DNA from: Candidatus Pacebacteria bacterium CG_4_9_14_0_2_um_filter_40_15
Lineage (GTDB): Bacteria > Patescibacteriota > Microgenomatia > UBA1400 > PJMF01
Direction of reading: 5' to 3'
Length of the DNA stretch: 64,000 nucleotides
Assembly: GCA_002788675.1 (NCBI GenBank)
Contig: PFRS01000001.1
Span: forward strand, 106,204-170,203
In this document: one piece after another, positions 1 to 64,000 of the stretch
Layout: each line of letters starts with the position of its first letter
Position numbering within the stretch: position 1 is the stretch's first letter
Notes under the pieces: model-generated
Seen by the model: the letters and a program-made list of their open reading frames with translations, nothing else
Databases searched by the model: none
Told to the model about the DNA's origin: nothing
Made by a program: the position numbers and the translations under genes

Positions 1-886
1 TGCCTTGATGAATAGTCCAAGCTCGAACTTCGAGCTCTCCTGCTGTTAAGTAGGTTTGCAATCCTAGCTGAGTAAACGCTCTGGAAATAAGTCGTTCCAG
101 TCCACTGGTCTTAAGTCCCAGCTCTTCTAAAAAGAGTGCTGCGTCTTCCTGAGCAAGTGTGGCAACTTCTGCTTCAATTTTTGCAGAAACTATCACCACC
201 TGATCGGCGTGCACTTCAAGCATATCGGCGTATTTAGTTATTTCAGCATCCTGATTGCCCACCACACTTTCGTCGACGTTAATCACGTAAATACTTTTCT
301 TGGCAGTAAGCAAACCTAGTTCTCGTCCTACTTTTTGTTTTTCTGGAGTGTCGAGCACGGTAGCTACAGGAATTCCCTCTCGGGCTGCTGTTAGCATGGC
401 TTCGATAACGTCCCATCTAAAGAGCAAATCTTTATCTTTTGAAGCTTTCGGAGGACGCTGCTTTTCGAGTGTAGCCAAATCTGCTAACAGTAATTCGGTT
501 TCGATAATTTCTTTGTCTGAAAGTGGATCAACACTGCCCTCACGCAAAATAGAGTCGTCGGTAAATCCGCGCACTACATGGCAAATGAGGTCAACTTCGC
601 GAATATTGGCTAAAAATTTGTTGCCCAGGCCTTCACCTTGTGAAGCACCTTTTACCAGGCCAGCAATGTCAACAAACTCGACTGTGGCCGGTTTTATAAT
701 TGTTGTACCAACGTGCTTGGCTAAAACCTCTAAACGTTCATCGGGAACTGGCACCACGCCTGTGTTTGGATCGATGGTTGCAAACGGATAATTTGCGGCC
801 AGTGCAACTTGGCGCTTTAAAAGCGCATTAAAAAGTGTGGACTTGCCCACATTTGGTAAACCAACGATTCCTGCTGAAAGTGACAT
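1..886 (-). CDS. ychF: Ribosome-binding ATPase YchF (Obg-family GTPase). The C-terminal part runs off the window edge.
   Basis: The minus-strand translation from the ATG at 886 reads MSLSAGIVGLPNVGKSTLFNAL, which is a G1 P-loop. The reading frame stays open to position 1. The plus-strand ORF 300-791 is its antisense shadow. Confidence 0.85.
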   Translation of the reverse strand, partial: MSLSAGIVGLPNVGKSTLFNALLKRQVALAANYPFATIDPNTGVVPVPDERLEVLAKHVGTTIIKPATVEFVDIAGLVKGASQGEGLGNKFLANIREVDLICHVVRGFTDDSILREGSVDPLSDKEIIETELLLADLATLEKQRPPKASKDKDLLFRWDVIEAMLTAAREGIPVATVLDTPEKQKVGRELGLLTAKKSIYVINVDESVVGNQDAEITKYADMLEVHADQVVIVSAKIEAEVATLAQEDAALFLEELGLKTSGLERLISRAFTQLGLQTYLTAGELEVRAWTIHQG

Positions 887-937
887 ATGAGGAGTATTCT
901 ACCATCTTGCACCTAAAAAAGCCTTGAGAAGCTCAAA

Positions 938-1447
938 TTAAGTTCGCTTTGCTGCAAATAGTGGTCTAAGCACTTGAAAATTAAATCGTGCTATTGGTAT
1001 TTGACTCGTTATATTCAAATCTTGTTCAGGACTCATCTTTTGAAGTAGTCCTCTATGAGAAAGTGCCATCAACACACAAAACGTTGCCGCAGCAGAGTTG
1101 CTAACTTCTATCTTTTGTGGAGTACTTGCTTCAGTTTGAAGTTGTTCATAGAACTTCAAATATACTTCGGGTAATAATCGCATTTGTTCAGGTGTATCTA
1201 AGGTGATGCTTTTTTGTTCAAGTTGCGCAAGCAGTTCAAAAAAATGTAGCAACTCTTCTTGATTATTTGAATGATTCAAAAAAATGTTAGTTATGTCAGC
1301 AAAATCGGAGATTAGTTTAGGAGTCAATTCACACTCCGGAAAAGCGTCAAGCGCTCGCTGAATTTCGGTTGTTATTTGCGGTTGAATAGTTTCAGACTGC
1401 TCAAATTCAGAAGCATTCATTACTCCGTAGAACTCATTGAATGACAT
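938..1447 (-). CDS. Hypothetical protein
   Basis: A 169 aa ORF with no recognisable motifs. Confidence 0.4.
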   Translation of the reverse strand: MSFNEFYGVMNASEFEQSETIQPQITTEIQRALDAFPECELTPKLISDFADITNIFLNHSNNQEELLHFFELLAQLEQKSITLDTPEQMRLLPEVYLKFYEQLQTEASTPQKIEVSNSAAATFCVLMALSHRGLLQKMSPEQDLNITSQIPIARFNFQVLRPLFAAKRT

Positions 1448-1482
1448 AGATATTTCTAGTATGTAGTACTACTTAGCAGTAT

Positions 1483-1520
1483 ATACAAAAAAAGAGGCCG
1501 GGAACAGATGTGTTCTCGGC
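1483..1520 (-). terminator. Rho-independent terminator for the lipoprotein gene
   Basis: A 12 bp hairpin, aggccgggaaca/tgttctcggcct, is followed by a T-run on the minus strand (seen as caaaaaaag on the plus strand). Confidence 0.55.
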
Positions 1521-1583
1521 CTACTATATAGAAAAGTTACAAAAGCGCGTAATGTACTAGGTAACTCGTGACGGATAAATTAG

Positions 1584-2411
1584 TTAAGTTCTGGGTCCAG
1601 TTGAATTCTCTGGCTGTGGCATGACGGGAACCACCCAGGTGTTAGCTGGGGGAATTTGAAATTCCCCTGCTCCTGGAGCCGGTGGGGATTGGTAGTACGT
1701 CTGATTTGGGTTGTACTTCGTATAAGGAAGTTGTTCCCCATTATCATTTAACGTACCATGCTGAGCATTCCGCGACCAAAAGCACTTGTAACCTAATGCG
1801 TTTTTGTCTGCAAAGGTTATCAAAGTTTGTGCTTTGTCAGGGTAGAACCTTGCAAAGTCTGTGATAGAGTTCTCAATTAAGTGGGTTGCAATTCCCCGGC
1901 CTTGAAAGGCCGATTCAACTTGCATCCAATGGATAACCGTCTCCTGTCCGTTGACATTCATCAACGCTGACTGAATAAAACCAATCTTCTGTCCGTCGGC
2001 CGTGTAGACCGTACGGGTGATGGTATTATCGGCAGCGTCATGATGGACTGTTGACCGTGCATTCGGCGGATACCCAGGCTTGTTTGAGCATGGGTCATTC
2101 GGATCCTGGTTAGGATCCCCAGTCGTCGTTCCTGCCTGATCGTAGTCAGCAGTCAGTGTTGTAGATTCGCCTTCTGAAATACGCATCACCTGCTCAGAAA
2201 AATCTGCAGGCAAAGGCATTGTAACAAAGGTTGGAAAATACGGAATACTTGCCGGTATCGTGATGTTTGGCATCACGAAACTCGTACTTGGCGGGAGCGC
2301 CAGCGTTCCTGCATCACCCAGAACTGGCATTGAGCTTCCTGTCCCACAGGAAGTCAATATAAATGCAAAAAACGGAATCAAAAATGGCCAAAATGGTCTT
2401 AATACCTTCAT
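1584..2411 (-). CDS. Lipoprotein with a C-terminal GNAT acetyltransferase-like domain
   Basis: The N-terminus carries a signal peptide and a lipobox (ILTSC). The C-terminal half has a QGRGIATHL motif that resembles the GNAT acetyl-CoA binding Q/RxxGxG/A signature. Confidence 0.5.
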   Translation of the reverse strand: MKVLRPFWPFLIPFFAFILTSCGTGSSMPVLGDAGTLALPPSTSFVMPNITIPASIPYFPTFVTMPLPADFSEQVMRISEGESTTLTADYDQAGTTTGDPNQDPNDPCSNKPGYPPNARSTVHHDAADNTITRTVYTADGQKIGFIQSALMNVNGQETVIHWMQVESAFQGRGIATHLIENSITDFARFYPDKAQTLITFADKNALGYKCFWSRNAQHGTLNDNGEQLPYTKYNPNQTYYQSPPAPGAGEFQIPPANTWVVPVMPQPENSTGPRT

Positions 2412-2570
2412 GTTTTTTCTCCTGGACTCAACAAAAAATTAAAGATCACAATACTATGCAGATTGCATAGCAAGCCCATAATATATCATAGGGCGATATT
2501 TTTTTCAAGCTGCAATACTACCTTTTAATCGAGGTATCATCAGTGTATTGATATAAAAAAAATGATTATT

Positions 2571-3161
2571 TTATGCGGCTGGTTTAACCATTCGCTTCTG
2601 AGTGATGACATACTGTATTGTTTTTAAAATAATAAATGAACCAGTAATCAAAATGAATTTTGCGTACTCGCCTTCTGCTTTTGATGCATGGAAACTTGCA
2701 ATTGGCAAAACTGCATACGCAACCATCTGAACTTTTTTCCAATTTCGCTTTAAAAGTCTTTGTGATAAATTATTTGATGTTAAGCCCAAGATCCACATGC
2801 CCATACTGGCAACCGCTCCCCAAATTATGAAGCCTTGAGGGTTGTAGACCATATCAAGCGACAAACCTCGACCCAAAAACATTCCCATAGCATGAAAAAG
2901 GTACATCCAAAAACTGGCAACTCCCAACTCTCTTCTAAAAGTCAGCGCTAGCGCAAATAATGGATGAGGATAAATAACTGAAACTGGCTTAATAAAGAGA
3001 TTTGCTGTCACAGCTAAAAGTGCTGCTTGCCCCAGAAGAACAAAAACGCTATCTGTTACCCAAGTTACTGCTGAAACAGCCAGTAAGATTGGCAATACAT
3101 AATAACTAAGGATTTGAATTGCTTTGCGTTGGGTTGGTGAAATCGTAAACATATACGACAT
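2571..3161 (-). CDS. Polytopic membrane protein, possibly a ferric-reductase/MsrQ-like haem-binding domain
   Basis: About six hydrophobic helices with conserved His residues in the transmembrane segments (YLFHAMG, ASFHAS). Confidence 0.35.
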   Translation of the reverse strand: MSYMFTISPTQRKAIQILSYYVLPILLAVSAVTWVTDSVFVLLGQAALLAVTANLFIKPVSVIYPHPLFALALTFRRELGVASFWMYLFHAMGMFLGRGLSLDMVYNPQGFIIWGAVASMGMWILGLTSNNLSQRLLKRNWKKVQMVAYAVLPIASFHASKAEGEYAKFILITGSFIILKTIQYVITQKRMVKPAA

Positions 3162-3769
3162 AGTTTACCACCTCCTTCACTCAAGAAAAAGCCAAAAAAA
3201 ATGGGCCCCGTAGGGCCCAGTTGTGCGCATTGTTTAGCCCCGTGTCACCTAGGTGACATCTGATCGGGCTTGTTTTTTCGCGCAAAGAAAATATTTAGTT
3301 TGTTTTTATAAACATAAGCGGGTGTTATTTCCACCCAATAGTGGTGTTTTTAATGAAAAATCCACCAGTCTGTTTCTTAAACAAACGTTTTCCTCCTTTG
3401 GTACTCATTTCGGCCATTCAGTATTGCTGCAGTGTACCTGCTGCTCTTTCAGCTTGAAAGAAGAATACTGAATTCTAGTCACTGCCCTCTTCACTTTTTC
3501 CATCCACTCTAGATTCGGGATGGTGTTGCTTGCGGGCTCTACCAATTCTGGGTTGTAAATCCAGAATACGATAGCAAGCAGCCAATTCGGACCACATACT
3601 TAGAGTTGTACATGATCCGAATTGGCCACTCACTCACGTGACTGACCAAAAGTAGTAAATGTGCAATTGGAATTACTTCCAATAAGACAGATAGTATAAC
3701 ATATATTATGGGATTAGTCAAGTTAAGTATAAAATGACATAAAAAAATCTCCAAAATGGAGATTAAAAG

Positions 3770-3817
3770 AGAAAGAGGGGGCCAAGGATTGAACCTTGGA
3801 CCCCCTCATTGGGTGTT
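3770..3817 (-). terminator. Intrinsic terminator of the ncRNA locus
   Basis: A 13 bp stem, gagggggtccaagg/ccttggccccctc, is followed on the minus strand by tttctctttt. Confidence 0.6.
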
Positions 3818-4254
3818 ATGGAGTTTTAGATGTTGGGTGCTCGCGTAGCACTCCACAACATCCAAAACTCCTCTGTCTCGCTCCGCGATGCGAGACCAGT
3901 GGGCCGCTCTCATGCGTGCCCATGTGTGTGCCGGTTTGCGCAAACCGGCTCAAAGAAGTTAGACTCACGACCATCTTTGGGCCTTTATTGTCTAACTTGG
4001 TTAGGGAGTTTGACTCAAGCTGGCTAATCTCCCAAGTAGAGCCACAAAGGCGCTTGCAGGGCGCCTGGCATGCCCCTCAACGGGGCGACAAGGCGAAAGC
4101 CACACTTATGGTGACTATCGCTCCGAATAGACATTCAGTATCTACTCAGAGCGACAGTCACACTTCCTAACTTTGGATGTGTGTTGTATCTAAAACTTTT
4201 AACGATCGTGTTTAGTGCAGTTGCGACTTAAAAGCCACGCTGAACTGAACAACT
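3781..4254 (-). ncRNA. Candidate structured non-coding RNA of about 470 nt, identity unresolved
   Basis: This is a GC-rich island inside an AT-rich genome and has no ORF of 60 aa or more on the minus strand. It sits between a perfect sigma70 consensus promoter (4257-4290) and a strong hairpin with a T-run (3785-3817). It contains internal hairpins such as ccggtttgcgcaaaccgg. Confidence 0.5.
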
Positions 4255-4256
4255 AA

Positions 4257-4292
4257 TAGCTATTATAACCTATTATTATAAGCTTGTCAACA
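4257..4292 (-). promoter_or_regulatory. Sigma70 consensus promoter, TTGACA-17 nt-TATAAT
   Basis: The minus strand reads TTGACAagcttataataataggtTATAAT, with an exact -35, an exact -10 and a 17 nt spacer. Confidence 0.65.
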
Positions 4293-4356
4293 CTTATTGG
4301 CCCCTAAAATAGCATCTCTCGAGGAAATTGGTCCTAAATTGCTCCGTAAAAAAGCG

Positions 4357-5433
4357 TTATTTGGGTGAAATTAGAACGGTTTTACCCGTTCCTTCAAGGT
4401 ATATGGGCTGCTCTTCAATTGTAATCGGACTGCCCTTTTTAAAGGTAACCTTCAGTAATAAACCGCGTCTCACGTTCTCTTCAAAGTACTGATCAAACAC
4501 AAAATTTCCTAAAGAATAGTACACAGGTACCCCATTAATACTCTCATGCTGTTGCACTACATGTGGGTGCGAACCAATGATAATATCTGCCCCAGCTGCA
4601 ACAAACTGACCAGCTAATGCCCTGTAGTACTCGCTGGCAATGGGTTGGTACTCAGTACCCCAATGGGTATAGACCACAACAAAATCTGGCTGCAAAGCAG
4701 CTTTTCTTCGAGTAAGTTCAGCAAGTAACTCATCAACGTCACCCCATAGAAACTGATTGTAGTTTACAAACAAGAACTTCATACCATTCTTTTCATATTC
4801 AACAAATGAATCATCCAGCCAAGAATCGCCACCCACACTTCCCCAGTGAGCCAGACCAGCTTGATTAAGTGTAGCTCGCGTCTGAGCCAAACCTTCTGCT
4901 CCAAAATTAAGAATGTGGTTATTTCCAAGATTGAGTAACACAAACCCTAAATCTTTAAGTACAGGTACAACTTCGGGACTAAAGGTAAAAATATAGTTAT
5001 TACTACTACCAACTGCAGAGCCAGAACTGATTGAGTCAAAATCGGTAATGGGACCTTCTAGGTTTGCAACAAAGCCATCAGCTGACTGTGAAAGCGTCTC
5101 AAAGCCCTCAAAAAGTTTGTCATACCCACCCATCACCGCTGCGCGCTGACGAATAAACCTATCAAACTGCAAATCACCACCAAAAACGAGCGTAACTTCT
5201 TGAGACTTAGGAACTTCTTGGGGGGGTACTGCTACAGCAGGTTCAACTTCCTGAAAAATTTCTTCTGGATCAGGTGTGACCAGTTCTTGATTACTTGTGT
5301 ATGCGGAATTAATTGTGAGCGCAATAGCGGTAATGATGACTGCTAGGAGTAGCCATTTTTTAGGTTCGCTAGAAGCTAATTTAGTGTGTAGCATTTCGTG
5401 AACAAGCATCACATATACCAAAAAGAGTGACAT
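4357..5433 (-). CDS. capA: CapA/PGA_cap family metallophosphatase (poly-gamma-glutamate capsule synthesis-like), N-terminally membrane anchored
   Basis: Motifs GGDLQFDR, LGNNH, THWGTEY and GSHPHVVQ are typical of the calcineurin-like CapA family. An alternative start near 5409 would reduce the overlap with zur. Confidence 0.7.
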   Translation of the reverse strand: MSLFLVYVMLVHEMLHTKLASSEPKKWLLLAVIITAIALTINSAYTSNQELVTPDPEEIFQEVEPAVAVPPQEVPKSQEVTLVFGGDLQFDRFIRQRAAVMGGYDKLFEGFETLSQSADGFVANLEGPITDFDSISSGSAVGSSNNYIFTFSPEVVPVLKDLGFVLLNLGNNHILNFGAEGLAQTRATLNQAGLAHWGSVGGDSWLDDSFVEYEKNGMKFLFVNYNQFLWGDVDELLAELTRRKAALQPDFVVVYTHWGTEYQPIASEYYRALAGQFVAAGADIIIGSHPHVVQQHESINGVPVYYSLGNFVFDQYFEENVRRGLLLKVTFKKGSPITIEEQPIYLEGTGKTVLISPK

Positions 5434-5758
5434 GGTGATGCTTAAGTGTATACCCTTCTGGCAGCTTACTTCTGTCTATCATACACTCAAGGTGGTCAAT
5501 TTTTTTACAAGACTCGCAGACAAAATGGTCATGATGTTCATTTTCCAAGCTGCGCAGTTCATAATATACTTTATCGCTACCAAAAGAATGACGGCACACT
5601 TGGTTTTCTGTCAGCATCTTTTCAAGATTTCGATACACGCTGGTTTTATTTACCATTGTACCTTTTTTTGCAAGGAATTCGAGAATTTCTGGAGCAGTAA
5701 GAAAATGTTTCTTCTCTAATAGTTGAATCAATATTTCTCGAAGATTTCTTTTTTTCAT
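5381..5758 (-). CDS. zur: Fur-family metalloregulator, probably Zur
   Basis: A winged-helix N-terminus is followed by HHDHFVCESCKK and CDAC metal-binding motifs. The gene lies directly downstream of znuACB. Confidence 0.75.
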   Translation of the reverse strand: MKKRNLREILIQLLEKKHFLTAPEILEFLAKKGTMVNKTSVYRNLEKMLTENQVCRHSFGSDKVYYELRSLENEHHDHFVCESCKKIDHLECMIDRSKLPEGYTLKHHHVTLFGICDACSRNATH

Positions 5759-6612
5759 AGTAGAACCGCAATCTGCTCTTTCACTTTTTTAAGTACGACA
5801 CTGAGCAAAAATAAAAACCCAGCAAAAACGGCTATCACCGCACCAGTGGGTAAATCGAGTCCAATGGACAAACCAATACCACCCACTACTGAAACTAGCG
5901 CAATGATTGGTGAATAGATAAATAGTTGTTTTATCGACTTGGCATGTAAACTCACTACTAGTGGAGGTATTACTAAAAATGCATTTATAAGCACCACTCC
6001 AACAAGACGTACACCTGAAACCACAGTAAGTGCCAAAATAAAATGATAGATCATTTCATGCAATGGAATGTTAATTCCTAGCAATCGAGCCTGATCTTCA
6101 TCAAGAGAAACCAACAGAAGTTTCTTAGCAATAAATGGCAGCAAGATGCTCACAGATATAAAAAGTACTCCCAAAAAAATAAGATCAGAAGAAGTTACCG
6201 CTAGCAAATTTCCAAACAAAAAACTTAATAAATTAGGCTGATACCCTGGTAACAGTGAAAAAGCGATCACCCCAATACCCATCGAAACTGGCAAAAGCAA
6301 TGCTAAAAGTGAATCAAATGAAAATCCAGTCTGTTTTCTGAACCAAGGTAGAAACAATGAAATAAGTACTGCGTAAATAGCAGCTGAAATAAGTGGGTCA
6401 ATTGCAAAAAAAAGTCCAATGGCCACACCAGCCAATGCAGAATGCGCAACAGCATCACCAAAAAAAGATGCTTTTCTAATCAGCGTAAATACTCCAACTA
6501 TTCCTGCCAAAATTGCCAAAAGCAAACCTGCTATCAGTGCTCTCTGAAAAAAAGTATAAGCTAGGAGCTCAGTAAAATCTTGTAGCATAGTGTATTGTGT
6601 ATCTGTCCACAC
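5755..6612 (-). CDS. znuB: Zn/Mn ABC transporter permease
   Basis: An ABC-3 family polytopic permease positioned between the ATPase gene and zur. Confidence 0.75.
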   Translation of the reverse strand: MWTDTQYTMLQDFTELLAYTFFQRALIAGLLLAILAGIVGVFTLIRKASFFGDAVAHSALAGVAIGLFFAIDPLISAAIYAVLISLFLPWFRKQTGFSFDSLLALLLPVSMGIGVIAFSLLPGYQPNLLSFLFGNLLAVTSSDLIFLGVLFISVSILLPFIAKKLLLVSLDEDQARLLGINIPLHEMIYHFILALTVVSGVRLVGVVLINAFLVIPPLVVSLHAKSIKQLFIYSPIIALVSVVGGIGLSIGLDLPTGAVIAVFAGFLFLLSVVLKKVKEQIAVLL

Positions 6613-6614
6613 AG

Positions 6615-7346
6615 TTACGTGTGATGTGCGTGTCCAAATAATTGTATTCCTTCACCATAGAGTTGCTTAAAAACTTCAGCCGTTAACACTTGTTCCGGTT
6701 TCCCCGCACATACTACGTTTTTTTTGATACAAAAAACAGTATCTGCAAATTGGCGAACCAACGCTATTTCGTGTGAAGCTAAGAGTACTGTTACATTGTC
6801 CTCTTTGGCTAATTTAGTCAGTAGTTCATAAAAAATTCGCTCGCCTTCAACGTCAACTCCTGCTTCAGGTTCATCGAGCATCAGAATTTCTGGTTCATGC
6901 ACCAGAGCGCGGGCCAGTAATAGTCGTTGTACTTGTCCACCAGAAATGTCTGCGATTCGTTCGTTCTTTTTATCAATTAAATCTACCTTTTTAAGAACAC
7001 TTAAAATCATTTTTTCTTTTTCTTTTGAAGAGTGATCACAATTAAGCAATCCAAGTTCTAAAAACTCATGAAGCGTAATGGGTATTGATCGATCAATAGG
7101 ATATCGTTGGGGAACATAACCAATATGACCATGAGTATTCTTCCGATGTTTGCCCACAATACTCACTGTTCCTTCGTACTCAACAAGTCCTAGCAGTGCT
7201 TTAATAACGGTTGACTTTCCTGATCCATTTGGACCGAGCAATACACCAACAGTCCCCTTTTTCATCGAGAAAGAAACATGCTCAATTGCATAGGAATTCT
7301 CGGTTGGATAGCGGACAGAAAGGTTTGTGACTGTTATTGCTGTCAT
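6615..7346 (-). CDS. znuC: Zn/Mn ABC transporter ATP-binding protein
   Basis: Walker A GPNGSGKST, signature LSGGQ and Walker B LLDEP. Confidence 0.8.
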   Translation of the reverse strand: MTAITVTNLSVRYPTENSYAIEHVSFSMKKGTVGVLLGPNGSGKSTVIKALLGLVEYEGTVSIVGKHRKNTHGHIGYVPQRYPIDRSIPITLHEFLELGLLNCDHSSKEKEKMILSVLKKVDLIDKKNERIADISGGQVQRLLLARALVHEPEILMLDEPEAGVDVEGERIFYELLTKLAKEDNVTVLLASHEIALVRQFADTVFCIKKNVVCAGKPEQVLTAEVFKQLYGEGIQLFGHAHHT

Positions 7347-7354
7347 ACTTTTTT

Positions 7355-8287
7355 TTACTTTTCTGAGTTAGAAAATCCTTCAGCTAAGTGCATTGCAAAT
7401 TCCTGGAGCGTGCCAAAGTAATCACTTGATAATGGATTTACATACTCAATTGGTACCTGTAATTCCTGAGCCAATGACTCGGCTGTTCTTGTGGAAAATT
7501 GCTTTTCTAAATAGATTGCAGAAATCTGCTCAGACGCAACCAGCTGCAAACTATCTTTGATTTGAGTAGCAGATGGTTCTTTACCTTCAATTTCAATAAA
7601 GCGTTGGGTCAGGTTAAACTCCTGTGCAAAATAGCCAAAAGCTGGATGGTACACTAAGAAACTTCTTCCCCAATGTTTATCAAGCATTTCATGCAAATCA
7701 GCAGATACTTTTTCAAGTTCTGCAACCACTGTTACGGCATTTTGGACATACCTATCGGTATAATCAGGATCTATCTTCTGTAACGCCATCACAATACTTG
7801 GTAATTGTTGAATCATGAGACGAGGTGAAAGCCATGTGTGAGGATCAGGTTGTTCTTCATCATGATCATCAGTGGCATCATGTTCATCCTCTTCGTCGTG
7901 GTGATGCTCTCCTAATGGCAAAAAGTCTGTTTCTTGTAGTGCTTCATTCAATTTTATAACAACAGTATCTTGACCACTTTCACTTAAAACAGTCTCAATA
8001 TTCTGCTCATACGGTAAATTTCCATTAAGCACAACAAGTTTTGCACTAGATAATCGCTTCATTTCTTGAGGAGAAGGTTCATAGGTTTCTGGGTTATACC
8101 CTTCAGGTACAATACTAAAAACGGTAACATCATCGCCAACAATCCGCTCCACAATATCTTGATACGGTAAAATACTCACCCCTATCTCAAAACGAGCATC
8201 ATTTTTTTGTTGAACAACACCGGGCAGTGAACAACCACCTAGTAAAATGGCTGTTGCAGTTAACAGCAATGACTTAAAAATTTTCAT
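7355..8287 (-). CDS. znuA: Periplasmic metal-binding lipoprotein ZnuA
   Basis: A signal peptide with GGCS and a His/Asp/Glu-rich loop (EHHHDEEDEHDATDDHDEE) characteristic of ZnuA. Confidence 0.75.
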   Translation of the reverse strand: MKIFKSLLLTATAILLGGCSLPGVVQQKNDARFEIGVSILPYQDIVERIVGDDVTVFSIVPEGYNPETYEPSPQEMKRLSSAKLVVLNGNLPYEQNIETVLSESGQDTVVIKLNEALQETDFLPLGEHHHDEEDEHDATDDHDEEQPDPHTWLSPRLMIQQLPSIVMALQKIDPDYTDRYVQNAVTVVAELEKVSADLHEMLDKHWGRSFLVYHPAFGYFAQEFNLTQRFIEIEGKEPSATQIKDSLQLVASEQISAIYLEKQFSTRTAESLAQELQVPIEYVNPLSSDYFGTLQEFAMHLAEGFSNSEK

Positions 8288-8340
8288 ATCGGTACTATAT
8301 CACGAGTAAATAAATAATGCAACAATGTTGCATTAATGGG

Positions 8341-8532
8341 CTACTCTTTTTCTGGAATAAGTAACCAACAGACAAAATAAGGAATAATTCCTGGAAGTCC
8401 ACCAGGCAATAAAAGAAGCACCCAGACAATTCTAATAATGGTCACATCAACATCAAAATACTTTGCTATTGCTGCGGCAACACCAAGAAATACTTTGTCG
8501 TGCTTTGGAATAAACAGTTTTCGTTTTGGCAT
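8341..8532 (-). CDS. PspC-domain small membrane protein
   Basis: A 63 aa protein with a VFLGVAAAIAKYFDVDVTIIRIVWVLL PspC-like motif. Confidence 0.55.
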   Translation of the reverse strand: MPKRKLFIPKHDKVFLGVAAAIAKYFDVDVTIIRIVWVLLLLPGGLPGIIPYFVCWLLIPEKE

Positions 8533-8650
8533 ACGGTAGTAGTATCACAAGAACCGCATCTCATTTCAAGCCACAGGAACAATTAATCGTTATAAGCATA
8601 TGATCAGATCTGCCTTCAATAAAAAAATGTGCATGTCGTATAATACTCAT

Positions 8651-9505
8651 ATGCAAATCAAGAAAGCCCTCATCACCGCAGCTGGACTCGGTACACGATT
8701 CCTCCCAATCACAAAAACTCTTGAAAAAGAAATGCTGCCAGTCTACAACAAACCTGTTATCGACTACTTAATTGACGACTGTATTCATGGTGGCATCACA
8801 GAATTTGTTATTGTTGTTAATCACCGCAGTACTCAAATTCAGGATTACTACACTCAAAATCCTGGGATTGAAGCCGAACTCAACCGGCTAGGAAAGCATG
8901 CTGCAGTTAAGACTATTGAAAGATTGCATCAGAAAGCCACTATTACTTTTGTAGTTCAACAACCTGACCAAGGCTATGGAACAGCCGTTCCACTTAAAGT
9001 TGCAAAAAATCACTTGATTGATGAAGATGCCTTTCTAGTACTTATGGGAGACGATTTCTTGTATAACGGCGAAAAATTTAGTGAAGCTAACCTTATGATA
9101 GCCCACTTTAAAGAAGCTCACGCTGCAAATGCAGCAACTGGCTTAGTTACCTGTTTGGAACGACCTGAAGAAGATCTCTACAAATACGGTATTGCCAAAA
9201 TGCACACCGAAAAAGGTCTTCCCTACTTAGATGCACTGGTTGAAAAACCTGCTCCTGGGACTGCTCCATCAAATTTAGCCAACATTAGCAAATATATTTT
9301 TACCCCTAAAGTTTTTGAACTACTTGAAACTCAGACTATTAATTCTGAATCTGGTGAACTCTACATTACTGACACAGCCACCGCCCTAGCAGAAATTTCA
9401 CCGGTAACCATTTATACTCCACAAAGTGAGTACCTTGATTGTGGCACGCCGCAATCTTGGTTTCATGCGAACTCTGTGGTAGCAAAACACAAAGAACTTA
9501 GTTAA
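8651..9505 (+). CDS. galU: UTP-glucose-1-phosphate uridylyltransferase (copy 1)
   Basis: KALITAAGLGTRFLPITKTLEKEMLPVYNKPVIDYLIDDC matches the GalU N-terminal nucleotide-binding motif. The ORF track starts at 8600, but the MQIKKAL start at 8651 is the likely one. Confidence 0.75.
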   Translation: MQIKKALITAAGLGTRFLPITKTLEKEMLPVYNKPVIDYLIDDCIHGGITEFVIVVNHRSTQIQDYYTQNPGIEAELNRLGKHAAVKTIERLHQKATITFVVQQPDQGYGTAVPLKVAKNHLIDEDAFLVLMGDDFLYNGEKFSEANLMIAHFKEAHAANAATGLVTCLERPEEDLYKYGIAKMHTEKGLPYLDALVEKPAPGTAPSNLANISKYIFTPKVFELLETQTINSESGELYITDTATALAEISPVTIYTPQSEYLDCGTPQSWFHANSVVAKHKELS

Positions 9506-10938
9506 GCAGTCGCTTTCTTCACCTCTTGGCCTGTTGAAGTATCCTCAACTAAATAGCCTTGAGCTTGTAATACATCACGAAGTCTATCCGACTCGGCCCA
9601 GTTTTTTTCTTCACGAGCTCGTTTGCGTTCTGCCACAAGTCCCCGAATATTTTCTGGAAGATCTTCTACTGCAAGCACACTTGCACCGAGTCCCTCACTG
9701 GAAAGTGCTTCAAAATTAAACCCTAAAACAGAATCGATACGTTTAAGTAACTGCACTTTCTGAGAATCTGGGAGTGTCGACTTCAAGACTTCCCAAAGTA
9801 CTGCCACAGCTTCTGAGGTATTAAGATCATCGGCAATTGCTGCTTCGAAACGATCTTTCAACTTAGTTGCTTGTTCTGATACTGCAACGTCCGCAGACCC
9901 AGCTGCAAAGAGTTCTGTTGTTTGGTGAACCAATCGCTCGAAGGCTTTTTGTGCTCCTGCAAGAGCTTCCCAAGTGAAATTCAACTCACTACGATAGTGA
10001 GATCCGAGGAAAAGTAAACGCATCGCCTTAGGATGAAAGCCTCGCTGAGTCACATCATCAATAGTAAAGAAATTCCCGAGGGATTTACTCATTTTTTCGT
10101 TATCAACTCGCAAGAAATTATGATGCACCCAGTATTTTACGAATGGTTTTTCTCCGGTCACAGCTTCAGCTTGTGCAATTTCATTAGTGTGATGGACTGG
10201 AATGTGATCTATGCCACCGGTATGAATATCAATCTGATTTCCCAAATACTTCATGCTCATCGCACTACATTCAATGTGCCAGCCAGGGAAACTGCGCTTG
10301 CTCCAAGGACTTGGCCATACCATGGCGCGATTTTCGCCTTCGCGTTCGAATTTCCAGAGGGCGAAATCCGTAGGATTTCGCTTCCCCTCCACAATGCCCA
10401 GACGAGCACCTTCTTTTAATTTTTCAAGATCTAAGCGGGCCAATTTGCCGTAATCATCAAGTTTTGACGTATCGAAATACACCCCATCACCTTCAATTAC
10501 ATACGTATAGCCTTTTTTTTCAAGCTCAAGCACCATATCAAGTTGTTCCCTAATATGTTCAGTTGCACGGCAGCTTACCGTTGGTCGCAGATTTCCCATT
10601 GCGTCCATGCTCTCGAAGAAATACTTCTCGAACTTTAGAGCAACGTCATACACTGTTTGGCCGTATTTTTTAGCACCTTTTTCAAGTTTATCTTCACCAC
10701 TATCGGCATCAGACGCTAAATGGCCAACATCGGTAACATTCTGAACAAACTGCACACTGTAGCCAAAGTACTGAAGCGCTCTAATCAGCACATCATCCAT
10801 AGTGTACTTTCGCAGATGACCTAAATGAGTGAAATCGTAGACCGTGAGTCCACACGCATACAATCCCACAGTTGGAGATGAAAATGGTTCAAACTCCTCT
10901 ATTTTTCTGCTCATGGTATTGTATAAATGAAATTTCAT
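9502..10938 (-). CDS. cysS: Cysteine-tRNA ligase
   Basis: HIGH-type motif HLGHLRKY, KMSKS motif KMSKSLGN and a CysRS zinc-binding core. Confidence 0.9.
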   Translation of the reverse strand: MKFHLYNTMSRKIEEFEPFSSPTVGLYACGLTVYDFTHLGHLRKYTMDDVLIRALQYFGYSVQFVQNVTDVGHLASDADSGEDKLEKGAKKYGQTVYDVALKFEKYFFESMDAMGNLRPTVSCRATEHIREQLDMVLELEKKGYTYVIEGDGVYFDTSKLDDYGKLARLDLEKLKEGARLGIVEGKRNPTDFALWKFEREGENRAMVWPSPWSKRSFPGWHIECSAMSMKYLGNQIDIHTGGIDHIPVHHTNEIAQAEAVTGEKPFVKYWVHHNFLRVDNEKMSKSLGNFFTIDDVTQRGFHPKAMRLLFLGSHYRSELNFTWEALAGAQKAFERLVHQTTELFAAGSADVAVSEQATKLKDRFEAAIADDLNTSEAVAVLWEVLKSTLPDSQKVQLLKRIDSVLGFNFEALSSEGLGASVLAVEDLPENIRGLVAERKRAREEKNWAESDRLRDVLQAQGYLVEDTSTGQEVKKATA

Positions 10939-11125
10939 GCTTGTCCTATCTTTCGTGCGTTGTCTTTGTTATAGAGCACTTTGGCTCTGTACTTCAAGAT
11001 ATAAAAAAACCGACTTGGAGTCGGTTTGCACGTTCACACACTCCAAGTATTTTTTACTTAGTTGTACAACAACAATTGAGTGATGTGAGATGCTTCTTCA
11101 TAGTGAAAGTATAACATCTCTCTGC

Positions 11126-11734
11126 TTAATTAATATCCCCAGGCCCACCTAAAGTCTTGCGTTTATCTTGAAGTCGCTGGGTCGTTTGCTGTTTTTGACT
11201 GCCGCCTTGTTTTGCTCCTTTTTGAGGACTTGAAGGCATAATAACCTGGCTTTGGGCAGCCTCTTCTTGCTGTTTGCGTTGAGCTGCTTCTTGTTCGAGC
11301 ATTTTTTTACGTTGCTGCTCTTCTTGATATTTTTGACGAGCGTATGCCTGCTGCTCCTGGTCGAGTTTTTGGTAATTCTGATGAATAATTTTAAGTTTTT
11401 CCTTTTCTTCAGGACTAAGCGTTGAAGGTTCAATACCAAACAACGTGGCAAAACTAAATAACGCTTTCATTTCTTTAAGAAGATCACCCCCCATGCGTTT
11501 TACTTCATCACCAATCGTTCCCATTTCCCTCGGTTGTTGGGTTGCCTGTTTCTGAGCAGCGGCCTGCGCCATCTGCTGTGGTGAAATTTGAGATGCTTGT
11601 TGAGAAGTTGCCTTTTGAGATGCTGCTTGCTGCATTGCAGCTTCATCCATGTGCTCGGACATTCCGCCCGGGCTAGCATTAAAACCACCACTTGGGCGCA
11701 TTTGAGTTCCACTGGGTTTCGGTCCACCGGGCAT
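11126..11734 (-). CDS. Low-complexity Gln/Glu/Ala-rich hypothetical protein
   Basis: A 202 aa ORF with long Q/A/E-rich stretches that look coiled-coil. Confidence 0.4.
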   Translation of the reverse strand: MPGGPKPSGTQMRPSGGFNASPGGMSEHMDEAAMQQAASQKATSQQASQISPQQMAQAAAQKQATQQPREMGTIGDEVKRMGGDLLKEMKALFSFATLFGIEPSTLSPEEKEKLKIIHQNYQKLDQEQQAYARQKYQEEQQRKKMLEQEAAQRKQQEEAAQSQVIMPSSPQKGAKQGGSQKQQTTQRLQDKRKTLGGPGDIN

Positions 11735-11755
11735 TATTGCTCTCTCTTCTATTAA

Positions 11756-12142
11756 TTAAATTTTGTCGTGATCAAGCTGAGTAATCTCAAAACCTGCTGA
11801 CGCCTCTTCAGCCGTTTTTGTTTCTACTACCTTTTCTTCTTCTTGCTGCACTCTTGCTTGGTAGGCAGGGGTTTGTGTAAGTGTCTTTAACAACTCTTTT
11901 TGCTTGACCAATTGCTCTGCATCTTCGATATTTTGTTCAGCTTTGATTTCTTCAAACTCTGCACGCTTTTGAGCGAGTTCCTCTTCGGTTAGTTCACCTG
12001 GTTTTGAAGGCTCTGCCGCCGGCTTACTTCCACCTGCTGCTCCACCACCCCCAGAATCTTTAAGAAGTTCTTCCAGAATATCTAGCGGGTTTTTATCATC
12101 GGCAGCTGGTGCTGCTGTTGGTTGTTGGGTATCGTCTGTCAT
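11756..12142 (-). CDS. Acidic hypothetical protein
   Basis: A 128 aa E/D-rich ORF with a Gly run. Confidence 0.4.
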   Translation of the reverse strand: MTDDTQQPTAAPAADDKNPLDILEELLKDSGGGGAAGGSKPAAEPSKPGELTEEELAQKRAEFEEIKAEQNIEDAEQLVKQKELLKTLTQTPAYQARVQQEEEKVVETKTAEEASAGFEITQLDHDKI

Positions 12143-12235
12143 TTTCTGCTTTCTACTTATTCATACAAAGGAAGGACGATGGAAACGTCCTACCTTCAAG
12201 ATACTCTAGATACACTATAGAAATCAAGGTCGAGA

Positions 12236-12604
12236 CTACATAATCGGCTCAACTGCTTCAACTTCTAGTACGTCTAAAACTTCATTTCTTCTGTGTCTCT
12301 GCACAGTCTTTCTCTTTTCATATCGCTTGCGCAGCTGACGCGCTGCGCTTTCGGTAGCAGCAACAATTGCATCGTACATATTGACTGCATGTTTTTTAAT
12401 AACAATGTTCCTTCCCGGAATTTCAACTAAAAAGGTAACTACGTTTGAGAGTGGGTCGTTAGACTTTTTCTCAATTGTCTCGAGGTGAACACGAACATTT
12501 TTGGCATTCTTGTTCAGTTTGACAATTTTGCGAGTTTGTTTTTCGATAAAGGAACGAAGTGCTTTCGTTACTTTCATGCGTTTGGACTCGACAATGACTG
12601 TCAT
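12236..12604 (-). CDS. hpf: Ribosome hibernation promoting factor / RaiA family
   Basis: MTVIVESKRMKVTKALRSFIEKQTRKI followed by YDAIVAATESAARQLRKRYEKRK matches the HPF/YfiA fold pattern. The likely start is 12604 rather than 12625. Confidence 0.7.
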   Translation of the reverse strand: MTVIVESKRMKVTKALRSFIEKQTRKIVKLNKNAKNVRVHLETIEKKSNDPLSNVVTFLVEIPGRNIVIKKHAVNMYDAIVAATESAARQLRKRYEKRKTVQRHRRNEVLDVLEVEAVEPIM

Positions 12605-12651
12605 AGGTGCCCCTTTCCATCTCACAAAGTGAGATTGTTACTTGAACAAGC

Positions 12652-12692
12652 CAAATTACAAAAAACCGCCCTTCCTCTAAGAGGAATTGCGG
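12652..12692 (-). terminator. Probable intrinsic terminator downstream of recR
   Basis: An imperfect hairpin, ccgcaattcctc...gaggaagggcgg, is followed by tttttt on the minus strand. Confidence 0.4.
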
Positions 12693-12827
12693 TTTGAAAA
12701 CTATGTAATTTGACTTGCGTCATCTACCTTTAATACTACCGAATAAAACCAAAATGTCAAGAAATCATACTAGACCCAAAGACGTCAAAAGAGTGAGCTA
12801 CTTTGTTCCATTTATATAGAGAAAATA

Positions 12828-13445
12828 TTAGAGTTTGCGTCTGCCTTCAAGTGCTCGAGTAAGCGTCATACCATCAGCATACTCAATGTCGGCACCAATC
12901 GGTAATCCGTGACCAATACGACTAATTGATGTGCCCTCAGCGCCAAGTTTACCCTGTTGTTGCAAATATTCAGTAATGTAGAGTGCTGTGGCCTCACCCT
13001 CCATGGTTGGATTCGTTGCTAAAACAACTTCTTCAACAAATTCAAGACGTTTAGAAATATCATGTAAATACAGTTGATCCGGACCAATGTTGCTTAAGGG
13101 AGCAATAACGCCATGCAATACATGGTATCGGCCATTAAAAGCCCCAGACCGTTCAATTGCTAAGACATCAAGAGGTTGCTCAACCACGCAAAGAAGTGTG
13201 TCATCACGTGAATGATCCGCGCACACCGGACAGGGATTTGACTCACTTACGTTGTGGCAAATTTCACAGAGAATCGTATTTTTTTTAAGCTTCAGCAAGT
13301 TGGCAGCAAAGGTTTCTAGTTCATGATCTGGATTATGTAACAAATAAAAAACTAACCTTTGTGCCGATTTTGGACCCACACCAGGTAGTTTCTCAAAACT
13401 GGTAACTAAATCACTGACTGCTCGAGGAAGTTTCATGCCACTCAT
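12828..13445 (-). CDS. recR: Recombination protein RecR
   Basis: An HhH motif LPGVGPKSAQRL, a C4 zinc finger CEICHNV...CPVC and a Toprim domain. Confidence 0.9.
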   Translation of the reverse strand: MSGMKLPRAVSDLVTSFEKLPGVGPKSAQRLVFYLLHNPDHELETFAANLLKLKKNTILCEICHNVSESNPCPVCADHSRDDTLLCVVEQPLDVLAIERSGAFNGRYHVLHGVIAPLSNIGPDQLYLHDISKRLEFVEEVVLATNPTMEGEATALYITEYLQQQGKLGAEGTSISRIGHGLPIGADIEYADGMTLTRALEGRRKL

Positions 13446-13495
13446 AGATATTCTTTGTTTGCTTGCGTTCGATCTTCACATCCTACAAGGAAAAA

Positions 13496-15166
13496 TTATG
13501 TTCGCCTAGAACCAATCCATTTTTTTAATAATGAAAGTTTGCTTTTCTGGGCTGCAACACGATCCTTCAGGCTTGCCGCTTTGTTTCGAGCCGAATCGAA
13601 CGCCATACCTCCCAAAACACGACCTACAACTTTACTACCAACTAAGGTATCTTTGAGATATTGTCCTGGTGACCGGCGTGGCGTCTCTGGCACTTCACCT
13701 TCTTTATTGTATGCATACAACTCAAAGGTATCGAGTGCTTTTTCAAACTCAATTTGTCCTTTATCAAGAATCTCATCGAGATTCACACCAACTGGACCTA
13801 ATAATCCTGGTATAGCAGCCTGACCATCATCTGGTTTTGCACATCTCCCAAAGAATGGCAAAATTGCTCGTAAGAATTGAATTTCGCGTTTACAAAATTG
13901 TGCCATCCGAGGGTCCTTTGAGTTTTTTAGTTCCTCAAATGCTTTGGCAATTTTGACTTCAATATTAGCTGACTTTGACTCGGGCGATTCTAAAAACGCC
14001 TTGAGCGCACCATTATATCCAGCTGCTCTCACAATTGCATGTTCAACCAGTTGGTCTAAACTTCTAATCTCTGAGGATTTCAAATCATCTTCTTTTGCTC
14101 GTTTTGCTGCAAAATCTATCAAATGAAACGTAGATTCTTCAATGGGAATATTATTTGGATGTAGCAGTGAATCCTCTGACAACTGTATTACCGTTTCTTT
14201 TGTGGAAATAGTATCGGGATCTACTTGCGCATCAACCTCTTCAGCATCATTCTCAGAAAAATATCTAAATTCATGATCAAACTCGAACTGAATCAGCGGT
14301 GGTTCAATTCCTAAAAAATGGGCAATCAAATCTGGCATACTCTCGTGCAGATACTGATGGTGAGTCGCCCACCGTCCGATATCATGCAGCAGCATGCGTA
14401 CCTTCATTCGATTCACATCAATCGTTCGATAGTTGCCATCTTCTTGCTTCAAGTAACCAAAAACTTTCGGTGGTAGTTCCTCACCATTCCGATTAGCAAG
14501 CTCAATTCGCTTATTAAGGGGAAGTACCATTTCCTCAACAAAAATTGGCGTAAAAAGCACATGCGTAATCAAACGATGATAGAAGTTTAATTCTTGAGGA
14601 GTGCCAGCGAATGTATCTGGGTTTTCATATCGTGCGACTTGATCCCACGCAGGATAACTATAGATCTGCGCATCTGCACCATACCCATACCTTTTCGCCA
14701 TGTCCCTTTCTCGCTGACGGACACTTTCGGGATATTTTTTCCACACTTCTTCAGGAACTGCCCCACCAAGTGGAGTAAGTCTGAGCACTAACTTTCGCAC
14801 TGCTTCAACCGTTTCATCCGAGACAAGGTGAATACCACCGGAGTCTAGAATATTTGTTTCGTCGAGGACTTTTTTGAGTTCAATTGCAATATATTCTGTC
14901 CGAGCTAAGACACGCAGGCACTCATCTTCACCATAGTATTTCAGGAGATCTCGACCTTCTGAGTCTTTGATTTTCCGTTTTTCTGAACCAGAAAAAATTT
15001 CTGGCAAATGGTCTTGAGAAGCTTTGAATGTTTCTTCAGGTGAAACACCATCCAGAAAAGTAAATGTCTCACGAACGTGCTCGCCAACAGCATGCTCTAC
15101 GGGGACATGTGCATCATCACCGCCAAAAAAATCTTCACCAATCTGGGTAATCTCATGATTATGCAT
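13496..15166 (-). CDS. Large HD-domain phosphohydrolase-like protein
   Basis: A 556 aa ORF with an H...HDIGRW HD motif. No other recognisable domains. Confidence 0.45.
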   Translation of the reverse strand: MHNHEITQIGEDFFGGDDAHVPVEHAVGEHVRETFTFLDGVSPEETFKASQDHLPEIFSGSEKRKIKDSEGRDLLKYYGEDECLRVLARTEYIAIELKKVLDETNILDSGGIHLVSDETVEAVRKLVLRLTPLGGAVPEEVWKKYPESVRQRERDMAKRYGYGADAQIYSYPAWDQVARYENPDTFAGTPQELNFYHRLITHVLFTPIFVEEMVLPLNKRIELANRNGEELPPKVFGYLKQEDGNYRTIDVNRMKVRMLLHDIGRWATHHQYLHESMPDLIAHFLGIEPPLIQFEFDHEFRYFSENDAEEVDAQVDPDTISTKETVIQLSEDSLLHPNNIPIEESTFHLIDFAAKRAKEDDLKSSEIRSLDQLVEHAIVRAAGYNGALKAFLESPESKSANIEVKIAKAFEELKNSKDPRMAQFCKREIQFLRAILPFFGRCAKPDDGQAAIPGLLGPVGVNLDEILDKGQIEFEKALDTFELYAYNKEGEVPETPRRSPGQYLKDTLVGSKVVGRVLGGMAFDSARNKAASLKDRVAAQKSKLSLLKKWIGSRRT

Positions 15167-15195
15167 AGACAGACCTCATTTTACCAATGTGATTG

Positions 15196-15837
15196 CTAGA
15201 TACCAAGGACCGTCTTTACCTTTGTCCAAAGTTCTTCTTGCACTTCTTCAAGCGACTGAGAAGCATCAATAATGTGCCAACGATCATGTGTGTCTGCTTT
15301 TGCTAACTCCAAATAGGCGTCACGGACCTTCACATGGAAATCCATTCCTTCCATGTCCAAGCGATCCATCTTACCAGACTCCACTCTTCTTTGTAGTCCT
15401 AATTCCACTGGTAAATCAAGTAAAAATGTTGCATCTGGGTATGTTTCTTTGGTTGATAAATCGTTGAGTTTCTCAACCATATCTTTCCCGAATCCTCGCA
15501 CCATTCCTTGGTAGACAACAGAACTATCTCGTGAGCGATCGAGAATCACAATTTTTCCAGCTTCAAGTGATGGCAACACAATTTCACGATAAATTTGTGC
15601 GCGAGCAGCTTGAAACAACAAAACTTCAGCCGTAAAGGCAATACCAATGTTTTTAGCCGAAAGAACAACATCGCGAATTTGTTCACTAATCACCGTTCCG
15701 CCTGGTTCACGAAGAACAACCACATCTTTACCAGCCTTTGAGAGACGATCACGTAGCCGCACTATTTGAGTAGTCTTGCCACCACCCTCACCACCTTCTA
15801 AGGTAATAAGCAGTCCCTTATGTTTTTTCTCTGACAT
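15196..15837 (-). CDS. tmk: Thymidylate kinase
   Basis: P-loop LITLEGGEGGGKTTQ plus a DRSRDS lid region. Confidence 0.85.
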   Translation of the reverse strand: MSEKKHKGLLITLEGGEGGGKTTQIVRLRDRLSKAGKDVVVLREPGGTVISEQIRDVVLSAKNIGIAFTAEVLLFQAARAQIYREIVLPSLEAGKIVILDRSRDSSVVYQGMVRGFGKDMVEKLNDLSTKETYPDATFLLDLPVELGLQRRVESGKMDRLDMEGMDFHVKVRDAYLELAKADTHDRWHIIDASQSLEEVQEELWTKVKTVLGI

Positions 15838-15881
15838 ACCAATCCTTCATTTTTGTATGTGATACGTTTCTTTTGGTTAGC

Positions 15882-16679
15882 CTAGTTAGTATACAGATTT
15901 CCCTTTGCTTTCTCTAATTCAGTTGTGAGTCCACCTGCCGCACCACTAGCTTTTAATGCACCTTCTATCACAGCTAAATTATCGGCAGAGTTTGTCCAGT
16001 CAACTAATTGTCGATAGTGGGGTTGCCAATCTGATGGCACTAATGTTCTATTAACTGCTTTACGAATCATGCGAGTGCCTCTTTCAAGGTGTTGGTACTT
16101 TAACACCAACTCTTCATCAACCAGTTTTCTGCCTAATACAGGACAATCTTCTGAATACAAAACTGGATTCCTATTTGAGAGTACTTTATCCACGGTAACA
16201 GACATACTTCCAAATGTTACATACGGAACCGGCATGTGCATACCAATTGAAGCTAATCTATTCATTACCTCTGGCACCGCTGAAACTGGAGTATCTATTG
16301 AATCCATGATAACTGGTTCAAGATTCTCAAGAGCTGCAGAGTGACTCCCATACCCATTTGCAGTATGAATGGTCGAAAGCATATCGACATTTGGCGCGTA
16401 TGTTTCTAACCATGAAAAATAAAACACAGCAATATCATTAAACTCACCTTGTGTGTCTGCCAAGTTATAGTTAGGGGTACCATGCTTTTCCTGTTCATCG
16501 GCATACTCAATCAACTCACCAATAGCGAGTTGTAACAAAAATTCCGGGGGAGCAAAACGATCAACTGCCTCAAGCAGATTTGCTTGCTTACGCATTGCCG
16601 TTACTCTGTTTCTAGCTTGTTCAAATGGATGTGGCATGTTGCTGATTCTCCCTATCAAAAAGTGTAATTGAGTACCCAT
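15882..16679 (-). CDS. Hypothetical protein
   Basis: A 265 aa ORF of unknown function. Its true start is probably MPHPF near 16636 to avoid the overlap. Confidence 0.4.
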   Translation of the reverse strand: MGTQLHFLIGRISNMPHPFEQARNRVTAMRKQANLLEAVDRFAPPEFLLQLAIGELIEYADEQEKHGTPNYNLADTQGEFNDIAVFYFSWLETYAPNVDMLSTIHTANGYGSHSAALENLEPVIMDSIDTPVSAVPEVMNRLASIGMHMPVPYVTFGSMSVTVDKVLSNRNPVLYSEDCPVLGRKLVDEELVLKYQHLERGTRMIRKAVNRTLVPSDWQPHYRQLVDWTNSADNLAVIEGALKASGAAGGLTTELEKAKGNLYTN

Positions 16680-17667
16680 GTTGCGCTGCTAACACATCAA
16701 TCTCTTGCCGTTGTGCACCAACAAGCAGCTCTAAAAATGCCAATACTTGTACCCCTACCATATGTGCATAGGCAAACTGCTCCAGTGTTTGTTGCTCGAC
16801 TGTCTCCTCCGGTGCTGTTTCAACAGCAATAATAAGTTCTGTTGGAATAATATCTTCTACGGCATCTGATAATAACGTCAATGTATCTTGGAAATACTCC
16901 TGCATCTGTTGCCAAGCCCCGCCTAAACCTGCATCCATATATACTTCTAAATGTTGGTGTAAATCTTCAACTATTTGTTGCACTAACTCAAGTTGAGCCG
17001 TATACAGAAGTTGATCCTGCAAGTTTAAAACAGCAATTCCAGAAATATGACCCAGTTCTGCTCCGACTTGAAATACTGACTCTTTATACCAGGCTGTAAA
17101 CTCACCTTCAGATGACCAAGAAAGCTCCGAGGGATCAGCCGATGCCTCTAGCTGACGCTTGAAATTCGTAGGCTTACCCATCTTAATCATAGAATCAACT
17201 GATGAGTAAGCCGAAGAAGTTCCCACCACATCACTTGATATAACTAGAACATTTTCACCATCAAAGGCATCACTAAATGATTCTACTTTATTCACAGATT
17301 CAATAACAGGATTTTCATTACTTTCAGTTTCACCTATCTGAGGATATGCCCAGACAGGTACTCCCTCGTACTCACCAATAAAAACAGGCTCTTTGAGAGC
17401 CATGTCACCATTATAAATATACGCATTAAAATACTCTTGAATCTCTTCTGGTGTTGATACGCCTTCAAGGCCAGGCCCTTTAAGATCAAAACTAAGTTCA
17501 CTCATATGAGCAAATGAAAAGTCGTTCAATGCCCAAGAAAAAATTACGGCCTTCCTAACACTTGAGGTTGCAAAAACAATTCTGTCAGGTTGCTCGCCCT
17601 TCCACACAGATTCTTCTGTTGAAAGACCAAAATGATTCCGGATTTCTCTACTCGCTAAGGTTGACAT
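16621..17667 (-). CDS. Hypothetical acidic protein
   Basis: A 348 aa ORF of unknown function that lies between tmk and dut. Confidence 0.45.
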   Translation of the reverse strand: MSTLASREIRNHFGLSTEESVWKGEQPDRIVFATSSVRKAVIFSWALNDFSFAHMSELSFDLKGPGLEGVSTPEEIQEYFNAYIYNGDMALKEPVFIGEYEGVPVWAYPQIGETESNENPVIESVNKVESFSDAFDGENVLVISSDVVGTSSAYSSVDSMIKMGKPTNFKRQLEASADPSELSWSSEGEFTAWYKESVFQVGAELGHISGIAVLNLQDQLLYTAQLELVQQIVEDLHQHLEVYMDAGLGGAWQQMQEYFQDTLTLLSDAVEDIIPTELIIAVETAPEETVEQQTLEQFAYAHMVGVQVLAFLELLVGAQRQEIDVLAAQHGYSITLFDRENQQHATSI

Positions 17668-17845
17668 ACTTGTCTATGAAACCACAACATGTAGTGCTTT
17701 ATCAACCCGTAAGTAACCACATTTTGCGCTAACCATACAATGAAAAAATGCAGCACGGGTATAAAAAGCAAAATTGAGTACTAAATATGTATTTTAAGAA
17801 AAAAGAGCTCATGCAAATACTTGAGAAAACGAAAAAATCAGAAAT

Positions 17846-18289
17846 TTATTTTCGACCAGTAGTACCGAAACCTCCGCGATCGGCATCTTCAAATGAATCA
17901 TTTTCCGATAACTCAACCACCGGACGTTTAAGAATAATCATCTGAACTACACGTTCAGCCCTTTCAATAACCACATCTTCACCTGTAAAATTAAAAACCG
18001 CTGCCTTGTATTCGTCATTTGGACCACGATAGTCATAGTCACCTACTCCAATACCATTCGCTAACATAAGTCCACGTTTGTGCAATGAACTACGTGCAGA
18101 TACCAGCGCCCAATGATCTTCGGGTAATTGTAGGGCAATATTGAGTGGGATGTAGCCGATTGAGCTTGCCTTAATGACTGTTTCTTCTCGCGCATAGAGA
18201 TCAAATGCAGCAGCGCCCTTCGTTTTATATTCAGGGACTGGTAACGAAGTATCAAATCGTTTAAATGTTACTTTTAGAGACTGTTTCAT
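17846..18289 (-). CDS. dut: dUTP diphosphatase
   Basis: dUTPase motifs AAFDL, RSSL and GVGDYDYRG. Confidence 0.85.
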   Translation of the reverse strand: MKQSLKVTFKRFDTSLPVPEYKTKGAAAFDLYAREETVIKASSIGYIPLNIALQLPEDHWALVSARSSLHKRGLMLANGIGVGDYDYRGPNDEYKAAVFNFTGEDVVIERAERVVQMIILKRPVVELSENDSFEDADRGGFGTTGRK

Positions 18290-18795
18290 TGCATGACCTC
18301 ATACTCAAAAACTTTTGTTTGGTCTGACAAATTATGGACAAGTGAAAGTTGAAGCTTAGCGGAAACAGCTTCGTTAAACAACGTAACACCGGTGCCAAAA
18401 ATAACTGGTTCATGGGTAAGTAGGAGTGTATCTATAACTCCTGCATTCATAAAAAGTGTGTAAATAGATGATCCGCCAGTAATTAAGACTTCTTCAATTC
18501 CTCTTTTTGCGAGGTCGGCAATTAATTCCTTTGGAGCAAGAGAAACTACCTCAATATCATTGTTGTACGCATTTTCAACTTCTAAACTGCGTGAGTACAC
18601 ATACATCTTTCGACCTTTCATCTGCCTGTTAAAGGTAGCAAATGTTTTTGAGCCAACAATCATATGTCCTGCATGCTTGGCGCGTTCTCGAAAAAAGAGA
18701 GAGTCTTCTTTACTCGTCCACCGAGTAGAAAGATGAGCGTCATCTTTAGCTATAAATCCATCTGCAGTCAATGCTGCTATAAGTGTAACTTTCAT
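18286..18795 (-). CDS. folA: Dihydrofolate reductase family protein
   Basis: MKVTLIAALTADGFIA and GSKTF match the DHFR/RibD C-terminal family. The ORF overlaps dut by 4 nt. Confidence 0.65.
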   Translation of the reverse strand: MKVTLIAALTADGFIAKDDAHLSTRWTSKEDSLFFRERAKHAGHMIVGSKTFATFNRQMKGRKMYVYSRSLEVENAYNNDIEVVSLAPKELIADLAKRGIEEVLITGGSSIYTLFMNAGVIDTLLLTHEPVIFGTGVTLFNEAVSAKLQLSLVHNLSDQTKVFEYEVMQ

Positions 18796-18847
18796 ACGTG
18801 TACTCTACCATAAATTCTCTATCAAAACGATTTGAGGGTGTGTTAGG

Positions 18848-19417
18848 ATGGTTTCTATGAACGAAGAAAAAATGATCTCAAGCTATGCTCAGATTGCAGA
18901 TCTAGTTACCACTTACCGGAAAGCACATAAAAAAATTGTGCTCACACAAGGCTCTTTCGACATGCTCCACATTGGGCACGGTAGGTACTTAAGCACGGCC
19001 AAAACCTATGGTGATGTATTGTTTGTAGGAATAGATTCAGACGAGAAAATTCGCTCACGAAAAGGTCCGGATAGGCCAGTTGTTCCTGAAGATGAACGTC
19101 TGGAAATGGTCACCTATATCTCAGCAGTTGACCATGCGGTAATCAAGCAACTCGATAAACCAAAATGGGAACTAATCAAAATAATAAAACCCGATGTCCT
19201 TATTGCAACTCGTGAAACATATAGTCCAAAAAAAATTGCTGAACTTGAAAAAATCTGTGGGAAAGTAGTTGTTCTCGAGCCAATGGCCACTACCTCCACC
19301 AGCGCAAAACTGCGACTTGTCCAGTTAGGTATGGCAAAAAAAATAGGCAAAACGCTCTCAGACAGAATGATTGCTACTATGGAAGAAGTCATTGAAGAAT
19401 TAAAGGCGCTCCGGTAA
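18848..19417 (+). CDS. Cytidylyltransferase-like nucleotidyltransferase (TagD/RfaE domain II-like)
   Basis: HxGH motif in TQGSFDMLHIGHGRYL, plus ISAVDH and KPDVL motifs. Confidence 0.6.
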   Translation: MVSMNEEKMISSYAQIADLVTTYRKAHKKIVLTQGSFDMLHIGHGRYLSTAKTYGDVLFVGIDSDEKIRSRKGPDRPVVPEDERLEMVTYISAVDHAVIKQLDKPKWELIKIIKPDVLIATRETYSPKKIAELEKICGKVVVLEPMATTSTSAKLRLVQLGMAKKIGKTLSDRMIATMEEVIEELKALR

Positions 19418-20220
19418 TGCAACAACAAGCAACACTTGTATACGTTCCTGCTGTTCATGCTGGCATCGTTTCATATATATCTGAGACTAAAGGCGACATT
19501 TGGGTGCTCGGGTCTGAAGTTATCACCCTTATTGATGCCCAGTTTGATTATCTTCGTAAAGAAATTAGAGCATTAACCCCTAAACAAGCAGTTATATCCC
19601 TTAGTGCCCTCTTTCTCAAACGCACTGTCAAAGAACTCACACTCGCAGACCTCATTTCCTTAAATGCCAAAAAAACTGACTTAGTCTTACCGCGTGAAGA
19701 CATCTTTTATTGGCTTGCAAAAACACACCTTACAAAAGCAAAACTAACTTTTTCTCCCACTTTCTTACGATGGAATCGAGATAATAGCACTCAGAAAACT
19801 ACCTTAAACACACCTATGGCTACCGCATTTGAGGCAGCCAACCAAAGCAGTGACTGGTGGCGCCAAGTTGGCTGTGCCTTGGTAAAAAATGGCAAAATTA
19901 TTTCTACTGCCTTTAATCATCATCTGCCTTCTCCCTACACTCCATACATCGACAGTGATCCCCGCAATAGCTTTCATAAAGGGGAACATATTGAGCTTTC
20001 TACTGCCATTCATGCCGAGGCAGCACTCATTGCTGACGCAGCTAAAAAAGGCATTTCACTTGAGGGAACACAACTGTATGTTACTACATTTCCCTGTCCT
20101 GCTTGCGCAAAATTAATTGCCTGTAGTGGTATTACAAAGCTTTACTTTTCTGAAGGGTATAGCATGTTGGATGGGGAAAAAATTCTCAACGATGCTGGAG
20201 TACTTTTGAGTAAAATATAA
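19417..20220 (+). CDS. dCMP deaminase (ComEB/cytidine-deaminase family) with a roughly 130 aa N-terminal extension of unknown function
   Basis: The C-terminal half carries the zinc ligands HAEAALIA and FPCPACAKLI. The N-terminal domain matches nothing recognisable. Confidence 0.65.
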   Translation: MQQQATLVYVPAVHAGIVSYISETKGDIWVLGSEVITLIDAQFDYLRKEIRALTPKQAVISLSALFLKRTVKELTLADLISLNAKKTDLVLPREDIFYWLAKTHLTKAKLTFSPTFLRWNRDNSTQKTTLNTPMATAFEAANQSSDWWRQVGCALVKNGKIISTAFNHHLPSPYTPYIDSDPRNSFHKGEHIELSTAIHAEAALIADAAKKGISLEGTQLYVTTFPCPACAKLIACSGITKLYFSEGYSMLDGEKILNDAGVLLSKI

Positions 20221-20224
20221 AAAA

Positions 20225-20701
20225 TTATTTTTTTGATTTTCCAAGCTTAACTCGAACTGGCTCATAGGTATCAGACTCAATATCAGGCTGAATAAACTGT
20301 GCATGCAAGTGGTGTACACTTCCTGCTGAATAATTTGTATCTCCAAATCGCATCACAAATCCTCCACCAGGAACATCAAAATGTGCGGCCGCCCACTGAA
20401 ACACTTCTATAAGTTCTGTGCCTGCTTCTGGATTAACTTCAGAAAGATGCTCAGCATGCTCTTTGTAGATTGCAAGCAAATGCACTTTTGTGTGTTTATA
20501 TGGCCAACGATTATACGTAAGCAACCAAAATTTTCCATCAAAAAGAGTCTCTTCCTCTTGATGTGCGGCAAAATTTTCCATGCAAAAAGGACAATCTCCT
20601 GTTTCAGCAATTTCTTGCATCGCCTTAAGTTGATCATCAAAGCGATAATTATCTAAATCAACAACTGGTTTTTTCTTCATAGTTCTCTCATTTATTAACA
20701 C
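20225..20701 (-). CDS. HIT-superfamily protein of the GalT / Ap4A-phosphorylase branch (HxHxQ)
   Basis: An N-terminal CPFC zinc motif and the histidine triad variant VHHLHAQF (H-x-H-x-Q). Confidence 0.6.
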   Translation of the reverse strand: MLINERTMKKKPVVDLDNYRFDDQLKAMQEIAETGDCPFCMENFAAHQEEETLFDGKFWLLTYNRWPYKHTKVHLLAIYKEHAEHLSEVNPEAGTELIEVFQWAAAHFDVPGGGFVMRFGDTNYSAGSVHHLHAQFIQPDIESDTYEPVRVKLGKSKK

Positions 20702-20704
20702 AAG

Positions 20705-21616
20705 CTAAATAGCGACGGGAATATCCCACATGCCCTTGTGCGGAGTGTAGTCAGATAGTTTAAAATCTTCAACACGGAAGTCAAAAAGATTCGTTTTTTC
20801 TGCATTCATCTTCATCGTGGGAAGTGCCCGAGGTTCGCGAGAAAGCATTTCTTTTACGTGATCAAGCTGATCAACATAAATGTGTGCATCACTAAAGCTA
20901 TGCACATATTCATAGGCTTCATAGCCAGTTGCCTGCGCAATCATCATGGTTAAGGCAGCATACTGTGCCAGATTCGCCGGTAATCCGACTGGCGTGTCAC
21001 TGCTTCGCTGGAACATGTGTAACGTCAATTTGCCATCAATTATCCTGATATGAATCCATCCATGACAAGGACAGACAACAAATTTTTGCTGCTTTCCTGT
21101 AACTCGAATAGTATATTGAGGAATCCAGGGTGAAATGAAGTGAGTGCGCAGCTGCGGCCGCTCTTTAATTTGCTGGATGATGTTTTCAAACTGGTTAAAC
21201 GTGGGACCTTCGGCAGTTGGGAAATCATGAAAGGCCGCACCATAGCTACCTGGGCCCATGTCACCAGATTCGAGTCCACGCTTATGACATTTTGAATCCG
21301 TCACCCATGAACTCCACCAATTGCAGCCATAGCTTTCAAGTTCTTCTTGGGTGCGAGCACCATTAATAAAACCGATTATTTCGCCAATAGCTTGGCTCCA
21401 AATTTTTTTACTTATTTTGCGTTCAGTAATAATGGGAAAACCATTGGAGAGTTTAAAATGCAGTGGATTTGGCCCCATAAGGGTCAATGCATCTACACCT
21501 TGCTGTGAAGGAGTTTTTATTCCTCTATCAAGAATTGATTGAAGTAGTTCTCGATATTGAGTGTCTGGAGTCTTAGTTGTGAGTTCAACTGAAGGAGTAT
21601 ATATTTTAGTCATCAC
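20705..21616 (-). CDS. thyA: Thymidylate synthase ThyA
   Basis: The PCH nucleophile motif (VVCPCHGW), the QRSSDTPVGLPANLAQYAAL block and the ThyA C-terminus PVAI. Confidence 0.85.
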   Translation of the reverse strand: MMTKIYTPSVELTTKTPDTQYRELLQSILDRGIKTPSQQGVDALTLMGPNPLHFKLSNGFPIITERKISKKIWSQAIGEIIGFINGARTQEELESYGCNWWSSWVTDSKCHKRGLESGDMGPGSYGAAFHDFPTAEGPTFNQFENIIQQIKERPQLRTHFISPWIPQYTIRVTGKQQKFVVCPCHGWIHIRIIDGKLTLHMFQRSSDTPVGLPANLAQYAALTMMIAQATGYEAYEYVHSFSDAHIYVDQLDHVKEMLSREPRALPTMKMNAEKTNLFDFRVEDFKLSDYTPHKGMWDIPVAI

Positions 21617-21676
21617 CCACAGTTATAACGCATCGCGCGTAATCAGAAAAGTCCAAACTCACCTATGCAGTGAAAA

Positions 21677-22252
21677 TTATCGAGTTTGTGTATATAAAGC
21701 ATGTTCATGAATATACTCAAGAACCGCTGGCTCAACAAACGCATCAAGATCTGCACCTGAAAGCACGGTGTCTCTTACTAAAGTAGACGAGACGGCTACC
21801 TCTGTCATACCAAATAATCCAACCATATTTGGAAAGAGATTGTCCAGTGGATAACCCTTACGTGGATACATATAAAAAGTATAGTTTGCTAGTTGAGGAT
21901 GCCCCTCTAAGAAGGCATCAAATCGAGAAATATACTCAGAACCCATGATCCATGAAAAATGAGTGTCGGGATACTTTTCTTCAAAATACTGCAATGTGGG
22001 GTAGGTATAACCTACTTCTTTGTACTCAGCAATTTTCTGATTTTTCCCTAGAATCAACTCTAACATGGCTTTGCGATCCTCATACGGAGCCATGACTTCT
22101 TTTCCATATTTTGCTGCCCAAGGATGTTTAAAAACTGGAACAAACCAAACTTCGTCAATAAAGTCTTGTGTAACTACCGTCGCAACTTGTGAATGTCCTT
22201 TGTGTGGAGGATCAAATGCACCTCCAAACAAGGCCACCTGTTTTTTTTTCAT
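21677..22252 (-). CDS. nadD: Nicotinate-nucleotide adenylyltransferase
   Basis: VALFGGAFDPPHKGH, an HxGH motif. Confidence 0.8.
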   Translation of the reverse strand: MKKKQVALFGGAFDPPHKGHSQVATVVTQDFIDEVWFVPVFKHPWAAKYGKEVMAPYEDRKAMLELILGKNQKIAEYKEVGYTYPTLQYFEEKYPDTHFSWIMGSEYISRFDAFLEGHPQLANYTFYMYPRKGYPLDNLFPNMVGLFGMTEVAVSSTLVRDTVLSGADLDAFVEPAVLEYIHEHALYTQTR

Positions 22253-22255
22253 AGG

Positions 22256-24463
22256 TTATTTTGTTGCTTTAGTTGGCTTTTTTTTGGGTGCCTTTTTCGC
22301 AGTGGCCTTCTTAGCCGTGGTTTTTTTTGCAGCTGGTTTCTTTGCTCTACTCTCTAGCCACTTTTTTTTGCGTTCGGCTCTCTCAGCCTGTTTCTTTGCC
22401 CATTCTTCTTTGGTAACTGTCATACCAAGTTCTGGTTTTTTCCAGTCTGCCCAATCGCAGTCAGGATATCTGCCACAACCAAAGAATGCCTTACCCCATC
22501 GTGAATTCTTGACAATAACAGCACCTTCATGACAGAGAGGACACTTAACACCATCAACCGTTTCATTAATATTTTCCGTGAATTTACACTCAGGAAACTT
22601 ATTGCAACTCTTAAACTTGCCAAACTTACCTGAGCGAATAACAATCTTACCACCTTCTGTGTCACCACATTTTGGACACTTTTCGCCTGTTTCTTCAACT
22701 GGAATTTGCTTGCGCTCAGCAGAATCTGTCACCTTTTCAATCTTTTTGCTCAGCGGTGTATAAAAAGATCGTACAACTGCTTTCCACTCTTTCTTACCTA
22801 GAGCTATTCTGTCTAAATCCTCTTCCATCTCTGCGGTAAACTCATACTCCATAAATTCTGGAAAATTTTCTATGAGAAAATCACTTACCGTTAAGCCCAC
22901 AGCTGTTGTAAAGAAGCGTTTTTCTTTTCGTTCGATATATCCTCGATCAACAATAACCGAAATAATTGATGCATAGGTACTTGGGCGACCAATGCCTCTC
23001 TTCTCGAGTTCTTTAATAAGTGAAGCATCATTGTATCTTGATGGTGGTTGAGTGAATTTTTGCGCAAAGAAACTGTCGGTGTGGAACAGCGTTTCACCTT
23101 CAGAAACCTCTGGTAAAAGCACGTCTTCTCTGTTTGGGAAAAGCCTTGTCCAACCATCAAACTTCAGTATTGAACCATTAACTTTCACCTCACCATTTTT
23201 AACAGTTGCTGATGCAATTGTAGGTTGAAACTCAATTGAAATGGCAGTCTGTTCATACAAAGCATGCGTCATTTGACTTGCAACATAGCGATTCCAAATT
23301 AAAGAATATATTTTTACATGTTGCTCAGAGAACTTAGTGCTTTTGGCAATAATATCTGAACCGATAATTGATATGTCGGTCACACGAATTGCCTCATGAG
23401 CCTCTTGTGCATTCTTACTTTTAGTACTAAATGATCGGACCTGAGTAGGCAAATATGGTTTACCAAATCCAGCCAAAATATAATCGCGAGCCATGTCCGT
23501 TGCTTGAGTAGAAAGGTTCGTTGAGTCAGTTCTATGATAGGTAATCAAACCTTCTTCGTAGAGATTCTGCGCTAACTGCATTGTTTTTTTACCACTATAT
23601 CCAAAAGATGTCGCAGCTTTTTGTTGCAAAGATGAAGTCGTAAATGGAGGCAAACTTTGACGCTTTCTTTCTTTTCTCTCAACTGTTGAAATAGTATATG
23701 CTGCTGTTGGCATAACCTCTTGAAGATCAGTAATATCTGCTTCTTTTTTAGGTTCAAATTTTTTGCCATTAAGCGTATGCACTTTGCCTAATACTGTACC
23801 CTCAGGCAAACTTTCACTAGCCTTGCCATCAACAAAAATGGTTTCACTCCGTTGATCCTTGGCAAGCGCAACATCTACTTCCCAATACTCTTCGGGAATA
23901 AATGCCTCAATCTCTCGTTCTCTTTCTGCTAACAATCTGAGTGCAACTGATTGGACTCGACCAGCAGATAATCCACGACGAACTTTTTTCCAGAGAACTG
24001 GTGAAACTTTGTAACCCACCAATCTATCAAGCACTCGACGAGCTTGTTGGGCATCAACTAGATCCATATTTATAGTACTCGGATTGTCGATTGCTTTTGT
24101 TACAGCAGTCTTTGTAATTTCATGAAAGGTTGCGCGTTTATACTCGATTTTTTTCTTCTTCAGGGAAGTATCATTTTCAAGAACATGCTGTATATGCCAT
24201 GCAATTGCCTCACCTTCTCGGTCAGGGTCAGTCGCAAGATAAATAATGTCAGCATTCTTTGCTTCACTTTTAAGTTTAGAAATTACTTTCTTCTTATCGG
24301 CATTCACTTCGTACGTTGGTTCGAGAGATTCTTCATCAACACCGAGTCCACTTTTTGGTAAATCCCGGATATGACCGACAGAAGCTTCGACTCTAAAATC
24401 CTTGCCTAAGTATCCACTTAACTTTCGTGCTTTGGTTGGTGACTCAACAATAACTAACTGCAT
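22256..24463 (-). CDS. topA: DNA topoisomerase I
   Basis: A Toprim N-terminus (IVESPTKARKL), the active-site region with YxRTDS, C-terminal C4 zinc ribbons and a Lys-rich tail. Confidence 0.9.
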   Translation of the reverse strand: MQLVIVESPTKARKLSGYLGKDFRVEASVGHIRDLPKSGLGVDEESLEPTYEVNADKKKVISKLKSEAKNADIIYLATDPDREGEAIAWHIQHVLENDTSLKKKKIEYKRATFHEITKTAVTKAIDNPSTINMDLVDAQQARRVLDRLVGYKVSPVLWKKVRRGLSAGRVQSVALRLLAEREREIEAFIPEEYWEVDVALAKDQRSETIFVDGKASESLPEGTVLGKVHTLNGKKFEPKKEADITDLQEVMPTAAYTISTVERKERKRQSLPPFTTSSLQQKAATSFGYSGKKTMQLAQNLYEEGLITYHRTDSTNLSTQATDMARDYILAGFGKPYLPTQVRSFSTKSKNAQEAHEAIRVTDISIIGSDIIAKSTKFSEQHVKIYSLIWNRYVASQMTHALYEQTAISIEFQPTIASATVKNGEVKVNGSILKFDGWTRLFPNREDVLLPEVSEGETLFHTDSFFAQKFTQPPSRYNDASLIKELEKRGIGRPSTYASIISVIVDRGYIERKEKRFFTTAVGLTVSDFLIENFPEFMEYEFTAEMEEDLDRIALGKKEWKAVVRSFYTPLSKKIEKVTDSAERKQIPVEETGEKCPKCGDTEGGKIVIRSGKFGKFKSCNKFPECKFTENINETVDGVKCPLCHEGAVIVKNSRWGKAFFGCGRYPDCDWADWKKPELGMTVTKEEWAKKQAERAERKKKWLESRAKKPAAKKTTAKKATAKKAPKKKPTKATK

Positions 24464-24585
24464 GCAATTCTGTTTCTTTCTGTGCTATTTCTCAGGACCA
24501 CTTCTACTCTATCAAAGGTTAGTGCCATATTTACAAGGCACCATCCTTATTCTAACAATACTATAGTATGTCGACGCGAATTCCA

Positions 24586-25707
24586 CTACCGCGGATACCA
24601 GAGTATACCATCTTTGACAAGTCTACCCTGCAATTCTAATGCTGATAACGCAACAAGTACATCCGAAATACTACAATTGAGTTCTGCTACAAGCATTTCA
24701 ACTGAGGCAGGACCCGATGTTACATACTCTACTATTTTTTCTTCCATTTTTGAATCGTCGGATATAGTTTTTGATGTTTCAGCTTGACTTAAGTTAGACT
24801 CTAAACCAAGATATGATCCAACTTCAAAGCCCGAGCTTATAAGTGTCGCTCCTTGATTAACCAGCCATTTTGTTCCTTCACTATAAGGGTTACTTATTGG
24901 ACCAGGTACAGCAAAAACTGCACGACCATTTGTAGTAGCAAACAGTGCTGTACCATGACTACCACTCTTTTGGGCAGCCTCTGTAACTATGACTGAATGG
25001 CTTAGCCCTGCAATTATTCTATTTCTGGCTACAAAATATGCTGGAATCGGCTCATCCTCTGGGAAATACTCGGAGACTACCGCACCACCATTTTGAATAA
25101 TTCTATCAAGTAGCGGTTGCATTCTTGCTGGATACACCTTGTTAAAACCATATCCTAAAACTGCAATTGTTGCACCATTGTTCTCGAGGGTTACCTTATG
25201 AACGACTTCGTCAACCCCATACATACAGCCTGAAACGGTACTGATTCCATCAAGCACAAGTTCTCTTGTTATTTTCTCTGTCACAAACCTGCCATAGGCT
25301 GTGATCTTCCGGGTACCAACAACTCCTACACCTGGAGTTTGTAACAAAGATGCATCGCCCTTACAAAAGAGAAAAACTGGAGGATCCTCAATAGTAAGGA
25401 GCGATGGTGGATACTCCTTTTCACTAATAAAGATAACCGAAATACCTTGTGACTCATACTGATCATTTTTTGAATTAAAAAAGTTTTCAATTTCATTTAT
25501 ATCAATTGATATATCATTTTTTATAAATATAGATTGTAATGTTGAATGCAACAGCAATTGCGACCGAATCATATCGGGTTTAATTTGTTTTTCTGAAATG
25601 TGTGTTAGAACTGCATGCACAGTCCTCCGTCCAATTCCTGGTCGCGAAAGTAAATAGAATGCAAGCTTTTTCTCCCATGGAGAATTTGAGTACTGTGTCA
25701 CAACCAA
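24586..25707 (-). CDS. dprA: DNA processing protein DprA/Smf
   Basis: A Rossmann-like DprA core (GVVGTRKITAYG, VVSGCMYGVDE, GTALFATTNGRAVFAVPG) with an N-terminal SAM-like domain. Confidence 0.85.
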   Translation of the reverse strand: MVVTQYSNSPWEKKLAFYLLSRPGIGRRTVHAVLTHISEKQIKPDMIRSQLLLHSTLQSIFIKNDISIDINEIENFFNSKNDQYESQGISVIFISEKEYPPSLLTIEDPPVFLFCKGDASLLQTPGVGVVGTRKITAYGRFVTEKITRELVLDGISTVSGCMYGVDEVVHKVTLENNGATIAVLGYGFNKVYPARMQPLLDRIIQNGGAVVSEYFPEDEPIPAYFVARNRIIAGLSHSVIVTEAAQKSGSHGTALFATTNGRAVFAVPGPISNPYSEGTKWLVNQGATLISSGFEVGSYLGLESNLSQAETSKTISDDSKMEEKIVEYVTSGPASVEMLVAELNCSISDVLVALSALELQGRLVKDGILWYPR

Positions 25708-25752
25708 AGCATACCTTGTAACACTGACACCAATCTGACATCAATTTATTGA

Positions 25753-27693
25753 TTATTTCTGTGAAATTTCGCCGGACATCCAATCATATATTGCCTTGGC
25801 AATTGGCGCAGCATCTCTGGATCCTTCTTTAAATGGCTGGGCTTCATCACTCTCTACAAGCGTAACTATTACCAGTTTTTTGGGATAGCCATCTTTTTGA
25901 ACTCTTTTGCCCCACTGCAGATAAAGCTCTTCAAGTGAATAATCTTCTGCACTCGTTTTTTTAGTAGTTTGATCTTCAACCACTATTTCAGATTCAACTG
26001 TTGCTGATTCAGTTGCCTGTTCTTCAGCTGCAGGTTCTAACATACTTGAACCACCTTGACTAGCATTCTTAGCTGCCTCTCGCATCTCTGGAGTCACCGC
26101 AAAAATAGTTGCAAACCAGCCATGTGTTTTTCTATACCCTTGTCCATCAGCAGCGCCAAACTCTGAGGTGCCAGTTTTGCAGGCAATTGCTCCATTTTGA
26201 ATCTCATCAAATGGGTCGAGTGTTGTGTCGCGGGCAGTTTCATTAGCCTCAAAAAATGGATATGCCGTACCACCCGTCGAACAAGCTTCAAGCATGCCTC
26301 TAACCACTAATGCTAGATTTTGTTCAGTAAATCCCAATTCAGTACAATTTGATTCATTTTTCTGTTGCTGAGTGGTTGTTCGCGGGGCACATCGTGCCCC
26401 GCGCTTCGCAATTGCTTGCACAGCGCTAGCCAATTGAATTGGTGAAACAAGAACATCGCCCTGGCCAATACCCATATGAAACGTATTACCTAAAAACCAT
26501 TTTTCACCTATGGACTCTTCTTTCCACTCTGGTGTTGGAATAAGACCTGCTGTTTCACCAGGTAATTCAACTCCTGTTCTCTCTCCTAAACCAAATAGCC
26601 GTGCATACTCACCCAATTTAATAGGTCCAAGCCACTCAGCAGTCTTGTAAAAAAAGATATCGTTACTTCTAGCTAGTGATCGAACCACATTAATATCGCC
26701 TTCAACCCGTCCATATTGGGTAAAATACCAGTTTGCATAACTATATTCGCCCACATCAAGCACCCCTTCATCACGCACCGTAGTACTTTCTTCGAGCACC
26801 TCTTGCTCTAACCCCGCCATGGCCGTAATAAGCTTAAAAACTGAGCCCGGAGGATACGATCCTGCCACAGCTCTATCAAAAAATGGCTTGAGTGGGTTGG
26901 TAAAATAGGCTGCTACTTTTTGCCGCCTTTGTAATTCATCAGCTGAGGTTATTCCGGTCTTACTGAGTAACGTAGCATTATACGTTGGTGCATTTACAAG
27001 GCTGAGTACTCGGCCTGTTTCAGCATCAAGAATTACTACTGAACCCCGTTGATCACCCAATGCTCTAAAGGCAACCTCAGACAAAAATGGATCAAGTGAT
27101 GTTTGAATATTGGCACCTGAAATTCCCGGCACTTCCTCGACAGTTCTCTGTTTTTTACCCAGAGCATTAATCTCATACGTCACAGTACCTCCTGAACCTC
27201 GAACTGTGTCATCAAACACTTTTTCAAGTCCCATCTTTCCAATTTTTGAGGACACCGGTATATCTGGGTTTGCTTCAATTTCATCTGCAGTCACACTACT
27301 TACATAGCCCAACACATGAGCTGTCGATTCTGGAAATAAATAGTGGCGCTCAATATCGTACTCAACTGCATCCGCATCGATAACCATTTCCTCTAGAGCT
27401 GTTTGATGCGAGATTGACTCGCGCTGTGAATAGAGTGAACTTCTATCTTCTAATTTATAGTACTTGGGAACATTAACCACTAAAGGTTCGCCAAAACGAT
27501 CAAAAAAAATGCCTCGCTGTGCTGCAAGATGCCGAGTGTAAAATCTATTTCCATCAGCTTTTGATCTATAAAAAGCACCTTTCACCACTTGCAGGTCATA
27601 CAACCTCACCAGAAGGAGTGCAAAAAAACAACTTGCTACTCCTAAAAAGAGCAGTTGTTGAAAATGTTGTGGTGTTCTAAATACTTTTCTCAT
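25753..27693 (-). CDS. mrdA: Penicillin-binding protein 2 (transpeptidase)
   Basis: SxxK motif SVFK, SxN motif and KTGT motif (ACKTGTSE). The ORF track starts at 27777 and overlaps mreD, so an internal start near 27693 is likely. Confidence 0.85.
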   Translation of the reverse strand: MRKVFRTPQHFQQLLFLGVASCFFALLLVRLYDLQVVKGAFYRSKADGNRFYTRHLAAQRGIFFDRFGEPLVVNVPKYYKLEDRSSLYSQRESISHQTALEEMVIDADAVEYDIERHYLFPESTAHVLGYVSSVTADEIEANPDIPVSSKIGKMGLEKVFDDTVRGSGGTVTYEINALGKKQRTVEEVPGISGANIQTSLDPFLSEVAFRALGDQRGSVVILDAETGRVLSLVNAPTYNATLLSKTGITSADELQRRQKVAAYFTNPLKPFFDRAVAGSYPPGSVFKLITAMAGLEQEVLEESTTVRDEGVLDVGEYSYANWYFTQYGRVEGDINVVRSLARSNDIFFYKTAEWLGPIKLGEYARLFGLGERTGVELPGETAGLIPTPEWKEESIGEKWFLGNTFHMGIGQGDVLVSPIQLASAVQAIAKRGARCAPRTTTQQQKNESNCTELGFTEQNLALVVRGMLEACSTGGTAYPFFEANETARDTTLDPFDEIQNGAIACKTGTSEFGAADGQGYRKTHGWFATIFAVTPEMREAAKNASQGGSSMLEPAAEEQATESATVESEIVVEDQTTKKTSAEDYSLEELYLQWGKRVQKDGYPKKLVIVTLVESDEAQPFKEGSRDAAPIAKAIYDWMSGEISQK

Positions 27694-28162
27694 TAAGCTC
27701 TTTGGAAAATACTTGTTTTTGCCAATGAAACACTTGGCTAATGCCGTTAAAAACGACTCGTCTAAGCAACAGGACAATAAGAAGTACTTGAATACACAAA
27801 CTAGCTAATACAGAACTACTGATCACCAGCCCAGATACAAACGCAACTGCCGCAGCTTGCACTAATGACACATACACGTAACTCCAACTTTTAGATTGCA
27901 CAGTTGACGCATTTTGGAACTGCAGATACACAAAGCCCACAAGCACAATCAGAGCGATACTCATTGGATTTGCCAGATACACAGTCGCCAACAGTAAAAT
28001 AAAAATGGAAAGAGCTATTCCTTTAAAAATAATCTTTTGCAGCGAAAAAATATGGTAAAACAACAAAAAGGTTATGATAGGAATACCTACCACTCTCTCA
28101 ACACTCAAAACAAATAAAAGTGCGATTATTGCAAAGATATGTGATAGCTTAAATTGTTGCAT
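27677..28162 (-). CDS. mreD: Rod shape-determining protein MreD
   Basis: A small polytopic membrane protein located between mreC and mrdA. Confidence 0.6.
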   Translation of the reverse strand: MQQFKLSHIFAIIALLFVLSVERVVGIPIITFLLFYHIFSLQKIIFKGIALSIFILLLATVYLANPMSIALIVLVGFVYLQFQNASTVQSKSWSYVYVSLVQAAAVAFVSGLVISSSVLASLCIQVLLIVLLLRRVVFNGISQVFHWQKQVFSKELNEKSI

Positions 28163-28165
28163 TGC

Positions 28166-28978
28166 CTACCAAATTTCTACTAATACAGCGTCATAAAATG
28201 ATACATACTGCTGGATAACGGCTACTTTTGTTGGAGCACTTGGATCTGCGGTCACTCGGCCAATTTTGCCCACAAACATATTCTTTCTAATTCCTTCTTG
28301 ACCAAGCGTAAACACTCTCTCACCTTCAGTAATTTCAATCTCTCGAGGAATATGCTTCATCAATACTGACCGTCCATCACCTACTACCACACCTTCAACA
28401 CCAGATTCTGTACGAACAAGGACTGGCTTAAGTTGACTCTGCGAGAGGAGCGTTACTCGTGATTGTTCAGGAAATACTTCCGTAATTATTCCTATCAAGG
28501 TGCCAGACAATACTACTGCTCTATTTTGTTGTATACCATCCAATGAACCTACGCTCACCGCCGGATATGCTAAAGAAACAATTGGAGTCGTAATATGTAC
28601 CTCACTTAAAGTTCGATCAGAGTTTTCAAGCAGTGCTCGAAGCGCTTTGTTTTCCGATTCTACATACTCAAGAGCCGCAACTCGGGATTGAAGTGAACTC
28701 ACTTCAAGCGATAAATTTTGTATTTTTTCTTCTTTTTTGACACCAGAAAAAACACTTCGCAATGGAACAGTCAGCACCGAAATAATTTCAGCATTTTTTT
28801 GAACAACCGGAGTACTAATAATAAGAACTTTCGATTGAAAATGAGCGAAAAGTCCAGTGGTTACCAGCAAAAAGACTGTACCTAGTACACTGCCAAACAA
28901 CATAACGAGCTGTTTTATCTTGCTCGACTCCGATAGATATGATGACTGTTTACGCATCTTTAGCAACTTTTTGTGCAA
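28166..28978 (-). CDS. mreC: Rod shape-determining protein MreC
   Basis: An N-terminal transmembrane segment, a coiled coil and a C-terminal beta domain, sitting in the mreB-mreC-mreD-pbp2 gene order. Confidence 0.7.
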   Translation of the reverse strand: MHKKLLKMRKQSSYLSESSKIKQLVMLFGSVLGTVFLLVTTGLFAHFQSKVLIISTPVVQKNAEIISVLTVPLRSVFSGVKKEEKIQNLSLEVSSLQSRVAALEYVESENKALRALLENSDRTLSEVHITTPIVSLAYPAVSVGSLDGIQQNRAVVLSGTLIGIITEVFPEQSRVTLLSQSQLKPVLVRTESGVEGVVVGDGRSVLMKHIPREIEITEGERVFTLGQEGIRKNMFVGKIGRVTADPSAPTKVAVIQQYVSFYDAVLVEIW

Positions 28979-29990
28979 GCCCTTTTATACTATCTAGTCT
29001 TGGCTTAGTACTCATTTTTACGGGAGCCGAAAATGTATTTTCAATTAGTTCACGCACTCCAGCCATTTCACTCATGCCTCCAGTAATGAAAAGTCCAGAT
29101 TCAAGTGTTGCTGCAACTAAATGCGCAGGAACTACTGAAAAAAAGAATTGCAGTTCATCAAGAAGCTCTTCAACAACTGAGCTAAAAGCCTGAGTGAAAT
29201 CATCTGAAGAAACAACCACAGTTTTGCCTGCTTGAGTAACTACATCTTTACCTCGAACAGCGATTTTCGTTGCTTTTATACGCTTTCCTCCAGGAATAAA
29301 AGTTGCCAACGTGCAAGCTTCAATCTTAACTTTTTCTGCAATATGCCAGCTGATCTCCAAATTATGTTGCAGACGCACTTCCCGCTGCACCAGTTCAGTC
29401 AAATGCACGCCCCCAATTCTAAATTGCCTACTTTCAATATTTTCATCTAAAGTAAAAATGGAGCATTCACTTTTTTGGCCACCCAAGTCGAAGTAACAAA
29501 AGCTCTCATTTTTTCCCGAGTCACCAAGTCCTGTTAGGAGTGCTTGAGCCTGGGATACCAGAGTTACGCTGCGAAAACCAGCCTTAGAAAAGACATCTTC
29601 ATACACAGTCTTTTGAACGGGTGAAAGATTTGTAGGAACTACCACAACAGCCGCAAAACCCAAAAGTTTTGAGATTGTTTCAGTTTCAATTTTTTCAAGC
29701 AGCGCTTCTAAAAATGCTCTGCAGAGAGAGTCACTTATAATAGTACCGTCACGTACGGGGAAAACAACATCAAATTTATTGGACACTTTTCCCAATAATG
29801 AAACTGCCTTGGCACCTATAGCAACTACGCTTTTTGTTTCTCTATGAGTAGTAATGCAAGTTGGTTCTTCAATAATAAGTTTACCGCCATGCATGACTCG
29901 GGTTGTCGTTGAACCCATGTCAAAAAAAACAGGTTCTTTTGCAGATGAAAAAAAAGAAAAGGTTTTCAATACCGATTGTACTCTACTCAT
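28950..29990 (-). CDS. mreB: MreB-like actin homologue
   Basis: An actin/Hsp70-fold ATPase with FDMGSTTTRV, VRDGTIISD and ITGGMSEMAGV phosphate and adenosine motifs. Confidence 0.7.
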   Translation of the reverse strand: MSRVQSVLKTFSFFSSAKEPVFFDMGSTTTRVMHGGKLIIEEPTCITTHRETKSVVAIGAKAVSLLGKVSNKFDVVFPVRDGTIISDSLCRAFLEALLEKIETETISKLLGFAAVVVVPTNLSPVQKTVYEDVFSKAGFRSVTLVSQAQALLTGLGDSGKNESFCYFDLGGQKSECSIFTLDENIESRQFRIGGVHLTELVQREVRLQHNLEISWHIAEKVKIEACTLATFIPGGKRIKATKIAVRGKDVVTQAGKTVVVSSDDFTQAFSSVVEELLDELQFFFSVVPAHLVAATLESGLFITGGMSEMAGVRELIENTFSAPVKMSTKPRLDSIKGLAQKVAKDA

Positions 29991-30062
29991 GAGCGTAGAA
30001 TACCTTACTCACCCTAGAGAACACAAGCCCAGTACCGGAACTAAAAAAACTTGGAAATAAAA

Positions 30063-30593
30063 TTATAAACTGTTGAGTGTGCGAGCAGCTGTGGCCCACA
30101 TACCTTCATTCATTTGAGAACTTGCTTGCAACACAGCTTCAAGCTTGGCTGCATCGTTCATATGAATGGATTTAAGACTCTCAACACGCTCCCGCATTAA
30201 ATCTGCTTTGAGTCGAACGGCTTTATCAACCATTATTTCTTCAAGATCGGGAATAATTTCCTCAAGATACTCAATTATCTTTTCTTGTGTTTCAATAGAT
30301 AGATTTGCTGTTGAAGGTCCAATAAGCTCAGTAAGTTTTTGGTGTTCAGAATCAAGAATGAGTAAAGACACATCATTTTCGAGAAAATCCTCCCATATAA
30401 CCTGTTGTAGATCATCCAAGAACTGAGATTTTTCTGAGTCTGTCCCATCAGCAACACCTAAAAGAAAGAAAATGTTTTGATCTTCAAGTAATTCATCAGC
30501 TTTAGCTTCTGGTTGTACTGTCTGAGGTGAAGCAACTGGGGCATCACTTGACTGTGCTGGGGGTGTGTAATCGTTAACGTAAGAATCGTTCAT
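30063..30593 (-). CDS. Acidic hypothetical protein
   Basis: A 176 aa D/E-rich ORF. Confidence 0.4.
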   Translation of the reverse strand: MNDSYVNDYTPPAQSSDAPVASPQTVQPEAKADELLEDQNIFFLLGVADGTDSEKSQFLDDLQQVIWEDFLENDVSLLILDSEHQKLTELIGPSTANLSIETQEKIIEYLEEIIPDLEEIMVDKAVRLKADLMRERVESLKSIHMNDAAKLEAVLQASSQMNEGMWATAARTLNSL

Positions 30594-30723
30594 AATGGCA
30601 GGCTAGTATATTATAGATAACTACATACTATAGTATAGCTTTTTTGAACGGAGTGCAAGCGTTTCTCGCACATTTGTGACTCGGCTGATTGCAAATTTGT
30701 ATTTCACAGTCGTATAGTATACT

Positions 30724-32934
30724 GTGATCATGCCTTTTTCAAAGATTACATTTAGTTTTAAAACAGCCTTACTGCTCCTTTTCTACTCACTTTTCTTTTT
30801 TACACCTCTGTATTTCCGCTTCTCAACTGAAGAACTTTTTGAGTTCAACAAAATGATTCTTGTGTACGGATTTACTTTGGTTATCACTACAACCTGGATG
30901 TTAAGAATGATTTTTGAAAAGCGTGTTATTTTAAGTCGTTCTAAATTAGATACACCAATTTTATTATTTGTTTTGGTCCAATTCTTGGCTTCTATTATTT
31001 CAATCCACCCAAGGACTTCCTTCTTGGGTTACTATTCAAGATTTCATGGGGGTTTCCTTTCCACTCTTTCTTATGCTTTTTTATATTATGCGTTTATTAG
31101 CAACATTGAAAAAAAACACCTCAGACAGTTACTGGTGGCCTTCTTTAGTAGTCTCAGTTTAGTCTCTCTCTGGGGAATCTTTGAACACTTTGGTCACTCT
31201 TTGAGTTGTGTTGCTCTAACTGGTTCATTTTCAGTTAATTGCTGGGTGCAAGATGTACAAAATAGAGTCTATGCTTCGTTTGGACAACCAAACTGGATGG
31301 CTGCTTTTATTATTGGTCTTATTCCCGTACTTATTTCTGAAACCATTGCTAAAAAAAGGCACTCAATTGAAAAAGTTTTGTACTTTACTACACTGATACT
31401 TGGGTTGGCAGCTCTCTATTACACAAAATCACGTTCCGGATTTCTTGGACTCGCTGGAGGTCTTACCGTCTTCTACGGAGCGTTGGTAGTTGTCTGGCTG
31501 AGTGCGAAAAAATCTGCAACAAAGTTCTTAGGACACATCCCCGCAATTGCTACCGGAATCGCACTCTTACTCGGTGTATCATTACTTACTGGCACACCTT
31601 ATTCACCATCTCTGAGTGAACTAATCAGCAGCTCTACTCAAACCAATGATGAACCTGCCGCCACAGTGACAGAAACTGATCAAGTTGTAAATCGACTTGA
31701 AATTGGAGGCACAGATTCAGGTGAAATAAGAAAAATTGTCTGGGAAGGCGCTATCGATGTTTGGAAACGCTATCCACTCCTCGGATCAGGAGTTGAGACT
31801 TTTGCCTACAGTTACTATAAAGATAGACCTGCGGCCCACAACCAAGTTTCCGAATGGGATTTTTTATATAACAAAGCTCACAATGAACTCCTTAATTTCT
31901 TAGCAACAACAGGAATTGCTGGCTTACTCACCTACTTAAGTATGTGGGTTGCAGCTGGTGCCCTTGCGTTTTCAGCAGTCTTTCTCCGCAAGGAAACTGA
32001 TTTTGAGGATAAAGTCACACTTATCGGTGTCTCCGCCGGACTCGTAGCTCTCATGATCTCAAATTTCTTCGGTTTTTCTACTGTAACAATTGCTCTACTC
32101 ATGTTTGTGTATTTCGCTTTGATTGCACTTATCACAAACTCTGTTACCGCTACAACAACGATTGCTCAAACAAGCAACAAAAAGAACAAAAAACAGAAAA
32201 CACAAGAACTGCTGGCTTGGCAGTACATGGTGGGTACACTCACGCTGCTCTGTTCAATTTTTCTGCTGACAAAACTGTATACCTACTGGAGTGCCGACGT
32301 TAACTATGCCACAGGAAAAACATATATTAGAAGTGGTAACTATGAAAAAGCAATCCAGTCTTTCCAAACCGCAATATCCAAATCTCCAAAGGAAGCTCTC
32401 TTTTATGACACTTTTTCAGTCGAGCTTGGCAGAATTGCCGTCAGTCTCGCCGAACAACAAGAAGCCACCGCAGCAGCTCAGATAGCGCAAACTGCCATTG
32501 CCTTAAGTGACACTGCACTCTCACTCAACGACGTGCATCTTAACTTCTATAAAACACGCACCCGACTCTTTATCACACTGTCTCAACTCGAACCGCAACT
32601 TCTCTATAACGCTAAAGAAACACTTACAGCTGCTATTGAACGCGCACCAAATGATCCAAAGCTCTTCTATAACCTTGGCGTAGTTGAAACAAGTATTGGT
32701 AACACCGATCAAGGTATCCAACTTCTAGAAACAGCTGTAGCACTCAAACCGAACTATGCAGTTGCTCGCCTCCAGCTTGGACGAGAGTATGCGGAACAAA
32801 ACCGCCTTACTGATGCTCGTGAACAACTCATGTTTATCCTGGATTCCATTGATCCCAAAAATGAAGCTGCTTGGGCAGAATTAGACTCAATTTCTGCCGT
32901 CGAAGCAACTGCTTCTGACAGAAAAAACAAGTAG
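30724..32934 (+). CDS. O-antigen ligase (Wzy_C)-family polytopic membrane protein with C-terminal TPR repeats
   Basis: About 10-12 transmembrane helices, a YNKAHNELLNFLATTGIAGLL motif in the Wzy_C loop and TPR-like repeats after residue 520. Confidence 0.65.
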   Translation: MIMPFSKITFSFKTALLLLFYSLFFFTPLYFRFSTEELFEFNKMILVYGFTLVITTTWMLRMIFEKRVILSRSKLDTPILLFVLVQFLASIISIHPRTSFLGYYSRFHGGFLSTLSYAFLYYAFISNIEKKHLRQLLVAFFSSLSLVSLWGIFEHFGHSLSCVALTGSFSVNCWVQDVQNRVYASFGQPNWMAAFIIGLIPVLISETIAKKRHSIEKVLYFTTLILGLAALYYTKSRSGFLGLAGGLTVFYGALVVVWLSAKKSATKFLGHIPAIATGIALLLGVSLLTGTPYSPSLSELISSSTQTNDEPAATVTETDQVVNRLEIGGTDSGEIRKIVWEGAIDVWKRYPLLGSGVETFAYSYYKDRPAAHNQVSEWDFLYNKAHNELLNFLATTGIAGLLTYLSMWVAAGALAFSAVFLRKETDFEDKVTLIGVSAGLVALMISNFFGFSTVTIALLMFVYFALIALITNSVTATTTIAQTSNKKNKKQKTQELLAWQYMVGTLTLLCSIFLLTKLYTYWSADVNYATGKTYIRSGNYEKAIQSFQTAISKSPKEALFYDTFSVELGRIAVSLAEQQEATAAAQIAQTAIALSDTALSLNDVHLNFYKTRTRLFITLSQLEPQLLYNAKETLTAAIERAPNDPKLFYNLGVVETSIGNTDQGIQLLETAVALKPNYAVARLQLGREYAEQNRLTDAREQLMFILDSIDPKNEAAWAELDSISAVEATASDRKNK

Positions 32935-32994
32935 CGGCATCACAACTTGAAAAAAACGCATCTATAGGAGAAAATACTGCATTCAAAGAATATT

Positions 32995-33561
32995 ATGAAA
33001 ATCGTCACTATACCCCACGAATCCCTCCGAGCTGAAGCTGAGCTTGTTACTGCAGTTGACAAAAAAATTCTCAATTTTATTCAAGAACTAGAGAAAACTT
33101 TAAAAAATAAACAAAATCCACAAGGTGTTGGTCTAGCTGCTCCACAGGTTGATAAAAACTGGGCCATTTTTACCACTCTCCTTGAGAATGATCAAGGTGC
33201 TCTGATTCAAAGAGTCTTTATTAATCCGCAACTTTCTGATGCTTCGGACGATCTTATTCTTGGTCCAAATGACGATGAAACACAGCTTGAAGGTTGCCTT
33301 TCTATGCCAGGACTGTATGGTCCAGTGTTCAGACATGAGTGGGCAAAGTTTCGCTTTCACGCCATTGAAGGAACTGAATTGGTTGAAAAAGAAGAAGTCT
33401 TTACTGACTTTGCAGCACGAGTAATGCAACATGAAATTGATCATCTCCATGGAATACTCTTCACTGATAGAGCTCTAGAAGATAACTTGCCAGTATACAA
33501 AGAAAGTAAGATTACAAAAAAACTTGAAGAAGTTGATCCCGAACTCCTCTCTTTTTTCTAA
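32995..33561 (+). CDS. def: Peptide deformylase
   Basis: Motifs GVGLAAPQV, EGCLS and HEIDHLHG. Confidence 0.9.
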   Translation: MKIVTIPHESLRAEAELVTAVDKKILNFIQELEKTLKNKQNPQGVGLAAPQVDKNWAIFTTLLENDQGALIQRVFINPQLSDASDDLILGPNDDETQLEGCLSMPGLYGPVFRHEWAKFRFHAIEGTELVEKEEVFTDFAARVMQHEIDHLHGILFTDRALEDNLPVYKESKITKKLEEVDPELLSFF

Positions 33562-33588
33562 GAAGAACTGCTTATCGGAAACAATCAC

Positions 33589-34566
33589 ATGAATACACTT
33601 AAAATAGCTCTCGCGGGAACAACACACAGAACCGCCCAATGCGCAGAAGCACTGCAGGCTTCTAGTGATTTTTCTATTGCTTGGGTCCTAACGCCAGAGC
33701 CAAAACCAATTGGTCGAAAAAAAATCATTACTGCCAATCCTATGCAACTCTTCGCCGAGTCAAACGCTATTCCTATTGTTACCATAAAAAATAAAATATC
33801 TTCGAAAATAAAAGAATCAGTACTTGATTTTGGAAATATTGACCTCCTTCTTGTAGTTGATTTTGGCTATATTGTTCCTGAATGGTTACTTGATCTACCA
33901 AGCATCGCTCCCATTAATATTCATCCATCCGAGTTACCTAAATGGAGAGGTAGTTCGCCTGGACAATTTGTACTGCTTCATGGAGAAAAATCTTCAGCGA
34001 TCACCTTGATAAAAATGAACTCTAAACTCGATCAGGGGCCTATTCTTGCAGCTATTCCATTTACCGTCGATCCATCTTGGACTGCAGAAGACTACTACTC
34101 CCACAGTTTTGACTTGCTCTGCCCGCAGCTAGCATCACTCATTATGAAATATACAAATGATCGTTTCGAGACTGAGCAACCGCAACTCTCCCCAACACCT
34201 ACTGCCGAAAAAATTGCTAAAAATGACGCGTTTATCCCCTGGGAATTAATTCTCAAAGCCACAAAGAATCCCAACATGATGCTAAGCGAAACAGAAAATG
34301 CAGTACTTTCCCCAATACTTTCTAAAGCAACCAAGGCTCATCAAACCTTTGCGGCACTAGTTGCAGCTGCCACTCGAGCCTTCTCACCTTGGCCAAAAGT
34401 GTGGACTCGTATTCCAACAAAACAGGGAGAGAAACGAATGCAGTTACATTCTGTCTGGATAGATACCACGGCAAATGGGGACATTCTTTCATTAGGGGTG
34501 GTGCAAATTGAAGGGCAATCCCCTGCACAGTTTAACCAAATACGTACGAGCATACTCAACCAGTAG
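33589..34566 (+). CDS. fmt: Methionyl-tRNA formyltransferase
   Basis: A formyltransferase N-domain with HPSELPKWRGSSP and an Fmt C-terminal domain, placed directly after def. Confidence 0.8.
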   Translation: MNTLKIALAGTTHRTAQCAEALQASSDFSIAWVLTPEPKPIGRKKIITANPMQLFAESNAIPIVTIKNKISSKIKESVLDFGNIDLLLVVDFGYIVPEWLLDLPSIAPINIHPSELPKWRGSSPGQFVLLHGEKSSAITLIKMNSKLDQGPILAAIPFTVDPSWTAEDYYSHSFDLLCPQLASLIMKYTNDRFETEQPQLSPTPTAEKIAKNDAFIPWELILKATKNPNMMLSETENAVLSPILSKATKAHQTFAALVAAATRAFSPWPKVWTRIPTKQGEKRMQLHSVWIDTTANGDILSLGVVQIEGQSPAQFNQIRTSILNQ

Positions 34567-34687
34567 TTACTGACACAACTCATTAATATCTTTCAAAAGA
34601 GAGTCTTAAAATCCCAAAAAACCCGATCAATTCGGGCTTTCTAGATTTATAGATCAGTACAATACTGCAAAGAAAATAAAGCGAAGA

Positions 34688-34906
34688 CTATTTAGTCTCT
34701 TCTTTTTTCCAATGCGTGGTCAATCCTGATTTCTTAAGCATACGAAGCACCTTTGTAGGTACACGTAGTCGTTGCTTAATACCATCAGTAACAACCGTCA
34801 CAGTGTGAAGGTTATACTTAAAGGTTCTCTTGCTTCTATTCTTAGCATGAGATACTTTATTACCGATATGTGCTGTTCTTGGGTATTTGAACGTAAAACT
34901 TGACAT
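34688..34906 (-). CDS. rpmB: 50S ribosomal protein L28
   Basis: GNKVSHAKNRSKRTFKYNLH and RLRVPTKVLRML match the L28 pattern. Confidence 0.7.
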   Translation of the reverse strand: MSSFTFKYPRTAHIGNKVSHAKNRSKRTFKYNLHTVTVVTDGIKQRLRVPTKVLRMLKKSGLTTHWKKEETK

Positions 34907-35083
34907 AATAGACTGTGATTATATCACTCAACATCAGTATTTCCAAAGGGGAAAAAGAGGGCATGTATTTAAGATACTTATTTTCCCCTCAAAAATAATT
35001 GCTTCGTGACATCATTTTTTGATCTTCCAGGCTACATTAGCCCTATGATGCTAGTATGCTCGTTGGTATAATGCAGACTAAAT

Positions 35084-35713
35084 ATGCTACTAACATTACT
35101 CTTTGAAAGTCCCCTCCTTTTTGTTCTCGCCGCAGGTGGTCTAATCATCGCCCTGACTATTCATGAATTTGCGCATGCCTTTATAGCAGATAAACTTGGC
35201 GATCCTACACCAACCTATCAAGGACGTGTCACACTCAATCCATTAGCACATCTGGATCCACTTGGAACACTCGCTATTTTGGTTGTTGGCTTTGGCTGGG
35301 GAAAGCCAGTGCAATTTGATCCGTTTAACCTCAAGGATCCTAAACGTGACACTGCGCTGATTGCTCTAGCTGGCCCTGCCAGTAACATTTTGCTCGCCAT
35401 TGCCCTAGCAGTTGTGTACCATTTGCTTCCAGGCACGACATTCTTTTTGGGAATTGTTGCCCCGGTACTTCAATACATTATTTCAATTAACGTAATGTTA
35501 GCAATTTTTAATCTGGTGCCAGTGTATCCACTAGATGGTTCAAAAATATTCCAGGCACTCTTACCTGCTGAAAACGCCCTCGCCTACGAACAATTTATGC
35601 AGCGATATGGTTCAATTGTCTTGCTTATGCTGATTGTGCCTTGGTCTGGAAGTTCCCCTGTGCAGGCGTTAATTAGCCCAATTATTTCATTTGTGGTAAA
35701 TCTGCTCGTCTAA
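35084..35713 (+). CDS. Site-2 protease family (M50) zinc metalloprotease
   Basis: HEFAHA, an HExxH motif located in a transmembrane helix, and the NLVPVYPLDGSKI motif. Confidence 0.8.
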   Translation: MLLTLLFESPLLFVLAAGGLIIALTIHEFAHAFIADKLGDPTPTYQGRVTLNPLAHLDPLGTLAILVVGFGWGKPVQFDPFNLKDPKRDTALIALAGPASNILLAIALAVVYHLLPGTTFFLGIVAPVLQYIISINVMLAIFNLVPVYPLDGSKIFQALLPAENALAYEQFMQRYGSIVLLMLIVPWSGSSPVQALISPIISFVVNLLV

Positions 35714-35720
35714 TCTTAGA

Positions 35721-36359
35721 TTAAGATAGATACGCAACTATTTCTTCAAGTGAGTGAATGATTTTCACTCCTTCAGTGACTGTTTCCTCTGTTTGTCTGT
35801 TAATCATTAAGGGCGTAATAACTTCTGGTAAGCCGGTTAGGTACTCAAGTTTGTCATCTACTATAATTGCTTCAAACTCTAATTTTGAAAGCACTTCTGG
35901 AGTCTTCTTTCTTCGAGAAATATGGATATGTTCAGGTTCAAAATACTCCAAAATATCAGTAAAAACGAGCTTATTTCTCTGAAAATCTTCAAAACCTTCA
36001 GAATACACACCCATGGGAATACCTCGAAGTTTGAGTTCGGAGAAAATTGGTACTACATCTGGATAGAGCATGTCGGTGTAGAGTGCTGGATTCTCAAAAA
36101 GCGTAATTAGCTGTGCTACGGTCACCTGATTTGATGAAGTAACTTTTTCCGCTAAAAAAGCAACATACTCTTGATACTTAAAATCAGTTCCTTTTGTCAA
36201 ACCAGTGAAGTACTGCTTCTCTATTTTTGTAATTACTTCAACAGGAACAGCTAACAATTCACTCAGCGCGGGATCAATACGAGTTTTCTTGAACAAATCT
36301 GTGGTAAATACGGTAGAATCAATATCGAAGTAAACTATCATATACCTATTGTACCTCAT
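35721..36359 (-). CDS. HAD-superfamily hydrolase
   Basis: An N-terminal IVYFDIDSTVF DxD-type motif and a C-terminal IIVDDK motif. Confidence 0.55.
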   Translation of the reverse strand: MRYNRYMIVYFDIDSTVFTTDLFKKTRIDPALSELLAVPVEVITKIEKQYFTGLTKGTDFKYQEYVAFLAEKVTSSNQVTVAQLITLFENPALYTDMLYPDVVPIFSELKLRGIPMGVYSEGFEDFQRNKLVFTDILEYFEPEHIHISRRKKTPEVLSKLEFEAIIVDDKLEYLTGLPEVITPLMINRQTEETVTEGVKIIHSLEEIVAYLS

Positions 36360-37005
36360 GACTCAAAAACATCCCAAAGTAGTTGCACTTACCCTTGGTG
36401 AACTTGATACCAATTGCTATATAGCCTGGTGCCCTGACACGCTTGAAGCCGTTATAATTGATCCTGCTGATGCTGGGGATTTTATATCTGAAGAAATTCT
36501 GCGGCGCAAACTACAGCCGACGGCAACACTTCTAACGCACGGCCACTTCGACCACGTACTTGGCGTGCTAGAGTTACGCTTAAACTTTGATGATATGCCT
36601 ATTTTTATGCACCAAAAGGATCTCTTCTTGATTACACAGGCGCAAAAAAGTGCTGAACACTGGTTAAAACGAACCGTTGATCCGGTGCCAAAGCCAACAA
36701 ACTACCTCAAGGCAGGCTCAGTCTTCTCATTTGGAAACTGCACGCTTACTACTATTGAAACACCTGGCCATACGCCAGGTAGTGTCTGTTTTGTATCTGA
36801 GGTTTCAGATGGCGACATCCATATTTTTTGTGGAGATACAATTTTTAAGGCAGGAGTTGGGCGAACTGATTTCTCTTACTCGAGCGCAGTGAACCTTGAA
36901 AAGTCATTGGCAGCTCTCATGCAGTATGCTCCTACTACTTTGCTGTATCCTGGGCATGGTGAAACTACCACCGTTGCTGCAGAGCGAATCAATTTGGGAT
37001 TTTAA
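36349..37005 (+). CDS. MBL-fold metallo-hydrolase (glyoxalase II-like)
   Basis: THGHFDHVLG, which is the HxHxDH motif, plus GHTPGS. Confidence 0.75.
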   Translation: MYLMTQKHPKVVALTLGELDTNCYIAWCPDTLEAVIIDPADAGDFISEEILRRKLQPTATLLTHGHFDHVLGVLELRLNFDDMPIFMHQKDLFLITQAQKSAEHWLKRTVDPVPKPTNYLKAGSVFSFGNCTLTTIETPGHTPGSVCFVSEVSDGDIHIFCGDTIFKAGVGRTDFSYSSAVNLEKSLAALMQYAPTTLLYPGHGETTTVAAERINLGF

Positions 37006-37280
37006 AGTCCCAAAACATATACCTTTTATTGCATTTTTTTCTGAATAAAACACGAAATAATACACTATTATTAGGTCGTTGCCAAGCAAAAAACAACTAA
37101 TAAAATCACTATTGGTGGAATATATTAGCACATATTTTGATACATTAGCTTAGATATTTATATTTATAAATCAATTTAAAATGCAGATATTGAACAATTT
37201 TGCTATCCAATACAATCTGTTGAAATACACTTGGCTAAAACCGAATAAAACACAAACGCATGTCTAACAACTAAACTAGC

Positions 37281-37311
37281 AAAAAGCCGAGAGGAATGCT
37301 CTCGGCTTTTC
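37281..37311. terminator. Bidirectional intrinsic terminator
   Basis: A hairpin, gccgaga-ggaatgc-tctcggc, flanked by an A-run and a T-run. Confidence 0.55.
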
Positions 37312-37339
37312 ATAGATATTCTTTTGTTACCTACTGGTT

Positions 37340-37906
37340 TTATCCAGTAGGCGTGCTGCTTTTTTTGCGCCGGTCATTGATGAATCGTCTCCCCCAAGGA
37401 CTCAACGCAAAGGATATCGCCATCAAGACCACCAGAGAGCCTATCACAACTCCCAGATGTATGCTCTGCCCTGATTGTTGTGCTGATACTGTTCCCAGTG
37501 AAACAGCAGTTGGCGCACACTGCCACTCACCATTTGAACTGGTAACCTGTTGTGGCAGGTTCTCGATCGGATACGCTGCATCGATAACCCACCCTGAGGT
37601 AACCATATACGGCACGGTAATTGTGATCGGCAATGTGGCCGTGAAATGGGCTGTCGGCCCAGTCCACCGGTCCCAGTTAACAACAACTGTCTGAGTTGTG
37701 CCAGAAAAAGAAATCTCCATCTCCCCAACAGCGTTTTCTGCAATTTGAGGAGCATTCGGCATAACTATTTCAGCCACTAAAGGCGGTTGCCCGTCTGTGT
37801 CACAAATGTGCGACAGCCGAGCCCCAGCCGGTGTGTCAGCGAACACACTTCCTACTGTACTCAATAAAAAAATCAAAATAAACGAAACTCTTACAGCTAC
37901 TTTCAT
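37340..37906 (-). CDS. Secreted/cell-surface hypothetical protein with a C-terminal membrane anchor
   Basis: An N-terminal signal peptide, with a C-terminal hydrophobic segment followed by RRFINDRRKK. Confidence 0.45.
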   Translation of the reverse strand: MKVAVRVSFILIFLLSTVGSVFADTPAGARLSHICDTDGQPPLVAEIVMPNAPQIAENAVGEMEISFSGTTQTVVVNWDRWTGPTAHFTATLPITITVPYMVTSGWVIDAAYPIENLPQQVTSSNGEWQCAPTAVSLGTVSAQQSGQSIHLGVVIGSLVVLMAISFALSPWGRRFINDRRKKSSTPTG

Positions 37907-38209
37907 GGTGGTATTTCTCCCAATGTTTGGATTACTCCCAGCCGGATTGCTGGAAGGGGCACGCGCATCAATGTAAGTAATTCGCGTGCGCCTTCCAGCA
38001 AAAAATATCTATGTTAATGAACTGTGCACGAGTTCCGAGCGCTACTGCTCTTCTTCAGGCACAATAAGAGAGATAGTATATAAGTAATACATCTATAAAT
38101 CAATCTAATATATCAATATTTTTTTGAAGTATACCTGAATCGCGAGAGATATCTCTACTCGGCAAAATGCATCACAAATGGTACAATTCGATAGTTAAAA
38201 CATAAAAGT

Positions 38210-38281
38210 AGGGCCGTAGTTCAGCGGTAGAATAGAGGTCTCCAAAACCTTTGACGGGGGTTCGATTCCCTTCGGCCCTGC
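38210..38281 (+). tRNA. trnW: tRNA-Trp (anticodon CCA)
   Basis: A cloverleaf with a perfect 7 bp acceptor stem, agggccg/cggccct, an anticodon loop ctCCAaa and a T-loop ttcgatt. Confidence 0.85.
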
Positions 38282-38333
38282 AGAATCCCATAGTATTCAT
38301 ACTATCTCCCTTTTCATATGATAAAATCAATAT

Positions 38334-38753
38334 ATGCAAAAAAAAGTAGATAAAGAATATTTAAATATTAGCTTTGTTGTTATTATTTTGGGCACACTTC
38401 TTCTGGGTGGTTACTATTTTAATAGCAAAAAGGTTGCGAGAATTATAAAAAACCCTGAAACAAAGATTTCTGACACAGAGTGGATATTCAATGAACCTAA
38501 AAATCTAGCAGTCTTTACAACGAAATCAATATTGAATTCTAAAGAAGACATTTTGTATGTAACACATGATTTTGATGATGGAGCTTGGCAATTTTTGCCT
38601 GGCTCTGTTGTTTCCACTGATGACAGCGCCATTATATCTTTAGAGGAGGCCGTAGCAATAGATCCAAGTATTCAAGAGCTGAATTTACTTCCTTTAGGTT
38701 CTAGTGCTCGAAGAGAATCAATCAATTCAAATTGGATCCTGTCTAACAACTAA
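38334..38753 (+). CDS. Hypothetical membrane-anchored protein (island cargo)
   Basis: A 139 aa ORF with an N-terminal transmembrane segment. Confidence 0.45.
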   Translation: MQKKVDKEYLNISFVVIILGTLLLGGYYFNSKKVARIIKNPETKISDTEWIFNEPKNLAVFTTKSILNSKEDILYVTHDFDDGAWQFLPGSVVSTDDSAIISLEEAVAIDPSIQELNLLPLGSSARRESINSNWILSNN

Positions 38754-38771
38754 AGCGTCAATTTCTTAGGC

Positions 38772-38806
38772 AGAAATAGGTTCTAACATCGTTCACTAGT
38801 CCCTGC
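38772..38806 (+). repeat. Island direct repeat, copy A (AAATAGGTTCTAACATCGTTCACTAGTCCCTGCAA)
   Basis: A near-identical roughly 33-35 bp sequence recurs after successive island genes. Its GGTTC...TTC...CCCTGCA core resembles the tRNA-Trp T-arm/acceptor 3' half. Confidence 0.7.
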
Positions 38807-38870
38807 AAAGTACACAACATAGCCTTCATTATCACTTGATAAATACTTTATTTAGCCTTATAATAACCTC

Positions 38871-39131
38871 ATGCAAACACAAACTACTCAAATTAGAGTC
38901 ACACTACCAGTGCAACTTCAAGGTTATTTACAGGCAAAAGCTAATAAATATGGACTTAGTCTGTCGGCCTACATCAGAAATTTAGTAATTAATGATGTTC
39001 AAGACGTTGAGCACCCTGTTTTTGAAATGTCTACTCAATCAGTTAATGATCTTCAGGAGGCTATTGCAGCCGAAAAAGCTGGAAAATTAGTTAGTACTGA
39101 TAATGTCAATCAGTTGCTCCAAGATTTGTAG
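38871..39131 (+). CDS. Ribbon-helix-helix antitoxin (RelB/ParD/CopG-like)
   Basis: An N-terminal RHH motif, IRVTLPVQLQGYLQAKANKYGLSLSAYIRNLV, in an 86 aa protein that sits 2 nt upstream of the toxin gene. Confidence 0.6.
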   Translation: MQTQTTQIRVTLPVQLQGYLQAKANKYGLSLSAYIRNLVINDVQDVEHPVFEMSTQSVNDLQEAIAAEKAGKLVSTDNVNQLLQDL

Positions 39132-39133
39132 CC

Positions 39134-39412
39134 ATGGAAATTTCGTTTTCCCCTAAATGTTTAAACCAATTGCAAAAGCTCAAGAAAGTAGATATCAAAT
39201 TGTTTACAAAAATCCAAAAGAAGTTAGCATTATTTGAGCAGAAATCAAATCATCCTTCATTACGGCTTCATAAGTTGAGCGGAGGACAAAGAGAAACCTG
39301 GAGTGTTTCTGTGGATATGTCATACCGACTACTCTTTTACTATAAACAAGATAAGAACCAGATGCAGGTTGTTTTTTTTAGTTTTGGAACTCATGATCAA
39401 GTGTATAAATAG
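39134..39412 (+). CDS. RelE/ParE-superfamily type II toxin
   Basis: A 92 aa protein whose HKLSGGQRETWSVSVDMSYRLLFYYKQDKNQMQVVFFSFGTHDQVY region matches the RelE/ParE core pattern (L.G....W..R....YR..Y.......i.vl.ig.H..Y). Confidence 0.65.
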   Translation: MEISFSPKCLNQLQKLKKVDIKLFTKIQKKLALFEQKSNHPSLRLHKLSGGQRETWSVSVDMSYRLLFYYKQDKNQMQVVFFSFGTHDQVYK

Positions 39413-39441
39413 GTTCTAACATCCTTCACTAGTCCCTGCAA
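39407..39441 (+). repeat. Island direct repeat, copy B
   Basis: taAATAGGTTCTAACATCCTTCACTAGTCCCTGCAA. The TAG inside the repeat is the toxin gene stop codon. Confidence 0.7.
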
Positions 39442-39446
39442 GATAG

Positions 39447-39474
39447 AAAACAACTCATTTGAGTTGTTTTTTTA
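39447..39474 (+). terminator. Intrinsic terminator after the toxin-antitoxin module
   Basis: A hairpin aacaactca-ttt-gagttgtt followed by ttttttt. Confidence 0.6.
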
Positions 39475-39584
39475 TCTTGAAGAATCGAGAGCGCATAACC
39501 CATGGTTCGCAATGCGAGTTATAAATAGTTCTTCCTCCAGTACGAGCATCTCACAGCACGCTCATCACAGATGAGTGTGCGAGA

Positions 39585-39603
39585 AGTCCCTCCGGCCCTG
39601 CAA
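39585..39603 (+). repeat. Near-exact copy of the tRNA-Trp 3' end (att-like core)
   Basis: AGTCCCTCCGGCCCTGCAA here matches the tRNA ATTCCCTTCGGCCCTGCAG at 16 of 18 positions. Confidence 0.6.
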
Positions 39604-39619
39604 AATATAAACTTCTGTA

Positions 39620-40027
39620 ATGAGCCAGAACAATGCTAAAATATCTTCTATGATGAAAATAATAAAAATCACACCTCTCTATTTCTCAGCCATATTCATG
39701 GCATCACTTCTAGTGAGTGGATGTACTACAAATAGTCCTAAAACTAACCCAACCACTCAAGAATACAATCTGCCTGTCGAAACGGAGGTTCAAGAAAATA
39801 TTGAAACTTCAATTGATACCGGTATGGTTGAATCGGATGCAACAGATTCTGGAACTGAGGTATCGCCAGAAAAAGTAGAAAATAGTTTTGAAGCATGTTC
39901 AAAAACCTACTATGACAGGTGTTATATTAATAACCCTAAAACAATAAATCAGCAACGATGTCTTGAGGGTATGAAAATAACAGTAAACATAAATTGCCCT
40001 GACACACCATATGGAACAAAGAAATAG
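39620..40027 (+). CDS. Small secreted lipoprotein (island cargo)
   Basis: A signal peptide with a LLVSGCTT lipobox, in a 135 aa Cys-containing protein. Confidence 0.5.
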   Translation: MSQNNAKISSMMKIIKITPLYFSAIFMASLLVSGCTTNSPKTNPTTQEYNLPVETEVQENIETSIDTGMVESDATDSGTEVSPEKVENSFEACSKTYYDRCYINNPKTINQQRCLEGMKITVNINCPDTPYGTKK

Positions 40028-40052
40028 GTTCAATTTATTCTTCCGCTACAGA
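40022..40052 (+). repeat. Island direct repeat, copy C (degenerate)
   Basis: AAATAGGTTCAATTTATTCTTCCGCTACAG. The stop codon TAG lies inside it. Confidence 0.45.
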
Positions 40053-40462
40053 AAACACCAGGGTTTCAAGCCTTGGGATGAATGGCAGTTGAGGCGAAAG
40101 CCGAAACTGCTATCTAGTATACTTGATGCATGACTAGAAAATATTGGACGGGAGCTCATACAACACATCGGTTGAGATTTCATATCGTACTTTTACCAAA
40201 ATATCGCAAATTTTAGGGACATATCAAAAGAAAAATTATTACATTTATTTGTGAAAAAAACGTATAGAAAATAGTGTGGGAAGATTTGGGACTGGTTGAC
40301 TACTCTACTGCCCCTCACTACAAATCAGATCACCCAGAATCAACATTTATTGATACATCTGTCGCCTATTTTGTAAAAAATAATATGCCGTTTAAGACTT
40401 TGCGAGATGGGGATGTTTTGATTTTGCAAGACTCTCAGTTAAAAAAGTAAGCATGCCTTTCA

Positions 40463-41065
40463 CTACTGCATAACTCGCTCAAAAAAAGAAATCGCAACAT
40501 CACTACTTTGCCTGGTGACCGCCGCGTACACGAATACACACATAAATATCAAATCAATAAATAAGCCAGCAATTGCATACGAAAACGTCACAAAAACAAT
40601 CCTCTTTACCCAAGGTGCAATCCACTGTCCAACTTTGTCGTACTTTCCTCTTAAAAAATAGACTATGTCGCTGACACCCGAGAGTGGTATTTGAAAAACA
40701 AAAAGTAAGTAGGCCAAGTTCCGAAACACTTTCCACCCCTCAATCAGATCTGGTCTAAAGTTGTAAGAACCAGAGTAAATGCTCGAGAGTCTAAAATGGA
40801 AAAAAATTGTTACCACAATCAGCGCTGGAGCAAAAAAGCCAGTTGCTTTCCCTAGTAAAAACCCAGGAAGTGTAAAAAATCGTTCTAAAGAAGCTTTACC
40901 ACTTTCTACTATAGATCGATTTTTATTAGCAGATTGTACCGTCAGGTACTCTCGATACTCAAGAAACTGTTTTTTTAACGAAAATGCTATCATGAATACT
41001 AGTATACCAGGGTTATAAAAAAATCTACCCGGAACAAAGGCCCGGCAGAGATCTAAATTATGCAC
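40463..41065 (-). CDS. Polytopic membrane protein, unknown function
   Basis: A 200 aa ORF with several hydrophobic helices. It is the only minus-strand gene in the island. Confidence 0.45.
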   Translation of the reverse strand: MHNLDLCRAFVPGRFFYNPGILVFMIAFSLKKQFLEYREYLTVQSANKNRSIVESGKASLERFFTLPGFLLGKATGFFAPALIVVTIFFHFRLSSIYSGSYNFRPDLIEGWKVFRNLAYLLFVFQIPLSGVSDIVYFLRGKYDKVGQWIAPWVKRIVFVTFSYAIAGLFIDLIFMCVFVYAAVTRQSSDVAISFFERVMQ

Positions 41066-41146
41066 ACCTTTCTGAAAAAACCTTACAAAAAAAAGATTAT
41101 TCTTGACTAGAATGATATACTATAGGTACTAAAAACAAATAGTTAT

Positions 41147-42022
41147 ATGAACACACAAGCAATTATCCGCGAAAATACACAAAGAACATACCTATACATG
41201 TTTCTTTTGATACTAATCCTTGGCACTATCGGACATGGTCTCTCTAGTTTTTTTGAAGTAGGGCTCACCGGAACAAGCACATTTATTATTACTTCTCTGC
41301 TTATAAACGTAGTTGCCTTCTTTTTTTCTGATAAAATCATTTTACGTACCGTCGGAGCAAAAAAATTAGACAAAACAGTTGCTCCAGACTTTGTAGAACT
41401 TGTTGCCAATCTGGCAAATAATCAGAATCTGCCCCAACCAAAACTCTACTACATGGATACTGATGCTATGAACGCGTTTGCCACTGGTAGAGATCAAAAA
41501 CATTCAGCAGTAGTAATCACCCGAGGATTACTCGAAAAAATGAAGCAAAATGAAGTTGAAGCAGTAGTTGCTCACGAACTTGCACACATCAAGTACCTTG
41601 ATGTTCGACTAATGACCATTGTTACCGTGCTTGCAGGGCTTCTTACTCTGCTATCTGATATGTTCTGGTACAGCAATGTTGCTCAAAAAGCATCTGAGAG
41701 AGATAACTCTGGCTCAGTACAGATGATTGGTATGGCCCTGGCACTTTTTGCTCCATTTACGGCACTCCTTATTCAAAATGCGATCTCTCGAAAAAGAGAA
41801 TATATTGCTGATGCGGCAGCATCAGACATGATTGGATCAAGTCACCCTCTTATCGAAGCACTCGAAAAGATCAGAAGAGATCAGATCCCTTTACCAGGAT
41901 CGCAGGCTGCAACAGCTCACTTGTTTTTCTCACAACCATCAAAAGATGGCTTTATTGAAAAGCTCTTCTCTACCCATCCTCCTCTAGAAGAACGTATTGA
42001 ACAGTTAAAGAAACTAGCTTGA
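41147..42022 (+). CDS. htpX: HtpX-like M48 zinc metalloprotease
   Basis: Transmembrane helices followed by the HExxH motif in VAHELAHIKYLD and a downstream glutamate (EYIADAAA). Confidence 0.75.
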   Translation: MNTQAIIRENTQRTYLYMFLLILILGTIGHGLSSFFEVGLTGTSTFIITSLLINVVAFFFSDKIILRTVGAKKLDKTVAPDFVELVANLANNQNLPQPKLYYMDTDAMNAFATGRDQKHSAVVITRGLLEKMKQNEVEAVVAHELAHIKYLDVRLMTIVTVLAGLLTLLSDMFWYSNVAQKASERDNSGSVQMIGMALALFAPFTALLIQNAISRKREYIADAAASDMIGSSHPLIEALEKIRRDQIPLPGSQAATAHLFFSQPSKDGFIEKLFSTHPPLEERIEQLKKLA

Positions 42023-42687
42023 AAGGGCATATGCCTAAAAAAGAAGCAGCAGTAAAAACTATACAAATGGGTAGCAAGGTTGAAGAAAAAGTCCCTTGCT
42101 CAGAATGCAAAAAAGAAGTTGGAGCCCAGGAGCGACATGTCTTCAAAGGAAAAAGTAATACTGATATCTATTATTGTGACAGTTGTGTAGAAAAAATTAA
42201 TGAAGCATTGGCAAATGAAACAAAAAATCCAAACATTATTAAAGCAGTGCTTGTCGGTGCAATGGCTGGATTCATCGGAACGATAGGATGGTATCTCTTT
42301 GTAATACTTACCCAATATCAAATTGGCTATATTGGCATCGCCCTTGGCTGGCTTATTGGTACAGCGTATGTCAAAGGTGCTGGCGAAAAACGTGGACACC
42401 AACTCCAGCTACTAGCTGCAATAACAACACTCATTTCCCTACTTGGAGCTGATTTATTCATTTTTACACATTTTAGTGCAGAATACTTTAATTCTGAATT
42501 TGGTATACAAGTTTCTAGCTTAGATATTATTCTGAGTTTCTTAGTTGATAATACTGAAGGTATGCGTTCACTATTTTTACAAGACTTTTTGTCTTCTGTA
42601 GCATCACCGATTGGATTACTTATCTGGGGAATTTCTATCTTCACTGCGTACAGCATTCCAAAGCCACGCGTGCTATCAACAAAATAG
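42019..42687 (+). CDS. Zinc-ribbon membrane protein, translationally coupled to htpX
   Basis: An N-terminal CSECKK...CDSC zinc ribbon and four or five transmembrane helices. The ATGA overlap with the htpX stop indicates translational coupling. Confidence 0.5.
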   Translation: MKGHMPKKEAAVKTIQMGSKVEEKVPCSECKKEVGAQERHVFKGKSNTDIYYCDSCVEKINEALANETKNPNIIKAVLVGAMAGFIGTIGWYLFVILTQYQIGYIGIALGWLIGTAYVKGAGEKRGHQLQLLAAITTLISLLGADLFIFTHFSAEYFNSEFGIQVSSLDIILSFLVDNTEGMRSLFLQDFLSSVASPIGLLIWGISIFTAYSIPKPRVLSTK

Positions 42688-42716
42688 GTTCGAACATCCT
42701 TCACTAATCACTGCAA
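42682..42716 (+). repeat. Island direct repeat, copy D
   Basis: AAAATAGGTTCGAACATCCTTCACTAATCACTGCAA. The stop TAG lies inside it. Confidence 0.65.
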
Positions 42717-42744
42717 AATCCTATAGTATAATTACTATATTTAC

Positions 42745-43386
42745 TTGATTTCTAGTACTACAGTAATAAGTATGAAAAAGAAAAACAAAATATCCTTATT
42801 AGTTCTACTAATTATTTCTTTGGTATCGATATCAACATATTTATTTTTTAATAGAGATAATACTAAGATAATAAACACAACAGTATCAAATTCAATTTAT
42901 AAAGAACATGATACTAGTTTTTCAATTCAATACCCAAAAATATGGACATATGTTTCATATTATTATGATACTCACATTAACTCAGGAAAAACTAAACGCA
43001 TTGCATTTAGACCCATAGATCTTGAATTAATTGATGAAGAGTATGGAACTATTTTGGTTAGTGAATTTACTAATGTAGAATAAAAAGATCTTTCAACATT
43101 TATAAGTAACTATTTTTGTTATGAACCAGGGAACTGTTTAGATATTGATAATTTCATTCCTCGATCAGTATCTAATTTACCTGCAGTATCAATTGAGAAT
43201 TTTGAAGGTCCACTTCCATCAGGAGACGTCGTGTTTATGGATGGAAATTCATTTTATATATTCTCAATAATATATGAAGGCAGTTATGACAAAGAAACTG
43301 GTGAATATGTGGGTAAATCAGAAGATGACATTGCTAATAAATTAGTATTCGAGGAAATGTTGTCTTCATTCATTAGAACAAAATAG
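42745..43386 (+). pseudogene. Secreted/membrane-anchored hypothetical gene interrupted by an in-frame TAA at 43081-43083
   Basis: The reading frame continues without a plausible restart for another 100 codons, ending at a TAG that is embedded in repeat copy E. The first part has an N-terminal transmembrane segment. Confidence 0.45.
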
Positions 43387-43414
43387 GTTCTAACTTCGTT
43401 CACTAGTCCCTGCA
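43381..43414 (+). repeat. Island direct repeat, copy E
   Basis: AAATAGGTTCTAACTTCGTTCACTAGTCCCTGCA. Confidence 0.7.
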
Positions 43415-43473
43415 TTTCCGTGATATATTTACTTAGAAATAAAATAAGTTGTTAATTATTACAGGAAGAAACT

Positions 43474-43791
43474 ATGAAACCCGAGGGAAATCCAATTAGT
43501 TCAGAGCAAGAGTATGTAAGTCAGAATTATCCAACTCTTAATTCTGCTGAATATGTTGTTGGATTTGAAGATGTACTTCCGATTTATTCAGCTCAAAAAT
43601 TTGGCGAAAAAATTGAAGTTAGTGGGCAAGGTATGAGTGGAGGTACATTCTATTTAAGTGATCACATGTTACCAGATCAATCCATTCCTGACGATTTTGT
43701 GGAAAATTTTCGTCAATATAAAGTAATTCAGCGTGTAGTAAAAGTGCAAGGAATTATGCGCTTTCATAAATATCGAATTGAAAAGGAATAG
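43474..43791 (+). CDS. Hypothetical protein (island cargo)
   Basis: A 105 aa ORF preceded by a GGAAG-type ribosome binding site. Confidence 0.45.
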   Translation: MKPEGNPISSEQEYVSQNYPTLNSAEYVVGFEDVLPIYSAQKFGEKIEVSGQGMSGGTFYLSDHMLPDQSIPDDFVENFRQYKVIQRVVKVQGIMRFHKYRIEKE

Positions 43792-43820
43792 GTTCAAATA
43801 TCTTTAAATTGTCCTATAAC
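43786..43820 (+). repeat. Island direct repeat, copy F (degenerate)
   Basis: GGAATAGGTTCAAATATCTTTAAATTGTCC, with the stop TAG inside. Confidence 0.4.
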
Positions 43821-43926
43821 TATTGATTTTTTACAAATTTCTCTATATAATACAATTGCCTTACTAATTAATAGCTCAATGAAGCATTGAATATATTAAT
43901 TAAATGTATAAGGCTGAGGCAGAGAA

Positions 43927-44007
43927 ATGAAAAAGCAAAGTCCAATCTTTTGGTGTTTTGTATTCATATTTTTCTTGAGTCTATGTATGCTTTTTTTGCC
44001 TGCATAG
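43927..44007 (+). CDS. Small hydrophobic peptide (26 aa)
   Basis: MKKQSPIFWCFVFIFFLSLCMLFLPA, followed by a hairpin at 44017-44044. Confidence 0.3.
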   Translation: MKKQSPIFWCFVFIFFLSLCMLFLPA

Positions 44008-44053
44008 ACTTATTTAGGGGCTAGAGATAGTACAATCTAGCCCCAATATTTTC

Positions 44054-44089
44054 AAAATAAGTTTTAACACGCTTCATTAGTCACTGCAA
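44054..44089 (+). repeat. Island direct repeat, copy G (degenerate)
   Basis: AAAATAAGTTTTAACACGCTTCATTAGTCACTGCAA. Confidence 0.5.
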
Positions 44090-44133
44090 TTACAACAAAA
44101 TGGTATACTCACTCTTAATTAAAGTGGGAAAGT

Positions 44134-44484
44134 ATGATTAAAAAGATTTTACAATTACTATTCTTTGTTCTCTCCCCATTTGCATCGCTCTTGTTTTTAA
44201 CTCCAATCACAATGATTCCTGCTGTTATGGTAGGTAAAATAGTAACTGCCAATGAGTGCGGGAATGCTGTGGGTGAAAGCCTCTGTGGTTTAGGAACAAT
44301 CGCACTGATAGTGTTTGGACTTAATGCCATTGTTGGCGTTATTGTTGTAATTTTATTACATTTAGAAATGAATAAGACATTCAGTTATAATAAGAAAGTT
44401 GCTAGCTCTTTAGTACTATTTACTTACTTTCTTATTGTCGCTGCAGCTTTTCTGTATTTTGTAGCAATTGATATATATACCTAA
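44134..44484 (+). CDS. Small polytopic membrane protein
   Basis: A 116 aa ORF with three hydrophobic helices. Confidence 0.45.
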   Translation: MIKKILQLLFFVLSPFASLLFLTPITMIPAVMVGKIVTANECGNAVGESLCGLGTIALIVFGLNAIVGVIVVILLHLEMNKTFSYNKKVASSLVLFTYFLIVAAAFLYFVAIDIYT

Positions 44485-44758
44485 GAAAACAAAATATAAA
44501 AGTTTGTTTGTGAAAAAGAGTATCTGAATCAAATCATGTTTTTAACGATGCAGTCTATTTAACTAGACTGATTCAGCTTAAGAACGTGTTAGAAGTTATC
44601 GACACAGCAAGAAATGGCATGCAGAATAACCCTTCACTTGAAACTGCTTGTCAAACGATATTGGGTATTGAGGGGGCAAGGCATGCTTTATCAGCTTTAT
44701 ATCCTTTGGGGGTTGGTCCCCTGAGTGATTATTTTGATATTCGTTGAAAACGTACTGT

Positions 44759-44795
44759 AAAAAGACTTTGGATTAATCCAGAGTCTTTTTTTTCT
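44759..44795. terminator. Bidirectional intrinsic terminator
   Basis: A hairpin agactttggatt/aatccagagtct flanked by aaaaa and tttttttt. Confidence 0.6.
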
Positions 44796-44819
44796 TTACT
44801 ACTCTGTAAAGAATTAACT

Positions 44820-45110
44820 TTAAACTAAAGTCGCAAGAATTCTTTTCAATTCAGTAACTTTTTCACTTGGCCCAGATACATTAAATCTGAACCTACTTGA
44901 ACGCGGAAATTCACGTTTGAAAGTTATTGCTAAACCATGTTCTTGAGCATAATCAGTTAACAATTGAATTGTCTCTGATCGCTTATTTCGAAGACCTTTT
45001 CCTTCTATAACAAAATCTTCTGTTCTTTCTGGTTTTATTAAATCTTCAATCCTAGCAGTTTGTTCCTCTAAAAATTGAGCAGCCTTTGCAGATAAATCAC
45101 CTTCTCTCAT
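44820..45110 (-). CDS. Hypothetical protein
   Basis: A 96 aa ORF. Confidence 0.4.
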   Translation of the reverse strand: MREGDLSAKAAQFLEEQTARIEDLIKPERTEDFVIEGKGLRNKRSETIQLLTDYAQEHGLAITFKREFPRSSRFRFNVSGPSEKVTELKRILATLV

Positions 45111-45398
45111 ACATTTTTCCTATCTAATTTATTTTAATTCTAACTCTATACTACCACGTACTGGAAAGTTTGCGGTAAATATAAATTTAAACGCCATACC
45201 GTTCCTCATGCTACAATCGCAAGTGCTCTAAAACTACTTATCTCGAATTTCTCACTCGTCATTCTTTAGACTTTTTTTAATCCCATAATATTTACTTTTT
45301 GTCTATTCCATGCTATAATTTCTCTGTCTCTATTCTGGCAGAATACAAATCATAGCGTTTTTTTTCTGCTAAATACGTGGAGACAAAGGAGAAACACT

Positions 45399-45494
45399 AT
45401 GTCCCGAGGAGTAGTATTACTTATTCTCTTTCTTATTTTCATTGGGCTAGTAGCCGCAACTTGGCTACTCACAAATATGTGGTGGCCCGCCTAA
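45399..45494 (+). CDS. Small hydrophobic peptide (31 aa) with a strong Shine-Dalgarno sequence
   Basis: AAGGAG lies 6 nt upstream of the ATG. The peptide is MSRGVVLLILFLIFIGLVAATWLLTNMWWPA. Confidence 0.4.
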   Translation: MSRGVVLLILFLIFIGLVAATWLLTNMWWPA

Positions 45495-45619
45495 ACAAAA
45501 AAGTCCTGAGCATGACTTCAAATAAAGGCTCACTTTTCCTTCAATACTGTGTACTAAAATGCTAAGCTTTCTTAGCTACACCTCATACTGCTGCAACTCT
45601 CCATGCTACAATCGTATGT

Positions 45620-46090
45620 ATGCAGAAACTACTTATCTCGGACTTTTCGCAGGTCCTTCTCTTCCCCAAGACAATTTCGTATTCTGGCTCACTCAACAAA
45701 CTCTACAATCAGGTAGTAGCCGAAAAACAGAACTTTGAAGATTTTTATATTCTTAATGAACCATTACTCACAGAGCTACAAAAATTAGAGGTAGAAAAAG
45801 TTATCTTTACTACTGGCACAGTTCAGAATGCCCCAGAAATTAGGAGCAAAGTACAGGCAGTCTTCAAAAAAATATTTACCGTGCCCATGATAGGAATCCA
45901 AAAAACTAACAGTGAGGCCTACACAAGAATTTGTGAAGAACTTAATACTGATCCGGCGAATGCACTCTTTATTGATGATACTCAGGCAAATGTCTCAGCA
46001 GCCCAGCAGGCAGGACTACAAGCAGTTGTCTACGAAAATAACGCTCAAATTCTAAGCGCAATTGAAAGTTGGATCCGCAATGATACATAA
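45620..46090 (+). CDS. HAD-like hydrolase (degenerate motif I)
   Basis: A C-terminal LFIDDTQANVSAAQQAGLQAVV HAD motif. The N-terminal motif I reads SDFS instead of DxDG. Confidence 0.5.
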   Translation: MQKLLISDFSQVLLFPKTISYSGSLNKLYNQVVAEKQNFEDFYILNEPLLTELQKLEVEKVIFTTGTVQNAPEIRSKVQAVFKKIFTVPMIGIQKTNSEAYTRICEELNTDPANALFIDDTQANVSAAQQAGLQAVVYENNAQILSAIESWIRNDT

Positions 46091-46505
46091 ATCTGTGGTT
46101 ACTGGCGTACTGGTCTCTAAAGATGACAAAGTTCTCTTGGTAAAAAAACCAGATGGTGTCGGTCCTTATGCCGGAATGTACCTAACCCCTGGCGGTGGTG
46201 TAAAGACAGGAGAACCAGCTGACAAAGCTGCACTTCGTGAACTCTATGAAGAAACTGGTGTTAACGTAACCGACTTACAGCGCCTAGGTTTTGATGACGC
46301 TGTCACTGCTAACTGGAAAGGCGTTGAGACCCACTACATCATGTTGCTGTATACAGCCAAGTATCTAGCTGGCGATCTGGCACCCACTGAAGGTGATGAT
46401 GATCACCTTGCAGTCATTAAATGGTTTTCTAAAGAAGAGCTACAGAAGTTACCACTCTCGCCTCCTCTTAAAAAACTACTACTTTCACTCGGATATCTGT
46501 CTTAG
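46080..46505 (+). CDS. NUDIX hydrolase
   Basis: Nudix box GGGVKTGEPADKAALRELYEETGV. Confidence 0.75.
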   Translation: MIHKSVVTGVLVSKDDKVLLVKKPDGVGPYAGMYLTPGGGVKTGEPADKAALRELYEETGVNVTDLQRLGFDDAVTANWKGVETHYIMLLYTAKYLAGDLAPTEGDDDHLAVIKWFSKEELQKLPLSPPLKKLLLSLGYLS

Positions 46506-46585
46506 TACTAGGTCCTAAAATTACGGGTGTATCTTTCAAAAAGCCAACTATTCCCAAAAGGGATGTACTATGCCTATAATGTGAT

Positions 46586-47056
46586 ATGATTTTACAACCA
46601 GAAACTCTTTCTCAAGATGTCTTAGCCTTCATGCGCAAAACCTCAATTATGTCAGCTGCCATTAATGGCGCTCCTCCTATTTCTACTGTGCTGCTCTTTA
46701 CAGTCGATGATGACTTCACAATGTATTTTGCTACCTTAGAAGGTAGCTATAAAGTACGTGGACTCCAAAAGGACGGTCAAATGTCGATTGCTATTTGGGA
46801 ACATCATGAGCTCTACTTACAGGGATCTGGCGTTGCGAGTATTGTTGCAGACCCAAACAAAGTAACCAAAATTGTTGATCGCCTCGCCGACTCTGCGGTA
46901 AATATTGCAGACTTTTGGCCACCAGTACTGCAAATAAAAGGTCATGACTATGTAGTCTTTGAGCTCAAACTGTCCTGGCTTCGAGCGCGTGACCTTTCAG
47001 ATACTACAATAGTAGAAAAGACAACAAAATTTATGGAGGTACCTCTAGATGAGTAA
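46586..47056 (+). CDS. Pyridoxamine 5'-phosphate oxidase-like FMN-binding protein
   Basis: A split-barrel family pattern of about 150 aa, with general-stress-protein-26-like motifs. Confidence 0.5.
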   Translation: MILQPETLSQDVLAFMRKTSIMSAAINGAPPISTVLLFTVDDDFTMYFATLEGSYKVRGLQKDGQMSIAIWEHHELYLQGSGVASIVADPNKVTKIVDRLADSAVNIADFWPPVLQIKGHDYVVFELKLSWLRARDLSDTTIVEKTTKFMEVPLDE

Positions 47057-47420
47057 AATTCTAATCGCCGAAGACGATCTTTTCCTAGGAAAAATTGCTG
47101 TCAAGAAACTAGAAAAAGAAAATTTTGAAGTCAACTTCTTAATATCAGGTGAAACTGTCCTTGAGCAAGCAAAGTTATTTAAACCAGATGCTATTGTTCT
47201 CGATCTTATCATGCCAGAAAAAGATGGGTTTGAGGCTCTAGTTGAACTCAAAAGTGAGAGTTTAACAAAGGACATTCCTGTTATTATTCTTACAGCATTA
47301 AGTTCACCCGAAGATCAAGAAAAAGTTAAAAAAATTGGGGCTGAACACTTTTTCATTAAGTCTGATATAGAACTTTCTGATCTTACTGCTTACTTACATA
47401 AGCTAGTTGATACTAAATAG
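47049..47420 (+). CDS. Stand-alone response-regulator receiver domain
   Basis: ILIAEDD, a phospho-acceptor Asp in VLDLIMP and ILTA...K motifs. There is no output domain. Confidence 0.75.
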   Translation: MSKILIAEDDLFLGKIAVKKLEKENFEVNFLISGETVLEQAKLFKPDAIVLDLIMPEKDGFEALVELKSESLTKDIPVIILTALSSPEDQEKVKKIGAEHFFIKSDIELSDLTAYLHKLVDTK

Positions 47421-47466
47421 AGTCTCCGCTATCACTGATTCGAAAAAATGAGTATACTGACAGTAT

Positions 47467-48783
47467 ATGCCAGAACTTTTTGACCAATTCCTCATAAAAT
47501 CGCTTAAAGAAGACAAGCAATTTCTTGAAAAAACTGCATTACCCATCATAACGGTGTCCAGTTCATATAAAGAAGACCTCAAAGAAATGCATGGATTTCC
47601 AGGAAGAGATGATACGCCAGATATTGTATTCTCACGAGCTCACTACTCGATGGCTCTAGCTATTGGCATGCAAGCATGGGGTACAAAAATTGATCATGCA
47701 AAAGCTTGGATCCTCGATCCCACAAACTACGTTTCAAAAAAAGATTGGAAATCGATTGTCTTTACCGAAGAAGTTGGTAAAGTTATCGCTCGCCATGGCA
47801 TTCTAAGAACCATTAAATCTATCATCGACAAATTTGGTAGAAGCAAGTTACCCATTCTTGATAGCATCACCCCACCTCTCTTGTACGTCACTAAAGACAT
47901 ATCCCAACCGATTCTGTCTTTTCACATTGCTGCAGGAAATATTCTCGGCCCCCAAGGTAAGACTGTGGTGCAAGTCGTGACCGACCCACATGTTCGAGAT
48001 GAATACGTCACCAACGCTTTTAGAAAAAATATGTATTTCTGTGTTTTTGATGAAATAACTAAAACTGAGTTCCTCGAAAAAGCCGCAATTATGAATATAA
48101 AAGCTGATCCACAACGCATTTTTGTGACTGGAGCACCAATCGATCCACGCACACTTAAGGCTGGTGCCAAAAAAGTGCCACACCGCAGCGGCGTACTGAA
48201 ACTCTGCATCACGACCGGTGGGTTGGGAACAAACAAAAATGAACTGCTCGAGATACTAACACAACTGCTTCCTGAGCTTCGTCGAAAAACACAAAAGTAT
48301 GCTTTGGTCGTATACTGCGCAACACACGACGACATTTTTGAAGCTGTACTCAAGCTTGCAAAAGAGAACCATATATCAGTAGGAATTGAAACTGACACAA
48401 AGGCTCCACTCCGCGTGCTCTATCATCCACAAATTGTTGACGCAAATGAAAAACTTCAGAAATATGGCTTTCCATGGGCTGATGGATTTATAACTAAACC
48501 TTCCGGAGATATGGCCTATGATGCCACTGCAGCTGGTAGCTTTGTGCTTACTTTGGCTGAATGGGGTCCATGGGAGGAACGCATTCGAGAAATTTTTGAA
48601 CAAAAACAAATTAGCAGGCAGCTCGTGCTTGAATCAGTAGTTCCACAGTTGGAAAGTCTTATGGACAGCAGAAACCAACCACACTCATGGATCGAACAAG
48701 CAATGCGGAATGCTCAGTCACTCCCAACGTCACTTACTCACGGGGCTCAACACATCATTGATGTGATGAAAAAGGTAAAATAA
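47467..48783 (+). CDS. Putative GT28-family (MGDG synthase/MurG-like) glycosyltransferase
   Basis: A two-domain Rossmann-like organisation with VTGAPIDP and ITTGGLG motifs, at low confidence. Confidence 0.4.
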   Translation: MPELFDQFLIKSLKEDKQFLEKTALPIITVSSSYKEDLKEMHGFPGRDDTPDIVFSRAHYSMALAIGMQAWGTKIDHAKAWILDPTNYVSKKDWKSIVFTEEVGKVIARHGILRTIKSIIDKFGRSKLPILDSITPPLLYVTKDISQPILSFHIAAGNILGPQGKTVVQVVTDPHVRDEYVTNAFRKNMYFCVFDEITKTEFLEKAAIMNIKADPQRIFVTGAPIDPRTLKAGAKKVPHRSGVLKLCITTGGLGTNKNELLEILTQLLPELRRKTQKYALVVYCATHDDIFEAVLKLAKENHISVGIETDTKAPLRVLYHPQIVDANEKLQKYGFPWADGFITKPSGDMAYDATAAGSFVLTLAEWGPWEERIREIFEQKQISRQLVLESVVPQLESLMDSRNQPHSWIEQAMRNAQSLPTSLTHGAQHIIDVMKKVK

Positions 48784-48910
48784 CACCTTACAGTGAGTTT
48801 TCTTGAGAAAAACAAACAGTTCTTACTTGAATCGTTTGAATCCATGGTACTGATGCTATTAAAAATGGCCGCACGAAGTGCGGCCATTCCAAAATACATT
48901 CCAAAAAAAA

Positions 48911-49111
48911 TTATTTTAGCTTTTTAGATTGTACGTGTGAAGTGTGCTTACGACACTTACTACAATACTTACTCAGTGGGAAAGTTGTTTCGCCACCTTG
49001 CTTCTTTAGAAGCTCATTATTTTTGTTCATTGAAGTCACATATCCAAAGGTGCTGCATTCGCTACACTTTAATCCGATATGTTGTCGTGGACCTTTTTTC
49101 TTGCTTGCCAT
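48911..49111 (-). CDS. rpmG: 50S ribosomal protein L33
   Basis: Zinc ribbon motifs CSEC...KYCSKCRKHTSH. The likely start is MASKKKG, whereas the ORF track extends to 49180. Confidence 0.7.
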   Translation of the reverse strand: MASKKKGPRQHIGLKCSECSTFGYVTSMNKNNELLKKQGGETTFPLSKYCSKCRKHTSHVQSKKLK

Positions 49112-49185
49112 ACTTACTTTCTTATCTTTTTCCAAGATGCGTATTATATCAAAATTTATAGAGGACGTAAATACGCCCATTCTTG

Positions 49186-49258
49186 AGCCACCTCGGGGAT
49201 TCGAACCCCGGACCTACGGTTTACAAAACCGTCGCTCTAACCAGCTGAGCTAAGGTGG
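49186..49258 (-). tRNA. trnT: tRNA-Thr (anticodon TGT)
   Basis: The minus strand reads GCCACCTTAGCTCAGCTGGTTAGAGCGACGGTTTTGTAAACCGTAGGTCCGGGGTTCGAATCCCCGAGGTGGCT, with an anticodon loop ttTGTaa. Confidence 0.85.
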
Positions 49259-49426
49259 CATTAGACTTCTTGCGAAATAAGCTTTGTAGCAATTTTGACA
49301 TATATTTGAGTACTTTTGAAGGCACTTACATGCGATAGTAGCCTGTGCTACTTGAGTATGTAAGTAACGCTCAAAAGTGCCAAATAGATGTCAAAGTACT
49401 GCGAATGTTATTTCGCAAAAAGTCTA

Positions 49427-49511
49427 TGGTGCCAGGTGTAGGATTCGAACCTACGAAGGCGAAGCCAGCAGATTTACAGTCTGCCCTCGTTGACCACTTG
49501 AGTAACCTGAC
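49427..49511 (-). tRNA. trnY: tRNA-Tyr (anticodon GTA) with a long variable arm and an encoded CCA
   Basis: The minus strand reads GTCAGGTTACTCAAGTGGTCAACGAGGGCAGACTGTAAATCTGCTGGCTTCGCCTTCGTAGGTTCGAATCCTACACCTGGCACCA. Confidence 0.8.
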
Positions 49512-49592
49512 AGTATCCTGTTTCAGATGAAACAGTGTCGTTTGAATTATATCATCTCCTCTGCAGGAGCCTAAATGCAATTTCAAACACTG

Positions 49593-49664
49593 AGCCGAAG
49601 ACGGGAATCGAACCCGTGACCCCCATCTTACCAAGATGGTGCTCTACCACTGAGCCACTTCGGC
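49593..49664 (-). tRNA. trnT: tRNA-Thr (anticodon GGT)
   Basis: The minus strand reads GCCGAAGTGGCTCAGTGGTAGAGCACCATCTTGGTAAGATGGGGGTCACGGGTTCGATTCCCGTCTTCGGCT. Confidence 0.85.
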
Positions 49665-49871
49665 ACAAAAAACAGTATTAAAAAACAAATACGCAAAGCG
49701 CAAGGCTTGTAGTTTACTACACTGCCCTCTAAATCTCAATCTAAGAAAACTGCAGAATTCTATTCTACTAGAGTCTCTATCACTCCTTCAAGTGGTACAG
49801 CTCTTCAAATATGAAAATGGGCGACCCTCCAGGCCGCCCATTACTTGTGTTACGTTTTAAATTTCTAACTG

Positions 49872-50672
49872 CTACCAGTCGTTTTCAACATCCCAGAATG
49901 AAACCCTGGCCATGACCCCAAGGGAGTACTGACGTTGGTCAGTCATAAAGAATGAGCCAACTGGATCATTTGGCTCACTATCACCCCATAGGGTTGGTTG
50001 CCGCTTGTAAGCTGCAGCAACAAACCGCAAAAAACCAACCGGGTCTGGGGTGCAAACATCAATATGCTCCACTCCACTCCAAGGAGCCGAAGGATCATAT
50101 TGAACTTCCTGGTAATACACCCAGGGAGCAAACGGGACCGGGACGGGGATGTAGATACGTTCATGATCATCTGCTGGACGCACCAACTGATATGAATCAT
50201 GATACATTGCCAATCGCTTGGCTTCCTTTCGCATCGCTTTCTTGCTGTGAAAACGGCGGCCAATATGGTGCAGCTGGATGTCGTTTCCCTTGAAAGCATA
50301 CAGGCCTATTAGGGCCATCATCAGATCAAATTCCTGGGAAAGTTTGGATACTGTAACAATTTCGTTACCAGAACGAACTCCCCCCTGCCAGCCCAATGAC
50401 CTTTTGTAGGTCGCAACTGGCGTTGTGCAAATCCCATATGGATCACCGCGGGAAACAAGTTCCCCATACTTCGCCCAGGCGACTCCCCCTGCCTCAGAGG
50501 CTGGGTCTGGGTAGGATGTTCCCAACCAGGCGCCGAACGCGCCTGATGTCTGGGTATCATAATTTGCGATACCCATTACCGCATAAAACGGTTGCCGTCT
50601 CGCAACGGCAATTTGATCCATTAGTCTTACAGCACCAACAGTCTGTGGTGGTGACATGTTAACATCTATCAT
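49872..50672 (-). CDS. Hypothetical protein encoded by a GC-rich (about 55%) segment, likely horizontally acquired
   Basis: A 266 aa ORF with a GGAGG ribosome binding site. Local GC is about 15 percentage points above the surrounding DNA, and many overlapping six-frame ORFs appear here as a consequence. Confidence 0.55.
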   Translation of the reverse strand: MIDVNMSPPQTVGAVRLMDQIAVARRQPFYAVMGIANYDTQTSGAFGAWLGTSYPDPASEAGGVAWAKYGELVSRGDPYGICTTPVATYKRSLGWQGGVRSGNEIVTVSKLSQEFDLMMALIGLYAFKGNDIQLHHIGRRFHSKKAMRKEAKRLAMYHDSYQLVRPADDHERIYIPVPVPFAPWVYYQEVQYDPSAPWSGVEHIDVCTPDPVGFLRFVAAAYKRQPTLWGDSEPNDPVGSFFMTDQRQYSLGVMARVSFWDVENDW

Positions 50673-50844
50673 TTCTGATCAACCTCCTCGGCCACTGGCC
50701 GAATAAAAAAAGTTAAAACGTTATTAAAGAAGAAGTGCGGGTTTAGCGCGCAAAAAATGCACTAAAATCACACAGTAGCAGGCATTTTACCACAAAAATA
50801 TAAATATGAGACGCTAATATAGGCAAAAATAAAAAATAGAAAGT

Positions 50845-51004
50845 TTCAAAAAACAAAAACAGCCCTGCGTGAGAGGCTTCCGATTCCCGCAGGAACCATG
50901 TGGGTAGAATGCTCATTACTCCTCGGAGCAACAAGACGCTTCATAAACCCGTTATCAAAGTGTTCAGGAAAACTCTTCGACCTCTCACGCAGGGCTGTCT
51001 TTTA
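50845..51004. repeat. Long inverted-repeat element
   Basis: A 22 bp inverted repeat, aaaaacagccctgcgtgagagg / cctctcacgcagggctgtctttt, encloses a roughly 115 nt GC-rich loop. Confidence 0.6.
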
Positions 51005-51070
51005 ATGTTCAGTTGTAGATTCAGTATACAACGATTCTTTTCAACTCAAAAGATGACGTAAAACGTCAAA

Positions 51071-51955
51071 CTAACTCAGTTCTTTGACCCATTCTGCTAC
51101 CTTTGAACCATATTTTTCGTGATCTAGCACGAATTTCAGATGGGCCTTAAAGTAGTTTTCTGGATCACCCGTGGTCATCCACTCGCCTTTTGTTTTTCCA
51201 ACTAATACTCGTTTTGTTTTTGCAACTTGAGTAATTGAGTCAACGGTCCAAAGTTCATTATCTTTGCCAGTATTACCAGGAACTAAATATTGAAGCACAT
51301 CTGGTGTTAAAAGATAACGACCATAGGAACCCAATCGTGAAGGCTCGGTGCCTTGGTCTGGCTTTTCAACAATATAATCAAGATCTGTGTCAGATCCATC
51401 TTTAAACTTTATGATTCCATATTTATCAACCACATCTGCACTCACTTCCTGAGACATGATAATTCCTGAAACATCAGGATTGGCTTCATACAGATCAACC
51501 ATAGTCTTTGCATCTCCCTGAGCGCCAAAAACAACGTCATCACTATAGATAACCAAGAATGCTTCTTCACCATCAACAAACCGTTGAGCTGATGCAACTG
51601 GAGAGCCATTACCATAAGGCAAACTCTCATCTTGAGTAATCACAACAATCTTTGGAAAGTTGAGTACATGCTGTACAGGTTCGTAACGATCTTCTTTACC
51701 CTGAGAAGCAAGCTGTTTGCGTATACGGTTTACATTATTATTAAAGTAATCCTCGTATACTGGTTTACCTTCAGGTGTGGCAACAATAATAATTTCCTCA
51801 ATTCCTGCCTCAGCGCATTCCTCGACCATAAACTGCATAATTGGTTTGTTACCTAGTGGCAGCATTCCTTTTGGAACCGTTTTTGTTACAGGCAAGTAAC
51901 GACTTGCGAAACCAGCATCTGTAATAATTGCTTTTCTTACTCGTTTTTCGTTCAT
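51071..51955 (-). CDS. galU: UTP-glucose-1-phosphate uridylyltransferase (copy 2)
   Basis: KAIITDAGFASRYLPVTKTVPKGMLPLGNKPIMQFMVEEC. Confidence 0.75.
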   Translation of the reverse strand: MNEKRVRKAIITDAGFASRYLPVTKTVPKGMLPLGNKPIMQFMVEECAEAGIEEIIIVATPEGKPVYEDYFNNNVNRIRKQLASQGKEDRYEPVQHVLNFPKIVVITQDESLPYGNGSPVASAQRFVDGEEAFLVIYSDDVVFGAQGDAKTMVDLYEANPDVSGIIMSQEVSADVVDKYGIIKFKDGSDTDLDYIVEKPDQGTEPSRLGSYGRYLLTPDVLQYLVPGNTGKDNELWTVDSITQVAKTKRVLVGKTKGEWMTTGDPENYFKAHLKFVLDHEKYGSKVAEWVKELS

Positions 51956-52215
51956 AGGATCTCCTTAGTGATCTTATTTACATTCGTGTGACACACTCAT
52001 TGTACACGTTAGTGTATACCTATCTGTAATATCTCTGTTTTATCGAGAGAAACGAAAAAAATATCACACTATTTCATACATTGTATCATTTTTTATTTAC
52101 TGATACTCAATTAGTAAGTATATTGGCAATCAATACTCAAGAATACTAAAACCTGCAACTCATAAATTCAGACTAAACAACTACAAAAAAATCAGGTACT
52201 ATAGTTACAACAGTA

Positions 52216-53196
52216 TTGTTATTTACTATGACAAAAAAAACCACTTCTCTCTCTCCTACAAAAAAATTAATTCAAGCTTTTAGCGATTTTCTCATCGGTT
52301 TTAGCATATTCCTTATAATTGCAGGACTCATAGGAACGGCTTTTGTGATTCAAGACTTGCAAAATAATACCTCTCAGGATGTCCGCTCAGACGCGAGTAC
52401 TGAAACTACCGAACTCATACCGGACCCAGACATAACTTGTGACACCATGCCTGTGTGTACCGATCCGATTGCTGCTACCGGTGTTCTTGATTCTTGTATT
52501 GCCGAAGAAATCTGTGAAATTCCTCCTGGATGTTACTACGAGGACATCAACTGTGTAACTTCCCCTTGTCCTATGGCGCCAGGAGTAGTGATTTGCCCTG
52601 AAAAAATTGATGATATTTTCTTTTCAGATCCTACAGGACTAGACTCCCCCACCTACTCTCTGGATGAGGAAGGAAAAGCAATTGTCCCAGAATCAGAACT
52701 AAAAGCTGGACAAAATTACTATTTCTCAGTACCCGTTCAACTACAAAACATACTTAAAGATCCAATGACCGGATCCACTCCATTCTTCTTTTTAGGACTT
52801 ACCAGTAATGTACGCCAATATACAGCCGATCTGATCTCATACCCAATGATTGTGAATCATCGCGATGGATTCAACTCAACACTAAAAGGTTCTTTCGTTG
52901 CTGAAGCCCAGAATACATTCGAGTACACTATCCGCACAATCGATCCTCAAGGAAGTGTTATTATTGCTGAGACAAACTACGAAAATAACACTCACGTCCA
53001 CACCTTTGAAGCTCAGAAGTGCAGTAATAATCCAGATCTAAATGCCGACGACAAGGTTGACCTGCGAGACTTTTCAATACTTAGTAGAGAATTTTTAAGT
53101 CGGCGCTCTACTTTTACTGCCGATATCAACTGTGACAATTCTGTAGACATGCGCGATTACTCAATCATGGCATCACACTTTACTGTGGCTCAATAA
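52216..53196 (+). CDS. Secreted/membrane-anchored protein with a C-terminal type-I dockerin-like domain
   Basis: An N-terminal transmembrane segment or signal peptide, and a C-terminal duplicated Ca-binding loop: DLNADDKVDLRDFSILSREFL and DINCDNSVDMRDYSIMASHF. Confidence 0.6.
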   Translation: MLFTMTKKTTSLSPTKKLIQAFSDFLIGFSIFLIIAGLIGTAFVIQDLQNNTSQDVRSDASTETTELIPDPDITCDTMPVCTDPIAATGVLDSCIAEEICEIPPGCYYEDINCVTSPCPMAPGVVICPEKIDDIFFSDPTGLDSPTYSLDEEGKAIVPESELKAGQNYYFSVPVQLQNILKDPMTGSTPFFFLGLTSNVRQYTADLISYPMIVNHRDGFNSTLKGSFVAEAQNTFEYTIRTIDPQGSVIIAETNYENNTHVHTFEAQKCSNNPDLNADDKVDLRDFSILSREFLSRRSTFTADINCDNSVDMRDYSIMASHFTVAQ

Positions 53197-53208
53197 GGAA
53201 TATAAAAT

Positions 53209-55014
53209 ATGAAAAAAAGCACTCGATCATTCCTACAAAAACCATCAACAACTGGCGTCCTCATTGGAGTACTCGCCGTTGCATTTAGTGTGGTTGGACT
53301 CTTACTTGTCCAAACTCCTCTCGAAAAACCACAAGACGTTCGCCGCCAAGCCTCTATAGATAATGGCGAAGTTACTGTTTCACATACTGTCACACCAGAT
53401 AACAGTGTTGTTGGCACAGAATCAACAATACTTTTTGCTGTAAATACTGCTGGAATCCCAACTGATGGAATTCAAGTGCTCTTTAATGTGGTCACAGATA
53501 CCTTTGACACCATGACAGCCGACATCGAGACTGGCACAGGTTTACAAAGTGCAGGTACTCAAGTTGAGCGAACTGCAGATGGCTTCCTCGTGCAAGCACT
53601 CGCACTTCCAGCTCAGATTGGTCAACCTTTTATAACAACAGATGCTGTTTCACCAGTCTTTTTACGAGTGAAGTTCACTCCAACTAAAGCAGGAACAGTG
53701 GCCTTTAACTTTGACCGTGAGGAATCAATTTCAATTCTGCATGACAGTAATCCTCTCGAGGATAAACTGAATCATATTGCTGCCTTCCAGATTGCAGTTG
53801 CTACACAACCTGGCACCAGCCCAAGCCCGTCACCATCGACAAGCCCATCTCCAACCCCAGCAGTAACTCCTAGCCCAAGTCCAACCCCCGCTGTTGGAGG
53901 CATCAATGTAGTGAGCTGTAATGCTGTCTGCTCGAGCAATGCTGAGTGTGGCATTAACCAACGCTGTTACAGTGTTGATGGCACAAATCGTTGCCGCTTA
54001 GCTGTAAATCCAACCAATGACCGCTGTATCACTGCTGAAACTGGACCTAACTATAGTTGTAATCATGGTTGTGCAGATACTCACGAGTGTAGTACCGGTC
54101 TCACCTGTTGGTACAACAAGTGTCGAGAACCACTTAATGTTGAAAGTACCAGTTGTGCTTCTCTCACAACAACTCAGACAGCAAGTCTAGTTGCTAGTTG
54201 TAATGTTACCTGTAGTGCAAATGCAGACTGTGACATCAACCTTCGCTGTTACCAAGGTGCCTGTCGTCTCGCTACAAATCCAAGTAGTTCTACTTGCAGT
54301 GCTGCTACAGCACCTACTATTTCGAAAACCTATACGGCACCAAAGGGTGGAGCCGCTGCCAACGATACAACTAAGAAAGCTGCAAGTGCTCAACTTCCAT
54401 CTGATGCAAAAGATGCAAGCACATCAGCTGGAGCTGTCGGAGCCACCGCTTCTGCTAAACCTTCAGCTGCAACCACCATTCAGGATCAAATGAAGGAAAA
54501 CACAGAAAAAATTGCTCAGGAAGAAGCAATTGTTGCAAACGAAAGTGCCCTGGATGTACTCCTAAAAATGCTGAAAACTCCAGACTCAGCTCTGCCACTC
54601 ATAATTATTGGGGCAGGCATTGGACTCCTCATCCTCGCTCTCATCATTATTTTCATCCGCAGAATGATGGCAGGATCTGACAAACCAACTTCACAATCAG
54701 GTGGTTCTACAAGCACCCCAACTGTACAACCTAAACCAGAGCCTGTGGTTTCTCGAACAGATCTAGGTACACCACTTACTACTGCTCGCAGCATGACCAC
54801 GCCAACTGCAAGTATGCCAACACAGCATACACTGCAACAGCAGTCGGCCAGATCTCAAGCAGCCACACCATTAGCCCAAGCTGCTAGTCCTCATGCTATG
54901 CCACCAGCTACAACACAACCGGCCGCCAGTGGTGATTCGAGCATGCTCCAACGAATGAAAAACAAAGGAATAGCGCTACCAAATAGTTCAACTGAGCCAC
55001 CAAAACAATCGTAA
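53209..55014 (+). CDS. Type-I membrane surface protein with a Pro/Ser/Thr linker, three Cys-rich repeats and a long low-complexity C-terminal tail
   Basis: A signal peptide is followed by a roughly 190 aa beta-rich domain and a TSPSPSPSTSPSPTPAVTPSPSPTP linker. Three repeats of about 40 aa each, with 6-8 Cys (CNAVCSSNAECGINQRCY...), come next. They are followed by a transmembrane helix (LIIIGAGIGLLILALIIIF) and a roughly 130 aa S/T/P/A/Q-rich tail. Confidence 0.6.
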   Translation: MKKSTRSFLQKPSTTGVLIGVLAVAFSVVGLLLVQTPLEKPQDVRRQASIDNGEVTVSHTVTPDNSVVGTESTILFAVNTAGIPTDGIQVLFNVVTDTFDTMTADIETGTGLQSAGTQVERTADGFLVQALALPAQIGQPFITTDAVSPVFLRVKFTPTKAGTVAFNFDREESISILHDSNPLEDKLNHIAAFQIAVATQPGTSPSPSPSTSPSPTPAVTPSPSPTPAVGGINVVSCNAVCSSNAECGINQRCYSVDGTNRCRLAVNPTNDRCITAETGPNYSCNHGCADTHECSTGLTCWYNKCREPLNVESTSCASLTTTQTASLVASCNVTCSANADCDINLRCYQGACRLATNPSSSTCSAATAPTISKTYTAPKGGAAANDTTKKAASAQLPSDAKDASTSAGAVGATASAKPSAATTIQDQMKENTEKIAQEEAIVANESALDVLLKMLKTPDSALPLIIIGAGIGLLILALIIIFIRRMMAGSDKPTSQSGGSTSTPTVQPKPEPVVSRTDLGTPLTTARSMTTPTASMPTQHTLQQQSARSQAATPLAQAASPHAMPPATTQPAASGDSSMLQRMKNKGIALPNSSTEPPKQS

Positions 55015-55094
55015 TCTACCTAATAAAAGGGTAAAAAAAGACCGAGAAGTTAGGGTATTTCAAAATTCACGGTTATTTGTTACAATACTTGCCT

Positions 55095-55274
55095 ATGTTC
55101 AAACCTGCACAGTACTTTACCGAAGTTGCGCGCGAAATTAAAAAAGTCACGTGGCCTTCTAGAGAACAGACACAAGAAAAGACAGTACTTGTTCTCGCAG
55201 TAAGTATAATTATTGGTTTGTACATTGGAGTACTCGACTTTGTCTTTTCAAAATTACTCGCAGTATTGGTATAA
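55095..55274 (+). CDS. secE: Preprotein translocase subunit SecE
   Basis: KKVTWPSREQ followed by a single transmembrane helix, and positioned before nusG. Confidence 0.75.
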   Translation: MFKPAQYFTEVAREIKKVTWPSREQTQEKTVLVLAVSIIIGLYIGVLDFVFSKLLAVLV

Positions 55275-55332
55275 AACGACAGATAAAATGGTATAACGAC
55301 TGCCCGCCGCACGTTGGCACGAAAAGAAAAAT

Positions 55333-55944
55333 ATGACAGATAACACACCAACACCACCAGAAATTCAAGAAGTTAAGGTCCAAACCCCAAACTTGATTAC
55401 TGTTTCTGAAGCCGAAAACCGCAAGTCTCGCTGGTACGTGGTCCATGCCTACTCTGGTCATGAGAACAAAGTTGCCGAAGCACTCAAGCAACGTGCCGAA
55501 ACGCTTAACCTCACCGACAAAATTTTAGGAATCCTTATCCCTACCCAAGAAAAAATTCAAATCAAGCGCGGAACCCGCAAAACCGTCAGTGAAAAGATTT
55601 TCCCTGGATACATGCTCGTAAACATGGAACTTACCGACGATTCATGGCTCGCAGTTCGCACAACACAAGGTGTGACCGGCTTCGTAGGCGTTGGTAACAA
55701 GCCAACCGCTCTTCCAAAACATGAAGTTCAAGCAATTATGAAGTACATGACTCAGTCTGCTCCTTCATACAAAGCTGACTACGTCGAAGGTGAAGCAGTT
55801 CGCATCGTGGAAGGTCCTTTCAATGACTTCCTCGGTACTGTTAACTCAATTAATGAAGAAAAAGGCCAAGTTGAAGTCTTGGTTAACATTTTTGGTCGCG
55901 AAACCCCAGTGTTCCTCGACTTCTTACAAGTAAAGAAAGTATAA
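55333..55944 (+). CDS. nusG: Transcription termination/antitermination factor NusG
   Basis: An NGN domain (RWYVVHAYSGHENKV) and a C-terminal KOW motif (GEAVRIVEGPFNDFLGTV). Confidence 0.9.
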   Translation: MTDNTPTPPEIQEVKVQTPNLITVSEAENRKSRWYVVHAYSGHENKVAEALKQRAETLNLTDKILGILIPTQEKIQIKRGTRKTVSEKIFPGYMLVNMELTDDSWLAVRTTQGVTGFVGVGNKPTALPKHEVQAIMKYMTQSAPSYKADYVEGEAVRIVEGPFNDFLGTVNSINEEKGQVEVLVNIFGRETPVFLDFLQVKKV

Positions 55945-55975
55945 GCACCATACACAAAACAGAAAACAAACACAT

Positions 55976-56401
55976 ATGGCAAAAAAAATAATTAACGTCC
56001 TCAAACTCAACCTCCCAGCAGGTACAGCAACTCCAGCTCCTCCAGTCGGACCTATTCTTGGTCAAGCTGGTATCAACATGATGGACTTCCTTAAGCAATA
56101 TAATGCTGCTACTCAAGATAAAAAAGGTCAAACCATTCCTGCTGAAATCACTGTCTACGCAGACCGTTCATTTACCTATGAACTCAAACTGCCTCCAGTT
56201 TCAGCCATGATCAAACAAGTACTTAAACTTAAATCTGGAAGTAAGACTCCTGGTCAAGGTAGTGTTGGTACCCTCACAAAAGAGCAAGTCCGCGCGATCG
56301 CAACCGAGAAGATGCCAGACCTCAACACTAACGATATTGAAGCAGCAATGCGCAGTGTCGAAGGTGCAGCTCGAAGTATGGGAGTTGCAGTTGCTGAATA
56401 A
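55976..56401 (+). CDS. rplK: 50S ribosomal protein L11
   Basis: KLNLPAGTATPAPPVGPILGQAGINMMDF, which is the L11 N-terminal signature. Confidence 0.9.
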   Translation: MAKKIINVLKLNLPAGTATPAPPVGPILGQAGINMMDFLKQYNAATQDKKGQTIPAEITVYADRSFTYELKLPPVSAMIKQVLKLKSGSKTPGQGSVGTLTKEQVRAIATEKMPDLNTNDIEAAMRSVEGAARSMGVAVAE

Positions 56402-56439
56402 TTTCAGTAAATGTATTAGAAGAAGTTAAAAACCAATGT

Positions 56440-56613
56440 GAAACATTCTCTTTTTGCTCAGCCTGATGCTAGTAGATGAGAAAAGTAGTTGCGTTGAGCG
56501 ATATATACAACAATATATGTTCTGCTCAGCCTGACGATAGTAGATGAGAAGAACATATATTGTTGTATATTATTAGTTACTTATGCCCCGCTTGACGGGA
56601 TTAAGGAGATATA
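56440..56613 (+). promoter_or_regulatory. Structured rplK-rplA spacer: a duplicated 28 nt motif and a 20 bp perfect inverted repeat, a candidate r-protein autoregulatory or attenuator leader
   Basis: tgctcagcctgatgctagtagatgagaa appears at 56455-56482 and again at 56523-56550. The second copy forms the loop of the stem atatacaacaatatatgttc/gaacatatattgttgtatat (56503-56522 with 56551-56570). Upstream is a small hairpin with a T-run at 56434-56457. Downstream is a cccg-cttga-cggg hairpin and the SD sequence AAGGAG. Confidence 0.45.
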
Positions 56614-57333
56614 ATGGGATCAAAGAAAAACGTCGACATGTCTGTCAACAATGATGTTGTCAAAATCGTCGAAAATACCCAACAAGTAGTAGAAGAAGGC
56701 AAGACGGCAGAAGCTGATGTTGTTGCAGCTCCTAAGAAAGAAGCTCGTGTTCGTAGCAAAAAATATGTTGCTGTACGTTCACAAGTAGATAAAACAAAAA
56801 TCTACGACGCTTTTTCAGCTATTGAGCTCGTCAAAAAGCTCTCTTACTCAAAATTTGATGGAACTATTACCGTTGACGTAGTAGTCAAAGATACCGGAAC
56901 ACTCGGAAAAATTACTCTTCCCTATTCAACTGGTAAATCAGTAAAAGTAGCTATCGTTGATGATGCAGTCATTGCTGAAATCGCCGCTGGAAACATCGAT
57001 TTTGACTTCCTGGTTACTACCCCACAGTTCATGCCAAAGTTAGCTAAACACGCTCGTGTTTTGGGACCTCGCGGCCTTATGCCAAACCCAAAGAACGGCA
57101 CAGTCACTGCTAACCCAGAACAAAAGAAATCTGACCTCGAAAAAGGTGAACTTAACATCAAAACCGAGAAAAAACGCCCAGTTATTCACGTGAGCTTAGG
57201 AAAAGTCTCACAAGATACCAAAGAACTCGTTGAGAACTTTAAAGCACTTATGACTTTCCTTACCGGAAAAGTGGTGAAGTCTGCAGTATCTGCAACTATG
57301 AGTCCAGGAGTTAAAGTTGATTTTAAGGTCTAA
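56614..57333 (+). CDS. rplA: 50S ribosomal protein L1
   Basis: L1-family pattern (KKYVAVRSQVDK, VLGPRGLMPNPKNGTVT). Confidence 0.85.
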   Translation: MGSKKNVDMSVNNDVVKIVENTQQVVEEGKTAEADVVAAPKKEARVRSKKYVAVRSQVDKTKIYDAFSAIELVKKLSYSKFDGTITVDVVVKDTGTLGKITLPYSTGKSVKVAIVDDAVIAEIAAGNIDFDFLVTTPQFMPKLAKHARVLGPRGLMPNPKNGTVTANPEQKKSDLEKGELNIKTEKKRPVIHVSLGKVSQDTKELVENFKALMTFLTGKVVKSAVSATMSPGVKVDFKV

Positions 57334-57362
57334 TTAAAAATAGCAATCAAACTGACAATAGA

Positions 57363-57388
57363 AAGCAGCCTTTAGAGGCTGCTTTTTT
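57363..57388 (+). terminator. Intrinsic terminator after rplA
   Basis: A hairpin agcagcct-ttag-aggctgct followed by tttttt. Confidence 0.6.
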
Positions 57389-57466
57389 GTATCTAATTTA
57401 AACTTGATACATAGTAACTATGTATTATAATTACATACTAATAATTTTGTAACTCTTTGTAACTCT

Positions 57467-58192
57467 ATGAATTTTGAATATCTTCACTATTTGCATCTTG
57501 AGATGATAGAAAAACAGCCCGGCATAGTTGTTGCAAACACACTCCCTATTCAAGCTATTTCACACAAAAGCCAGGTAAGACTCAAACTCCACGAAATGGG
57601 ACTCTGCTCTCTTCCAACTGCAATTCTCTCTGCTGATGACAAGACTACTGAAGCTATTCTCAATGGGAAACTTAAGCAACAACTTGACTCACTTCTCACA
57701 ACACATAACCCTGATCTAGAAGAACATCCGGGTTTAGTATTCAGAGTGGTTACTAATGATGGACACAGAAATACATCTCTGCCTTGGCTTCAAATCGGGG
57801 ATGTTAATACCAATGCGGTTGAAGAAAAAATTTCAACATTTTTTTCTCAGCAAGCAGGGAAACAACTCATGGTACATCTTGAACACCCTGAATTACAAAA
57901 AAAAGTTCAGCATATTAGAATCCTGTATGCTGCTAATGATTTTTACTCAGTTCAAATTCGTCAATCATCACATGCCCGTCAGCTAGAAAATATGCAGGAT
58001 CAATATCAATCACGTCACCTAAGTCGTATTAAAGAGTATCTTTCTCTGCATCTTCCTCAATCAAGTGCCATTACTGATCCTGTGAGACTTGACCATATCA
58101 TAGCAACTTTAAATACTCATTTTTCGAATAACTCGGTTTGCGAAATTCGTGTGTATCCAAATGGAAACACACAGGTACTTGCAGCAGACTAA
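57467..58192 (+). CDS. Hypothetical protein
   Basis: A 241 aa ORF with no motifs recognised. It occupies the position where rplJ/rplL would normally follow rplA. Confidence 0.4.
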   Translation: MNFEYLHYLHLEMIEKQPGIVVANTLPIQAISHKSQVRLKLHEMGLCSLPTAILSADDKTTEAILNGKLKQQLDSLLTTHNPDLEEHPGLVFRVVTNDGHRNTSLPWLQIGDVNTNAVEEKISTFFSQQAGKQLMVHLEHPELQKKVQHIRILYAANDFYSVQIRQSSHARQLENMQDQYQSRHLSRIKEYLSLHLPQSSAITDPVRLDHIIATLNTHFSNNSVCEIRVYPNGNTQVLAAD

Positions 58193-58248
58193 GTAGTTCA
58201 AAAAAGCCCCTGATTCATTATCAAGGGCTTTTCACAAAAAGTGATTTT

Positions 58249-59244
58249 TCATCTGCTTAGCTGGGCAAAGGTTGTTGCGCGCAACTGTCCACACGCGAAA
58301 CCACCTTTTCCAGTTACTGGATCAATCTCAATGCCACTTCCTTTGAATGTCTTAATTGTTGTCACACCTTCGTGTGCCAATGTTTCCAGGAATAAAGTCT
58401 TAGTTTCCTCAGCCGGTCCGTAGAATGGCAGTTTGGGAACCGGATTATACGCTGACAACTTGAGGCGTCGAGGCGCCGCCAACTGTCGTCCTGAATAAAA
58501 ACTTGGAGCTTGCAACAGAGCGGCCAATTGCTTGGCATCCTTAATAGATGCGTTCGTAAACCCATCTTTTTCCATCAACACCACGTTGAATTTAACCGGA
58601 ATTCCGGTTACTTCAGCGTAGTAATCGACGTCAGGCATTATTTCGGCAATCGACCGCTTTCCTGGGATAATCAGGCGCCGTTTGACCTCGTCAGCCACAT
58701 GTAGACTAAACTGCAGTGCAACCGGTACTTCTAACCCTGCAAAGACTTTAGTAAAGGCAAAAATGCCTTTTTGGTTCTCACCAATTGTTGACAGCGTGAC
58801 CCGATCAATATCAATTGTCGGATCATTAATCACTGCCATCAATCCTGCGATGACATTCTTGGCATTATCTGGTGGTTCACCATTACCCATCATGCCAACG
58901 ACATTGGGTAAGGTCCCATCAGGATTCCGCAGAGCGACCGAATATCGAATTTGATATGCGATCTCCTCTGCCGTCAACAAGCGCTCAAAACCTAATGCAG
59001 CGCTTGGCACGGAACAGAACTCACAACGCCGGGTACATCCGCCAGCGGTACTGACGCATATATCATGCTTTGGAGACATTGCCTCATCATTATTGTTATC
59101 AAAGAAAGTGCCGGTCTCAAACGTTGCCAGCTTTCCATTGCCATTTCTGGCAGAAAAAACAATTTTGCAACCTTTCTCATCATCGGCGAATTCAATATCA
59201 AGTACCGAAAAAACTGCATTTCCAACAACTGGTAAGTTAATCAC
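58249..59244 (-). CDS. rlmN: Radical-SAM RNA methyltransferase of the RlmN/Cfr family (short form)
   Basis: A CTRRCEFC Cx3Cx2C cluster and a C-terminal GGFACGQL motif, which matches the RlmN AACGQL signature. Confidence 0.65.
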   Translation of the reverse strand: MINLPVVGNAVFSVLDIEFADDEKGCKIVFSARNGNGKLATFETGTFFDNNNDEAMSPKHDICVSTAGGCTRRCEFCSVPSAALGFERLLTAEEIAYQIRYSVALRNPDGTLPNVVGMMGNGEPPDNAKNVIAGLMAVINDPTIDIDRVTLSTIGENQKGIFAFTKVFAGLEVPVALQFSLHVADEVKRRLIIPGKRSIAEIMPDVDYYAEVTGIPVKFNVVLMEKDGFTNASIKDAKQLAALLQAPSFYSGRQLAAPRRLKLSAYNPVPKLPFYGPAEETKTLFLETLAHEGVTTIKTFKGSGIEIDPVTGKGGFACGQLRATTFAQLSR

Positions 59245-59401
59245 TAGTTATACCTCCTAGTATAAACATTTGATCTTTGAAAAAAAACTTAATGTGCGCA
59301 CGCATAACAATCACAGCTATACGCACTTTATTAAGTATGCGTAACTGTTACACATTAATTCATATTATAACCTATAAAAGAATTATGGCAACTAAATATT
59401 C

Positions 59402-59917
59402 TCAAATTAACTGATCCGAATACTTATCGAGAGCCGATTCCAGCTGAGAATGCAATGGAAAAGGTAAATCTGATAAAGAAAACCACTCAACAGCTTCAAA
59501 TTTTTCTGGTTCCCCATTCTTAACCTCATTTGGATCAACCATTACTTTAAAATCGAGTGTAACCCAGTGAGATTTCTTACCATCTGCGATTCTATGAGTA
59601 TCTCGGTATCCCAAAAACTTAATCTGTTGCGGTATCACCCTGTACTCTTCCGCAACTTCTCGAAACAAGCCTGTCTCAACTGACTCACCAAACTTCAATG
59701 CTCCCCCACCTGGATCCCACCGTCCATGTTCATCACGGCAAAATTCACTTCTTTTATTAAGCAGGTATTTTCCCGCACCATCATGGCAAAAAAATATAAG
59801 TGTTATTCCAATGCAATCAATTCCATTTTCAATCATATCTCTCAATTTTATCATTTTTTTCATTAACGGTAAAAAAACATTATGATATAATATGGGACAT
59901 TCTTTAACATAGATCAT
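59402..59917 (-). CDS. NUDIX hydrolase
   Basis: Nudix box GGGALKFGESVETGLFREVAEEYRV. Confidence 0.7.
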   Translation of the reverse strand: MIYVKECPILYHNVFLPLMKKMIKLRDMIENGIDCIGITLIFFCHDGAGKYLLNKRSEFCRDEHGRWDPGGGALKFGESVETGLFREVAEEYRVIPQQIKFLGYRDTHRIADGKKSHWVTLDFKVMVDPNEVKNGEPEKFEAVEWFSLSDLPFPLHSQLESALDKYSDQLI

Positions 59918-59938
59918 ATAATTTTTGTCCCCACGGAG

Positions 59939-60346
59939 GTGGCAATGAAAAAATCTAAAAAACTTGAGCCCATCCTATGGGCAATTATTTTTTTTGGCCT
60001 GGGGTATATTTTCCAGGCAACGGTAAGTTACGTCGTGGTTACAGTGCATCCAATCTCCCACGAGCATGCACAAGAACTCTTCAACCAAGAGATTGAACAT
60101 ACCTGGCTTGGAGCAGACGTTGTTACGCATGTGATCCCAACGTCAAAACTTACGTGTAAACCAGAACTTTTTCGCACCGTTGAAAAACAGTGTGAAGAGA
60201 ACATCGTCGTAGTTTTCTTTGATGGCGCTGTTCTCTATGGCACCTGTACTACCTGGAGCTATAGAGATTTTATATGTGAAATTCACCAACCGCCTGTCAG
60301 GAGAACCGATGGTATCCTGGCGCAACTTCCTGAGGAGGAATCATGA
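59939..60346 (+). CDS. Small membrane-anchored hypothetical protein
   Basis: A 135 aa ORF with an N-terminal transmembrane segment. Confidence 0.4.
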   Translation: MAMKKSKKLEPILWAIIFFGLGYIFQATVSYVVVTVHPISHEHAQELFNQEIEHTWLGADVVTHVIPTSKLTCKPELFRTVEKQCEENIVVVFFDGAVLYGTCTTWSYRDFICEIHQPPVRRTDGILAQLPEEES

Positions 60347-60711
60347 GCAGAAAATTAACACCTGTCCTTTGTACGTATCGGCTCGAAATTACTCTAGCCA
60401 TTGTTTTTTTGCTTGCTTTAGCTGTTGGAATACTATCTGTGGGTTCAGTTGCAAATAATTACTTTAGTAATGTTGCAACTGAAGAGCGCGTCTTCGAACT
60501 TGTTAAAGACGATGTTGAGCTCACTGAGTTTGCATTTACCGCAAATAATATATTCCTGAGCAACCAAAAATCTTTCGAGGTTGCTGGCGGAGCTCAGTAC
60601 TCTGTTGATTTTGTTATCAACACCCAGTCAGTCAAAGTTACTGGCACCTACATCTGGGGAACCAGAATGAAAAATGCCAGGTACATACTTACTGGCATTG
60701 ACAAAAAATGA
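60343..60711 (+). CDS. Small membrane-anchored hypothetical protein
   Basis: A 122 aa ORF with an N-terminal transmembrane segment, overlapping the upstream gene by 4 nt. Confidence 0.4.
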   Translation: MSRKLTPVLCTYRLEITLAIVFLLALAVGILSVGSVANNYFSNVATEERVFELVKDDVELTEFAFTANNIFLSNQKSFEVAGGAQYSVDFVINTQSVKVTGTYIWGTRMKNARYILTGIDKK

Positions 60712-60780
60712 CCTATGAAAAGCCCCGGCAGATACTTGCCGGGGCTTTCTTTTACTTAAAATCAAAGATAACAGGAGAAG

Positions 60781-62571
60781 TTACTTCTTTTCAGCAATCT
60801 CAGACACTACTTGAGCAACAAAATCATTCAGTGCAAGAACTGTTTGCTCTCCAGTATCTCTGCTGCGCACAGCAACAGTGCCTTCCGCCTGTTCTTTTTC
60901 ACCCACAACAAGCATATACGGAACTTTATCCATCTGCGCCTGACGTATCTTTGCTTGCAGCCGCTCTGAACGATCATCTAAGGTAACTCGAACGTTGTGA
61001 CGCTGCAGTTCTTCTTTTACCTGCTGAGCATACTCGAGGTATTTATCAGAAATTGGCAAAACACTCACCTGAATTGGAGATAACCAAACAGGGAATTTGC
61101 CAGCGTAGTGTTCAATCAAAAATGCAATACTGCGCTCAATGGCACCAATAGATGAACGGTGCACAACCACAGGCTGCTCCTGCTCGCCAGCTTCATTAAT
61201 AAACTTAAGGTCAAAACGTTGTGGCATGACAAAGTCATACTGCACAGTGAATGCCGTATCTTCCTTACCGTTCACGTTGCGCATCTGCACATCGATCTTT
61301 GGACCGTAGAATGCAGCTTCACCTTCGGCTTCAACATAGATGGCATCGCGTTCAATTAATACTTGTCGCAACACATCTTCTGCAAAGTCCCAAGCGGCGT
61401 CATCTTTGAAGTATTTCTTTTCGTCGGAGCGATCTCCGAGGGATAAACGGTACGAATAATTCTTTCCCTTCTCTAACCCGAACACATCGGAAGAAATGTA
61501 CTCAATAAGATCCAAAACGCCATTAATTTCAGACTTAGCCTGCTCATTACTACAGATGATGTGAGAATCGGCTAAACAAAAACTACGCACACGAATTAGG
61601 CCAGATAACTCACCAGAGCGTTCGTAGCGATACAGCTTCGCAAGTTCTGCGATACGCATTGGAAGTTCGCGATATGAGTGTGGTGCTGAAGAATAGAGCT
61701 CAAAATGATGCGGACAGGTCATTGGACGAAGCATGTATTCTTCATCTTCAATCTTAATTGGCGCATACATACTGTCTTTGTAGTAAGGATAGTGACCTGA
61801 CTTCTTGTAGAGGTCTAAATTAGCAATATCGGGCGTCATCACGTGCATGTAGCCACGGCGAATTTCTTCATCTGTAATAAAGCGCTCAAGTTCGCGACGA
61901 ATTGTTGTACCCTTCTCTGTCCAGAGTGGCAATCCCTTTCCAATAATGTCAGAAAAAACAAATAGCCCAAGATCCTTACCAATTTTCCGGTGATCTCGCT
62001 CTTTTGCTTCTGCGCGCATGGCAAGATTCTCTTTGAGTTCTTCTTTTGAAGGGAATGCTGTGCCGTAAATACGTGTGAGCATCTTATTCTCTTCACTACC
62101 GCGCCAGTAGGCACCTGCCAAAGAGAGCAACTTAAAGTAACGGAGCTCTTTGCTTGGGTGTTTACAGTGCCCGCCTCTACACAGATCGGTAAAATTACCC
62201 GATGTGTAGAGTGTAAGCGTGCGATTTTCGCCTGCAAACTCTCGGATCAGCTCTGATTTGTATTCATTATCTTTGAAAAATTCAAGTGCTTCCTCTGCTG
62301 AAACAGCCTTGTGCTCAAATGTCTCCCAGCTTTTTACTATCTCTTTCATTTTTTGCTCAATTTTTTGCAGATCATTTTCCGAAATTGGCTGCGCAAAATC
62401 AAAATCATAGTAAAAACCATCATCTGTGGATGGTCCAATGGTTGGTTTCGCATCTGGATAGAACTCCAGTACCGCAGCTGCCAATAAATGTGCTGCTGAA
62501 TGACGCAAAGCAGCTAAAGATTCTAACGCTTCCTGGTGCTCCTGTGCGTGTGTATGAGTGTGTGATGACAT
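60781..62571 (-). CDS. thrS: Threonine-tRNA ligase
   Basis: A class II aaRS core with the HRKIGKDLGLF motif, a second additional domain and a C-terminal anticodon-binding domain. Confidence 0.9.
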   Translation of the reverse strand: MSSHTHTHAQEHQEALESLAALRHSAAHLLAAAVLEFYPDAKPTIGPSTDDGFYYDFDFAQPISENDLQKIEQKMKEIVKSWETFEHKAVSAEEALEFFKDNEYKSELIREFAGENRTLTLYTSGNFTDLCRGGHCKHPSKELRYFKLLSLAGAYWRGSEENKMLTRIYGTAFPSKEELKENLAMRAEAKERDHRKIGKDLGLFVFSDIIGKGLPLWTEKGTTIRRELERFITDEEIRRGYMHVMTPDIANLDLYKKSGHYPYYKDSMYAPIKIEDEEYMLRPMTCPHHFELYSSAPHSYRELPMRIAELAKLYRYERSGELSGLIRVRSFCLADSHIICSNEQAKSEINGVLDLIEYISSDVFGLEKGKNYSYRLSLGDRSDEKKYFKDDAAWDFAEDVLRQVLIERDAIYVEAEGEAAFYGPKIDVQMRNVNGKEDTAFTVQYDFVMPQRFDLKFINEAGEQEQPVVVHRSSIGAIERSIAFLIEHYAGKFPVWLSPIQVSVLPISDKYLEYAQQVKEELQRHNVRVTLDDRSERLQAKIRQAQMDKVPYMLVVGEKEQAEGTVAVRSRDTGEQTVLALNDFVAQVVSEIAEKK

Positions 62572-62714
62572 GTGTGGTTCCTTCTTGCTGATACGACTAT
62601 TATAGTCTATATCTACTTATTTTTCGAATGTGTTAGCAGAATCTTTTCAGATTCTGCATATTTCGTACCTACGCTTTTTTCACTCGCTTCGCTCGTAAAA
62701 AAGCGGGTCCGAAA

Positions 62715-62745
62715 GAAAAAAAACTCCCCCATGTGGGAGAGCTGT
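62715..62745 (-). terminator. Intrinsic terminator
   Basis: A hairpin ctccc-ccatgt-gggag with a T-run on the minus strand. Confidence 0.45.
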
Positions 62746-62857
62746 TTGGCATTTGTAACACTAAACCACTCTTCCCTACATGGGGATGCTAGTAGTGGTT
62801 GTGGTGGTTTGTACCAAAATTTGATTCATTACAGACTCATAGTATATCATACTCATT

Positions 62858-63085
62858 TTATCTAAGAGCTCGTACCTTCTTCAAAAATTGAGGATCATCT
62901 TCATCATTGACTCGAATACCCAAGACAACTCCTTTATTCATTAAAGAAGTGACAATCCCAGCAGCCATAAAATCGTCAGTGACGTATCCAGCAACCCCAG
63001 CAAAAAGTGGGAAAATTGTTCCGTCCTGCTTTTGACTGAGCAGTGCATACTCAATTCCTGGTCTTAAATCTTCTAATTCTTTCAT
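62858..63085 (-). CDS. Small hypothetical protein
   Basis: A 75 aa ORF. Confidence 0.4.
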   Translation of the reverse strand: MKELEDLRPGIEYALLSQKQDGTIFPLFAGVAGYVTDDFMAAGIVTSLMNKGVVLGIRVNDEDDPQFLKKVRALR

Positions 63086-63454
63086 ATTTTTTTCTAGCGA
63101 TCACTGTCAGAATACTGGTATACCACATTACCTCTCAAACGAAGTTGGGTTGCGCCAAGCCTCTTGCCTGGCGCAACTCATCTAACCGACAGTTTCTCCT
63201 TTCATACTTACTACTCATTTACTAACAATACTCTGTGAGCCTACTCTTCTTCCTCTTCGAGATAATTACTCGGCTCTTGGACTGGAAGTTGCTTAAAGGA
63301 CATGCGGCTATTGGTAGCATCAAACCACAAAAGATCCTTATGAATCTTGAGGGTTGAGGCCAATGCCCGTAATCCTTCAGCTGAGTATGGCAATTCGTCG
63401 CCAACTTTCATACTTCCTTTCCAAACGCGCGCTTTTTTGTACTTATTACTTTTA

Positions 63455-63490
63455 TATATAAAAAAACCTCCTTGTTTAGGAGGTTGCGCG
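63455..63490 (-). terminator. Intrinsic terminator
   Basis: A hairpin aacctcct-aaaca-aggaggtt followed by ttttttt on the minus strand. Confidence 0.5.
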
Positions 63491-63675
63491 TTTATTTCTT
63501 TTTGTTTGTCTTATGTTAGACGTCAACAGCGCAACCTACCGTATTGGTGAGTTGAATCATTTGGCGCTTGGTAAAACAAACATATTTATACATACTTTTT
63601 GAACTATATCGCAGATATTCTAAAAAAACAATGTGTATTGAATACATATGGAGATATTATAACTGAACTCCTCGA

Positions 63676-63939
63676 TTAACCACCAACAAATATAATTGAT
63701 CCACTACGGCGTTGCTCAAATGATCTTTGCTGATCCGTCCCCACTATCTGATAGTGTGTTTGACTTACAACCTTTATATATACTGCCCCTTCTGAAACAT
63801 GTACCTTCGCATGAAGACTACCATCTTCATCATAACAAGCACTATAATGCAGTCCCCATGAAGGCATGATCACTCCTGGCAACCAATTTGCACGAGCTGG
63901 TAACACTTTCTCTTCACGTTCAACTGTAGTTGGGATCAT
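63676..63939 (-). CDS. Hypothetical protein
   Basis: An 87 aa ORF. Confidence 0.35.
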   Translation of the reverse strand: MIPTTVEREEKVLPARANWLPGVIMPSWGLHYSACYDEDGSLHAKVHVSEGAVYIKVVSQTHYQIVGTDQQRSFEQRRSGSIIFVGG

Positions 63940-64000
63940 CTTACCAGATAAATTTTCTCGTACAGATTCTACAACTCTACTCGTGCTACTACAACTTGAA

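What the first reader, a model, noticed from the sequence alone, without database searches (positions are those of the whole stretch)
39407..39441. Stop codons of island genes are embedded in the repeat (…AAA-TAG-GTTC…)
In at least five units the TAG that terminates the upstream ORF is the TAG within the conserved AAATAGG start of the repeat. These are the ORFs ending at 39412, 40027, 42687, 43386 and 43791. The recombination or repeat boundary is therefore fused to the coding sequence end, with the last codon usually Lys. Classical attC sites begin downstream of the cassette stop. Here the stop is supplied by the repeat, so incoming genes would need no stop codon of their own.
Basis: seen in the sequence. 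Interest (0 to 1): 0.6.

Follow-up and report, generated by a model that had tools for sequence, protein, structure and literature searches.

The report
Gene-cassette repeat that carries the stop codon
The repeat is the 3' end-piece of small, apparently mobile gene cassettes stacked behind a tRNA-Trp gene in an ultrasmall (Patescibacteria) bacterium, and many cassette genes have lost their own stop codon and end on a TAG built into that end-piece, much as integron cassettes do.

Summary
A 36-nt repeat, AAATAGGTTCnAACATCCTTCACTAGTCCCTGCAAA, occurs 5 times intact and 2 times decayed. All copies lie on the + strand at 38.7-44.1 kb, directly downstream of tRNA-Trp (38210-38281). Five ORFs end on its TAG.

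The same repeat is found in about 60 other Patescibacteria loci. Among 61 non-redundant tRNA-Trp-type copies, 21 of 58 upstream ORFs stop exactly on that TAG.

The repeat has two parts. A conserved ~28-nt module derives from the T-loop-to-3'-end of tRNA-Trp, with 5 inserted bases. It is followed by 7-12 nt identical to the 3' end of the neighbouring tRNA or tmRNA gene (Trp, Asn, Gly, Asp, tmRNA).

Cassettes recur in different neighbourhoods, and homology breaks right after that tRNA-identical block. The module travels with the upstream ORF. This looks like an integron-like cassette array anchored on tRNA 3' ends.

Homologues of two cargo genes outside arrays have their own stops, shorter C-termini and no repeat.

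Each cassette carries its own TAG, so the array does not donate one. The inferred crossover lies about 28 nt downstream. Classical attC sites also usually overlap the stop codon. No recombinase was found.

The parts
38210..38281 (+). tRNA-Trp(CCA). The array starts at its 3' end. Its last bases, CCCTGCA, equal the 3' block of every repeat.
   Evidence: ARAGORN, Rfam, identity block
38334..38753 (+). Cassette 1 ORF (139 aa, weak Imm33-like hit). It has its own TAA 21 nt before the repeat.
38774..38809 (+). Repeat copy 1 (module plus tRNA-identical block), 60 bits of a maximum 64.
38836..38864 (+). Promoter-like site (TTGATA-17-TATAAT) belonging to the toxin-antitoxin cassette.
   Evidence: conserved in the same cassette in other genomes
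38871..39131 (+). Antitoxin (ribbon-helix-helix-like, 86 aa).
39134..39412 (+). RelE/ParE-like toxin (92 aa). Its last Lys codon and TAG stop lie in repeat copy 2.
39407..39442 (+). Repeat copy 2, the copy named in the finding.
39523..39602 (+). Three features in a row: a degenerate AAATAG-TTC... remnant, an 11-bp hairpin (39556-39580), and a displaced copy of the tRNA-Trp 3' end, TCCCTCCGGCCCTGCA (39587-39602).
   Evidence: read; matches the tRNA-Trp 3' end of L012
39620..40027 (+). Cassette ORF (135 aa, lipoprotein-like) ending on the TAG of a truncated repeat.
40022..40033 (+). Truncated repeat. Only AAATAGGTTCAA is left.
41147..42022 (+). M48 (HtpX-like) peptidase. It pairs with the next gene here and also in the two non-array loci L082 and L083.
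42019..42687 (+). Zinc-ribbon membrane protein (222 aa). Its C-terminal STK and TAG are absent from the 8 distant homologue clusters.
42682..42717 (+). Repeat copy (53 bits).
42745..43386 (+). Cassette ORF interrupted by an in-frame TAA at 43081-43083. It ends on the repeat's TAG.
43381..43416 (+). Repeat copy (49 bits).
43474..43791 (+). Orphan cassette ORF (105 aa) ending on the TAG of a degenerate repeat.
43786..43821 (+). Degenerate repeat (GAATAGGTTCAAATATCTTTAAATTGTCC...).
44055..44090 (+). Last recognisable repeat. It has TAA instead of TAG (29 bits).

Best explanation
The island is an array of small gene cassettes, apparently built by site-specific recombination at the extreme 3' end of the tRNA-Trp gene. 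Each cassette consists of its own 5' leader (often with a promoter), one or a few genes, and a ~28-nt end-module, (A)AAATAGGTTCnAACATCCTTCACTAG(T). This is followed by a short block (CCCTGCA here) identical to the last bases of the tRNA gene.

Shown. The module is a derivative of the tRNA-Trp T-loop-to-3'-end carrying 5 extra bases. The same module with a different terminal block sits behind tRNA-Asn, tRNA-Gly, tRNA-Asp and tmRNA genes in other Patescibacteria. Cassettes recur in different neighbourhoods, with homology breaking right after the terminal block. Module variants stay with the upstream ORF.

Inferred. A recombinase encoded elsewhere exchanges strands within the tRNA-identical block. 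This leaves the tRNA intact and stacks cassettes, as an integron does with attI and attC.

The TAG is simply part of the A/T-rich 5' edge of the tRNA-Trp-type module. In these very compact cassettes the spacer, and often the gene's own stop codon, has been lost. The ORF then runs 1-3 codons into the module and ends on its TAG (inferred from homologue C-termini). Fusions in this frame add only a Lys. The other two frames would add 8 or more residues, which would explain the strong bias towards this one stop.

In this species the array is now static and partly decayed.
For: Distribution.
- The repeat occurs in 20 genome loci and 46 metagenome loci, nearly all labelled or recognisable as Patescibacteria. 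It was not found in viral contigs, phage records or plasmid records.
- Bases -5 to +30 are conserved.
- In 13 distinct loci the array lies just downstream of tRNA-Trp and points the same way.

Two-part site.
- The terminal 7-12 nt equal the 3' end of the nearest upstream tRNA or tmRNA: CCCTGCA(AA) for Trp, CGGAGCC for Asn, ATCTCCAC(A) for tmRNA, TCCGCACAAAAA for Gly, TCCCCGCA for Asp.
- The module aligns best with tRNA-Trp 3' ends, which take the top 6 places among all tRNAs found. The L028 tRNA matches at 24 of 24 positions, with 2+2+1 inserted bases in the module.

Cassette boundaries.
- In L037, L038, L052 and L025, cassettes are shared at 97-100% identity between different neighbours. Homology ends right after ...CGGAGC(C), and differing module variants go with differing upstream cassettes.
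- In L075 the tRNA-Trp 3' end is joined directly to the toxin-antitoxin cassette leader. In the window the same leader follows repeat 1.
- The sequence after the tRNA in L012 and L004 equals the sequence after repeats in other arrays.
- The window and its relative L012 share flanks and the tRNA but carry different cassettes.

Cargo. It is diverse and accessory: toxin-antitoxin pairs, Fic, GNAT, methyltransferase, HD, ABC transporter, Na/H exchanger, amylase and peptidases.

Stop usage and C-terminal extensions.

Integron parallel for stop overlap: PMC11511950.
Against: - No tyrosine or serine recombinase lies in the 64-kb window, in any of the 66 repeat-bearing loci, or in the gene tables of loci L074-L089. 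The enzyme is therefore unknown.
- The module has no dyad symmetry and no conserved right arm, as a classical tyrosine-recombinase core site would have.
- GGTTC lies 5 nt further from the exchange block in the module than in real tRNAs.
- Only a handful of junctions could be read at base resolution, all from metagenome assemblies.
- In this species no difference in array layout was seen across the 24 contigs read: the 4 places shown have the same coordinates and the remaining 20 were collapsed as similar (L084 and L085 are 99.97-99.99% identical to the window). There is no direct sign of current mobility.
- No circular cassette contig was found.
- One shared cassette (L025/L052) differs inside the module itself. 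This fits gene conversion or a second exchange point.
Confidence: 0.7

Rival explanations
1. The repeat is mainly an RNA-level signal in the 3' untranslated region, for example a processing, stability or translation-coupling element. It would be placed so that ribosomes stop exactly at its edge. On this view the array arose by ordinary duplication and rearrangement, not by a dedicated recombination system.
For: The repeat sits tightly at ORF ends, always in the sense orientation. It contains a pyrimidine-rich CAUCCUUCAC stretch. It is strikingly unstructured: every shuffle folds at least as well. In integrons, translation running up to the attC site raises expression of the next cassette (PMC11511950), so selection on stop position is plausible.
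Against: This view does not explain several observations. The terminal 7-12 nt always match the neighbouring tRNA or tmRNA gene. The tRNA 3' end itself is joined to cassette leaders. Homology between shared cassettes breaks at that block. The TAG is missing from the Asn, tmRNA, Gly and Asp families of the same module. No Rfam family matches.
Confidence: 0.12
2. Cassettes are exchanged by general homologous recombination. For example, after natural transformation the conserved 36-nt repeats and the tRNA gene could serve as homology anchors, with no dedicated site-specific recombinase.
For: No recombinase gene is linked to any array. The repeat is nearly identical across distant Patescibacteria lineages, which would suit such anchors. 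One shared cassette differs within the module (L025/L052).
Against: Thirty-six nucleotides is very short for RecA. Anchors would not need a terminal block matched to each tRNA. In the junctions read, breakpoints cluster at the tRNA-identical block, and module variants stay with the upstream ORF. The tRNA itself shares only 7-12 identical nt with the repeat.
Confidence: 0.1
3. It is a classical integron or a CALIN (a cluster of attC sites lacking an integrase), with unusually short attC sites.
For: The array consists of co-oriented, mostly single-gene cassettes, each ending in a site that overlaps the stop codon. Toxin-antitoxin cassettes are present, as in chromosomal integrons.
Against: The site cannot fold: minimum free energy is 0 kcal/mol as single-stranded DNA, on both strands. 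There is no R''/L''-L'/R' palindrome. The site is conserved in sequence rather than in structure. No intI gene is present. The junction partner is a tRNA or tmRNA 3' end, not an attI site. Cassettes carry their own promoters.
Confidence: 0.03

Closest known systems
Integron gene cassettes and attC sites, especially sedentary chromosomal integrons and integrase-less attC clusters (CALINs)
   Same: Both are arrays of co-oriented, compact, mostly single-gene cassettes with diverse accessory cargo, including toxin-antitoxin pairs. In both, each cassette carries its own recombination site at its 3' end, the site commonly overlaps the ORF's stop codon (PMC11511950), and cassettes recur in different orders.
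   Different: The site here is a linear, unstructured 36-nt sequence conserved across a phylum, not a folded imperfect palindrome. The array is anchored on a tRNA or tmRNA 3' end instead of attI. No adjacent integrase or Pc promoter is present. Several cassettes have their own promoters. The terminal 7-12 nt act as an address matching the target gene.
tRNA/tmRNA-targeting integrative islands that stack in tandem, e.g. tycheposons of Prochlorococcus (bioRxiv 10.1101/2020.12.28.424599)
   Same: Both insert at the 3' end of tRNA or tmRNA genes while leaving the gene intact. Repeated insertion builds variable islands punctuated by tRNA-derived repeats. In both, remnants and degraded copies are present.
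   Different: Those elements carry their own integrase, are kilobases long, and their repeats are plain partial copies of the local tRNA (attachment sites typically about 40 nt). Here the units are 0.3-2.7 kb with no integrase anywhere nearby. The repeat is a modified tRNA-Trp 3' half that is reused at other tRNAs with only the last 7-12 nt exchanged.
pdif (XerC/XerD-site) modules of Acinetobacter plasmids
   Same: Both are small gene modules, including toxin-antitoxin pairs, bounded by short conserved sites and presumably moved by a recombinase encoded elsewhere.
   Different: As recalled from the literature, not checked here, pdif sites are 28-bp dyad-symmetric Xer sites in alternating orientation on plasmids. 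The sites here are asymmetric, all in one orientation, chromosomal and tRNA-linked.

Membership tests
Integron | An IntI-type tyrosine recombinase gene next to the array | tested here: not met
   No tyrosine-recombinase motif or homologue was found in the 64-kb window or in 66 repeat-bearing loci. None appears in the Pfam-annotated gene tables of loci L074-L089.
Integron | attC sites: imperfect palindromes that fold as single strands (R''/L''-L'/R') | tested here: not met
   The repeat has a minimum free energy of 0 kcal/mol as single-stranded DNA. Both strands fold no better than shuffles. It is conserved in sequence, not in structure.
Integron | An array of co-oriented cassettes, each ending in its own site, with cassettes re-assorted between arrays | tested here: met
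Integron | An attI site and Pc promoter at the head of the array | tested here: not met
   The head of the array is the 3' end of a tRNA or tmRNA gene. Some cassettes have their own promoter-like sites.
tRNA/tmRNA-integrating genomic islands (incl. tycheposons) | Insertion at the 3' end of a tRNA or tmRNA gene that stays intact | tested here: met
   ARAGORN finds intact tRNA-Trp, Asn, Gly, Asp and tmRNA genes directly upstream, co-oriented with the arrays.
tRNA/tmRNA-integrating genomic islands (incl. tycheposons) | Flanking direct repeats that are plain copies of the local tRNA 3' segment | tested here: not met
   Only 7-12 nt are identical to the local tRNA. The rest is a tRNA-Trp-derived module with 5 inserted bases, which is also used at the Asn, Gly, Asp and tmRNA sites.
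tRNA/tmRNA-integrating genomic islands (incl. tycheposons) | An integrase encoded by the element | tested here: not met
pdif / Xer-dependent modules | 28-bp sites with inverted XerC and XerD arms, in alternating orientation | tested here: not met
   All copies are direct repeats on one strand. No inverted arms are visible in the consensus. Xer binding itself cannot be tested with these tools.
RelE/ParE-type toxin-antitoxin pair (the cassette at the finding's coordinates) | A small RelE-fold toxin preceded by a small antitoxin in one operon | tested here: inconclusive
   Pfam hits are below the curated cut-offs (HigB-like 21.9 bits, ParE-like 21.0 bits). Homologues are named RelE/StbE or YafQ by their sources and share the conserved HPSLRLHKL...GTHDxVY motifs. 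An 86-aa gene precedes the toxin with a 2-nt gap.

The most novel reading that the evidence does not exclude
Patescibacteria may carry a previously undescribed, phylum-wide, integron-like gene-capture system. In it, small cassettes would be stacked at the 3' ends of tRNA and tmRNA genes through a two-part site. One part is a universal ~28-nt module descended from the tRNA-Trp 3' half. The other is an exchangeable 7-12-nt 'address' that retargets cassettes to different tRNA or tmRNA genes. The system would be driven by an unlinked and still unknown recombinase. The module's built-in TAG would let genes be fused to it without a stop codon of their own.
Probability: 0.5. Interest if true: 0.85.

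Novelty: new variant of a known kind. Interest (0 to 1): 0.7.

Why it matters
Patescibacteria have tiny genomes, and their routes of gene exchange are poorly known. If this reading is right, a cassette system anchored on tRNA 3' ends would be a major source of their accessory genes. The cargo seen here includes toxin-antitoxin pairs, Fic proteins, transporters and hydrolases.

It would also be a second, independently evolved solution to the integron problem of capturing and stacking single genes. Its site is linear and has a short exchangeable target-matching block, which makes it attractive both for mechanistic study and as a programmable integration tool.

The stop-codon overlap, shared with integron cassettes, points to a common pressure on how cassette genes are joined to their recombination sites. 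That pressure could be compaction, or translation running up to the site.

Tried and rejected
- attC-like folding of the repeat: rejected. Minimum free energy is 0 kcal/mol on both strands, and the Asn and tmRNA variants fold no better than shuffles.
- Known RNA family: only the tRNAs reach Rfam thresholds.
Pfam scans of 10 large cassette ORFs returned only cargo functions.
- Phage or plasmid origin: the strict pattern has no viral hit. A looser pattern gave 7 viral hits that lack the GG prefix and any nearby tRNA, so I read them as chance. No blastn match was found in the phage or plasmid collections.
- Free circular cassettes: no locus has terminal direct repeats.
- Strain-level gain or loss of cassettes in this species: L084 and L085 are 99.97-99.99% identical to the window, and the places shown for P0110 have the same layout. 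No polymorphism could be shown.
- IS200/IS605 transposase fragment at 40130-40216: suggested by eye, but unsupported by Pfam or PDB sequence searches.
- Third cargo-homologue test (ORF 43474-43791): the protein is an orphan, so the test was uninformative.
- Literature: six full-text searches found no description of such arrays in Patescibacteria. The library does not cover most subscription journals.

Full report
**1. The observation**

The stretch 39407-39441 is one copy of a repeat whose 29-nt core has 4 near-exact matches in the window against 0 expected. A position matrix built only from copies in other genomes finds five copies in the window. They lie at 38774, 39407, 42682, 43381 and 44055, all on the + strand and nowhere else in the 64 kb. 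Two further decayed copies, at 40022 (only 12 nt left) and 43786, are visible in the sequence.

The ORFs ending at 39412, 40027, 42687, 43386 and 43791 do stop on the repeat's TAG. Four end in Lys and one in Glu. The ORF ending at 43386 carries an in-frame TAA at 43081-43083. The region has 32-38% G+C against about 41% in the flanks.

**2. Setting**

A tRNA-Trp(CCA) gene at 38210-38281 lies immediately upstream, pointing the same way. Its 3' end, GGTTCGATTCCCTTCGGCCCTGCA, resembles the repeat.

The window is 99.99% identical to a Candidatus Pacebacteria metagenome-assembled genome, GCA_009995335.1.

**3. The repeat elsewhere**

A pattern that did not include the TAG found the repeat in 20 loci of the species-representative genome collection and in 46 metagenome contigs. 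Almost all are labelled Patescibacteria: Pacebacteria, Woesebacteria, Saccharibacteria, Parcubacteria. A few MAGs labelled Pseudomonadales or Gammaproteobacteria have the same small-genome gene content. I found no real hits in viral contigs, phage records or plasmid records.

Conservation runs from -5 to +30 relative to GGTTC. The unsearched bases AAATA are 81-97% conserved. The repeats occur in co-oriented arrays of up to eight copies. In 13 distinct loci the array begins just downstream of tRNA-Trp.

**4. Stop codons**

After removing near-duplicates there are 61 tRNA-Trp-type copies. Of these, 52 have TAG or TAA at -2. In 21 of 58 cases the nearest upstream ORF of at least 50 codons ends exactly there. 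Nine more end 3-10 nt upstream, often on a TAA that overlaps the repeat's A-run. Only 1 and 2 ORFs end on the repeat's stops in the other two frames. The last codon is Lys in 16 of the 21 cases.

**5. A two-part site**

The first ~20 nt of the core (GGTTCnAACrTCnTTCACTA) are shared by all copies. The last 7-12 nt fall into families, and each family equals the 3' end of the nearest upstream co-oriented tRNA or tmRNA gene:

| Target gene | Terminal block |
|---|---|
| tRNA-Trp | CCCTGCA(AA) |
| tRNA-Asn | CGGAGCC |
| tmRNA | ATCTCCAC(A) |
| tRNA-Gly(CCC) | TCCGCACAAAAA |
| tRNA-Asp | TCCCCGCA |

Among all tRNAs in the loci, the module aligns best with tRNA-Trp 3' ends. The L028 tRNA-Trp matches at all 24 positions if the module carries 2+2+1 extra bases. 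The module is therefore a modified tRNA-Trp T-loop-to-3'-end. It has been re-used at other targets by exchanging only the terminal block.

The embedded TAG is specific to the tRNA-Trp family. The other families read AAACAGG at that position.

**6. Cassette boundaries**

- In Asn-type arrays from one set of metagenomes, the same cassettes (97-100% identity) sit next to different neighbours. Homology ends right after ...CGGAGC(C).
- Where upstream cassettes differ, the modules differ too, while the downstream cassette is the same.
- In L075 the tRNA-Trp 3' end is joined directly to the leader of the toxin-antitoxin cassette. In the window that leader follows repeat 1.
- The sequence after the tRNA in L012 and L004 recurs after repeats in other arrays.

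A cassette therefore consists of leader, gene(s) and module, and the exchange point lies in the tRNA-identical block about 28 nt downstream of the TAG. The window and its relative L012 share flanks and the tRNA but carry different cassettes.

**7. Cargo and the missing enzyme**

Cargo is diverse: two toxin-antitoxin types shared among arrays, Fic, GNAT, methyltransferase, HD, CYTH, ABC and MacB transporters, a Na/H exchanger, an amylase and peptidases.

No tyrosine or serine recombinase was found in the window, in the 66 repeat-bearing loci, or in the gene tables of loci L074-L089. The repeat does not fold as a single strand. It is therefore not an attC site.

**8.

The toxin's close relatives (92 aa, 55-88% identity, about 30 clusters) all end ...GTHxxVYK, with one ending VYD. 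In the three whose DNA was read (window, L074, L075) the stop is the repeat's TAG. More distant homologues end VY-stop, VYKE, VYRK and so on. Two of these read in non-array contexts (L077, L080) have their own TGA or TAA and no repeat.

The 222-aa protein ends ...PRVL-STK-TAG. All eight distant homologue clusters stop three residues earlier. Two read in non-array contexts, still paired with the M48 peptidase gene, end on their own TGA or TAA with no repeat.

Cassette genes have therefore lost their own stops and borrow the module's.

**9. Interpretation**

The most likely reading is an integron-like cassette array anchored on tRNA 3' ends, operated by an unlinked and unknown recombinase. The TAG is part of the module's A/T-rich edge. 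Compaction, possibly helped by selection for translation to run up to the site as shown for integrons (PMC11511950), fuses ORFs to it. The bias towards this frame makes sense because the other two frames would add eight or more residues.

Each cassette carries its own module, so the array does not supply stops to incoming genes.

In this species no difference in array layout was seen across the 24 contigs read. The array also contains decayed copies and a pseudogene, so it looks old and static.

**10. Comparison and novelty**

The array shares cassette logic and stop overlap with integrons, and tRNA anchoring and tandem stacking with tycheposon-type islands. It fails the defining tests of both. 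It has no linked integrase and no folded attC, and its repeats are not plain copies of the local tRNA.

Full-text searches found no description of such arrays in Patescibacteria. I rate it a new variant of a known kind. The main open point is the recombinase, together with direct evidence of mobility.

Noticed in passing
window 39523-39602: A displaced copy of the tRNA-Trp 3' end, TCCCTCCGGCCCTGCA (39587-39602), lies inside the array. It is identical to the tRNA-Trp 3' end of the relative L012 but differs from the resident tRNA, which reads CCCTTCGG. It is preceded by a degenerate AAATAG-TTC remnant and a perfect 11-bp hairpin (39556-39580). This suggests an older, different insertion or rearrangement at the tRNA.
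   Followed up: partly
window 42745-43386: A cassette ORF is interrupted by a single in-frame TAA at 43081-43083. Gene calls in independent assemblies of the species split at the same place, so it is probably a real pseudogene and not a sequencing error.
   Followed up: partly
window 40130-40216: A 28-codon ORF, MTRKYWTGAHTTHRLRFHIVLLPKYRKF, looks like the N-terminus of an IS200/IS605-type transposase. That resemblance is from memory only. Pfam and PDB sequence searches gave no hit. Next to it, 40274-40450 is a weak match to the C-terminal part of an S51 peptidase. This 2.6-kb unit of the array seems to hold gene fragments.
   Followed up: partly
window 45207-45265 and 45602-45660: A decayed duplicate (76% identity over 59 nt) of the promoter and 5' end of the HAD-hydrolase gene 45620-46090 lies 395 nt upstream of the real one.
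   Followed up: no
window ~38150-47460 versus L003, L004, L014, L075: In other lineages a ~440-aa gene of unknown function sits head-to-head with tRNA-Trp, near the tRNA Thr-Tyr-Thr cluster. L075 also shows the L33 gene (rpmG) beside it. In the window these genes (47467-48783, the L33 gene, tRNAs at 49185-49664) lie on the far side of the array. This is consistent with an inversion of the tRNA-Trp-plus-array segment, an arrangement shared with L012.
   Followed up: partly
L074 9560-10320: A toxin-antitoxin cassette is flanked by two decayed modules, yet no tRNA-Trp lies within 10 kb. It could be a relocated array fragment or a secondary insertion site.
   Followed up: no
L019 3681-6650: A two-cassette unit of 1732 bp is present twice in tandem in a 1.08-Mb contig. 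It could be a real duplication through the repeats or an assembly artefact.
   Followed up: no
window 53938-54252: The large secreted protein gene 53209-55014 contains an internal repeat of a Cys-rich motif (direct repeat D11, 282 nt apart).
   Followed up: no

Follow-up and report, generated by a model that had tools for sequence, protein, structure and literature searches.

The tRNA-Trp locus of the window

The window, the whole 64-kb stretch of DNA analysed here, belongs to a Candidatus Pacebacteria (Microgenomates, CPR) MAG and is identical to contig PFWC01000005.1 of GCA_002790935.1 and to groundwater contigs held by ENA and JGI. Downstream of its tRNA-Trp (CCA) gene, and on the same strand, lies a series of small genes set apart by short repeats (Table 1). 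Most of these repeats belong to one 34-nt family with the consensus AAATAGGTTCnAACATCnTTCACTAGTCCCTGCAA, here called type-A, of which we detected copies starting at 38774, 39407, 42682, 43381 and 44056 and truncated copies at 40022 and 43787, all on the plus strand. They are confined to 38.7–44.1 kb, and the stretch of low G+C there spans 38–46 kb. The copies at 42682 and 44056 are more diverged, and in most copies the TAG of the repeat doubles as the stop codon of the upstream ORF. A second kind of site, type-B, is a near-exact copy of the tRNA-Trp 3' end.

Between the tRNA and the type-B site (38283-39586) we found a 139-aa ORF and a RelE-type toxin-antitoxin pair only, with no integrase encoded in the segment. 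The pair consists of an antitoxin of 86 aa and a toxin of 92 aa behind a promoter-like site (11/12), and the TAG of the type-A copy that follows, A2, is the stop codon of the toxin. The original prediction placed the tRNA copy just upstream of a lipoprotein gene, and a lipoprotein-like ORF does follow it; a homology search with this ORF returned the ORF itself only, and its stop codon is the TAG of a truncated type-A copy (AAATAGGTTCAA, 40022-40033).

Table 1. Coordinates of the tRNA-Trp gene, junction sites, cassettes and flanking features in the window
Feature	Position	Strand	Evidence or remark
tRNA-Trp (CCA) gene, array anchor	38210..38281	+	ARAGORN; Rfam tRNA model 65.7 bits (38210-38280)
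tRNA 3' end and four trailer bases (TCCCTTCGGCCCTGCAGAAT); putative primary attI/attB-like junction site	38267..38286	+	repeat with 39587-39606
CCCTGCA core of tRNA-Trp end	38276-38282	+	in L100, a cassette known elsewhere begins directly after the core
Cassette 1: ORF 38334-38753 (139 aa, weak Imm33-like match), ending in type-A A1 38774-38808	38283..38808	+	
Cassette 2: promoter-like 38836-38864, antitoxin 38871-39131, RelE/ParE-like toxin 39134-39412, type-A A2 39407-39441	38809..39441	+	
Composite boundary: type-A, terminator-like hairpin 39447-39473, decayed module 39474-39584, type-B	39405..39605	+	profile E 1e-12
Type-B site, tRNA-Trp 3'-end copy; CCCTGCA core 39596-39602	39585..39606	+	equivalents in L099, L118, L112
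Cassette 4: lipoprotein-like ORFan (39620 or 39650 to 40027)	39607..40033	+	ends in truncated type-A
Probable IS200/IS605 Y1 transposase N-terminus remnant, 27 codons; weak call	40130..40213	+	read from sequence
Type-A A4, diverged, CACTGCA core	42682..42717	+	at stop of 222-aa ORF 42019-42687; right-flank motif AAATCCTATAGTATAAT next
Type-A A5	43381..43414	+	at stop codon of ORF 43231-43386
Degenerate left half of type-A	43787..43802	+	stop of ORF 43474-43791; weak profile score (E 8)
Type-A A7, diverged, last recognisable copy	44056..44089	+	profile E 0.004
PNPOx-like gene, distal limit of array region, first conserved gene past the variable region	46586..47056	+	Pfam

The array of the window is broken at 40.0–42.0 kb by DNA that does not look like cassettes, namely an IS remnant, a minus-strand gene and an HtpX-like gene. 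The IS remnant follows the truncated type-A copy and a hairpin with a GAAA loop (40036-40213 together); its 27-aa translation has no Pfam match, and it resembles the N-terminus of an intact TnpA (PF01797, 3e-31) in the related locus L094, where the complete IS200/IS605 Y1 transposase (reverse complement 1685-2146) has matching hairpins at both ends. Further along, the gene of an HtpX-like M48 peptidase overlaps a 222-aa ORF of membrane zinc-ribbon-like type that ends in a type-A copy (41147-42687); the pair may be either a large cassette or trapped core DNA. ORFs 42745-43083 and 43231-43386, which share the cassette between A4 and A5, look like one gene split by a frameshift or stop.

Related arrays in other genomes and metagenomes

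A metagenome scan with the type-A repeat pattern yielded 15 loci, and further array loci were gathered with one cassette protein and one conserved neighbour gene as anchors; individual loci are referred to below by L numbers. About two dozen contigs, taken from metagenomes and MAGs of groundwater and other sampling projects, had arrays next to tRNA-Trp, and many of the array contigs recovered were just 1–3 kb long. The fullest example, L118, was taken from a 1.08-Mb contig, and the closest relative recovered, L115, is syntenic with the window. A homologue scan with the MBL-fold protein encoded upstream of the tRNA returned distant proteins only (at most 49% identity), without synteny.

We counted 51 type-A matches across 17 non-redundant sequences. 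Matches in one locus all share an orientation, and their median spacing is near 0.7 kb; at least 17 of 44 copies supply, with their TAG, the stop of an open frame of at least 50 codons. All loci that include both tRNA-Trp and an array, representing about 10 independent lineages, have the array directly downstream of the tRNA and on its strand. L118 carries five type-B sites and, not counting an eleventh that the end of the locus truncates, at least 10 type-A copies over more than 9.8 kb, and in this 21-kb locus type-A copies are found on the array side of the tRNA only. Between the window and L115, the interval from the tRNA to the PNPOx-like gene is all different save one repeat, and homology resumes at 46903, inside that gene.

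The far flank of the tRNA also recurs. In L118, L100, L103 and L097 a conserved protein of 438-473 aa is encoded divergently beside tRNA-Trp, and the array runs away from its gene. The segment with tRNA-Trp and array is inverted in the window (38210-52000) and in L115, with the distal array end facing the gene for this protein (47467-48783), so that the tRNA lies about 9 kb from it.

A copy of the tRNA-Trp 3' end at the type-B site

The original prediction described positions 39585-39603 as a copy of the tRNA-Trp 3' end, and alignment with the tRNA gene confirmed that the copy is real. It had given the likeness as 16 of 18 positions; the 16 matches are correct and the length is 19, with AGTCCCTCCGGCCCTGCAA in the window set against ATTCCCTTCGGCCCTGCAG at 38265-38283 (16/19). 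The best register pairs 39587-39602 with 38267-38282 at 15/16, and the extended register pairs 39587-39606 with 38267-38286 as a direct repeat at 18/20, with both members on the plus strand and 1,320 nt apart. This similarity stands well above background: window shuffles gave 0.2 matches at three or fewer mismatches and no shuffle had two matches, while the binomial expectation per window is 0.0015 for at least 15/16 and 0.0002 for at least 18/20.

The copy is closer to the tRNA genes of relatives than to the resident one. It agrees at 20/20 positions with the tRNA-Trp 3' end of L115 and its first four trailer bases (TCCCTCCGGCCCTGCAAAAT), and at 19/19 with the tRNA-Trp end of L100. Like the L115 tRNA it has C at 39592 and A at 39603, the two positions at which the resident tRNA has T (38272) and G (38283), and the distal copy thus retains the ancestral state. 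Such ancestral bases are the pattern expected of a displaced att-type half. Type-B sites also occur in L099 (three), L118 (five) and L112 (one), and they follow the sequence of the resident tRNA, with CCGG in the lineage of the window and in L115 and CTGG in L118.

The 19-mer had been read as a possible attR-type duplication left by an integration event. A co-oriented direct repeat of the tRNA 3' segment does lie at the distal end of 38283-39603, and, as this segment sits between the tRNA and a displaced copy of ancestral type, the proposed attL/attR geometry holds at that level; the origin of the site from the tRNA and its position at a switch in gene content hold as well. The part that failed is the attR of a single self-contained element, since no integrase was found in the 1.3-kb segment, among the screened window ORFs or beside related arrays, and since the type-B copy is the end of a recurrent composite boundary of about 200 nt in an array of many cassettes. 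The 19-mer is one boundary within a string of small swappable cassettes downstream of tRNA-Trp.

Precise excision of the segment was looked for among close relatives. Segment 38283-39603 is present in 25 of the 25 population contigs read, of which the five compared at sequence level are 99.97–100% identical, and look-ups with HtpX and the lipoprotein for strains that lack it gave identical arrangements only. L115, the next relative, is without the segment, but its content at the locus is wholly different.

The composite boundary and its module

The type-B copy forms the last ~20 nt of a composite of about 200 nt (39405-39605) that opens with type-A copy A2. Its hairpin is AT-rich and followed by a T-run, in agreement with the claim that the copy comes after a terminator when the sequence is read directly; a consensus terminator scan did not call it. 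The decayed module that follows in the window (about 110 nt) holds an 11-bp hairpin at 39556-39580, and the hairpin fold z-score for the composite boundary of the window is -2.3.

The composite recurs five times in L118 and two to three times in L099. A profile of seven composites from these two loci aligns end to end with 39405-39605, with low confidence in mid-stretch, where the module of the window is diverged and has lost about 39 nt. Type-B sites lie 162–172 nt downstream of a type-A copy in L118 and L099, where the interval is filled by a terminator-like hairpin and a conserved ~145-nt module; the spacing in the window is 146 nt. This module was located in L118 (reverse complement) within 13560-20353 and in L099 at 1179-1366 and 2925-3102. 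Its 5' end, GGGGTYGATAGG, resembles the 5' end of tRNA-Trp and can pair with TGGCCCT at its 3' end, and its inner hairpins show compensatory changes. Candidate identities for the module are a small RNA that resembles a tRNA, a folded site in the DNA and an attP arm. An identity as tmRNA or another known RNA was rejected, as neither ARAGORN nor Rfam gave a match and conservation does not extend to the apparent tag frame. The decayed module of the window may be inert.

Type-A repeats as diverged tRNA-Trp ends

Repeats of 33 bp had been noted in the window, and they exist, at 38776, 39409 and 43383 with two or fewer mismatches (0 expected); they are the type-A copies. Their kinship with the tRNA-Trp 3' end holds, whereas their proposed origin as deletion derivatives of the type-B copy does not: the alignment with an 8-nt deletion spans the last 11 nt only, and the repeats are a family of their own, conserved widely and alignable with small insertions to the whole T-arm and acceptor 3' strand of tRNA-Trp in relatives. 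In a gapped alignment of type-A (GGTTCGAACATCCTTCACTAGTCCCTGCAAA) with the tRNA of L087 (GGTTCGA--ATCCTT--CTAG-CCCTGCAAA), every aligned position matches and the small insertions total 5 nt. Shuffles scored as well as type-A in at most 6 of 2000 cases for six of seven tRNA-Trp ends and in 41 of 2000 for that of L098, while tRNA-Tyr and tRNA-Thr ends gave background scores against type-A. These alignments identify the type-A repeats as diverged tRNA-Trp 3' ends, comprising T-arm and acceptor 3' strand. The 3' core common to all sites, CCCTGCA(A), corresponds to the end of the acceptor strand, the discriminator and CA.

Type-A folds no more stably than its shuffles (0 kcal/mol on one strand, -0.4 on the other), and it contains no attC-type RYYYAAC...GTTRRRY pair. 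The idea that type-A is an integron attC site was rejected because it forms no hairpin. Dyad symmetry of the kind seen in dif/Xer or serine-integrase sites was absent by eye, except for an ACTAGT hexamer. Dispersed repeats of REP/MITE type were also considered and set aside, the repeats being without a fold and the window copies all lying at 38.7–44.1 kb on one strand. Two of the repeats match between the window and L096 at 33/36 and 33/35, compared with 74% identity over the toxin-antitoxin cassette.

Two arrangements in L112 were observed beside these. In one type-A copy (10274-10329) a 23-nt hairpin insertion parts the left half from the right, and the head of one array (9531-9660) is an orphan tRNA-Trp 3' fragment (TTAGATTCGAGTCCTAGTAGGCCTGCAAAT) directly after an intact tRNA-Leu(CAA).

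Cassette exchange among relatives

Cassettes across the arrays measure 0.4–2 kb and carry toxin-antitoxin pairs, Fic/DOC proteins, PIN-type proteins and small secreted or membrane ORFans, with IS200 and IS30 copies lodged among them. They are compact and co-oriented, each with one 3' site, and the same cassette occurs in differing array contexts. The toxin-antitoxin cassette of the window is also present in L095, L096, L099, L100, L102, L103 and L112, where its neighbours differ and the boundaries lie at the cores. Its 5' region (AARTACAYA...ATAGCCTT...ACTTGA...TATAAT...ATG) starts directly after CCCTGCA, and its left neighbour is type-A in the window, L095, L096 and L103 and the genuine tRNA-Trp in L100. 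As the cassette starts after the same core behind either, the tRNA end and the repeats are interchangeable junction partners, for which these aligned junctions are the strongest evidence. Identical families of right flanks, such as AAATCCTATAATA, recur after tRNA, type-A and type-B cores alike.

Closer comparisons showed single steps of gain or loss. L088 and L093, 95–99% identical, differ by exactly one repeat-bounded cassette, and the crossover between them falls in the left half of the repeat, not in the core. The module with its type-B site is present or absent precisely between the type-A core and the next cassette (L099 and the window versus L096).

Two kinds of duplication were also seen. 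In L090 (reverse complement 377 and 9438) and L086 (reverse complement 117 and 1411) the tRNA trailer is duplicated: the 27–35 nt after the tRNA core recur behind a type-A core at the opposite end of the array or cassette, which conservative exchange at the core only does not predict. In L118 a 1,732-bp unit with two cassettes (196 aa and 147 aa) and a long-form boundary occurs twice in exact tandem (reverse complement 13742-17205).

Search for a recombinase or a mobile origin

Some 50 window ORFs, compared with Pfam, NCBIfam or PHROGs, gave no recombinase domain, and the surroundings of arrays in about 10 contexts (some 10 kb) yielded neither a tyrosine nor a serine recombinase. Precomputed Pfam tables around the arrays of L100, L103, L108, L112, L115 and L118 listed no recombinase, about 60 cassettes contained no integrase fragments, and no circular intermediates were seen. 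From the lack of a recombinase near the arrays we infer one that would act in trans.

Several candidates were considered and rejected. The 438-aa neighbour of tRNA-Trp could have been a hidden recombinase; its PLD-like matches are weak and insignificant and, with 940 homologues, it counts as a highly conserved core protein; JGI names one homologue a UDP-GlcNAc transferase. The IS200/IS605 Y1 transposase is an improbable mover of cassettes, as the L094 copy lies within a cassette, with its own hairpin ends and outside the repeat, and the window has a 27-codon fragment only. For a phage or plasmid origin, neither the repeat, the tRNA-end pattern nor the toxin-antitoxin cassette had a match in IMG/VR, INPHARED or PLSDB; two IMG/VR matches to an 18-mer are due to chance and have no tRNA or repeat context.

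A proposed tRNA-anchored cassette platform and its alternatives

The homology of the sites to the tRNA, the architecture of the arrays, their adjacency to tRNA-Trp, the mobility of the cassettes and the positions of the junctions, all of them shown by comparative evidence, lead us to suggest with moderate confidence that these loci form a tRNA-anchored, integron-like cassette platform served by a putative trans-acting recombinase. The tRNA-Trp 3' end (...CCCTGCA) would be the fixed entry site. Each small cassette consists of one or two co-oriented genes, often with their own promoter, and ends in a site derived from tRNA-Trp, either the 34-nt type-A or a long form that finishes in a near-exact tRNA 3' copy; the 19-mer would then be the 3'-terminal type-B recombination site of a composite boundary element of about 200 nt. 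Cassettes would be gained, lost or swapped by strand exchange at or beside the shared CCCTGCA core, a crossover position that we infer along with the site-specific nature of the exchange and the existence of the enzyme, which would be a site-specific recombinase encoded elsewhere. Homologous recombination between the repeats would produce further deletions and duplications, and the L088/L093 crossover in the repeat body and the 1.73-kb duplication of L118 indicate that it clearly contributes. Against this model stand the observations that no recombinase near the arrays, no circles and no empty site in the same population were found, that the L088/L093 crossover lies off the core, as expected of homologous recombination, that right flanks are duplicated in L090 and L086, that the module of the window is decayed and that the window array is interrupted.

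The main rival to this platform is a relic model, which we consider unlikely: old, separate integrations of elements that targeted tRNA-Trp, each with its own partial tRNA copy, would have piled up and lost their integrases, the repeats would be passive scars, and swapping would proceed only by homologous recombination, aided by natural transformation, without any dedicated cassette system. Co-oriented tRNA 3' copies downstream of a tRNA are what tandem integration leaves (10.1101/2020.12.28.424599), and a relic would account for the lack of an integrase near any array examined, the crossover within the repeat body, the tandem duplication of L118, the duplicated right flanks of L090 and L086 and the ancestral tRNA bases kept by the type-B copy like those of a displaced attB half; DprA is also encoded in the window. 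Scars should decay, however, and the 34-nt repeat keeps one sharp-edged consensus while shared cassette genes are only about 73% identical. Relics also fit poorly with units of 0.4–2 kb that hold a single gene or pair and with some 60 cassettes devoid of integrase fragments. Finally, the tRNA::cassette junction of L100 has just the 7–9-nt core in common with the type-A::cassette junctions, which is too short for RecA-type exchange.

We regard as improbable a reading at the RNA level, in which the tRNA-like repeats, and above all the ~145-nt module, would separate the transcripts of cassettes as punctuation or as signals for processing (RNase P/Z-type, or a small tRNA-like RNA) and owe their conservation to this role, with DNA rearrangement as a by-product of their similarity. 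It draws on the acceptor-stem-like pairing of GGGGTYG at the 5' end of the L118 and L099 modules with the 3' TGGCCCT, on five compensatory pairs in the inner hairpins, and on the place of the repeats on the coding strand, where they overlap stop codons and often have terminator-like hairpins next to them. Type-A, however, has neither a 5' partner nor a fold, the window copy likewise has no 5' partner, the module has unremarkable fold z-scores (-0.7 to -1.0) and no counterpart in Rfam or ARAGORN, and the covariation is thin because there are only four distinct module sequences. This reading also leaves the mosaic of cassettes and the tRNA::cassette junction unexplained.

A chance likeness of a GC-rich 16-mer to the tRNA end, which the shortness of the match and the weak similarity of the upstream window sequence to the modules of relatives might suggest, is effectively refuted by the 0.0002–0.0015 matches expected per window, by a strand and position equal to those of the equivalent sites in L099, L118 and L112, and by the full identity with the L115 tRNA end.

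Comparison with known systems

The tRNA-Trp arrays combine features of integrons with those of tRNA-targeted islands. As in integrons, above all sedentary chromosomal integrons and arrays without an integrase (CALINs), compact cassettes of one or two genes form long co-oriented arrays headed by a single fixed entry site. Every cassette has a conserved recombination site at its end, often over the stop codon, and many cassettes encode toxin-antitoxin pairs; the arrays are parasitised by IS elements and possibly by fragments of group II introns, and content is wholly different between close relatives. Unlike in integrons, no IntI gene lies at the entry site or adjacent to it, and the place of attI is taken by the 3' end of a functional tRNA-Trp gene. 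The recombination site also differs, being 34 nt long, unstructured and tRNA-derived, whereas integrons have an imperfect palindrome of 57–141 nt with RYYYAAC/GTTRRRY ends and attC-like folding. A second, long type of site that ends in an exact tRNA 3' copy further sets these arrays apart. At the head of the assembled part of the L099 array (34-120), the Rfam model of group II intron domain V/VI gave a match of 35 bits, below its gathering score of 40 (E 0.003). Group IIC introns target integron attC sites, a parallel to this match.

In classical attL/attR islands and in the tycheposon islands of Prochlorococcus (10.1101/2020.12.28.424599), successive insertions beyond an intact tRNA gene are set apart by co-oriented partial copies of its 3' end. 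The tRNA-Trp arrays share this layout and resemble such tRNA-targeted islands also in that newer insertions push older ones away from the tRNA, that degraded remnants accumulate and that the region is hypervariable. They differ in unit size, the units here being 0.4–2 kb, ten-fold smaller, and lacking an integrase or replication module. The repeat here has also diverged from the tRNA by small insertions yet keeps one consensus across many lineages, and it is fused to the stop codons of cargo genes.

SCC cassettes are bounded by short direct repeats, and some are without a recombinase and rely on a supply in trans. SCC-type tandem cassettes, including ccr-less pseudo-SCC elements, occupy the 3' end of rlmH (orfX) in staphylococci (PMC11470126). 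The likeness lies in tandem elements at one chromosomal site, and the differences are that the target here is a tRNA gene and not a protein gene, that the cassettes are ten-fold smaller and that the recombinase is a postulated one.

Implications for CPR bacteria

Full-text literature searches yielded no account of such tRNA-Trp cassette arrays in CPR bacteria. A broader proposal, which we put forward only tentatively, is that CPR Microgenomates may hold a previously undescribed capture platform, analogous to integrons and independently arisen, with entry at tRNA-Trp, tRNA-derived sites of 34 nt (linear) or about 200 nt, and a host recombinase acting in trans. In such a platform the tRNA-like module of the ~200-nt form would regenerate an exact entry site inside the array.

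To our knowledge, few mobile-element systems have been described in CPR bacteria, whose genomes are tiny, so the means by which they acquire and shuffle accessory genes are poorly understood. The tRNA-Trp arrays suggest one route, in which one-gene cassettes are exchanged at tRNA-derived sites. Were a trans-acting recombinase to be found, the arrays would represent a new cassette-capture system with a compact pair of recombination sites, and this would explain why metagenome assemblies break at such regions. If the platform reading is true, toxin-antitoxin, Fic and surface-protein genes would have a hypervariable locus set aside for them even in very small genomes.

Follow-up and report, generated by a model that had tools for sequence, protein, structure and literature searches.

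A structured small RNA after galU, and an independent accessory gene beside it, at a tRNA-flanked locus in Patescibacteria

We assign, with good confidence, the long inverted repeat that follows galU in the DNA analysed here (one stretch of 64,000 nucleotides, 64 kb, hereafter the window) to the closing helix, P1, of a structured small RNA gene, and the 266-aa open reading frame (ORF) next to it to an independent accessory gene. The small RNA is a single-copy, vertically inherited, structured RNA gene which matches no Rfam 15 family. As Rfam 15 has no entry for it, we regard the RNA as a candidate new family, for which a covariance model (CM R1) is available. Patescibacteria have very small genomes and, to our knowledge, little has been reported on their non-coding RNAs. 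The RNA family is well supported and new, and so far confined to one Patescibacteria lineage.

RESULTS

The inverted repeat as the closing helix of a minus-strand RNA

The repeat and the ORF lie between galU and a block composed of tRNA-Thr(ggt), tRNA-Tyr, tRNA-Thr(tgt) and L33, as stated in a preliminary description of this DNA. The same description gave the repeat as 22 bp, perfect, around a 115-nt loop and about 170 bp upstream of the ORF. A repeat does exist upstream of the ORF, with other dimensions: the arms (50855-50876 and 50981-51002) are 22 nt long and 95% complementary, 18 bp of them forming a perfect match, they are separated by 104 nt, and the ORF starts 183 nt from the repeat.

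The small RNA is carried by the minus strand, which also carries galU, the ORF and the tRNAs. Folding of the element on this strand gave -76.7 kcal/mol (z -7.85), compared to -58.7 kcal/mol on the plus strand, and CM R1 scored the window element at 162 bits on the minus strand and 44 bits on the plus strand. In the fold obtained for the window, P1 closes the structure as a long helix and encloses three hairpins: the small P2, the long P3 of roughly 20 bp, and P4, which has a UNCG cap. The core measures about 150 nt, and about 170 nt when counted from the putative start site. Coordinates of the RNA, of its parts and of the neighbouring signals are collected in Table 1.

Table 1. Features of the locus between galU and the tRNA operon (window coordinates; nt, position in the RNA core)
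Feature	Window position	Strand	Basis or remark
Structured small RNA, core of 150 nt	50854..51003	minus	Fold, CM R1 score, compensatory changes at 31/55 pairs (11 sequences)
P1, 23 bp, nt 2-24 with nt 127-149	50980-51002 with 50855-50877	minus	Contains the arms of the inverted repeat
P2 hairpin, nt 26-47	50957..50978	minus	Loop carries the conserved UUUCCU(G/C) motif
P3 long hairpin, nt 54-102	50902..50950	minus	Invariant GGG/CCC base, conserved internal loops, C(CGNG)G apex
P4 hairpin, nt 106-123, GGUUCC-UNCG-GGAAUC	50881..50898	minus	Fold and alignments
Px, putative alternative helix, 6 bp, nt 34-39 with nt 115-120	50965-50970 with 50884-50889	minus	UUCCUG with CGGGAA; excludes P2 and P4
-10-like box TATACT, about 20 nt 5' of P1	51023..51028	minus	Read off the sequences
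U-rich tract UUUUUGUUUUUUG, which ends and follows P1	50843..50859	minus	Intrinsic-terminator-like in the window's clade
Small terminator-like hairpin just past the galU stop, upstream of the -10-like box of the RNA	51054..51068	minus	Terminator scan
Accessory gene, 266 aa, ATG start	49872..50672	minus	Predicted GlcG/DUF336-like N-terminal and VOC-like C-terminal domains
5' region of the ORF: promoter-like site (50797-50826), conserved 5' leader, GGAGG (50683-50687)	50673..50826	minus	Scan and alignment
Terminator-like hairpin after the ORF, 12-bp stem then T-rich tail	49816..49842	minus	Scan
Promoter-like site of the tRNA-Thr/Tyr/Thr operon, TTGAGA-17-TAAACT	49711..49739	minus	Downstream edge of the variable slot

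Conservation, covariation and copy number of the small RNA

The small RNA is located directly downstream of galU in 11/11 relatives examined, down to a GalU identity of 77%, and the distance from galU is 40-135 nt in every one of them. On the contigs that have an ORF homologue, the element again separates galU from the ORF and shows compensatory changes. Two further copies, at loci L006 and L008, came from scanning GTDB genomes for an exact pattern; both lie directly after galU. CM R1 was also run on the galU neighbourhoods of L019, L024, L027, L032 and L034, progressively more distant relatives with GalU proteins 90, 87, 80, 78 and 77% identical to that of the window, and a match was obtained after galU in all five (E 1e-11 to 1e-23). 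The relatives retrieved through GalU carry the name 'Patescibacteria group bacterium', and L008 is one of a series of Patescibacteria MAGs from activated sludge, HK-STAS-PATE (PMC12239599).

In the alignment of the 11 sequences fitted to the model, 95.6% of the cells assigned to pairs were paired, versus 45-49% when the 3' partners were slid by 1-3 columns. Compensatory changes occurred at 31 of the 55 pairs, and the observed values were reached by none of 500 shuffles. P1 is constant at 23 bp without insertion or deletion and 15 of its pairs covary; in P3 (helices 3-6), 11/17 pairs are compensatory. With MAFFT and RNAalifold, that is with an alignment not fitted to the model, P1 and P3 were unchanged and 31 compensatory pairs were counted. 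The arms covary, G-U pairs included, and these G-U pairs can form on the minus strand only.

Among these genomes, galU has reached saturation at its synonymous sites (dS > 1.5). Neutral sequence is therefore expected to be scrambled and, indeed, the flanks of the RNA are unalignable. The RNA itself is 91% identical within the close clade. Strong covariation, together with the maintenance of one locus despite saturated synonymous sites, makes it very likely that the RNA is functional.

Only one copy of the small RNA was found in the 64 kb, by CM search as well as by a search for the arms allowing 3 mismatches. The 17-nt core of the arms occurs at the two arm sites only (chance expectation 0.03), and the 64 kb hold no other copy of the repeat. 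Searches against Rfam 15, whose 4227 models cover 6S, SRP, Y RNA/YrlA, riboswitches and ribozymes among others, detected no family at the RNA locus, whether the query was the local region, the window as a whole, a 241-nt sequence under lax filtering or any of five divergent homologous loci; the sole overlap was a 9-bit match to the RsaJ terminator stem. BLAST of the small RNA against phages and plasmids gave no match, a viral pattern scan returned nothing and a metagenome pattern scan returned only false positives inside a coding region. Retron ncRNA, Y RNA, SRP RNA and T-box were considered and dropped, as there was no neighbouring reverse transcriptase, no Rfam match and no signature motif.

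Alternative central folds and the conserved UUUCCU motif

The centre of the RNA is predicted to form either the two small hairpins P2 and P4 or one long-range helix, Px, in which the UUUCCU motif would pair with GGGAA. Px was proposed, in replacement of P2 and P4, by the alignment that was not fitted to the model. It is 90.9% paired, with compensatory changes at 3/6 pairs, and P2 and P4 on the same alignment are 82% paired with 5/15 pairs compensatory. Judged from these alignments, the local hairpins and Px would have about equal support.

In the window's clade, a four-way junction (cloverleaf) is predicted to be the most stable fold; for the window and the six homologues closest to it, forcing Px costs 2-7 kcal/mol relative to this state. 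The minimum-energy folds of L024 and L027 include Px without any forcing. The Px form would be a rod in which a small internal loop separates P1 from Px, and a bubble of about 14 + 15 nt separates Px from P3. Invariant G-C pairs flank this bubble, and the strands of P4 correspond to the 3' strand of the bubble and the 3' strand of the adjacent helix.

The UUUCCU(G/C) motif is kept in the P2 loop region of 11/11 homologues, and the flanking stem varies. Such a pyrimidine loop (UUUCCUC/G) resembles an anti-Shine-Dalgarno sequence: it would be complementary to Shine-Dalgarno sequences of the GAGGAAA type, as deduced from the letters of the motif, and the element could then be a trans-acting base-pairing sRNA occluding the ribosome-binding sites of its targets. 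We consider this unlikely. The motif has a conserved intramolecular partner, GGGAA in Px, with compensatory changes, and its conservation can therefore be explained without any mRNA target; moreover, the long rigid P1 and P3 would not be needed by an sRNA that pairs through a seed.

Putative transcription signals of the small RNA

A -10-like box (TATACT, TAAACT, TATAGT or TACTAT) is present 20-50 nt upstream of P1 in all homologues; the promoter scan of the window detected no canonical -35/-10 pair for the small RNA. From the conserved box we infer that the RNA probably has its own promoter, from which it would be transcribed on the minus strand, as are galU and the tRNAs. The transcript of galU may end before this point: besides the terminator-like hairpin of the window, L034 has a strong one at the equivalent place, followed by a -10-like box and then by the RNA. 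Together, these signals make independent transcription of the small RNA likely.

At the other end of the RNA, AAAAGA at the 5' end of P1 pairs with the U-run in the window's clade, where P1 followed by the U-run would stop transcription of the small RNA. A U-run is found right after P1 in L027 too. It is missing in L024, L032 and L034, where the base of P1 covaries instead.

One could therefore ask whether the element might be no more than an intrinsic terminator of elaborate form, or part of the galU 3'-UTR, with no function of its own as an RNA. Its position, always 40-135 nt after galU, would suit this reading, as would the GC-rich P1 followed by UUUUUGUUUUUUG in the window's clade and the AAAAGA/U-run pairing, which is arranged as in bidirectional terminators. 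In that clade the element indeed shares with intrinsic terminators a GC-rich stem and a U-run behind it, placed where galU ends. Their loop, however, has 3-8 nt, and a terminator does not need the 104 nt of internal structure found here, which are conserved and covarying, P3 strongly so, with internal loops and a UUUCCU motif conserved in sequence. In addition, galU has its own terminator-like hairpin (strong in L034) ahead of the RNA's -10-like box, three relatives lack the U-run after P1, and the terminator scan detects only a 5-bp sub-stem at the small RNA. This makes a mere terminator or 3'-UTR element quite improbable.

The ORF: composition and flanking signals

The 266-aa ORF was confirmed on the minus strand with an ATG start, and so was its own GGAGG ribosome binding site, 10 nt before the ATG. 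It had been described as about 55% GC against roughly 40% elsewhere: the second figure agrees with the 40.6% measured for the window, the first was too high, the ORF having 50.3%. In 801-nt stretches of the window, the mean GC is 0.406 (sd 0.033) and 0.16% of the stretches reach the ORF value of 0.503. At third codon positions the ORF (GC3 0.474) ranks first among 51 long ORFs (mean 0.336, sd 0.052), with two others close. The profile is thus not uniform, and within the window both GC and GC3 peak at the ORF. Part of this excess is due to amino-acid composition, as judged by a GC2 of 0.446 versus 0.342 for galU.

Family GC is 0.51-0.53 in the members of the window's clade. In the L008 homologue the excess is weaker (GC 0.449 vs 0.404 for the locus; GC3 0.341 vs 0.322 for galU). 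Two family members from unrelated contigs likewise exceed the GC of the DNA around them, and GC-richness therefore looks like a trait of the family. With its promoter-like site, leader, ribosome binding site and terminator-like hairpin, the ORF would form a self-contained unit in a slot between the RNA and the tRNA operon.

A variable slot between the RNA and the tRNA operon

Among the loci fetched, the ORF family profile detected homologues only in the window's own clade (L001-L005), in L008 and on two unrelated contigs, L017 and L018. The same slot holds a homologue in L001, L003 and L004 (61-67% identity) and in L008 (39%); outside the clade, identity reaches about 35% at most. A neighbour-joining tree unites the same-slot homologues and places cluster P0025 beside L008. 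No homologue was found in the fetched galU flanks of L006, L019, L024, L027, L032 and L034, all of which have the RNA. The ORF is thus not a core gene, and the view that ORF and repeat make up one foreign unit is not supported, the RNA being present in these six relatives without the ORF. The RNA and the ORF are independent of each other.

In L006, L024 and L027, tRNA-Thr(ggt) comes 35-182 nt after the RNA, and no gene is called in the interval. The slot of L034 is filled by a 372-aa orphan gene of no relation to the ORF, orphan ORFs lie between the tRNAs in L032, and L019 has about 700 nt in the slot and an IS200-type transposase beyond the tRNAs. The TTGAGA...TAAACT signal before tRNA-Thr is common to the window and to the ORF-less L006. 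As the slot contents differ among relatives, the stretch from the RNA to the tRNA operon is a variable region.

This variability bears on a possible role of the element in cis, as a leader or riboswitch for the downstream ORF or tRNA operon. The RNA is on the same strand and upstream of the ORF or of tRNA-Thr, Px and P2/P4 exclude each other in a switch-like manner, and in L024 a copy of the P1 5' strand just downstream of the RNA could compete for the P1 3' strand. Nevertheless, the gene that follows is not constant: it may belong to the ORF family, be the unrelated 372-aa gene, or be tRNA-Thr itself. The RNA and the ORF of the window are set apart by a U-run, a promoter-like site distinct from that of the RNA, and a conserved leader. 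Finally, no riboswitch family matches. A leader or riboswitch is, for these reasons, very unlikely.

Between the window and L001, GalU is 98% identical and the ORF product 66-67%, with dN values of 0.014 for galU and 0.26 for the ORF. This gap needs no special cause, because the genomes are old relatives and galU is very constrained; with galU dS saturated and the same-slot homologues united in the neighbour-joining tree, fast evolution or xenologous replacement of the ORF was set aside as unnecessary. Neither an integrase or transposase nor flanking or att-like repeats were found around the window ORF, and plasmid and phage BLAST with the ORF gave no match. Of the marks of an acquired islet, the ORF displays deviant composition and patchy distribution, without signs of recent arrival. 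Its acquisition was not recent, since same-slot homologues are present in genomes with saturated synonymous sites. The earlier proposal of horizontal acquisition thus keeps part of its ground, through the GC and GC3 maximum, the ORF's own signals and its patchy occurrence, and loses it as to a recent event and as to the repeat, which is not part of it. The ORF is an old, dispensable, lineage-restricted accessory gene and not a recent insertion. Either a single gain followed by several losses, or repeated gains, would account for its distribution.

The first proposal, of a MITE-like mobile element or of one island, repeat plus ORF, acquired horizontally, is hardly credible: the terminal inverted repeats (22-nt arms, 95% complementary) around a short non-coding core, as in MITEs and other small palindromic elements, the adjoining tRNA cluster, the GC-rich neighbouring ORF and the variable slot would fit it, but the element is single-copy in the 64 kb and syntenic in 11/11 genomes, whether the ORF is present or not, its arms covary so as to hold RNA pairing, G-U included, and no target-site duplication, transposase, integrase, phage or plasmid match was found, nor any flanking direct repeat at the site beyond A-rich low-complexity sequence. 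An RNA gene, and not a MITE, is thus indicated by the single copy, the same site after galU and the compensatory pairing specific to the minus strand. Elsewhere in the window, a 167-nt hairpin at 49260-49426 is a better MITE-like candidate than the small RNA.

Protein family and predicted fold of the ORF product

The ORF had been said to have no recognisable family, which holds at the sequence level, since searches against Pfam, NCBIfam, PHROGs, PADLOC and PDB sequences gave no match. A PDB profile search returned reprolysin matches only, which were insignificant (E 0.02), and a reprolysin identity was set aside. A word-indexed search found five proteins only. In an exhaustive profile search of 1.84 billion representatives, about 112 clusters of the ORF family were obtained, all of about 260 aa, one of them from a WWE3/Katanobacteria genome. 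A Pfam search with 88 family members, at E up to 5, gave no VOC or other match.

The AlphaFold2 model built from the 88-sequence alignment reached a pLDDT of 94.9 and superseded an earlier one from 5 sequences (pLDDT 68). The predicted N-terminal domain is GlcG/DUF336-like and has the alpha/beta fold of GlcG-like domains. The predicted C-terminal domain is VOC (glyoxalase/epimerase)-like, with clear fold similarity, and comprises one full beta-alpha-beta-beta-beta module and a partial second one. Among PDB and BFVD structures there was no full-length match to the model, and BFVD gave nothing. H135, H136, G138, R172, E189, H203, D205 and R256 are nearly invariant in the VOC-like half, and five of these residues, H135, H136, E189, H203 and D205, are located on its predicted strands.

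The conserved residues of the VOC-like half suggest that the ORF product may be a metal-dependent small-molecule enzyme or binding protein with a candidate metal site. It would combine a GlcG/DUF336-like ligand-binding domain with a VOC-fold domain. When compared to the VOC superfamily (methylmalonyl-CoA epimerase, glyoxalase I, extradiol dioxygenases, HPPD/HMS), the ORF product differs by having no sequence-level VOC Pfam match and by a second beta-alpha-beta-beta-beta module that looks incomplete. In the same manner, it has no sequence match to DUF336/GlcG/HbpS/PduO-C/EfgA, the GlcG-like small-molecule or haem-binding domains. The family is predicted to be a rare, well-folded combination of GlcG-like and VOC-like domains without sequence-family annotation, modest in interest and worth registering.

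DISCUSSION

What the small RNA does can be stated at several levels. An independently transcribed, protein-binding RNA is most likely. With less support, we infer that it may act in trans as a stable, protein-binding housekeeping RNA. The leading specific guess, which we put forward tentatively and by analogy, is a 6S-like decoy of RNA polymerase. More doubtful is a broader proposal, also built on analogy: the RNA would represent an unrecognised housekeeping RNA class of Patescibacteria (CPR), in its most specific form a minimal 6S-type polymerase decoy that toggles between rod and cloverleaf and lies beyond the Rfam 6S models. In the literature, we found no report of 6S RNA or relevant ncRNAs in Patescibacteria/CPR. 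If the RNA were of the 6S type, or another protein-sequestering RNA, it would fill a gap in the transcription or translation control of reduced symbionts.

The locus also carries a practical lesson: where a long inverted repeat with a structured 'loop' lies beside tRNA genes, the possibility of an RNA gene should be tested first, and a mobile element called only afterwards.

With respect to 6S RNA (SsrS, RF00013 and related), the relationship is, as far as the comparison goes, one of resemblance and not of membership. No Rfam 6S model matches the window or five homologues, even with the E-value limit relaxed to 10. The 23 bp of P1 are uninterrupted, with none of the bulges that 6S closing stems have, and in the window's clade the most stable predicted fold is a four-way junction. 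On the other hand, the small RNA, like 6S RNA, is a stand-alone gene of 150-200 nt. Provided that Px forms, its outline would be alike as well, with a closing helix, a central bubble and a terminal hairpin. In 6S RNA of the E. coli type, synthesis of the product RNA unwinds the downstream helix and a release hairpin forms (PMC8876501); in its topology, P4 would resemble this pRNA-triggered release hairpin (PMC8876501).

Gene content from the small RNA through the tRNA cluster

In the region that runs from the small RNA downstream of galU through the tRNA cluster, the orphan genes vary from relative to relative, and in one locus (L019) a transposase of the IS200-type Y1 class is present as well (Pfam E 9e-31). 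These differing orphan genes and this transposase mark the region as a local hot spot of gene turnover. Elsewhere in the window, two ORFs have GC and GC3 values nearly matching those of the flagged accessory ORF (GC 0.503, GC3 0.474).

Features of the window and of relatives' loci
Feature	Position	Strand	Remarks
ORF	1587-2411	-	GC 0.479, GC3 0.458
ORF	37343-37906	-	GC 0.496, GC3 0.463
Palindrome	44759-44790		22 nt; window inverted-repeat scan
L33 (rpmG) ORF	48911-49180	-	89 aa from first ATG
Near-perfect hairpin	49260-49426	-	167 nt; occupies tRNA-Tyr/tRNA-Thr(tgt) spacer
5′ leader of accessory ORF	50688-50775	-	Conserved across the window's clade
Inverted repeat	56503-56570		26 nt, 96% complementary, 16-nt loop; window inverted-repeat scan
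Variable-region content	L019 7289-7720; L034 4342-5460; L032 4259-4594 and 4857-5315
Palindromic hairpin insertions	L001 ~2850-2870; L003 ~950-1000; L008 ~6055-6078
Extra P1 5′ strand	L024 ~5155-5180

The L33 protein counts 67–69 aa in relatives, versus 89 aa listed for the window, where the true start is probably internal. Two of the relatives' loci, L006 (CAZKVV010000001.1) and L008 (JACKFX010000006.1), come from MAGs whose record titles read 'Pseudomonadales bacterium'. These titles are probably taxonomic mislabels, since their GalU relatives carry Patescibacteria names and the MAGs of the HK-STAS-PATE series are Patescibacteria.

Leader of the accessory ORF

The leader of the accessory ORF contains a partly covarying hairpin and, after it, an invariant ACUUCUUC able to pair with the complementary Shine-Dalgarno region GAGGAGGU; a small CGGC...GCCG hairpin abuts the latter. 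The leader could thus serve to control translation. The anti-Shine-Dalgarno pairing being itself invariant, covariation argues neither for nor against it.

Repeats and palindromic insertions

In a single homologue (L024), the 5′-strand sequence (GCCGGGCGTGAAGGGC) of P1, the closing helix of the RNA, is present again ~25 nt downstream of the RNA, and this copy could act as a competitor for pairing with the 3′ strand of P1. Short palindromic hairpins, differing in sequence from one another, are inserted between the −10-like box of the RNA and P1 in L001, L003 and L008. Their presence suggests that small palindromic insertions are recurrent in this lineage.

Apart from the P1 arms and the tRNA-spacer hairpin, the inverted-repeat scan of the window detected no long inverted repeats beyond the 26-nt repeat and the 22-nt palindrome; nor did it detect, across the whole window, a second copy of the tRNA-spacer hairpin. 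This spacer hairpin folds on the minus strand at −68.2 kcal/mol (z −10.4). Since the corresponding spacer is just 18–37 nt in relatives, the hairpin looks like a palindromic insertion specific to the window. This hairpin resembles MITEs more than does the inverted repeat formed by the P1 arms, which the preliminary description had taken, together with the ORF, for an acquired insertion or a MITE-like element.

What the first reader, a model, noticed from the sequence alone, without database searches (positions are those of the whole stretch)
52216..55014. Adjacent dockerin-bearing protein and Cys-repeat surface protein: a candidate cell-surface docking pair
The first protein ends in a clear duplicated dockerin Ca-loop segment (DxNxDxxVDxxD, twice). 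The next gene, 12 nt downstream, encodes a type-I membrane protein with an N-terminal beta-rich domain that may act as a cohesin-like receptor. That protein also has a PT linker, three 6-8-Cys modules, a transmembrane anchor and a 130 aa S/T/P/Q-rich cytoplasmic tail. A dockerin protein co-transcribed with a candidate scaffold in a small-genome, likely host-dependent, bacterium points to a surface attachment complex.
Basis: partly seen in the sequence, partly recalled or inferred. Interest (0 to 1): 0.6.

Follow-up and report, generated by a model that had tools for sequence, protein, structure and literature searches.

The report
Membrane-anchored cohesin–dockerin pair in Patescibacteria
Two adjacent genes of a candidate-phyla-radiation bacterium encode a protein ending in a calcium-loop "plug" (dockerin) and a membrane protein whose outer tip has the matching "socket" fold (cohesin), and the socket gene sits at the same spot next to core housekeeping genes in many related genomes, so this looks like a built-in system for hanging proteins on the cell surface.

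Summary

ORF2 belongs to a family of at least 147 clusters at 50% identity. The shared architecture is TM/leader, cohesin fold, PS/PT linker, three 6-Cys modules, TM, and a cytoplasmic tail with a conserved C-terminal motif. In 21 of 29 species genomes the family gene lies directly upstream of secE-nusG-rplK. A dockerin gene with variable cargo sits immediately upstream in 13 of 29.

Three further lines link the two modules. Single-chain cohesin-fold+dockerin proteins exist. Dockerin and cohesin-fold domains co-diverge beyond NusG (partial Mantel r = 0.46, p = 0.0002). Both partners share an N-terminal leader.

Physical binding, Ca coordination and any role in host attachment remain untested. 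Verdict: a non-cellulosomal, TM-anchored mono-cohesin scaffold with dockerin cargo, i.e. a new variant of a known kind. Interest is moderate.

The parts
52216..53196 (+). ORF1: membrane-tethered dockerin protein. It is 326 aa from the TTG at 52216, but the likely true start is the ATG at 52228, giving 322 aa.
   Evidence: Nine full-length homologues at 46-99% identity, all with the same architecture.
52288..52350 (+). ORF1 N-terminal hydrophobic helix (residues 25-45), either a signal anchor or a long signal peptide.
   Evidence: Sequence. AF2 models a helix at 14-49.
52375..52398 (+). ORF1 juxtamembrane leader motif Q54-D-V-R-S-D-A-S61. ORF2 carries the same motif.
   Evidence: These are the only two real-ORF occurrences in the 64-kb window.
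52438..52596 (+). ORF1 Cys-rich segment (C75-C127). The Cys positions are invariant in the family.
   Evidence: One search lists C75, C81, C94, C100, C106, C113, C118 and C127 as invariant. The fold is not resolved.
52597..53010 (+). ORF1 middle beta-sandwich, the 'cargo' (residues 128-265). It looks like an Ig/E-set or CARDB-like, non-catalytic domain.
53035..53175 (+). ORF1 C-terminal dockerin (residues 274-320). Ca loop 1 is at 53035-53070 and Ca loop 2 is at 53122-53157.
   Evidence: PF00404 at 31.8 bits against a 22.9-bit cutoff. The loops are invariant in the family. The family profile hits PDB dockerins.
53195..53208 (+). Junction between the genes: the AAGGA ribosome-binding site overlaps ORF1's stop codon, and the gap is 12 nt.
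   Evidence: No terminator-like site at the junction.
53209..55014 (+). ORF2: a 601-aa membrane protein with a cohesin-fold domain and three Cys modules. It is the conserved core of the system.
53254..53313 (+). ORF2 N-terminal hydrophobic helix (residues 16-35).
53332..53355 (+). ORF2 leader motif Q42-D-V-R-R-Q-A-S49. A48 is the only invariant column in the 135-sequence family alignment.
53356..53808 (+). ORF2 cohesin-fold domain (residues 50-200).
53809..53907 (+). PS/PT-rich linker (residues 201-233).
   Evidence: Sequence. Low pLDDT.
53911..54303 (+). Three 6-Cys modules (residues 235-275, 282-318 and 329-365), with spacing C-x3-C-x5-C-x5-C-x4/8-C-x10-C.
   Evidence: pLDDT 90 or above. All 18 Cys are at least 90% conserved. 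Weak similarity to the Dumpy DPY module: PF21164 in 7 of 80 members and PDB 1oig at E = 0.055.
54304..54591 (+). Low-complexity S/T/A-rich stalk, plus a short helix just before the membrane (residues 366-461).
54592..54669 (+). C-terminal transmembrane helix (residues 462-487). G470 is conserved in 116 of 122 sequences.
54670..55011 (+). Cytoplasmic tail (residues 488-601), disordered and rich in S, T, P, A and Q. The segment TPLTTARSMTTPTASMPTQ (54769-54834) is invariant in close relatives.
54937..54981 (+). Conserved C-terminal cytoplasmic motif S-S-M-x-x-R-x-K-x-K-G-I-x-x-P (residues 577-591).
   Evidence: M579 in 87 of 109 sequences, R582 in 78 of 111, G587 in 94 of 114. A short helix at 580-585 is the only ordered element of the tail. 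A motif-like pattern is present in 61 of 113 two-TM representatives.
55077..56401 (+). The downstream genes secE, nusG and rplK (L11). This flank is conserved.
   Evidence: The family gene lies within 200 nt upstream of secE in 21 of 29 species genomes.
51071..51955 (-). The divergently oriented galU-type nucleotidyltransferase gene. This flank is also conserved.

Best explanation
ORF2 is a membrane-anchored scaffold with a single cohesin, and ORF1 is one of its dockerin-bearing cargo proteins.

ORF2 is inserted by Sec. It shows a cohesin-fold domain on the outside of the cell. That domain is followed by a PS/PT linker, three small disulfide-bonded 6-Cys modules and a low-complexity stalk. A C-terminal TM helix holds it in the membrane, and a disordered cytoplasmic tail ends in a conserved basic motif.

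ORF1 is co-transcribed from the gene 12 nt upstream. It carries a Cys-rich segment and a non-catalytic Ig/CARDB-like beta-sandwich. It ends in a type-I-like dockerin with two Ca2+ loops.

I infer that the dockerin plugs, in a Ca2+-dependent way, into the 8-3-6-5 sheet of ORF2's cohesin-fold domain. ORF1's ectodomain would then be held on the scaffold at the cell surface.

Across related Patescibacteria the scaffold is the constant part, fixed upstream of secE-nusG-rplKA. The upstream dockerin gene is a variable, exchangeable cargo. Examples are the CARDB-like domain here, a pectate-lyase-like domain, and a second cohesin fold that would act as an adaptor. This makes it a small modular surface-display system.

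Shown: the dockerin identity, the cohesin fold, the architecture, the synteny, the fusions and the co-divergence. Inferred: the binding itself, its Ca dependence, the topology and processing, and the biological role.
For: 1. Dockerin. PF00404 scores 31.8 bits against a 22.9-bit cutoff. All 10 homologues hit it. Both loops are invariant, and the two repeats are near-symmetrical: VDLRDFSIL and VDMRDYSIM. The profile hits PDB dockerins.

3. Operon. The gap is 12 nt with an AAGGA ribosome-binding site and no terminator-like site at the junction.

4. Synteny. The order galU | dockerin gene | family gene | secE-nusG-rplK holds in all close relatives. It also holds in distant members L009, L010 and L011. 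Among 29 species genomes, 21 have the family gene within 200 nt of secE, and 13 have a dockerin gene directly upstream. Several of those upstream proteins pass the Pfam Dockerin_1 cutoff.

5. Fusions. P0089 and P0137 combine TM, leader, cohesin fold, linker and dockerin in one chain. P0089's dockerin shares ORF1's two Cys. The upstream proteins in L015 and L026 do the same.

6. Co-divergence. The partial Mantel correlation r(dockerin, cohesin fold | NusG) is 0.458, p = 0.0002, over 17 pairs.

7. Conservation. It is highest on strands beta3, beta6 and beta8 (2.1-2.4 bits) against 1.4-1.8 bits for the strands of the other sheet. This assumes canonical cohesin strand order.
Against: - No sequence method calls the domain a cohesin. 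PF00963 is absent from ORF2 and from 80 members. The family profile finds no cohesin among PDB sequences. Identity to cohesins is 9-16%.
- No complex could be modelled.
- The ORF1 model is poor and says nothing about Ca geometry.
- About 6-8 of the assessable species genomes have no dockerin gene next to the scaffold. The pairing is therefore frequent but not obligatory.
- If neither N-terminal helix is cleaved, both proteins sit in the same membrane with the cohesin only about 15 residues from the bilayer. That is an unusual docking geometry.
- The Mantel result can be inflated by the cluster of close relatives, and by non-linear saturation relative to NusG.
Confidence: 0.62

Rival explanations
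1. ORF2 is a general anchor whose cohesin fold binds dockerins encoded elsewhere, or dockerins of other cells. ORF1's dockerin in turn targets a different receptor. On this view the adjacency reflects shared envelope function and regulation, not a specific one-to-one pair.
For: Six to eight species genomes have the scaffold but no adjacent dockerin gene, for example L013, L017, L018, L028, L036 and L037, where galU abuts it. Some loci have two or three tandem dockerin genes: L020, L021 and L033. ORF2 is much better conserved than ORF1 (79% against 48% identity to the same Woesebacteria relative). That fits one hub serving many clients.
Against: Where a dockerin gene is present it is almost always the immediately preceding gene. 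The dockerin and cohesin-fold domains co-diverge. Same-chain fusions exist. This rival is compatible with the main model, because ORF1 could be one client among several.
Confidence: 0.2
2. The N-terminal domain only looks like a cohesin. It is a generic beta-sandwich that serves as an adhesin, a glycan-binding module or a CLIPPER/pilin-like module. It binds host or cell-wall material and not a dockerin. The neighbouring dockerin acts on its own, for example as a Ca-binding or glycan-binding module.
Against: There is a clear gap in the hit list. Eighteen cohesins rank above the first non-cohesin, with about 130 of 150 residues aligned at 2.4 A. Synteny, fusions and co-divergence with dockerins are not expected for an unrelated sandwich.
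Confidence: 0.12
3. The pair is a transmembrane signalling or cell-envelope organising module rather than a display system. On this reading, binding on the outside (dockerin or another ligand) is relayed through the single TM helix to the conserved cytoplasmic C-terminal motif. That motif would then recruit a cytoplasmic partner. This would explain co-location with secE-nusG.
For: The C-terminal motif SSMxxRxKxKG is conserved across most of the family, and a motif-like pattern is found in 61 of 113 two-TM representatives. The tail segment TPLTTARSMTTPTASMPTQ is invariant among close relatives. The locus next to secE-nusG-rplKA is fixed.
Against: No known signalling domain was found. The tail is otherwise disordered. 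Gene order next to ribosomal operons may be only a lineage relic. This reading does not exclude the docking model.
Confidence: 0.06

Closest known systems
Non-cellulosomal cohesin-dockerin pairs. Examples are the Clostridium perfringens glycoside-hydrolase/toxin complexes (cohesins 2vo8, 2jh2, 2w1n) and the Archaeoglobus fulgidus cohesin 2xdh. The survey is Peer et al. 2009, FEMS Microbiol Lett 291:1, cited from the reference list of PMC10066038.
   Different: Here the cohesin is too divergent for PF00963. It sits at the N-terminus of a TM-anchored protein that also has 6-Cys modules and a conserved cytoplasmic tail. It occupies a fixed locus upstream of secE-nusG across a bacterial lineage. 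Both partners share an N-terminal TM and leader.
Cellulosomal anchoring scaffoldins with one or a few cohesins: C. thermocellum SdbA, OlpA, OlpB and OlpC (4dh2, 3ul4), and R. flavefaciens ScaE (2zf9).
   Different: Those proteins are anchored by SLH domains or by sortase, not by a TM helix. They have no Cys modules and no cytoplasmic tail. The cargo here is not a carbohydrate-active enzyme. The only enzyme-like cargo seen is a pectate-lyase-like domain in one related genome.
Type I dockerins (Pfam PF00404), e.g. C. thermocellum and C. cellulolyticum enzyme dockerins (1ohz, 2vn5, 4fl4).
   Same: There are two 12-residue EF-hand-like loops with D/N at positions 1, 3, 5, 9 and 12. Each is followed by a helix. 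The duplicated segments are near-symmetrical, as in dual-binding-mode dockerins.
   Different: Two conserved Cys are present: C269 before loop 1 and C306 at position 4 of loop 2. They could form a disulfide clasp, which was not tested. The inter-repeat linker is short.
Drosophila Dumpy DPY module (PF21164, PDB 1oig) and other small disulfide-rich extracellular modules.
   Same: ORF2's Cys modules are short, tandem, disulfide-rich units in an extracellular stalk. The local motif C-x5-C-x(4-5)-C-R is shared. Seven of 80 family members hit PF21164 at E below 0.01, and 1oig scores E = 0.055.
   Different: The hits are weak and below threshold, and cover only about 20 residues. The bacterial module has 6 Cys over about 35 residues. 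Homology is not established.

Membership tests
Dockerin type I (Pfam PF00404) | The protein scores above the Pfam gathering threshold against the family HMM. | tested here: met
   31.8 bits against a 22.9-bit cutoff, E = 1.6e-7, residues 274-320. All 10 homologues hit the model, best E = 1.2e-10.
Dockerin type I (Pfam PF00404) | There are two duplicated 12-residue Ca-binding loops with D/N at positions 1, 3, 5, 9 and 12, each followed by a helix. | tested here: met
   Loop 1 uses D274, N276, D278, D282 and D285. Loop 2 uses D303, N305, D307, D311 and D314. The positions listed are invariant or nearly invariant in the family. AF2 places helices at 283-288 and 313-319, but with low confidence.
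Dockerin type I (Pfam PF00404) | The domain actually coordinates Ca2+ and folds in a Ca-dependent way. | not testable with these tools
   AF2 does not model ions, and the dockerin region has pLDDT about 40.
Cohesin (Pfam PF00963) | The protein matches the family HMM at the sequence level. | tested here: not met
   PF00963 does not hit ORF2 at E up to 1. It does not hit any of 80 family members at E up to 0.01. The family profile finds no cohesin among PDB sequences at E up to 10.
Cohesin (structural superfamily) | The domain has the nine-stranded flattened beta-sandwich (jelly-roll) fold of cohesins. | tested here: met
Cohesin (functional) | The domain binds a dockerin through the 8-3-6-5 sheet. 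| not testable with these tools
The indirect evidence is synteny, fusions, co-divergence and higher conservation of beta3, beta6 and beta8.
Cellulosome | The scaffoldin has multiple cohesins and a CBM, and the dockerins sit on carbohydrate-active enzymes. | tested here: not met
   ORF2 has one cohesin-fold domain and no CBM. ORF1 has no catalytic domain. The 64-kb window holds no other dockerin or cohesin-fold gene.
CARDB (Pfam PF07705), for ORF1's middle domain | The domain matches the family HMM above threshold. | tested here: not met
Dumpy DPY module (Pfam PF21164), for ORF2's Cys modules | The module matches the family HMM above threshold. | tested here: not met
   ORF2 itself gives no hit. 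Seven of 80 members hit only weakly, best E = 7.2e-4. PDB 1oig scores E = 0.055 against the family profile.

The most novel reading that the evidence does not exclude
A whole branch of Patescibacteria (Woesebacteria, Microgenomates and Paceibacterota-type genomes) may carry a housekeeping, modular surface-display system encoded at a fixed core-genome locus upstream of secE-nusG. It would consist of a TM-anchored, sequence-cryptic cohesin scaffold that captures interchangeable dockerin cargo. Its components would be marked by a dedicated N-terminal leader (TM, then Q-x-x-L...Q-D-[VIL]-R-x-x-A-[SA]) that acts as a lineage-specific sorting or processing signal. The scaffold's conserved cytoplasmic C-terminal motif (SSMxxRxKxKG) would couple it to an intracellular partner. 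If so, this would be a main organiser of the cell surface, and possibly of host contact, in these ultra-small bacteria.
Probability: 0.2. Interest if true: 0.75.

Novelty: new variant of a known kind. Interest (0 to 1): 0.55.

Why it matters
Almost nothing is known about how candidate-phyla-radiation bacteria build their surface and contact other cells. Most of their envelope proteins are unannotated.

This work shows that a widespread 'hypothetical' membrane protein family is a cohesin in disguise. The family has at least 147 clusters at 50% identity and appears in 29 species-level genomes in one partial scan. It carries no Pfam or NCBIfam annotation and is often paired with a dockerin gene. 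It is locked next to the secE-nusG-rplKA operon.

This gives a concrete, testable handle:
- A pair of small domains whose binding can be measured in vitro.
- A scaffold that could be used to identify the surface cargo of each lineage.
- Two short conserved motifs, the leader and the cytoplasmic tail, that point to unknown processing and intracellular partners.

It also extends the known range of cohesin-dockerin systems to TM-anchored, non-cellulosomal scaffolds in Patescibacteria. Profile HMMs alone miss these.

Tried and rejected
1. Pfam and NCBIfam on ORF2 gave nothing.

2. phmmer and a family profile against PDB sequences gave only spurious or low-complexity hits and a weak DPY match.

3. 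The k-mer-limited homologue search with ORF2's N-terminal 200 residues found one relative. The exhaustive HMMER search was needed to find the family.

6. The leader-profile search of the 5.8-billion-protein database returned a single 80-aa hit, P0157. The profile is too short for that database, so how general the leader is outside these loci remains open.

7. The literature lead on the essential dockerin protein SEML1_0315 of the Saccharibacterium Southlakia (PMC10633639) was rejected as the same system. That protein is a 927-aa Ig-repeat protein located elsewhere. The gene upstream of secE there is a PAS protein.

8. The AFDB fold library was not available.

9. The genome scan with the 135-sequence alignment failed for lack of a conserved stretch. 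It worked with a 30-sequence alignment, but only through one peptide pattern in Cys module 2. The 29 loci are therefore a lower bound and are biased towards members that keep that motif.

10. A signal-peptidase-I reading of the leader was considered. It seems unlikely, because the h-region is 18-20 residues long and the motif lies 15-16 residues beyond it without a canonical AxA. This was not tested.
Full report
**1. Observation**

ORF1's stop codon (TAA, 53194-53196) and ORF2's ATG (53209) are 12 nt apart. An AAGGA ribosome-binding site lies 9 nt before the ATG. No terminator-like site lies at the junction. Homologues of ORF1 begin at the ATG at 52228, so the protein is probably 322 aa and not 326.

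ORF1 ends in two canonical dockerin loops, D274-L-N-A-D-D-K-V-D-L-R-D285 and D303-I-N-C-D-N-S-V-D-M-R-D314. Pfam Dockerin_1 scores 31.8 bits against a gathering cutoff of 22.9. All ten family members hit the model. The family profile finds solved type I dockerins (4fl4, 2vn5). The dockerin is the best-conserved part of ORF1, and its two repeats are nearly symmetrical.

ORF2 has an N-terminal hydrophobic helix, a beta-rich domain, a PS/PT linker and three Cys modules.

**2. Organism and context**

The closest database relatives are from a Candidatus Woesebacteria MAG, GCA_020429005.1. Related loci in species-representative genomes are labelled Patescibacteria, Woesebacteria, Paceibacterota/Pacebacteria or Microgenomatus.

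Some records carry 'uncultured Pseudomonadales' or 'Limisphaerales' labels. Their NusG and L11 proteins are very similar to those of the window, so I regard those labels as mis-assignments. That is an inference.

The pair lies between a divergent galU-type gene (51071-51955, minus strand) and secE-nusG-rplK-rplA (55077-57333).

**3. What ORF2's N-terminal domain is**

No sequence method recognises it:
- Pfam and NCBIfam give nothing.
- PF00963 is absent from 80 family members.
- A family profile finds no cohesin among PDB sequences.

The exhaustive HMMER search found 147 cluster representatives at E up to 1e-3, 91 of them at E up to 1e-10. In every one the domain sits at residues about 40-210.

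**4. Is the pairing more than an accident of one genome?**

Close relatives of ORF1 (46-99% identity) all show the order galU | dockerin gene | ORF2 homologue | secE-nusG-rplK-rplA. Distant family members, about 30-45% identical in the domain, do too. L011 has a 236-aa Cys-rich dockerin protein upstream. L010 and L009 have dockerin C-termini upstream.

A scan of one genome per GTDB species returned 29 loci. I scored these with local HMMs and a dockerin-loop pattern:
- The family gene lies within 200 nt upstream of secE in 21 loci.
- A dockerin gene is the immediately preceding gene in 13.
- galU abuts the family gene directly, with no dockerin gene, in about 6.
- The remaining loci are contig ends or shorter paralogues.

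The upstream dockerin proteins range from 239 to 607 aa. Several pass Pfam's Dockerin_1 cutoff. One carries a pectate-lyase-like domain (L023). Two carry their own copy of the cohesin-fold domain (L015, L026). Single-chain TM, leader, cohesin fold, linker and dockerin proteins also exist among the representatives (P0089, P0137).

Across 17 gene pairs, dockerin and cohesin-fold distances correlate after controlling for NusG distance (partial Mantel r = 0.458, p = 0.0002). This is modest support. A cluster of close relatives and saturation effects can inflate it.

Conservation within the cohesin fold is highest on strands beta3, beta6 and beta8 (2.1-2.4 bits) against 1.4-1.8 bits for the opposite sheet. 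In canonical cohesins those strands form the dockerin-binding 8-3-6-5 face. I inferred the strand numbering from strand order, not from coordinates.

**5. The rest of the two proteins**

ORF2's Cys modules are confidently modelled small beta-hairpin units, and all 18 Cys are at least 90% conserved. Similarity to the Dumpy DPY module is weak and below threshold.

Of the 147 representatives, 66 have exactly 18 Cys. Eighty-eight have three six-Cys modules, and 113 have both an N-terminal and a distal TM segment.

**6. Two unexpected conserved short motifs**

The first is a shared leader. Both ORF1 and ORF2 carry the same juxtamembrane motif, Q-D-V-R-x-x-A-S, 15-16 residues after their N-terminal hydrophobic helix. 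These are the only two real-ORF occurrences in the window. A48 of this motif is the only invariant column in the 135-sequence family alignment. The motif also appears on other neighbouring gene products: L033's dockerin protein, and small Cys-containing ORFs upstream in L035 and L038-L040. It may be a shared processing or sorting signal, or a membrane-proximal contact. A database-wide search with this short profile failed.

The second is in the cytoplasmic tail, which is otherwise disordered. It ends in the conserved motif S-S-M-x-x-R-x-K-x-K-G-I-x-x-P, which is the only ordered element of the tail. A motif-like pattern is present in 61 of 113 two-TM representatives.

**7. Mechanism**

The most likely model has confidence about 0.6. 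ORF2 is a membrane-anchored mono-cohesin scaffold. ORF1 is a co-expressed cargo whose Ca-dependent dockerin plugs into ORF2's cohesin fold. In the lineage as a whole the scaffold is constant and the cargo is exchangeable.

| Status | Items |
|---|---|
| Shown | Dockerin identity, cohesin fold, architecture, operon-like junction, synteny, fusions, co-divergence |
| Inferred | Binding, Ca dependence, topology (cleaved leader or double anchor), biological role |

The rivals are listed separately with their tests:
- a general hub with other clients;
- a look-alike sandwich with a non-dockerin ligand;
- a transmembrane signalling or organising role through the tail.

**8. Comparison with what is known**

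Non-cellulosomal cohesin-dockerin modules are known from all three domains of life (Peer et al. 2009, cited in PMC10066038). Structurally characterised examples from C. perfringens and Archaeoglobus are the best matches here. Dockerin domains have been noted in Patescibacteria (PMC10633639), but that protein is not this system.

I found no paper in the held library that links Woesebacteria or Microgenomates with cohesin-dockerin pairs. The library is incomplete, so this is not proof of absence.

The system works like a minimal anchoring scaffoldin. It differs in five respects:
- it is anchored by a TM helix;
- its cohesin is cryptic at the sequence level;
- it has a disulfide-module stalk;
- it has a conserved cytoplasmic tail;
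- it sits at a fixed core-genome locus and shares a leader with its partner.

It is not a cellulosome. It has one cohesin, no CBM and no carbohydrate-active cargo in this genome.

**9. Verdict**

Physical binding and host attachment remain unproven. I class this as a new variant of a known kind, with interest 0.55.

Noticed in passing
window 52375-52398 (ORF1) and 53332-53355 (ORF2); also L033:4025-4882, L035:3379-3987, L038:2761-3381, L039:3134-3991, L040:2936-3964: Both proteins share an N-terminal leader: a TM helix, then Q-x-x-L...Q-D-[VIL]-R-x-x-A-[SA] 15-16 residues after the helix. It occurs on both partners and on other small Cys-containing neighbours of the cohesin-fold gene in related genomes. 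It looks like a lineage-specific sorting or processing signal, not a canonical signal-peptidase-I site.
   Followed up: partly
window 54937-54981 (ORF2 residues 577-591) and 54769-54834: The cytoplasmic tail is otherwise disordered, but it ends in the conserved motif SSMxxRxKxKGIxxP. This is conserved across most of the 135-sequence family alignment. A further segment, TPLTTARSMTTPTASMPTQ, is invariant in close relatives. Both suggest an unknown intracellular binding partner.
   Followed up: partly
L015:3896-5320, L026:1097-2125; proteins P0089 and P0137: Some relatives encode proteins that carry both the cohesin-fold domain and a dockerin. These could act as adaptors or polymerise head-to-tail. 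L020, L021 and L033 have two or three tandem dockerin genes upstream of the scaffold.
   Followed up: partly
L023:1796-3463: In one related genome the dockerin gene upstream of the scaffold carries a pectate-lyase-like domain (PF00544, 26.8 bits against a 24-bit cutoff) and a TSP3 repeat. This is the only enzyme-like cargo seen.
   Followed up: no
window 42700-45600: This stretch has low GC (0.32-0.35 against about 0.41 elsewhere). It has no ORF of 120 aa or more on either strand, only small ORFs of 50-116 aa. A 38-nt element (AACAAAATAGGTTCGAACATCCTTCACTAATCACTGCA) recurs three times at about 700-nt spacing (42678, 43377, 44051).
   Followed up: partly
window 49872-50672 (- strand): A 266-aa ORF with no Pfam family lies between the tRNA cluster and galU. 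Genes of 268-275 aa with no Pfam hit sit in the same position in L001, L005 and L007. It was not characterised, and homology between them was not tested.
   Followed up: no
L012, L013, L019, L021, L023, L027, L029-L031, L033 (titles 'uncultured Pseudomonadales'); L024 (title 'Limisphaerales'): The record titles of these MAG contigs conflict with their content. Where present, their NusG, L11 and galU genes are close to those of the Patescibacteria window. The taxonomic labels are probably wrong, or the contigs were mis-binned.
   Followed up: no
window 52990-53160 (ORF1 C269 and C306): Two Cys are invariant in the ORF1-type dockerin, one just before loop 1 and one at position 4 of loop 2. They recur in P0089 and in several distant upstream dockerins (L012, L014, L015, L019). 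They could form a disulfide clasp across the dockerin.
   Followed up: no
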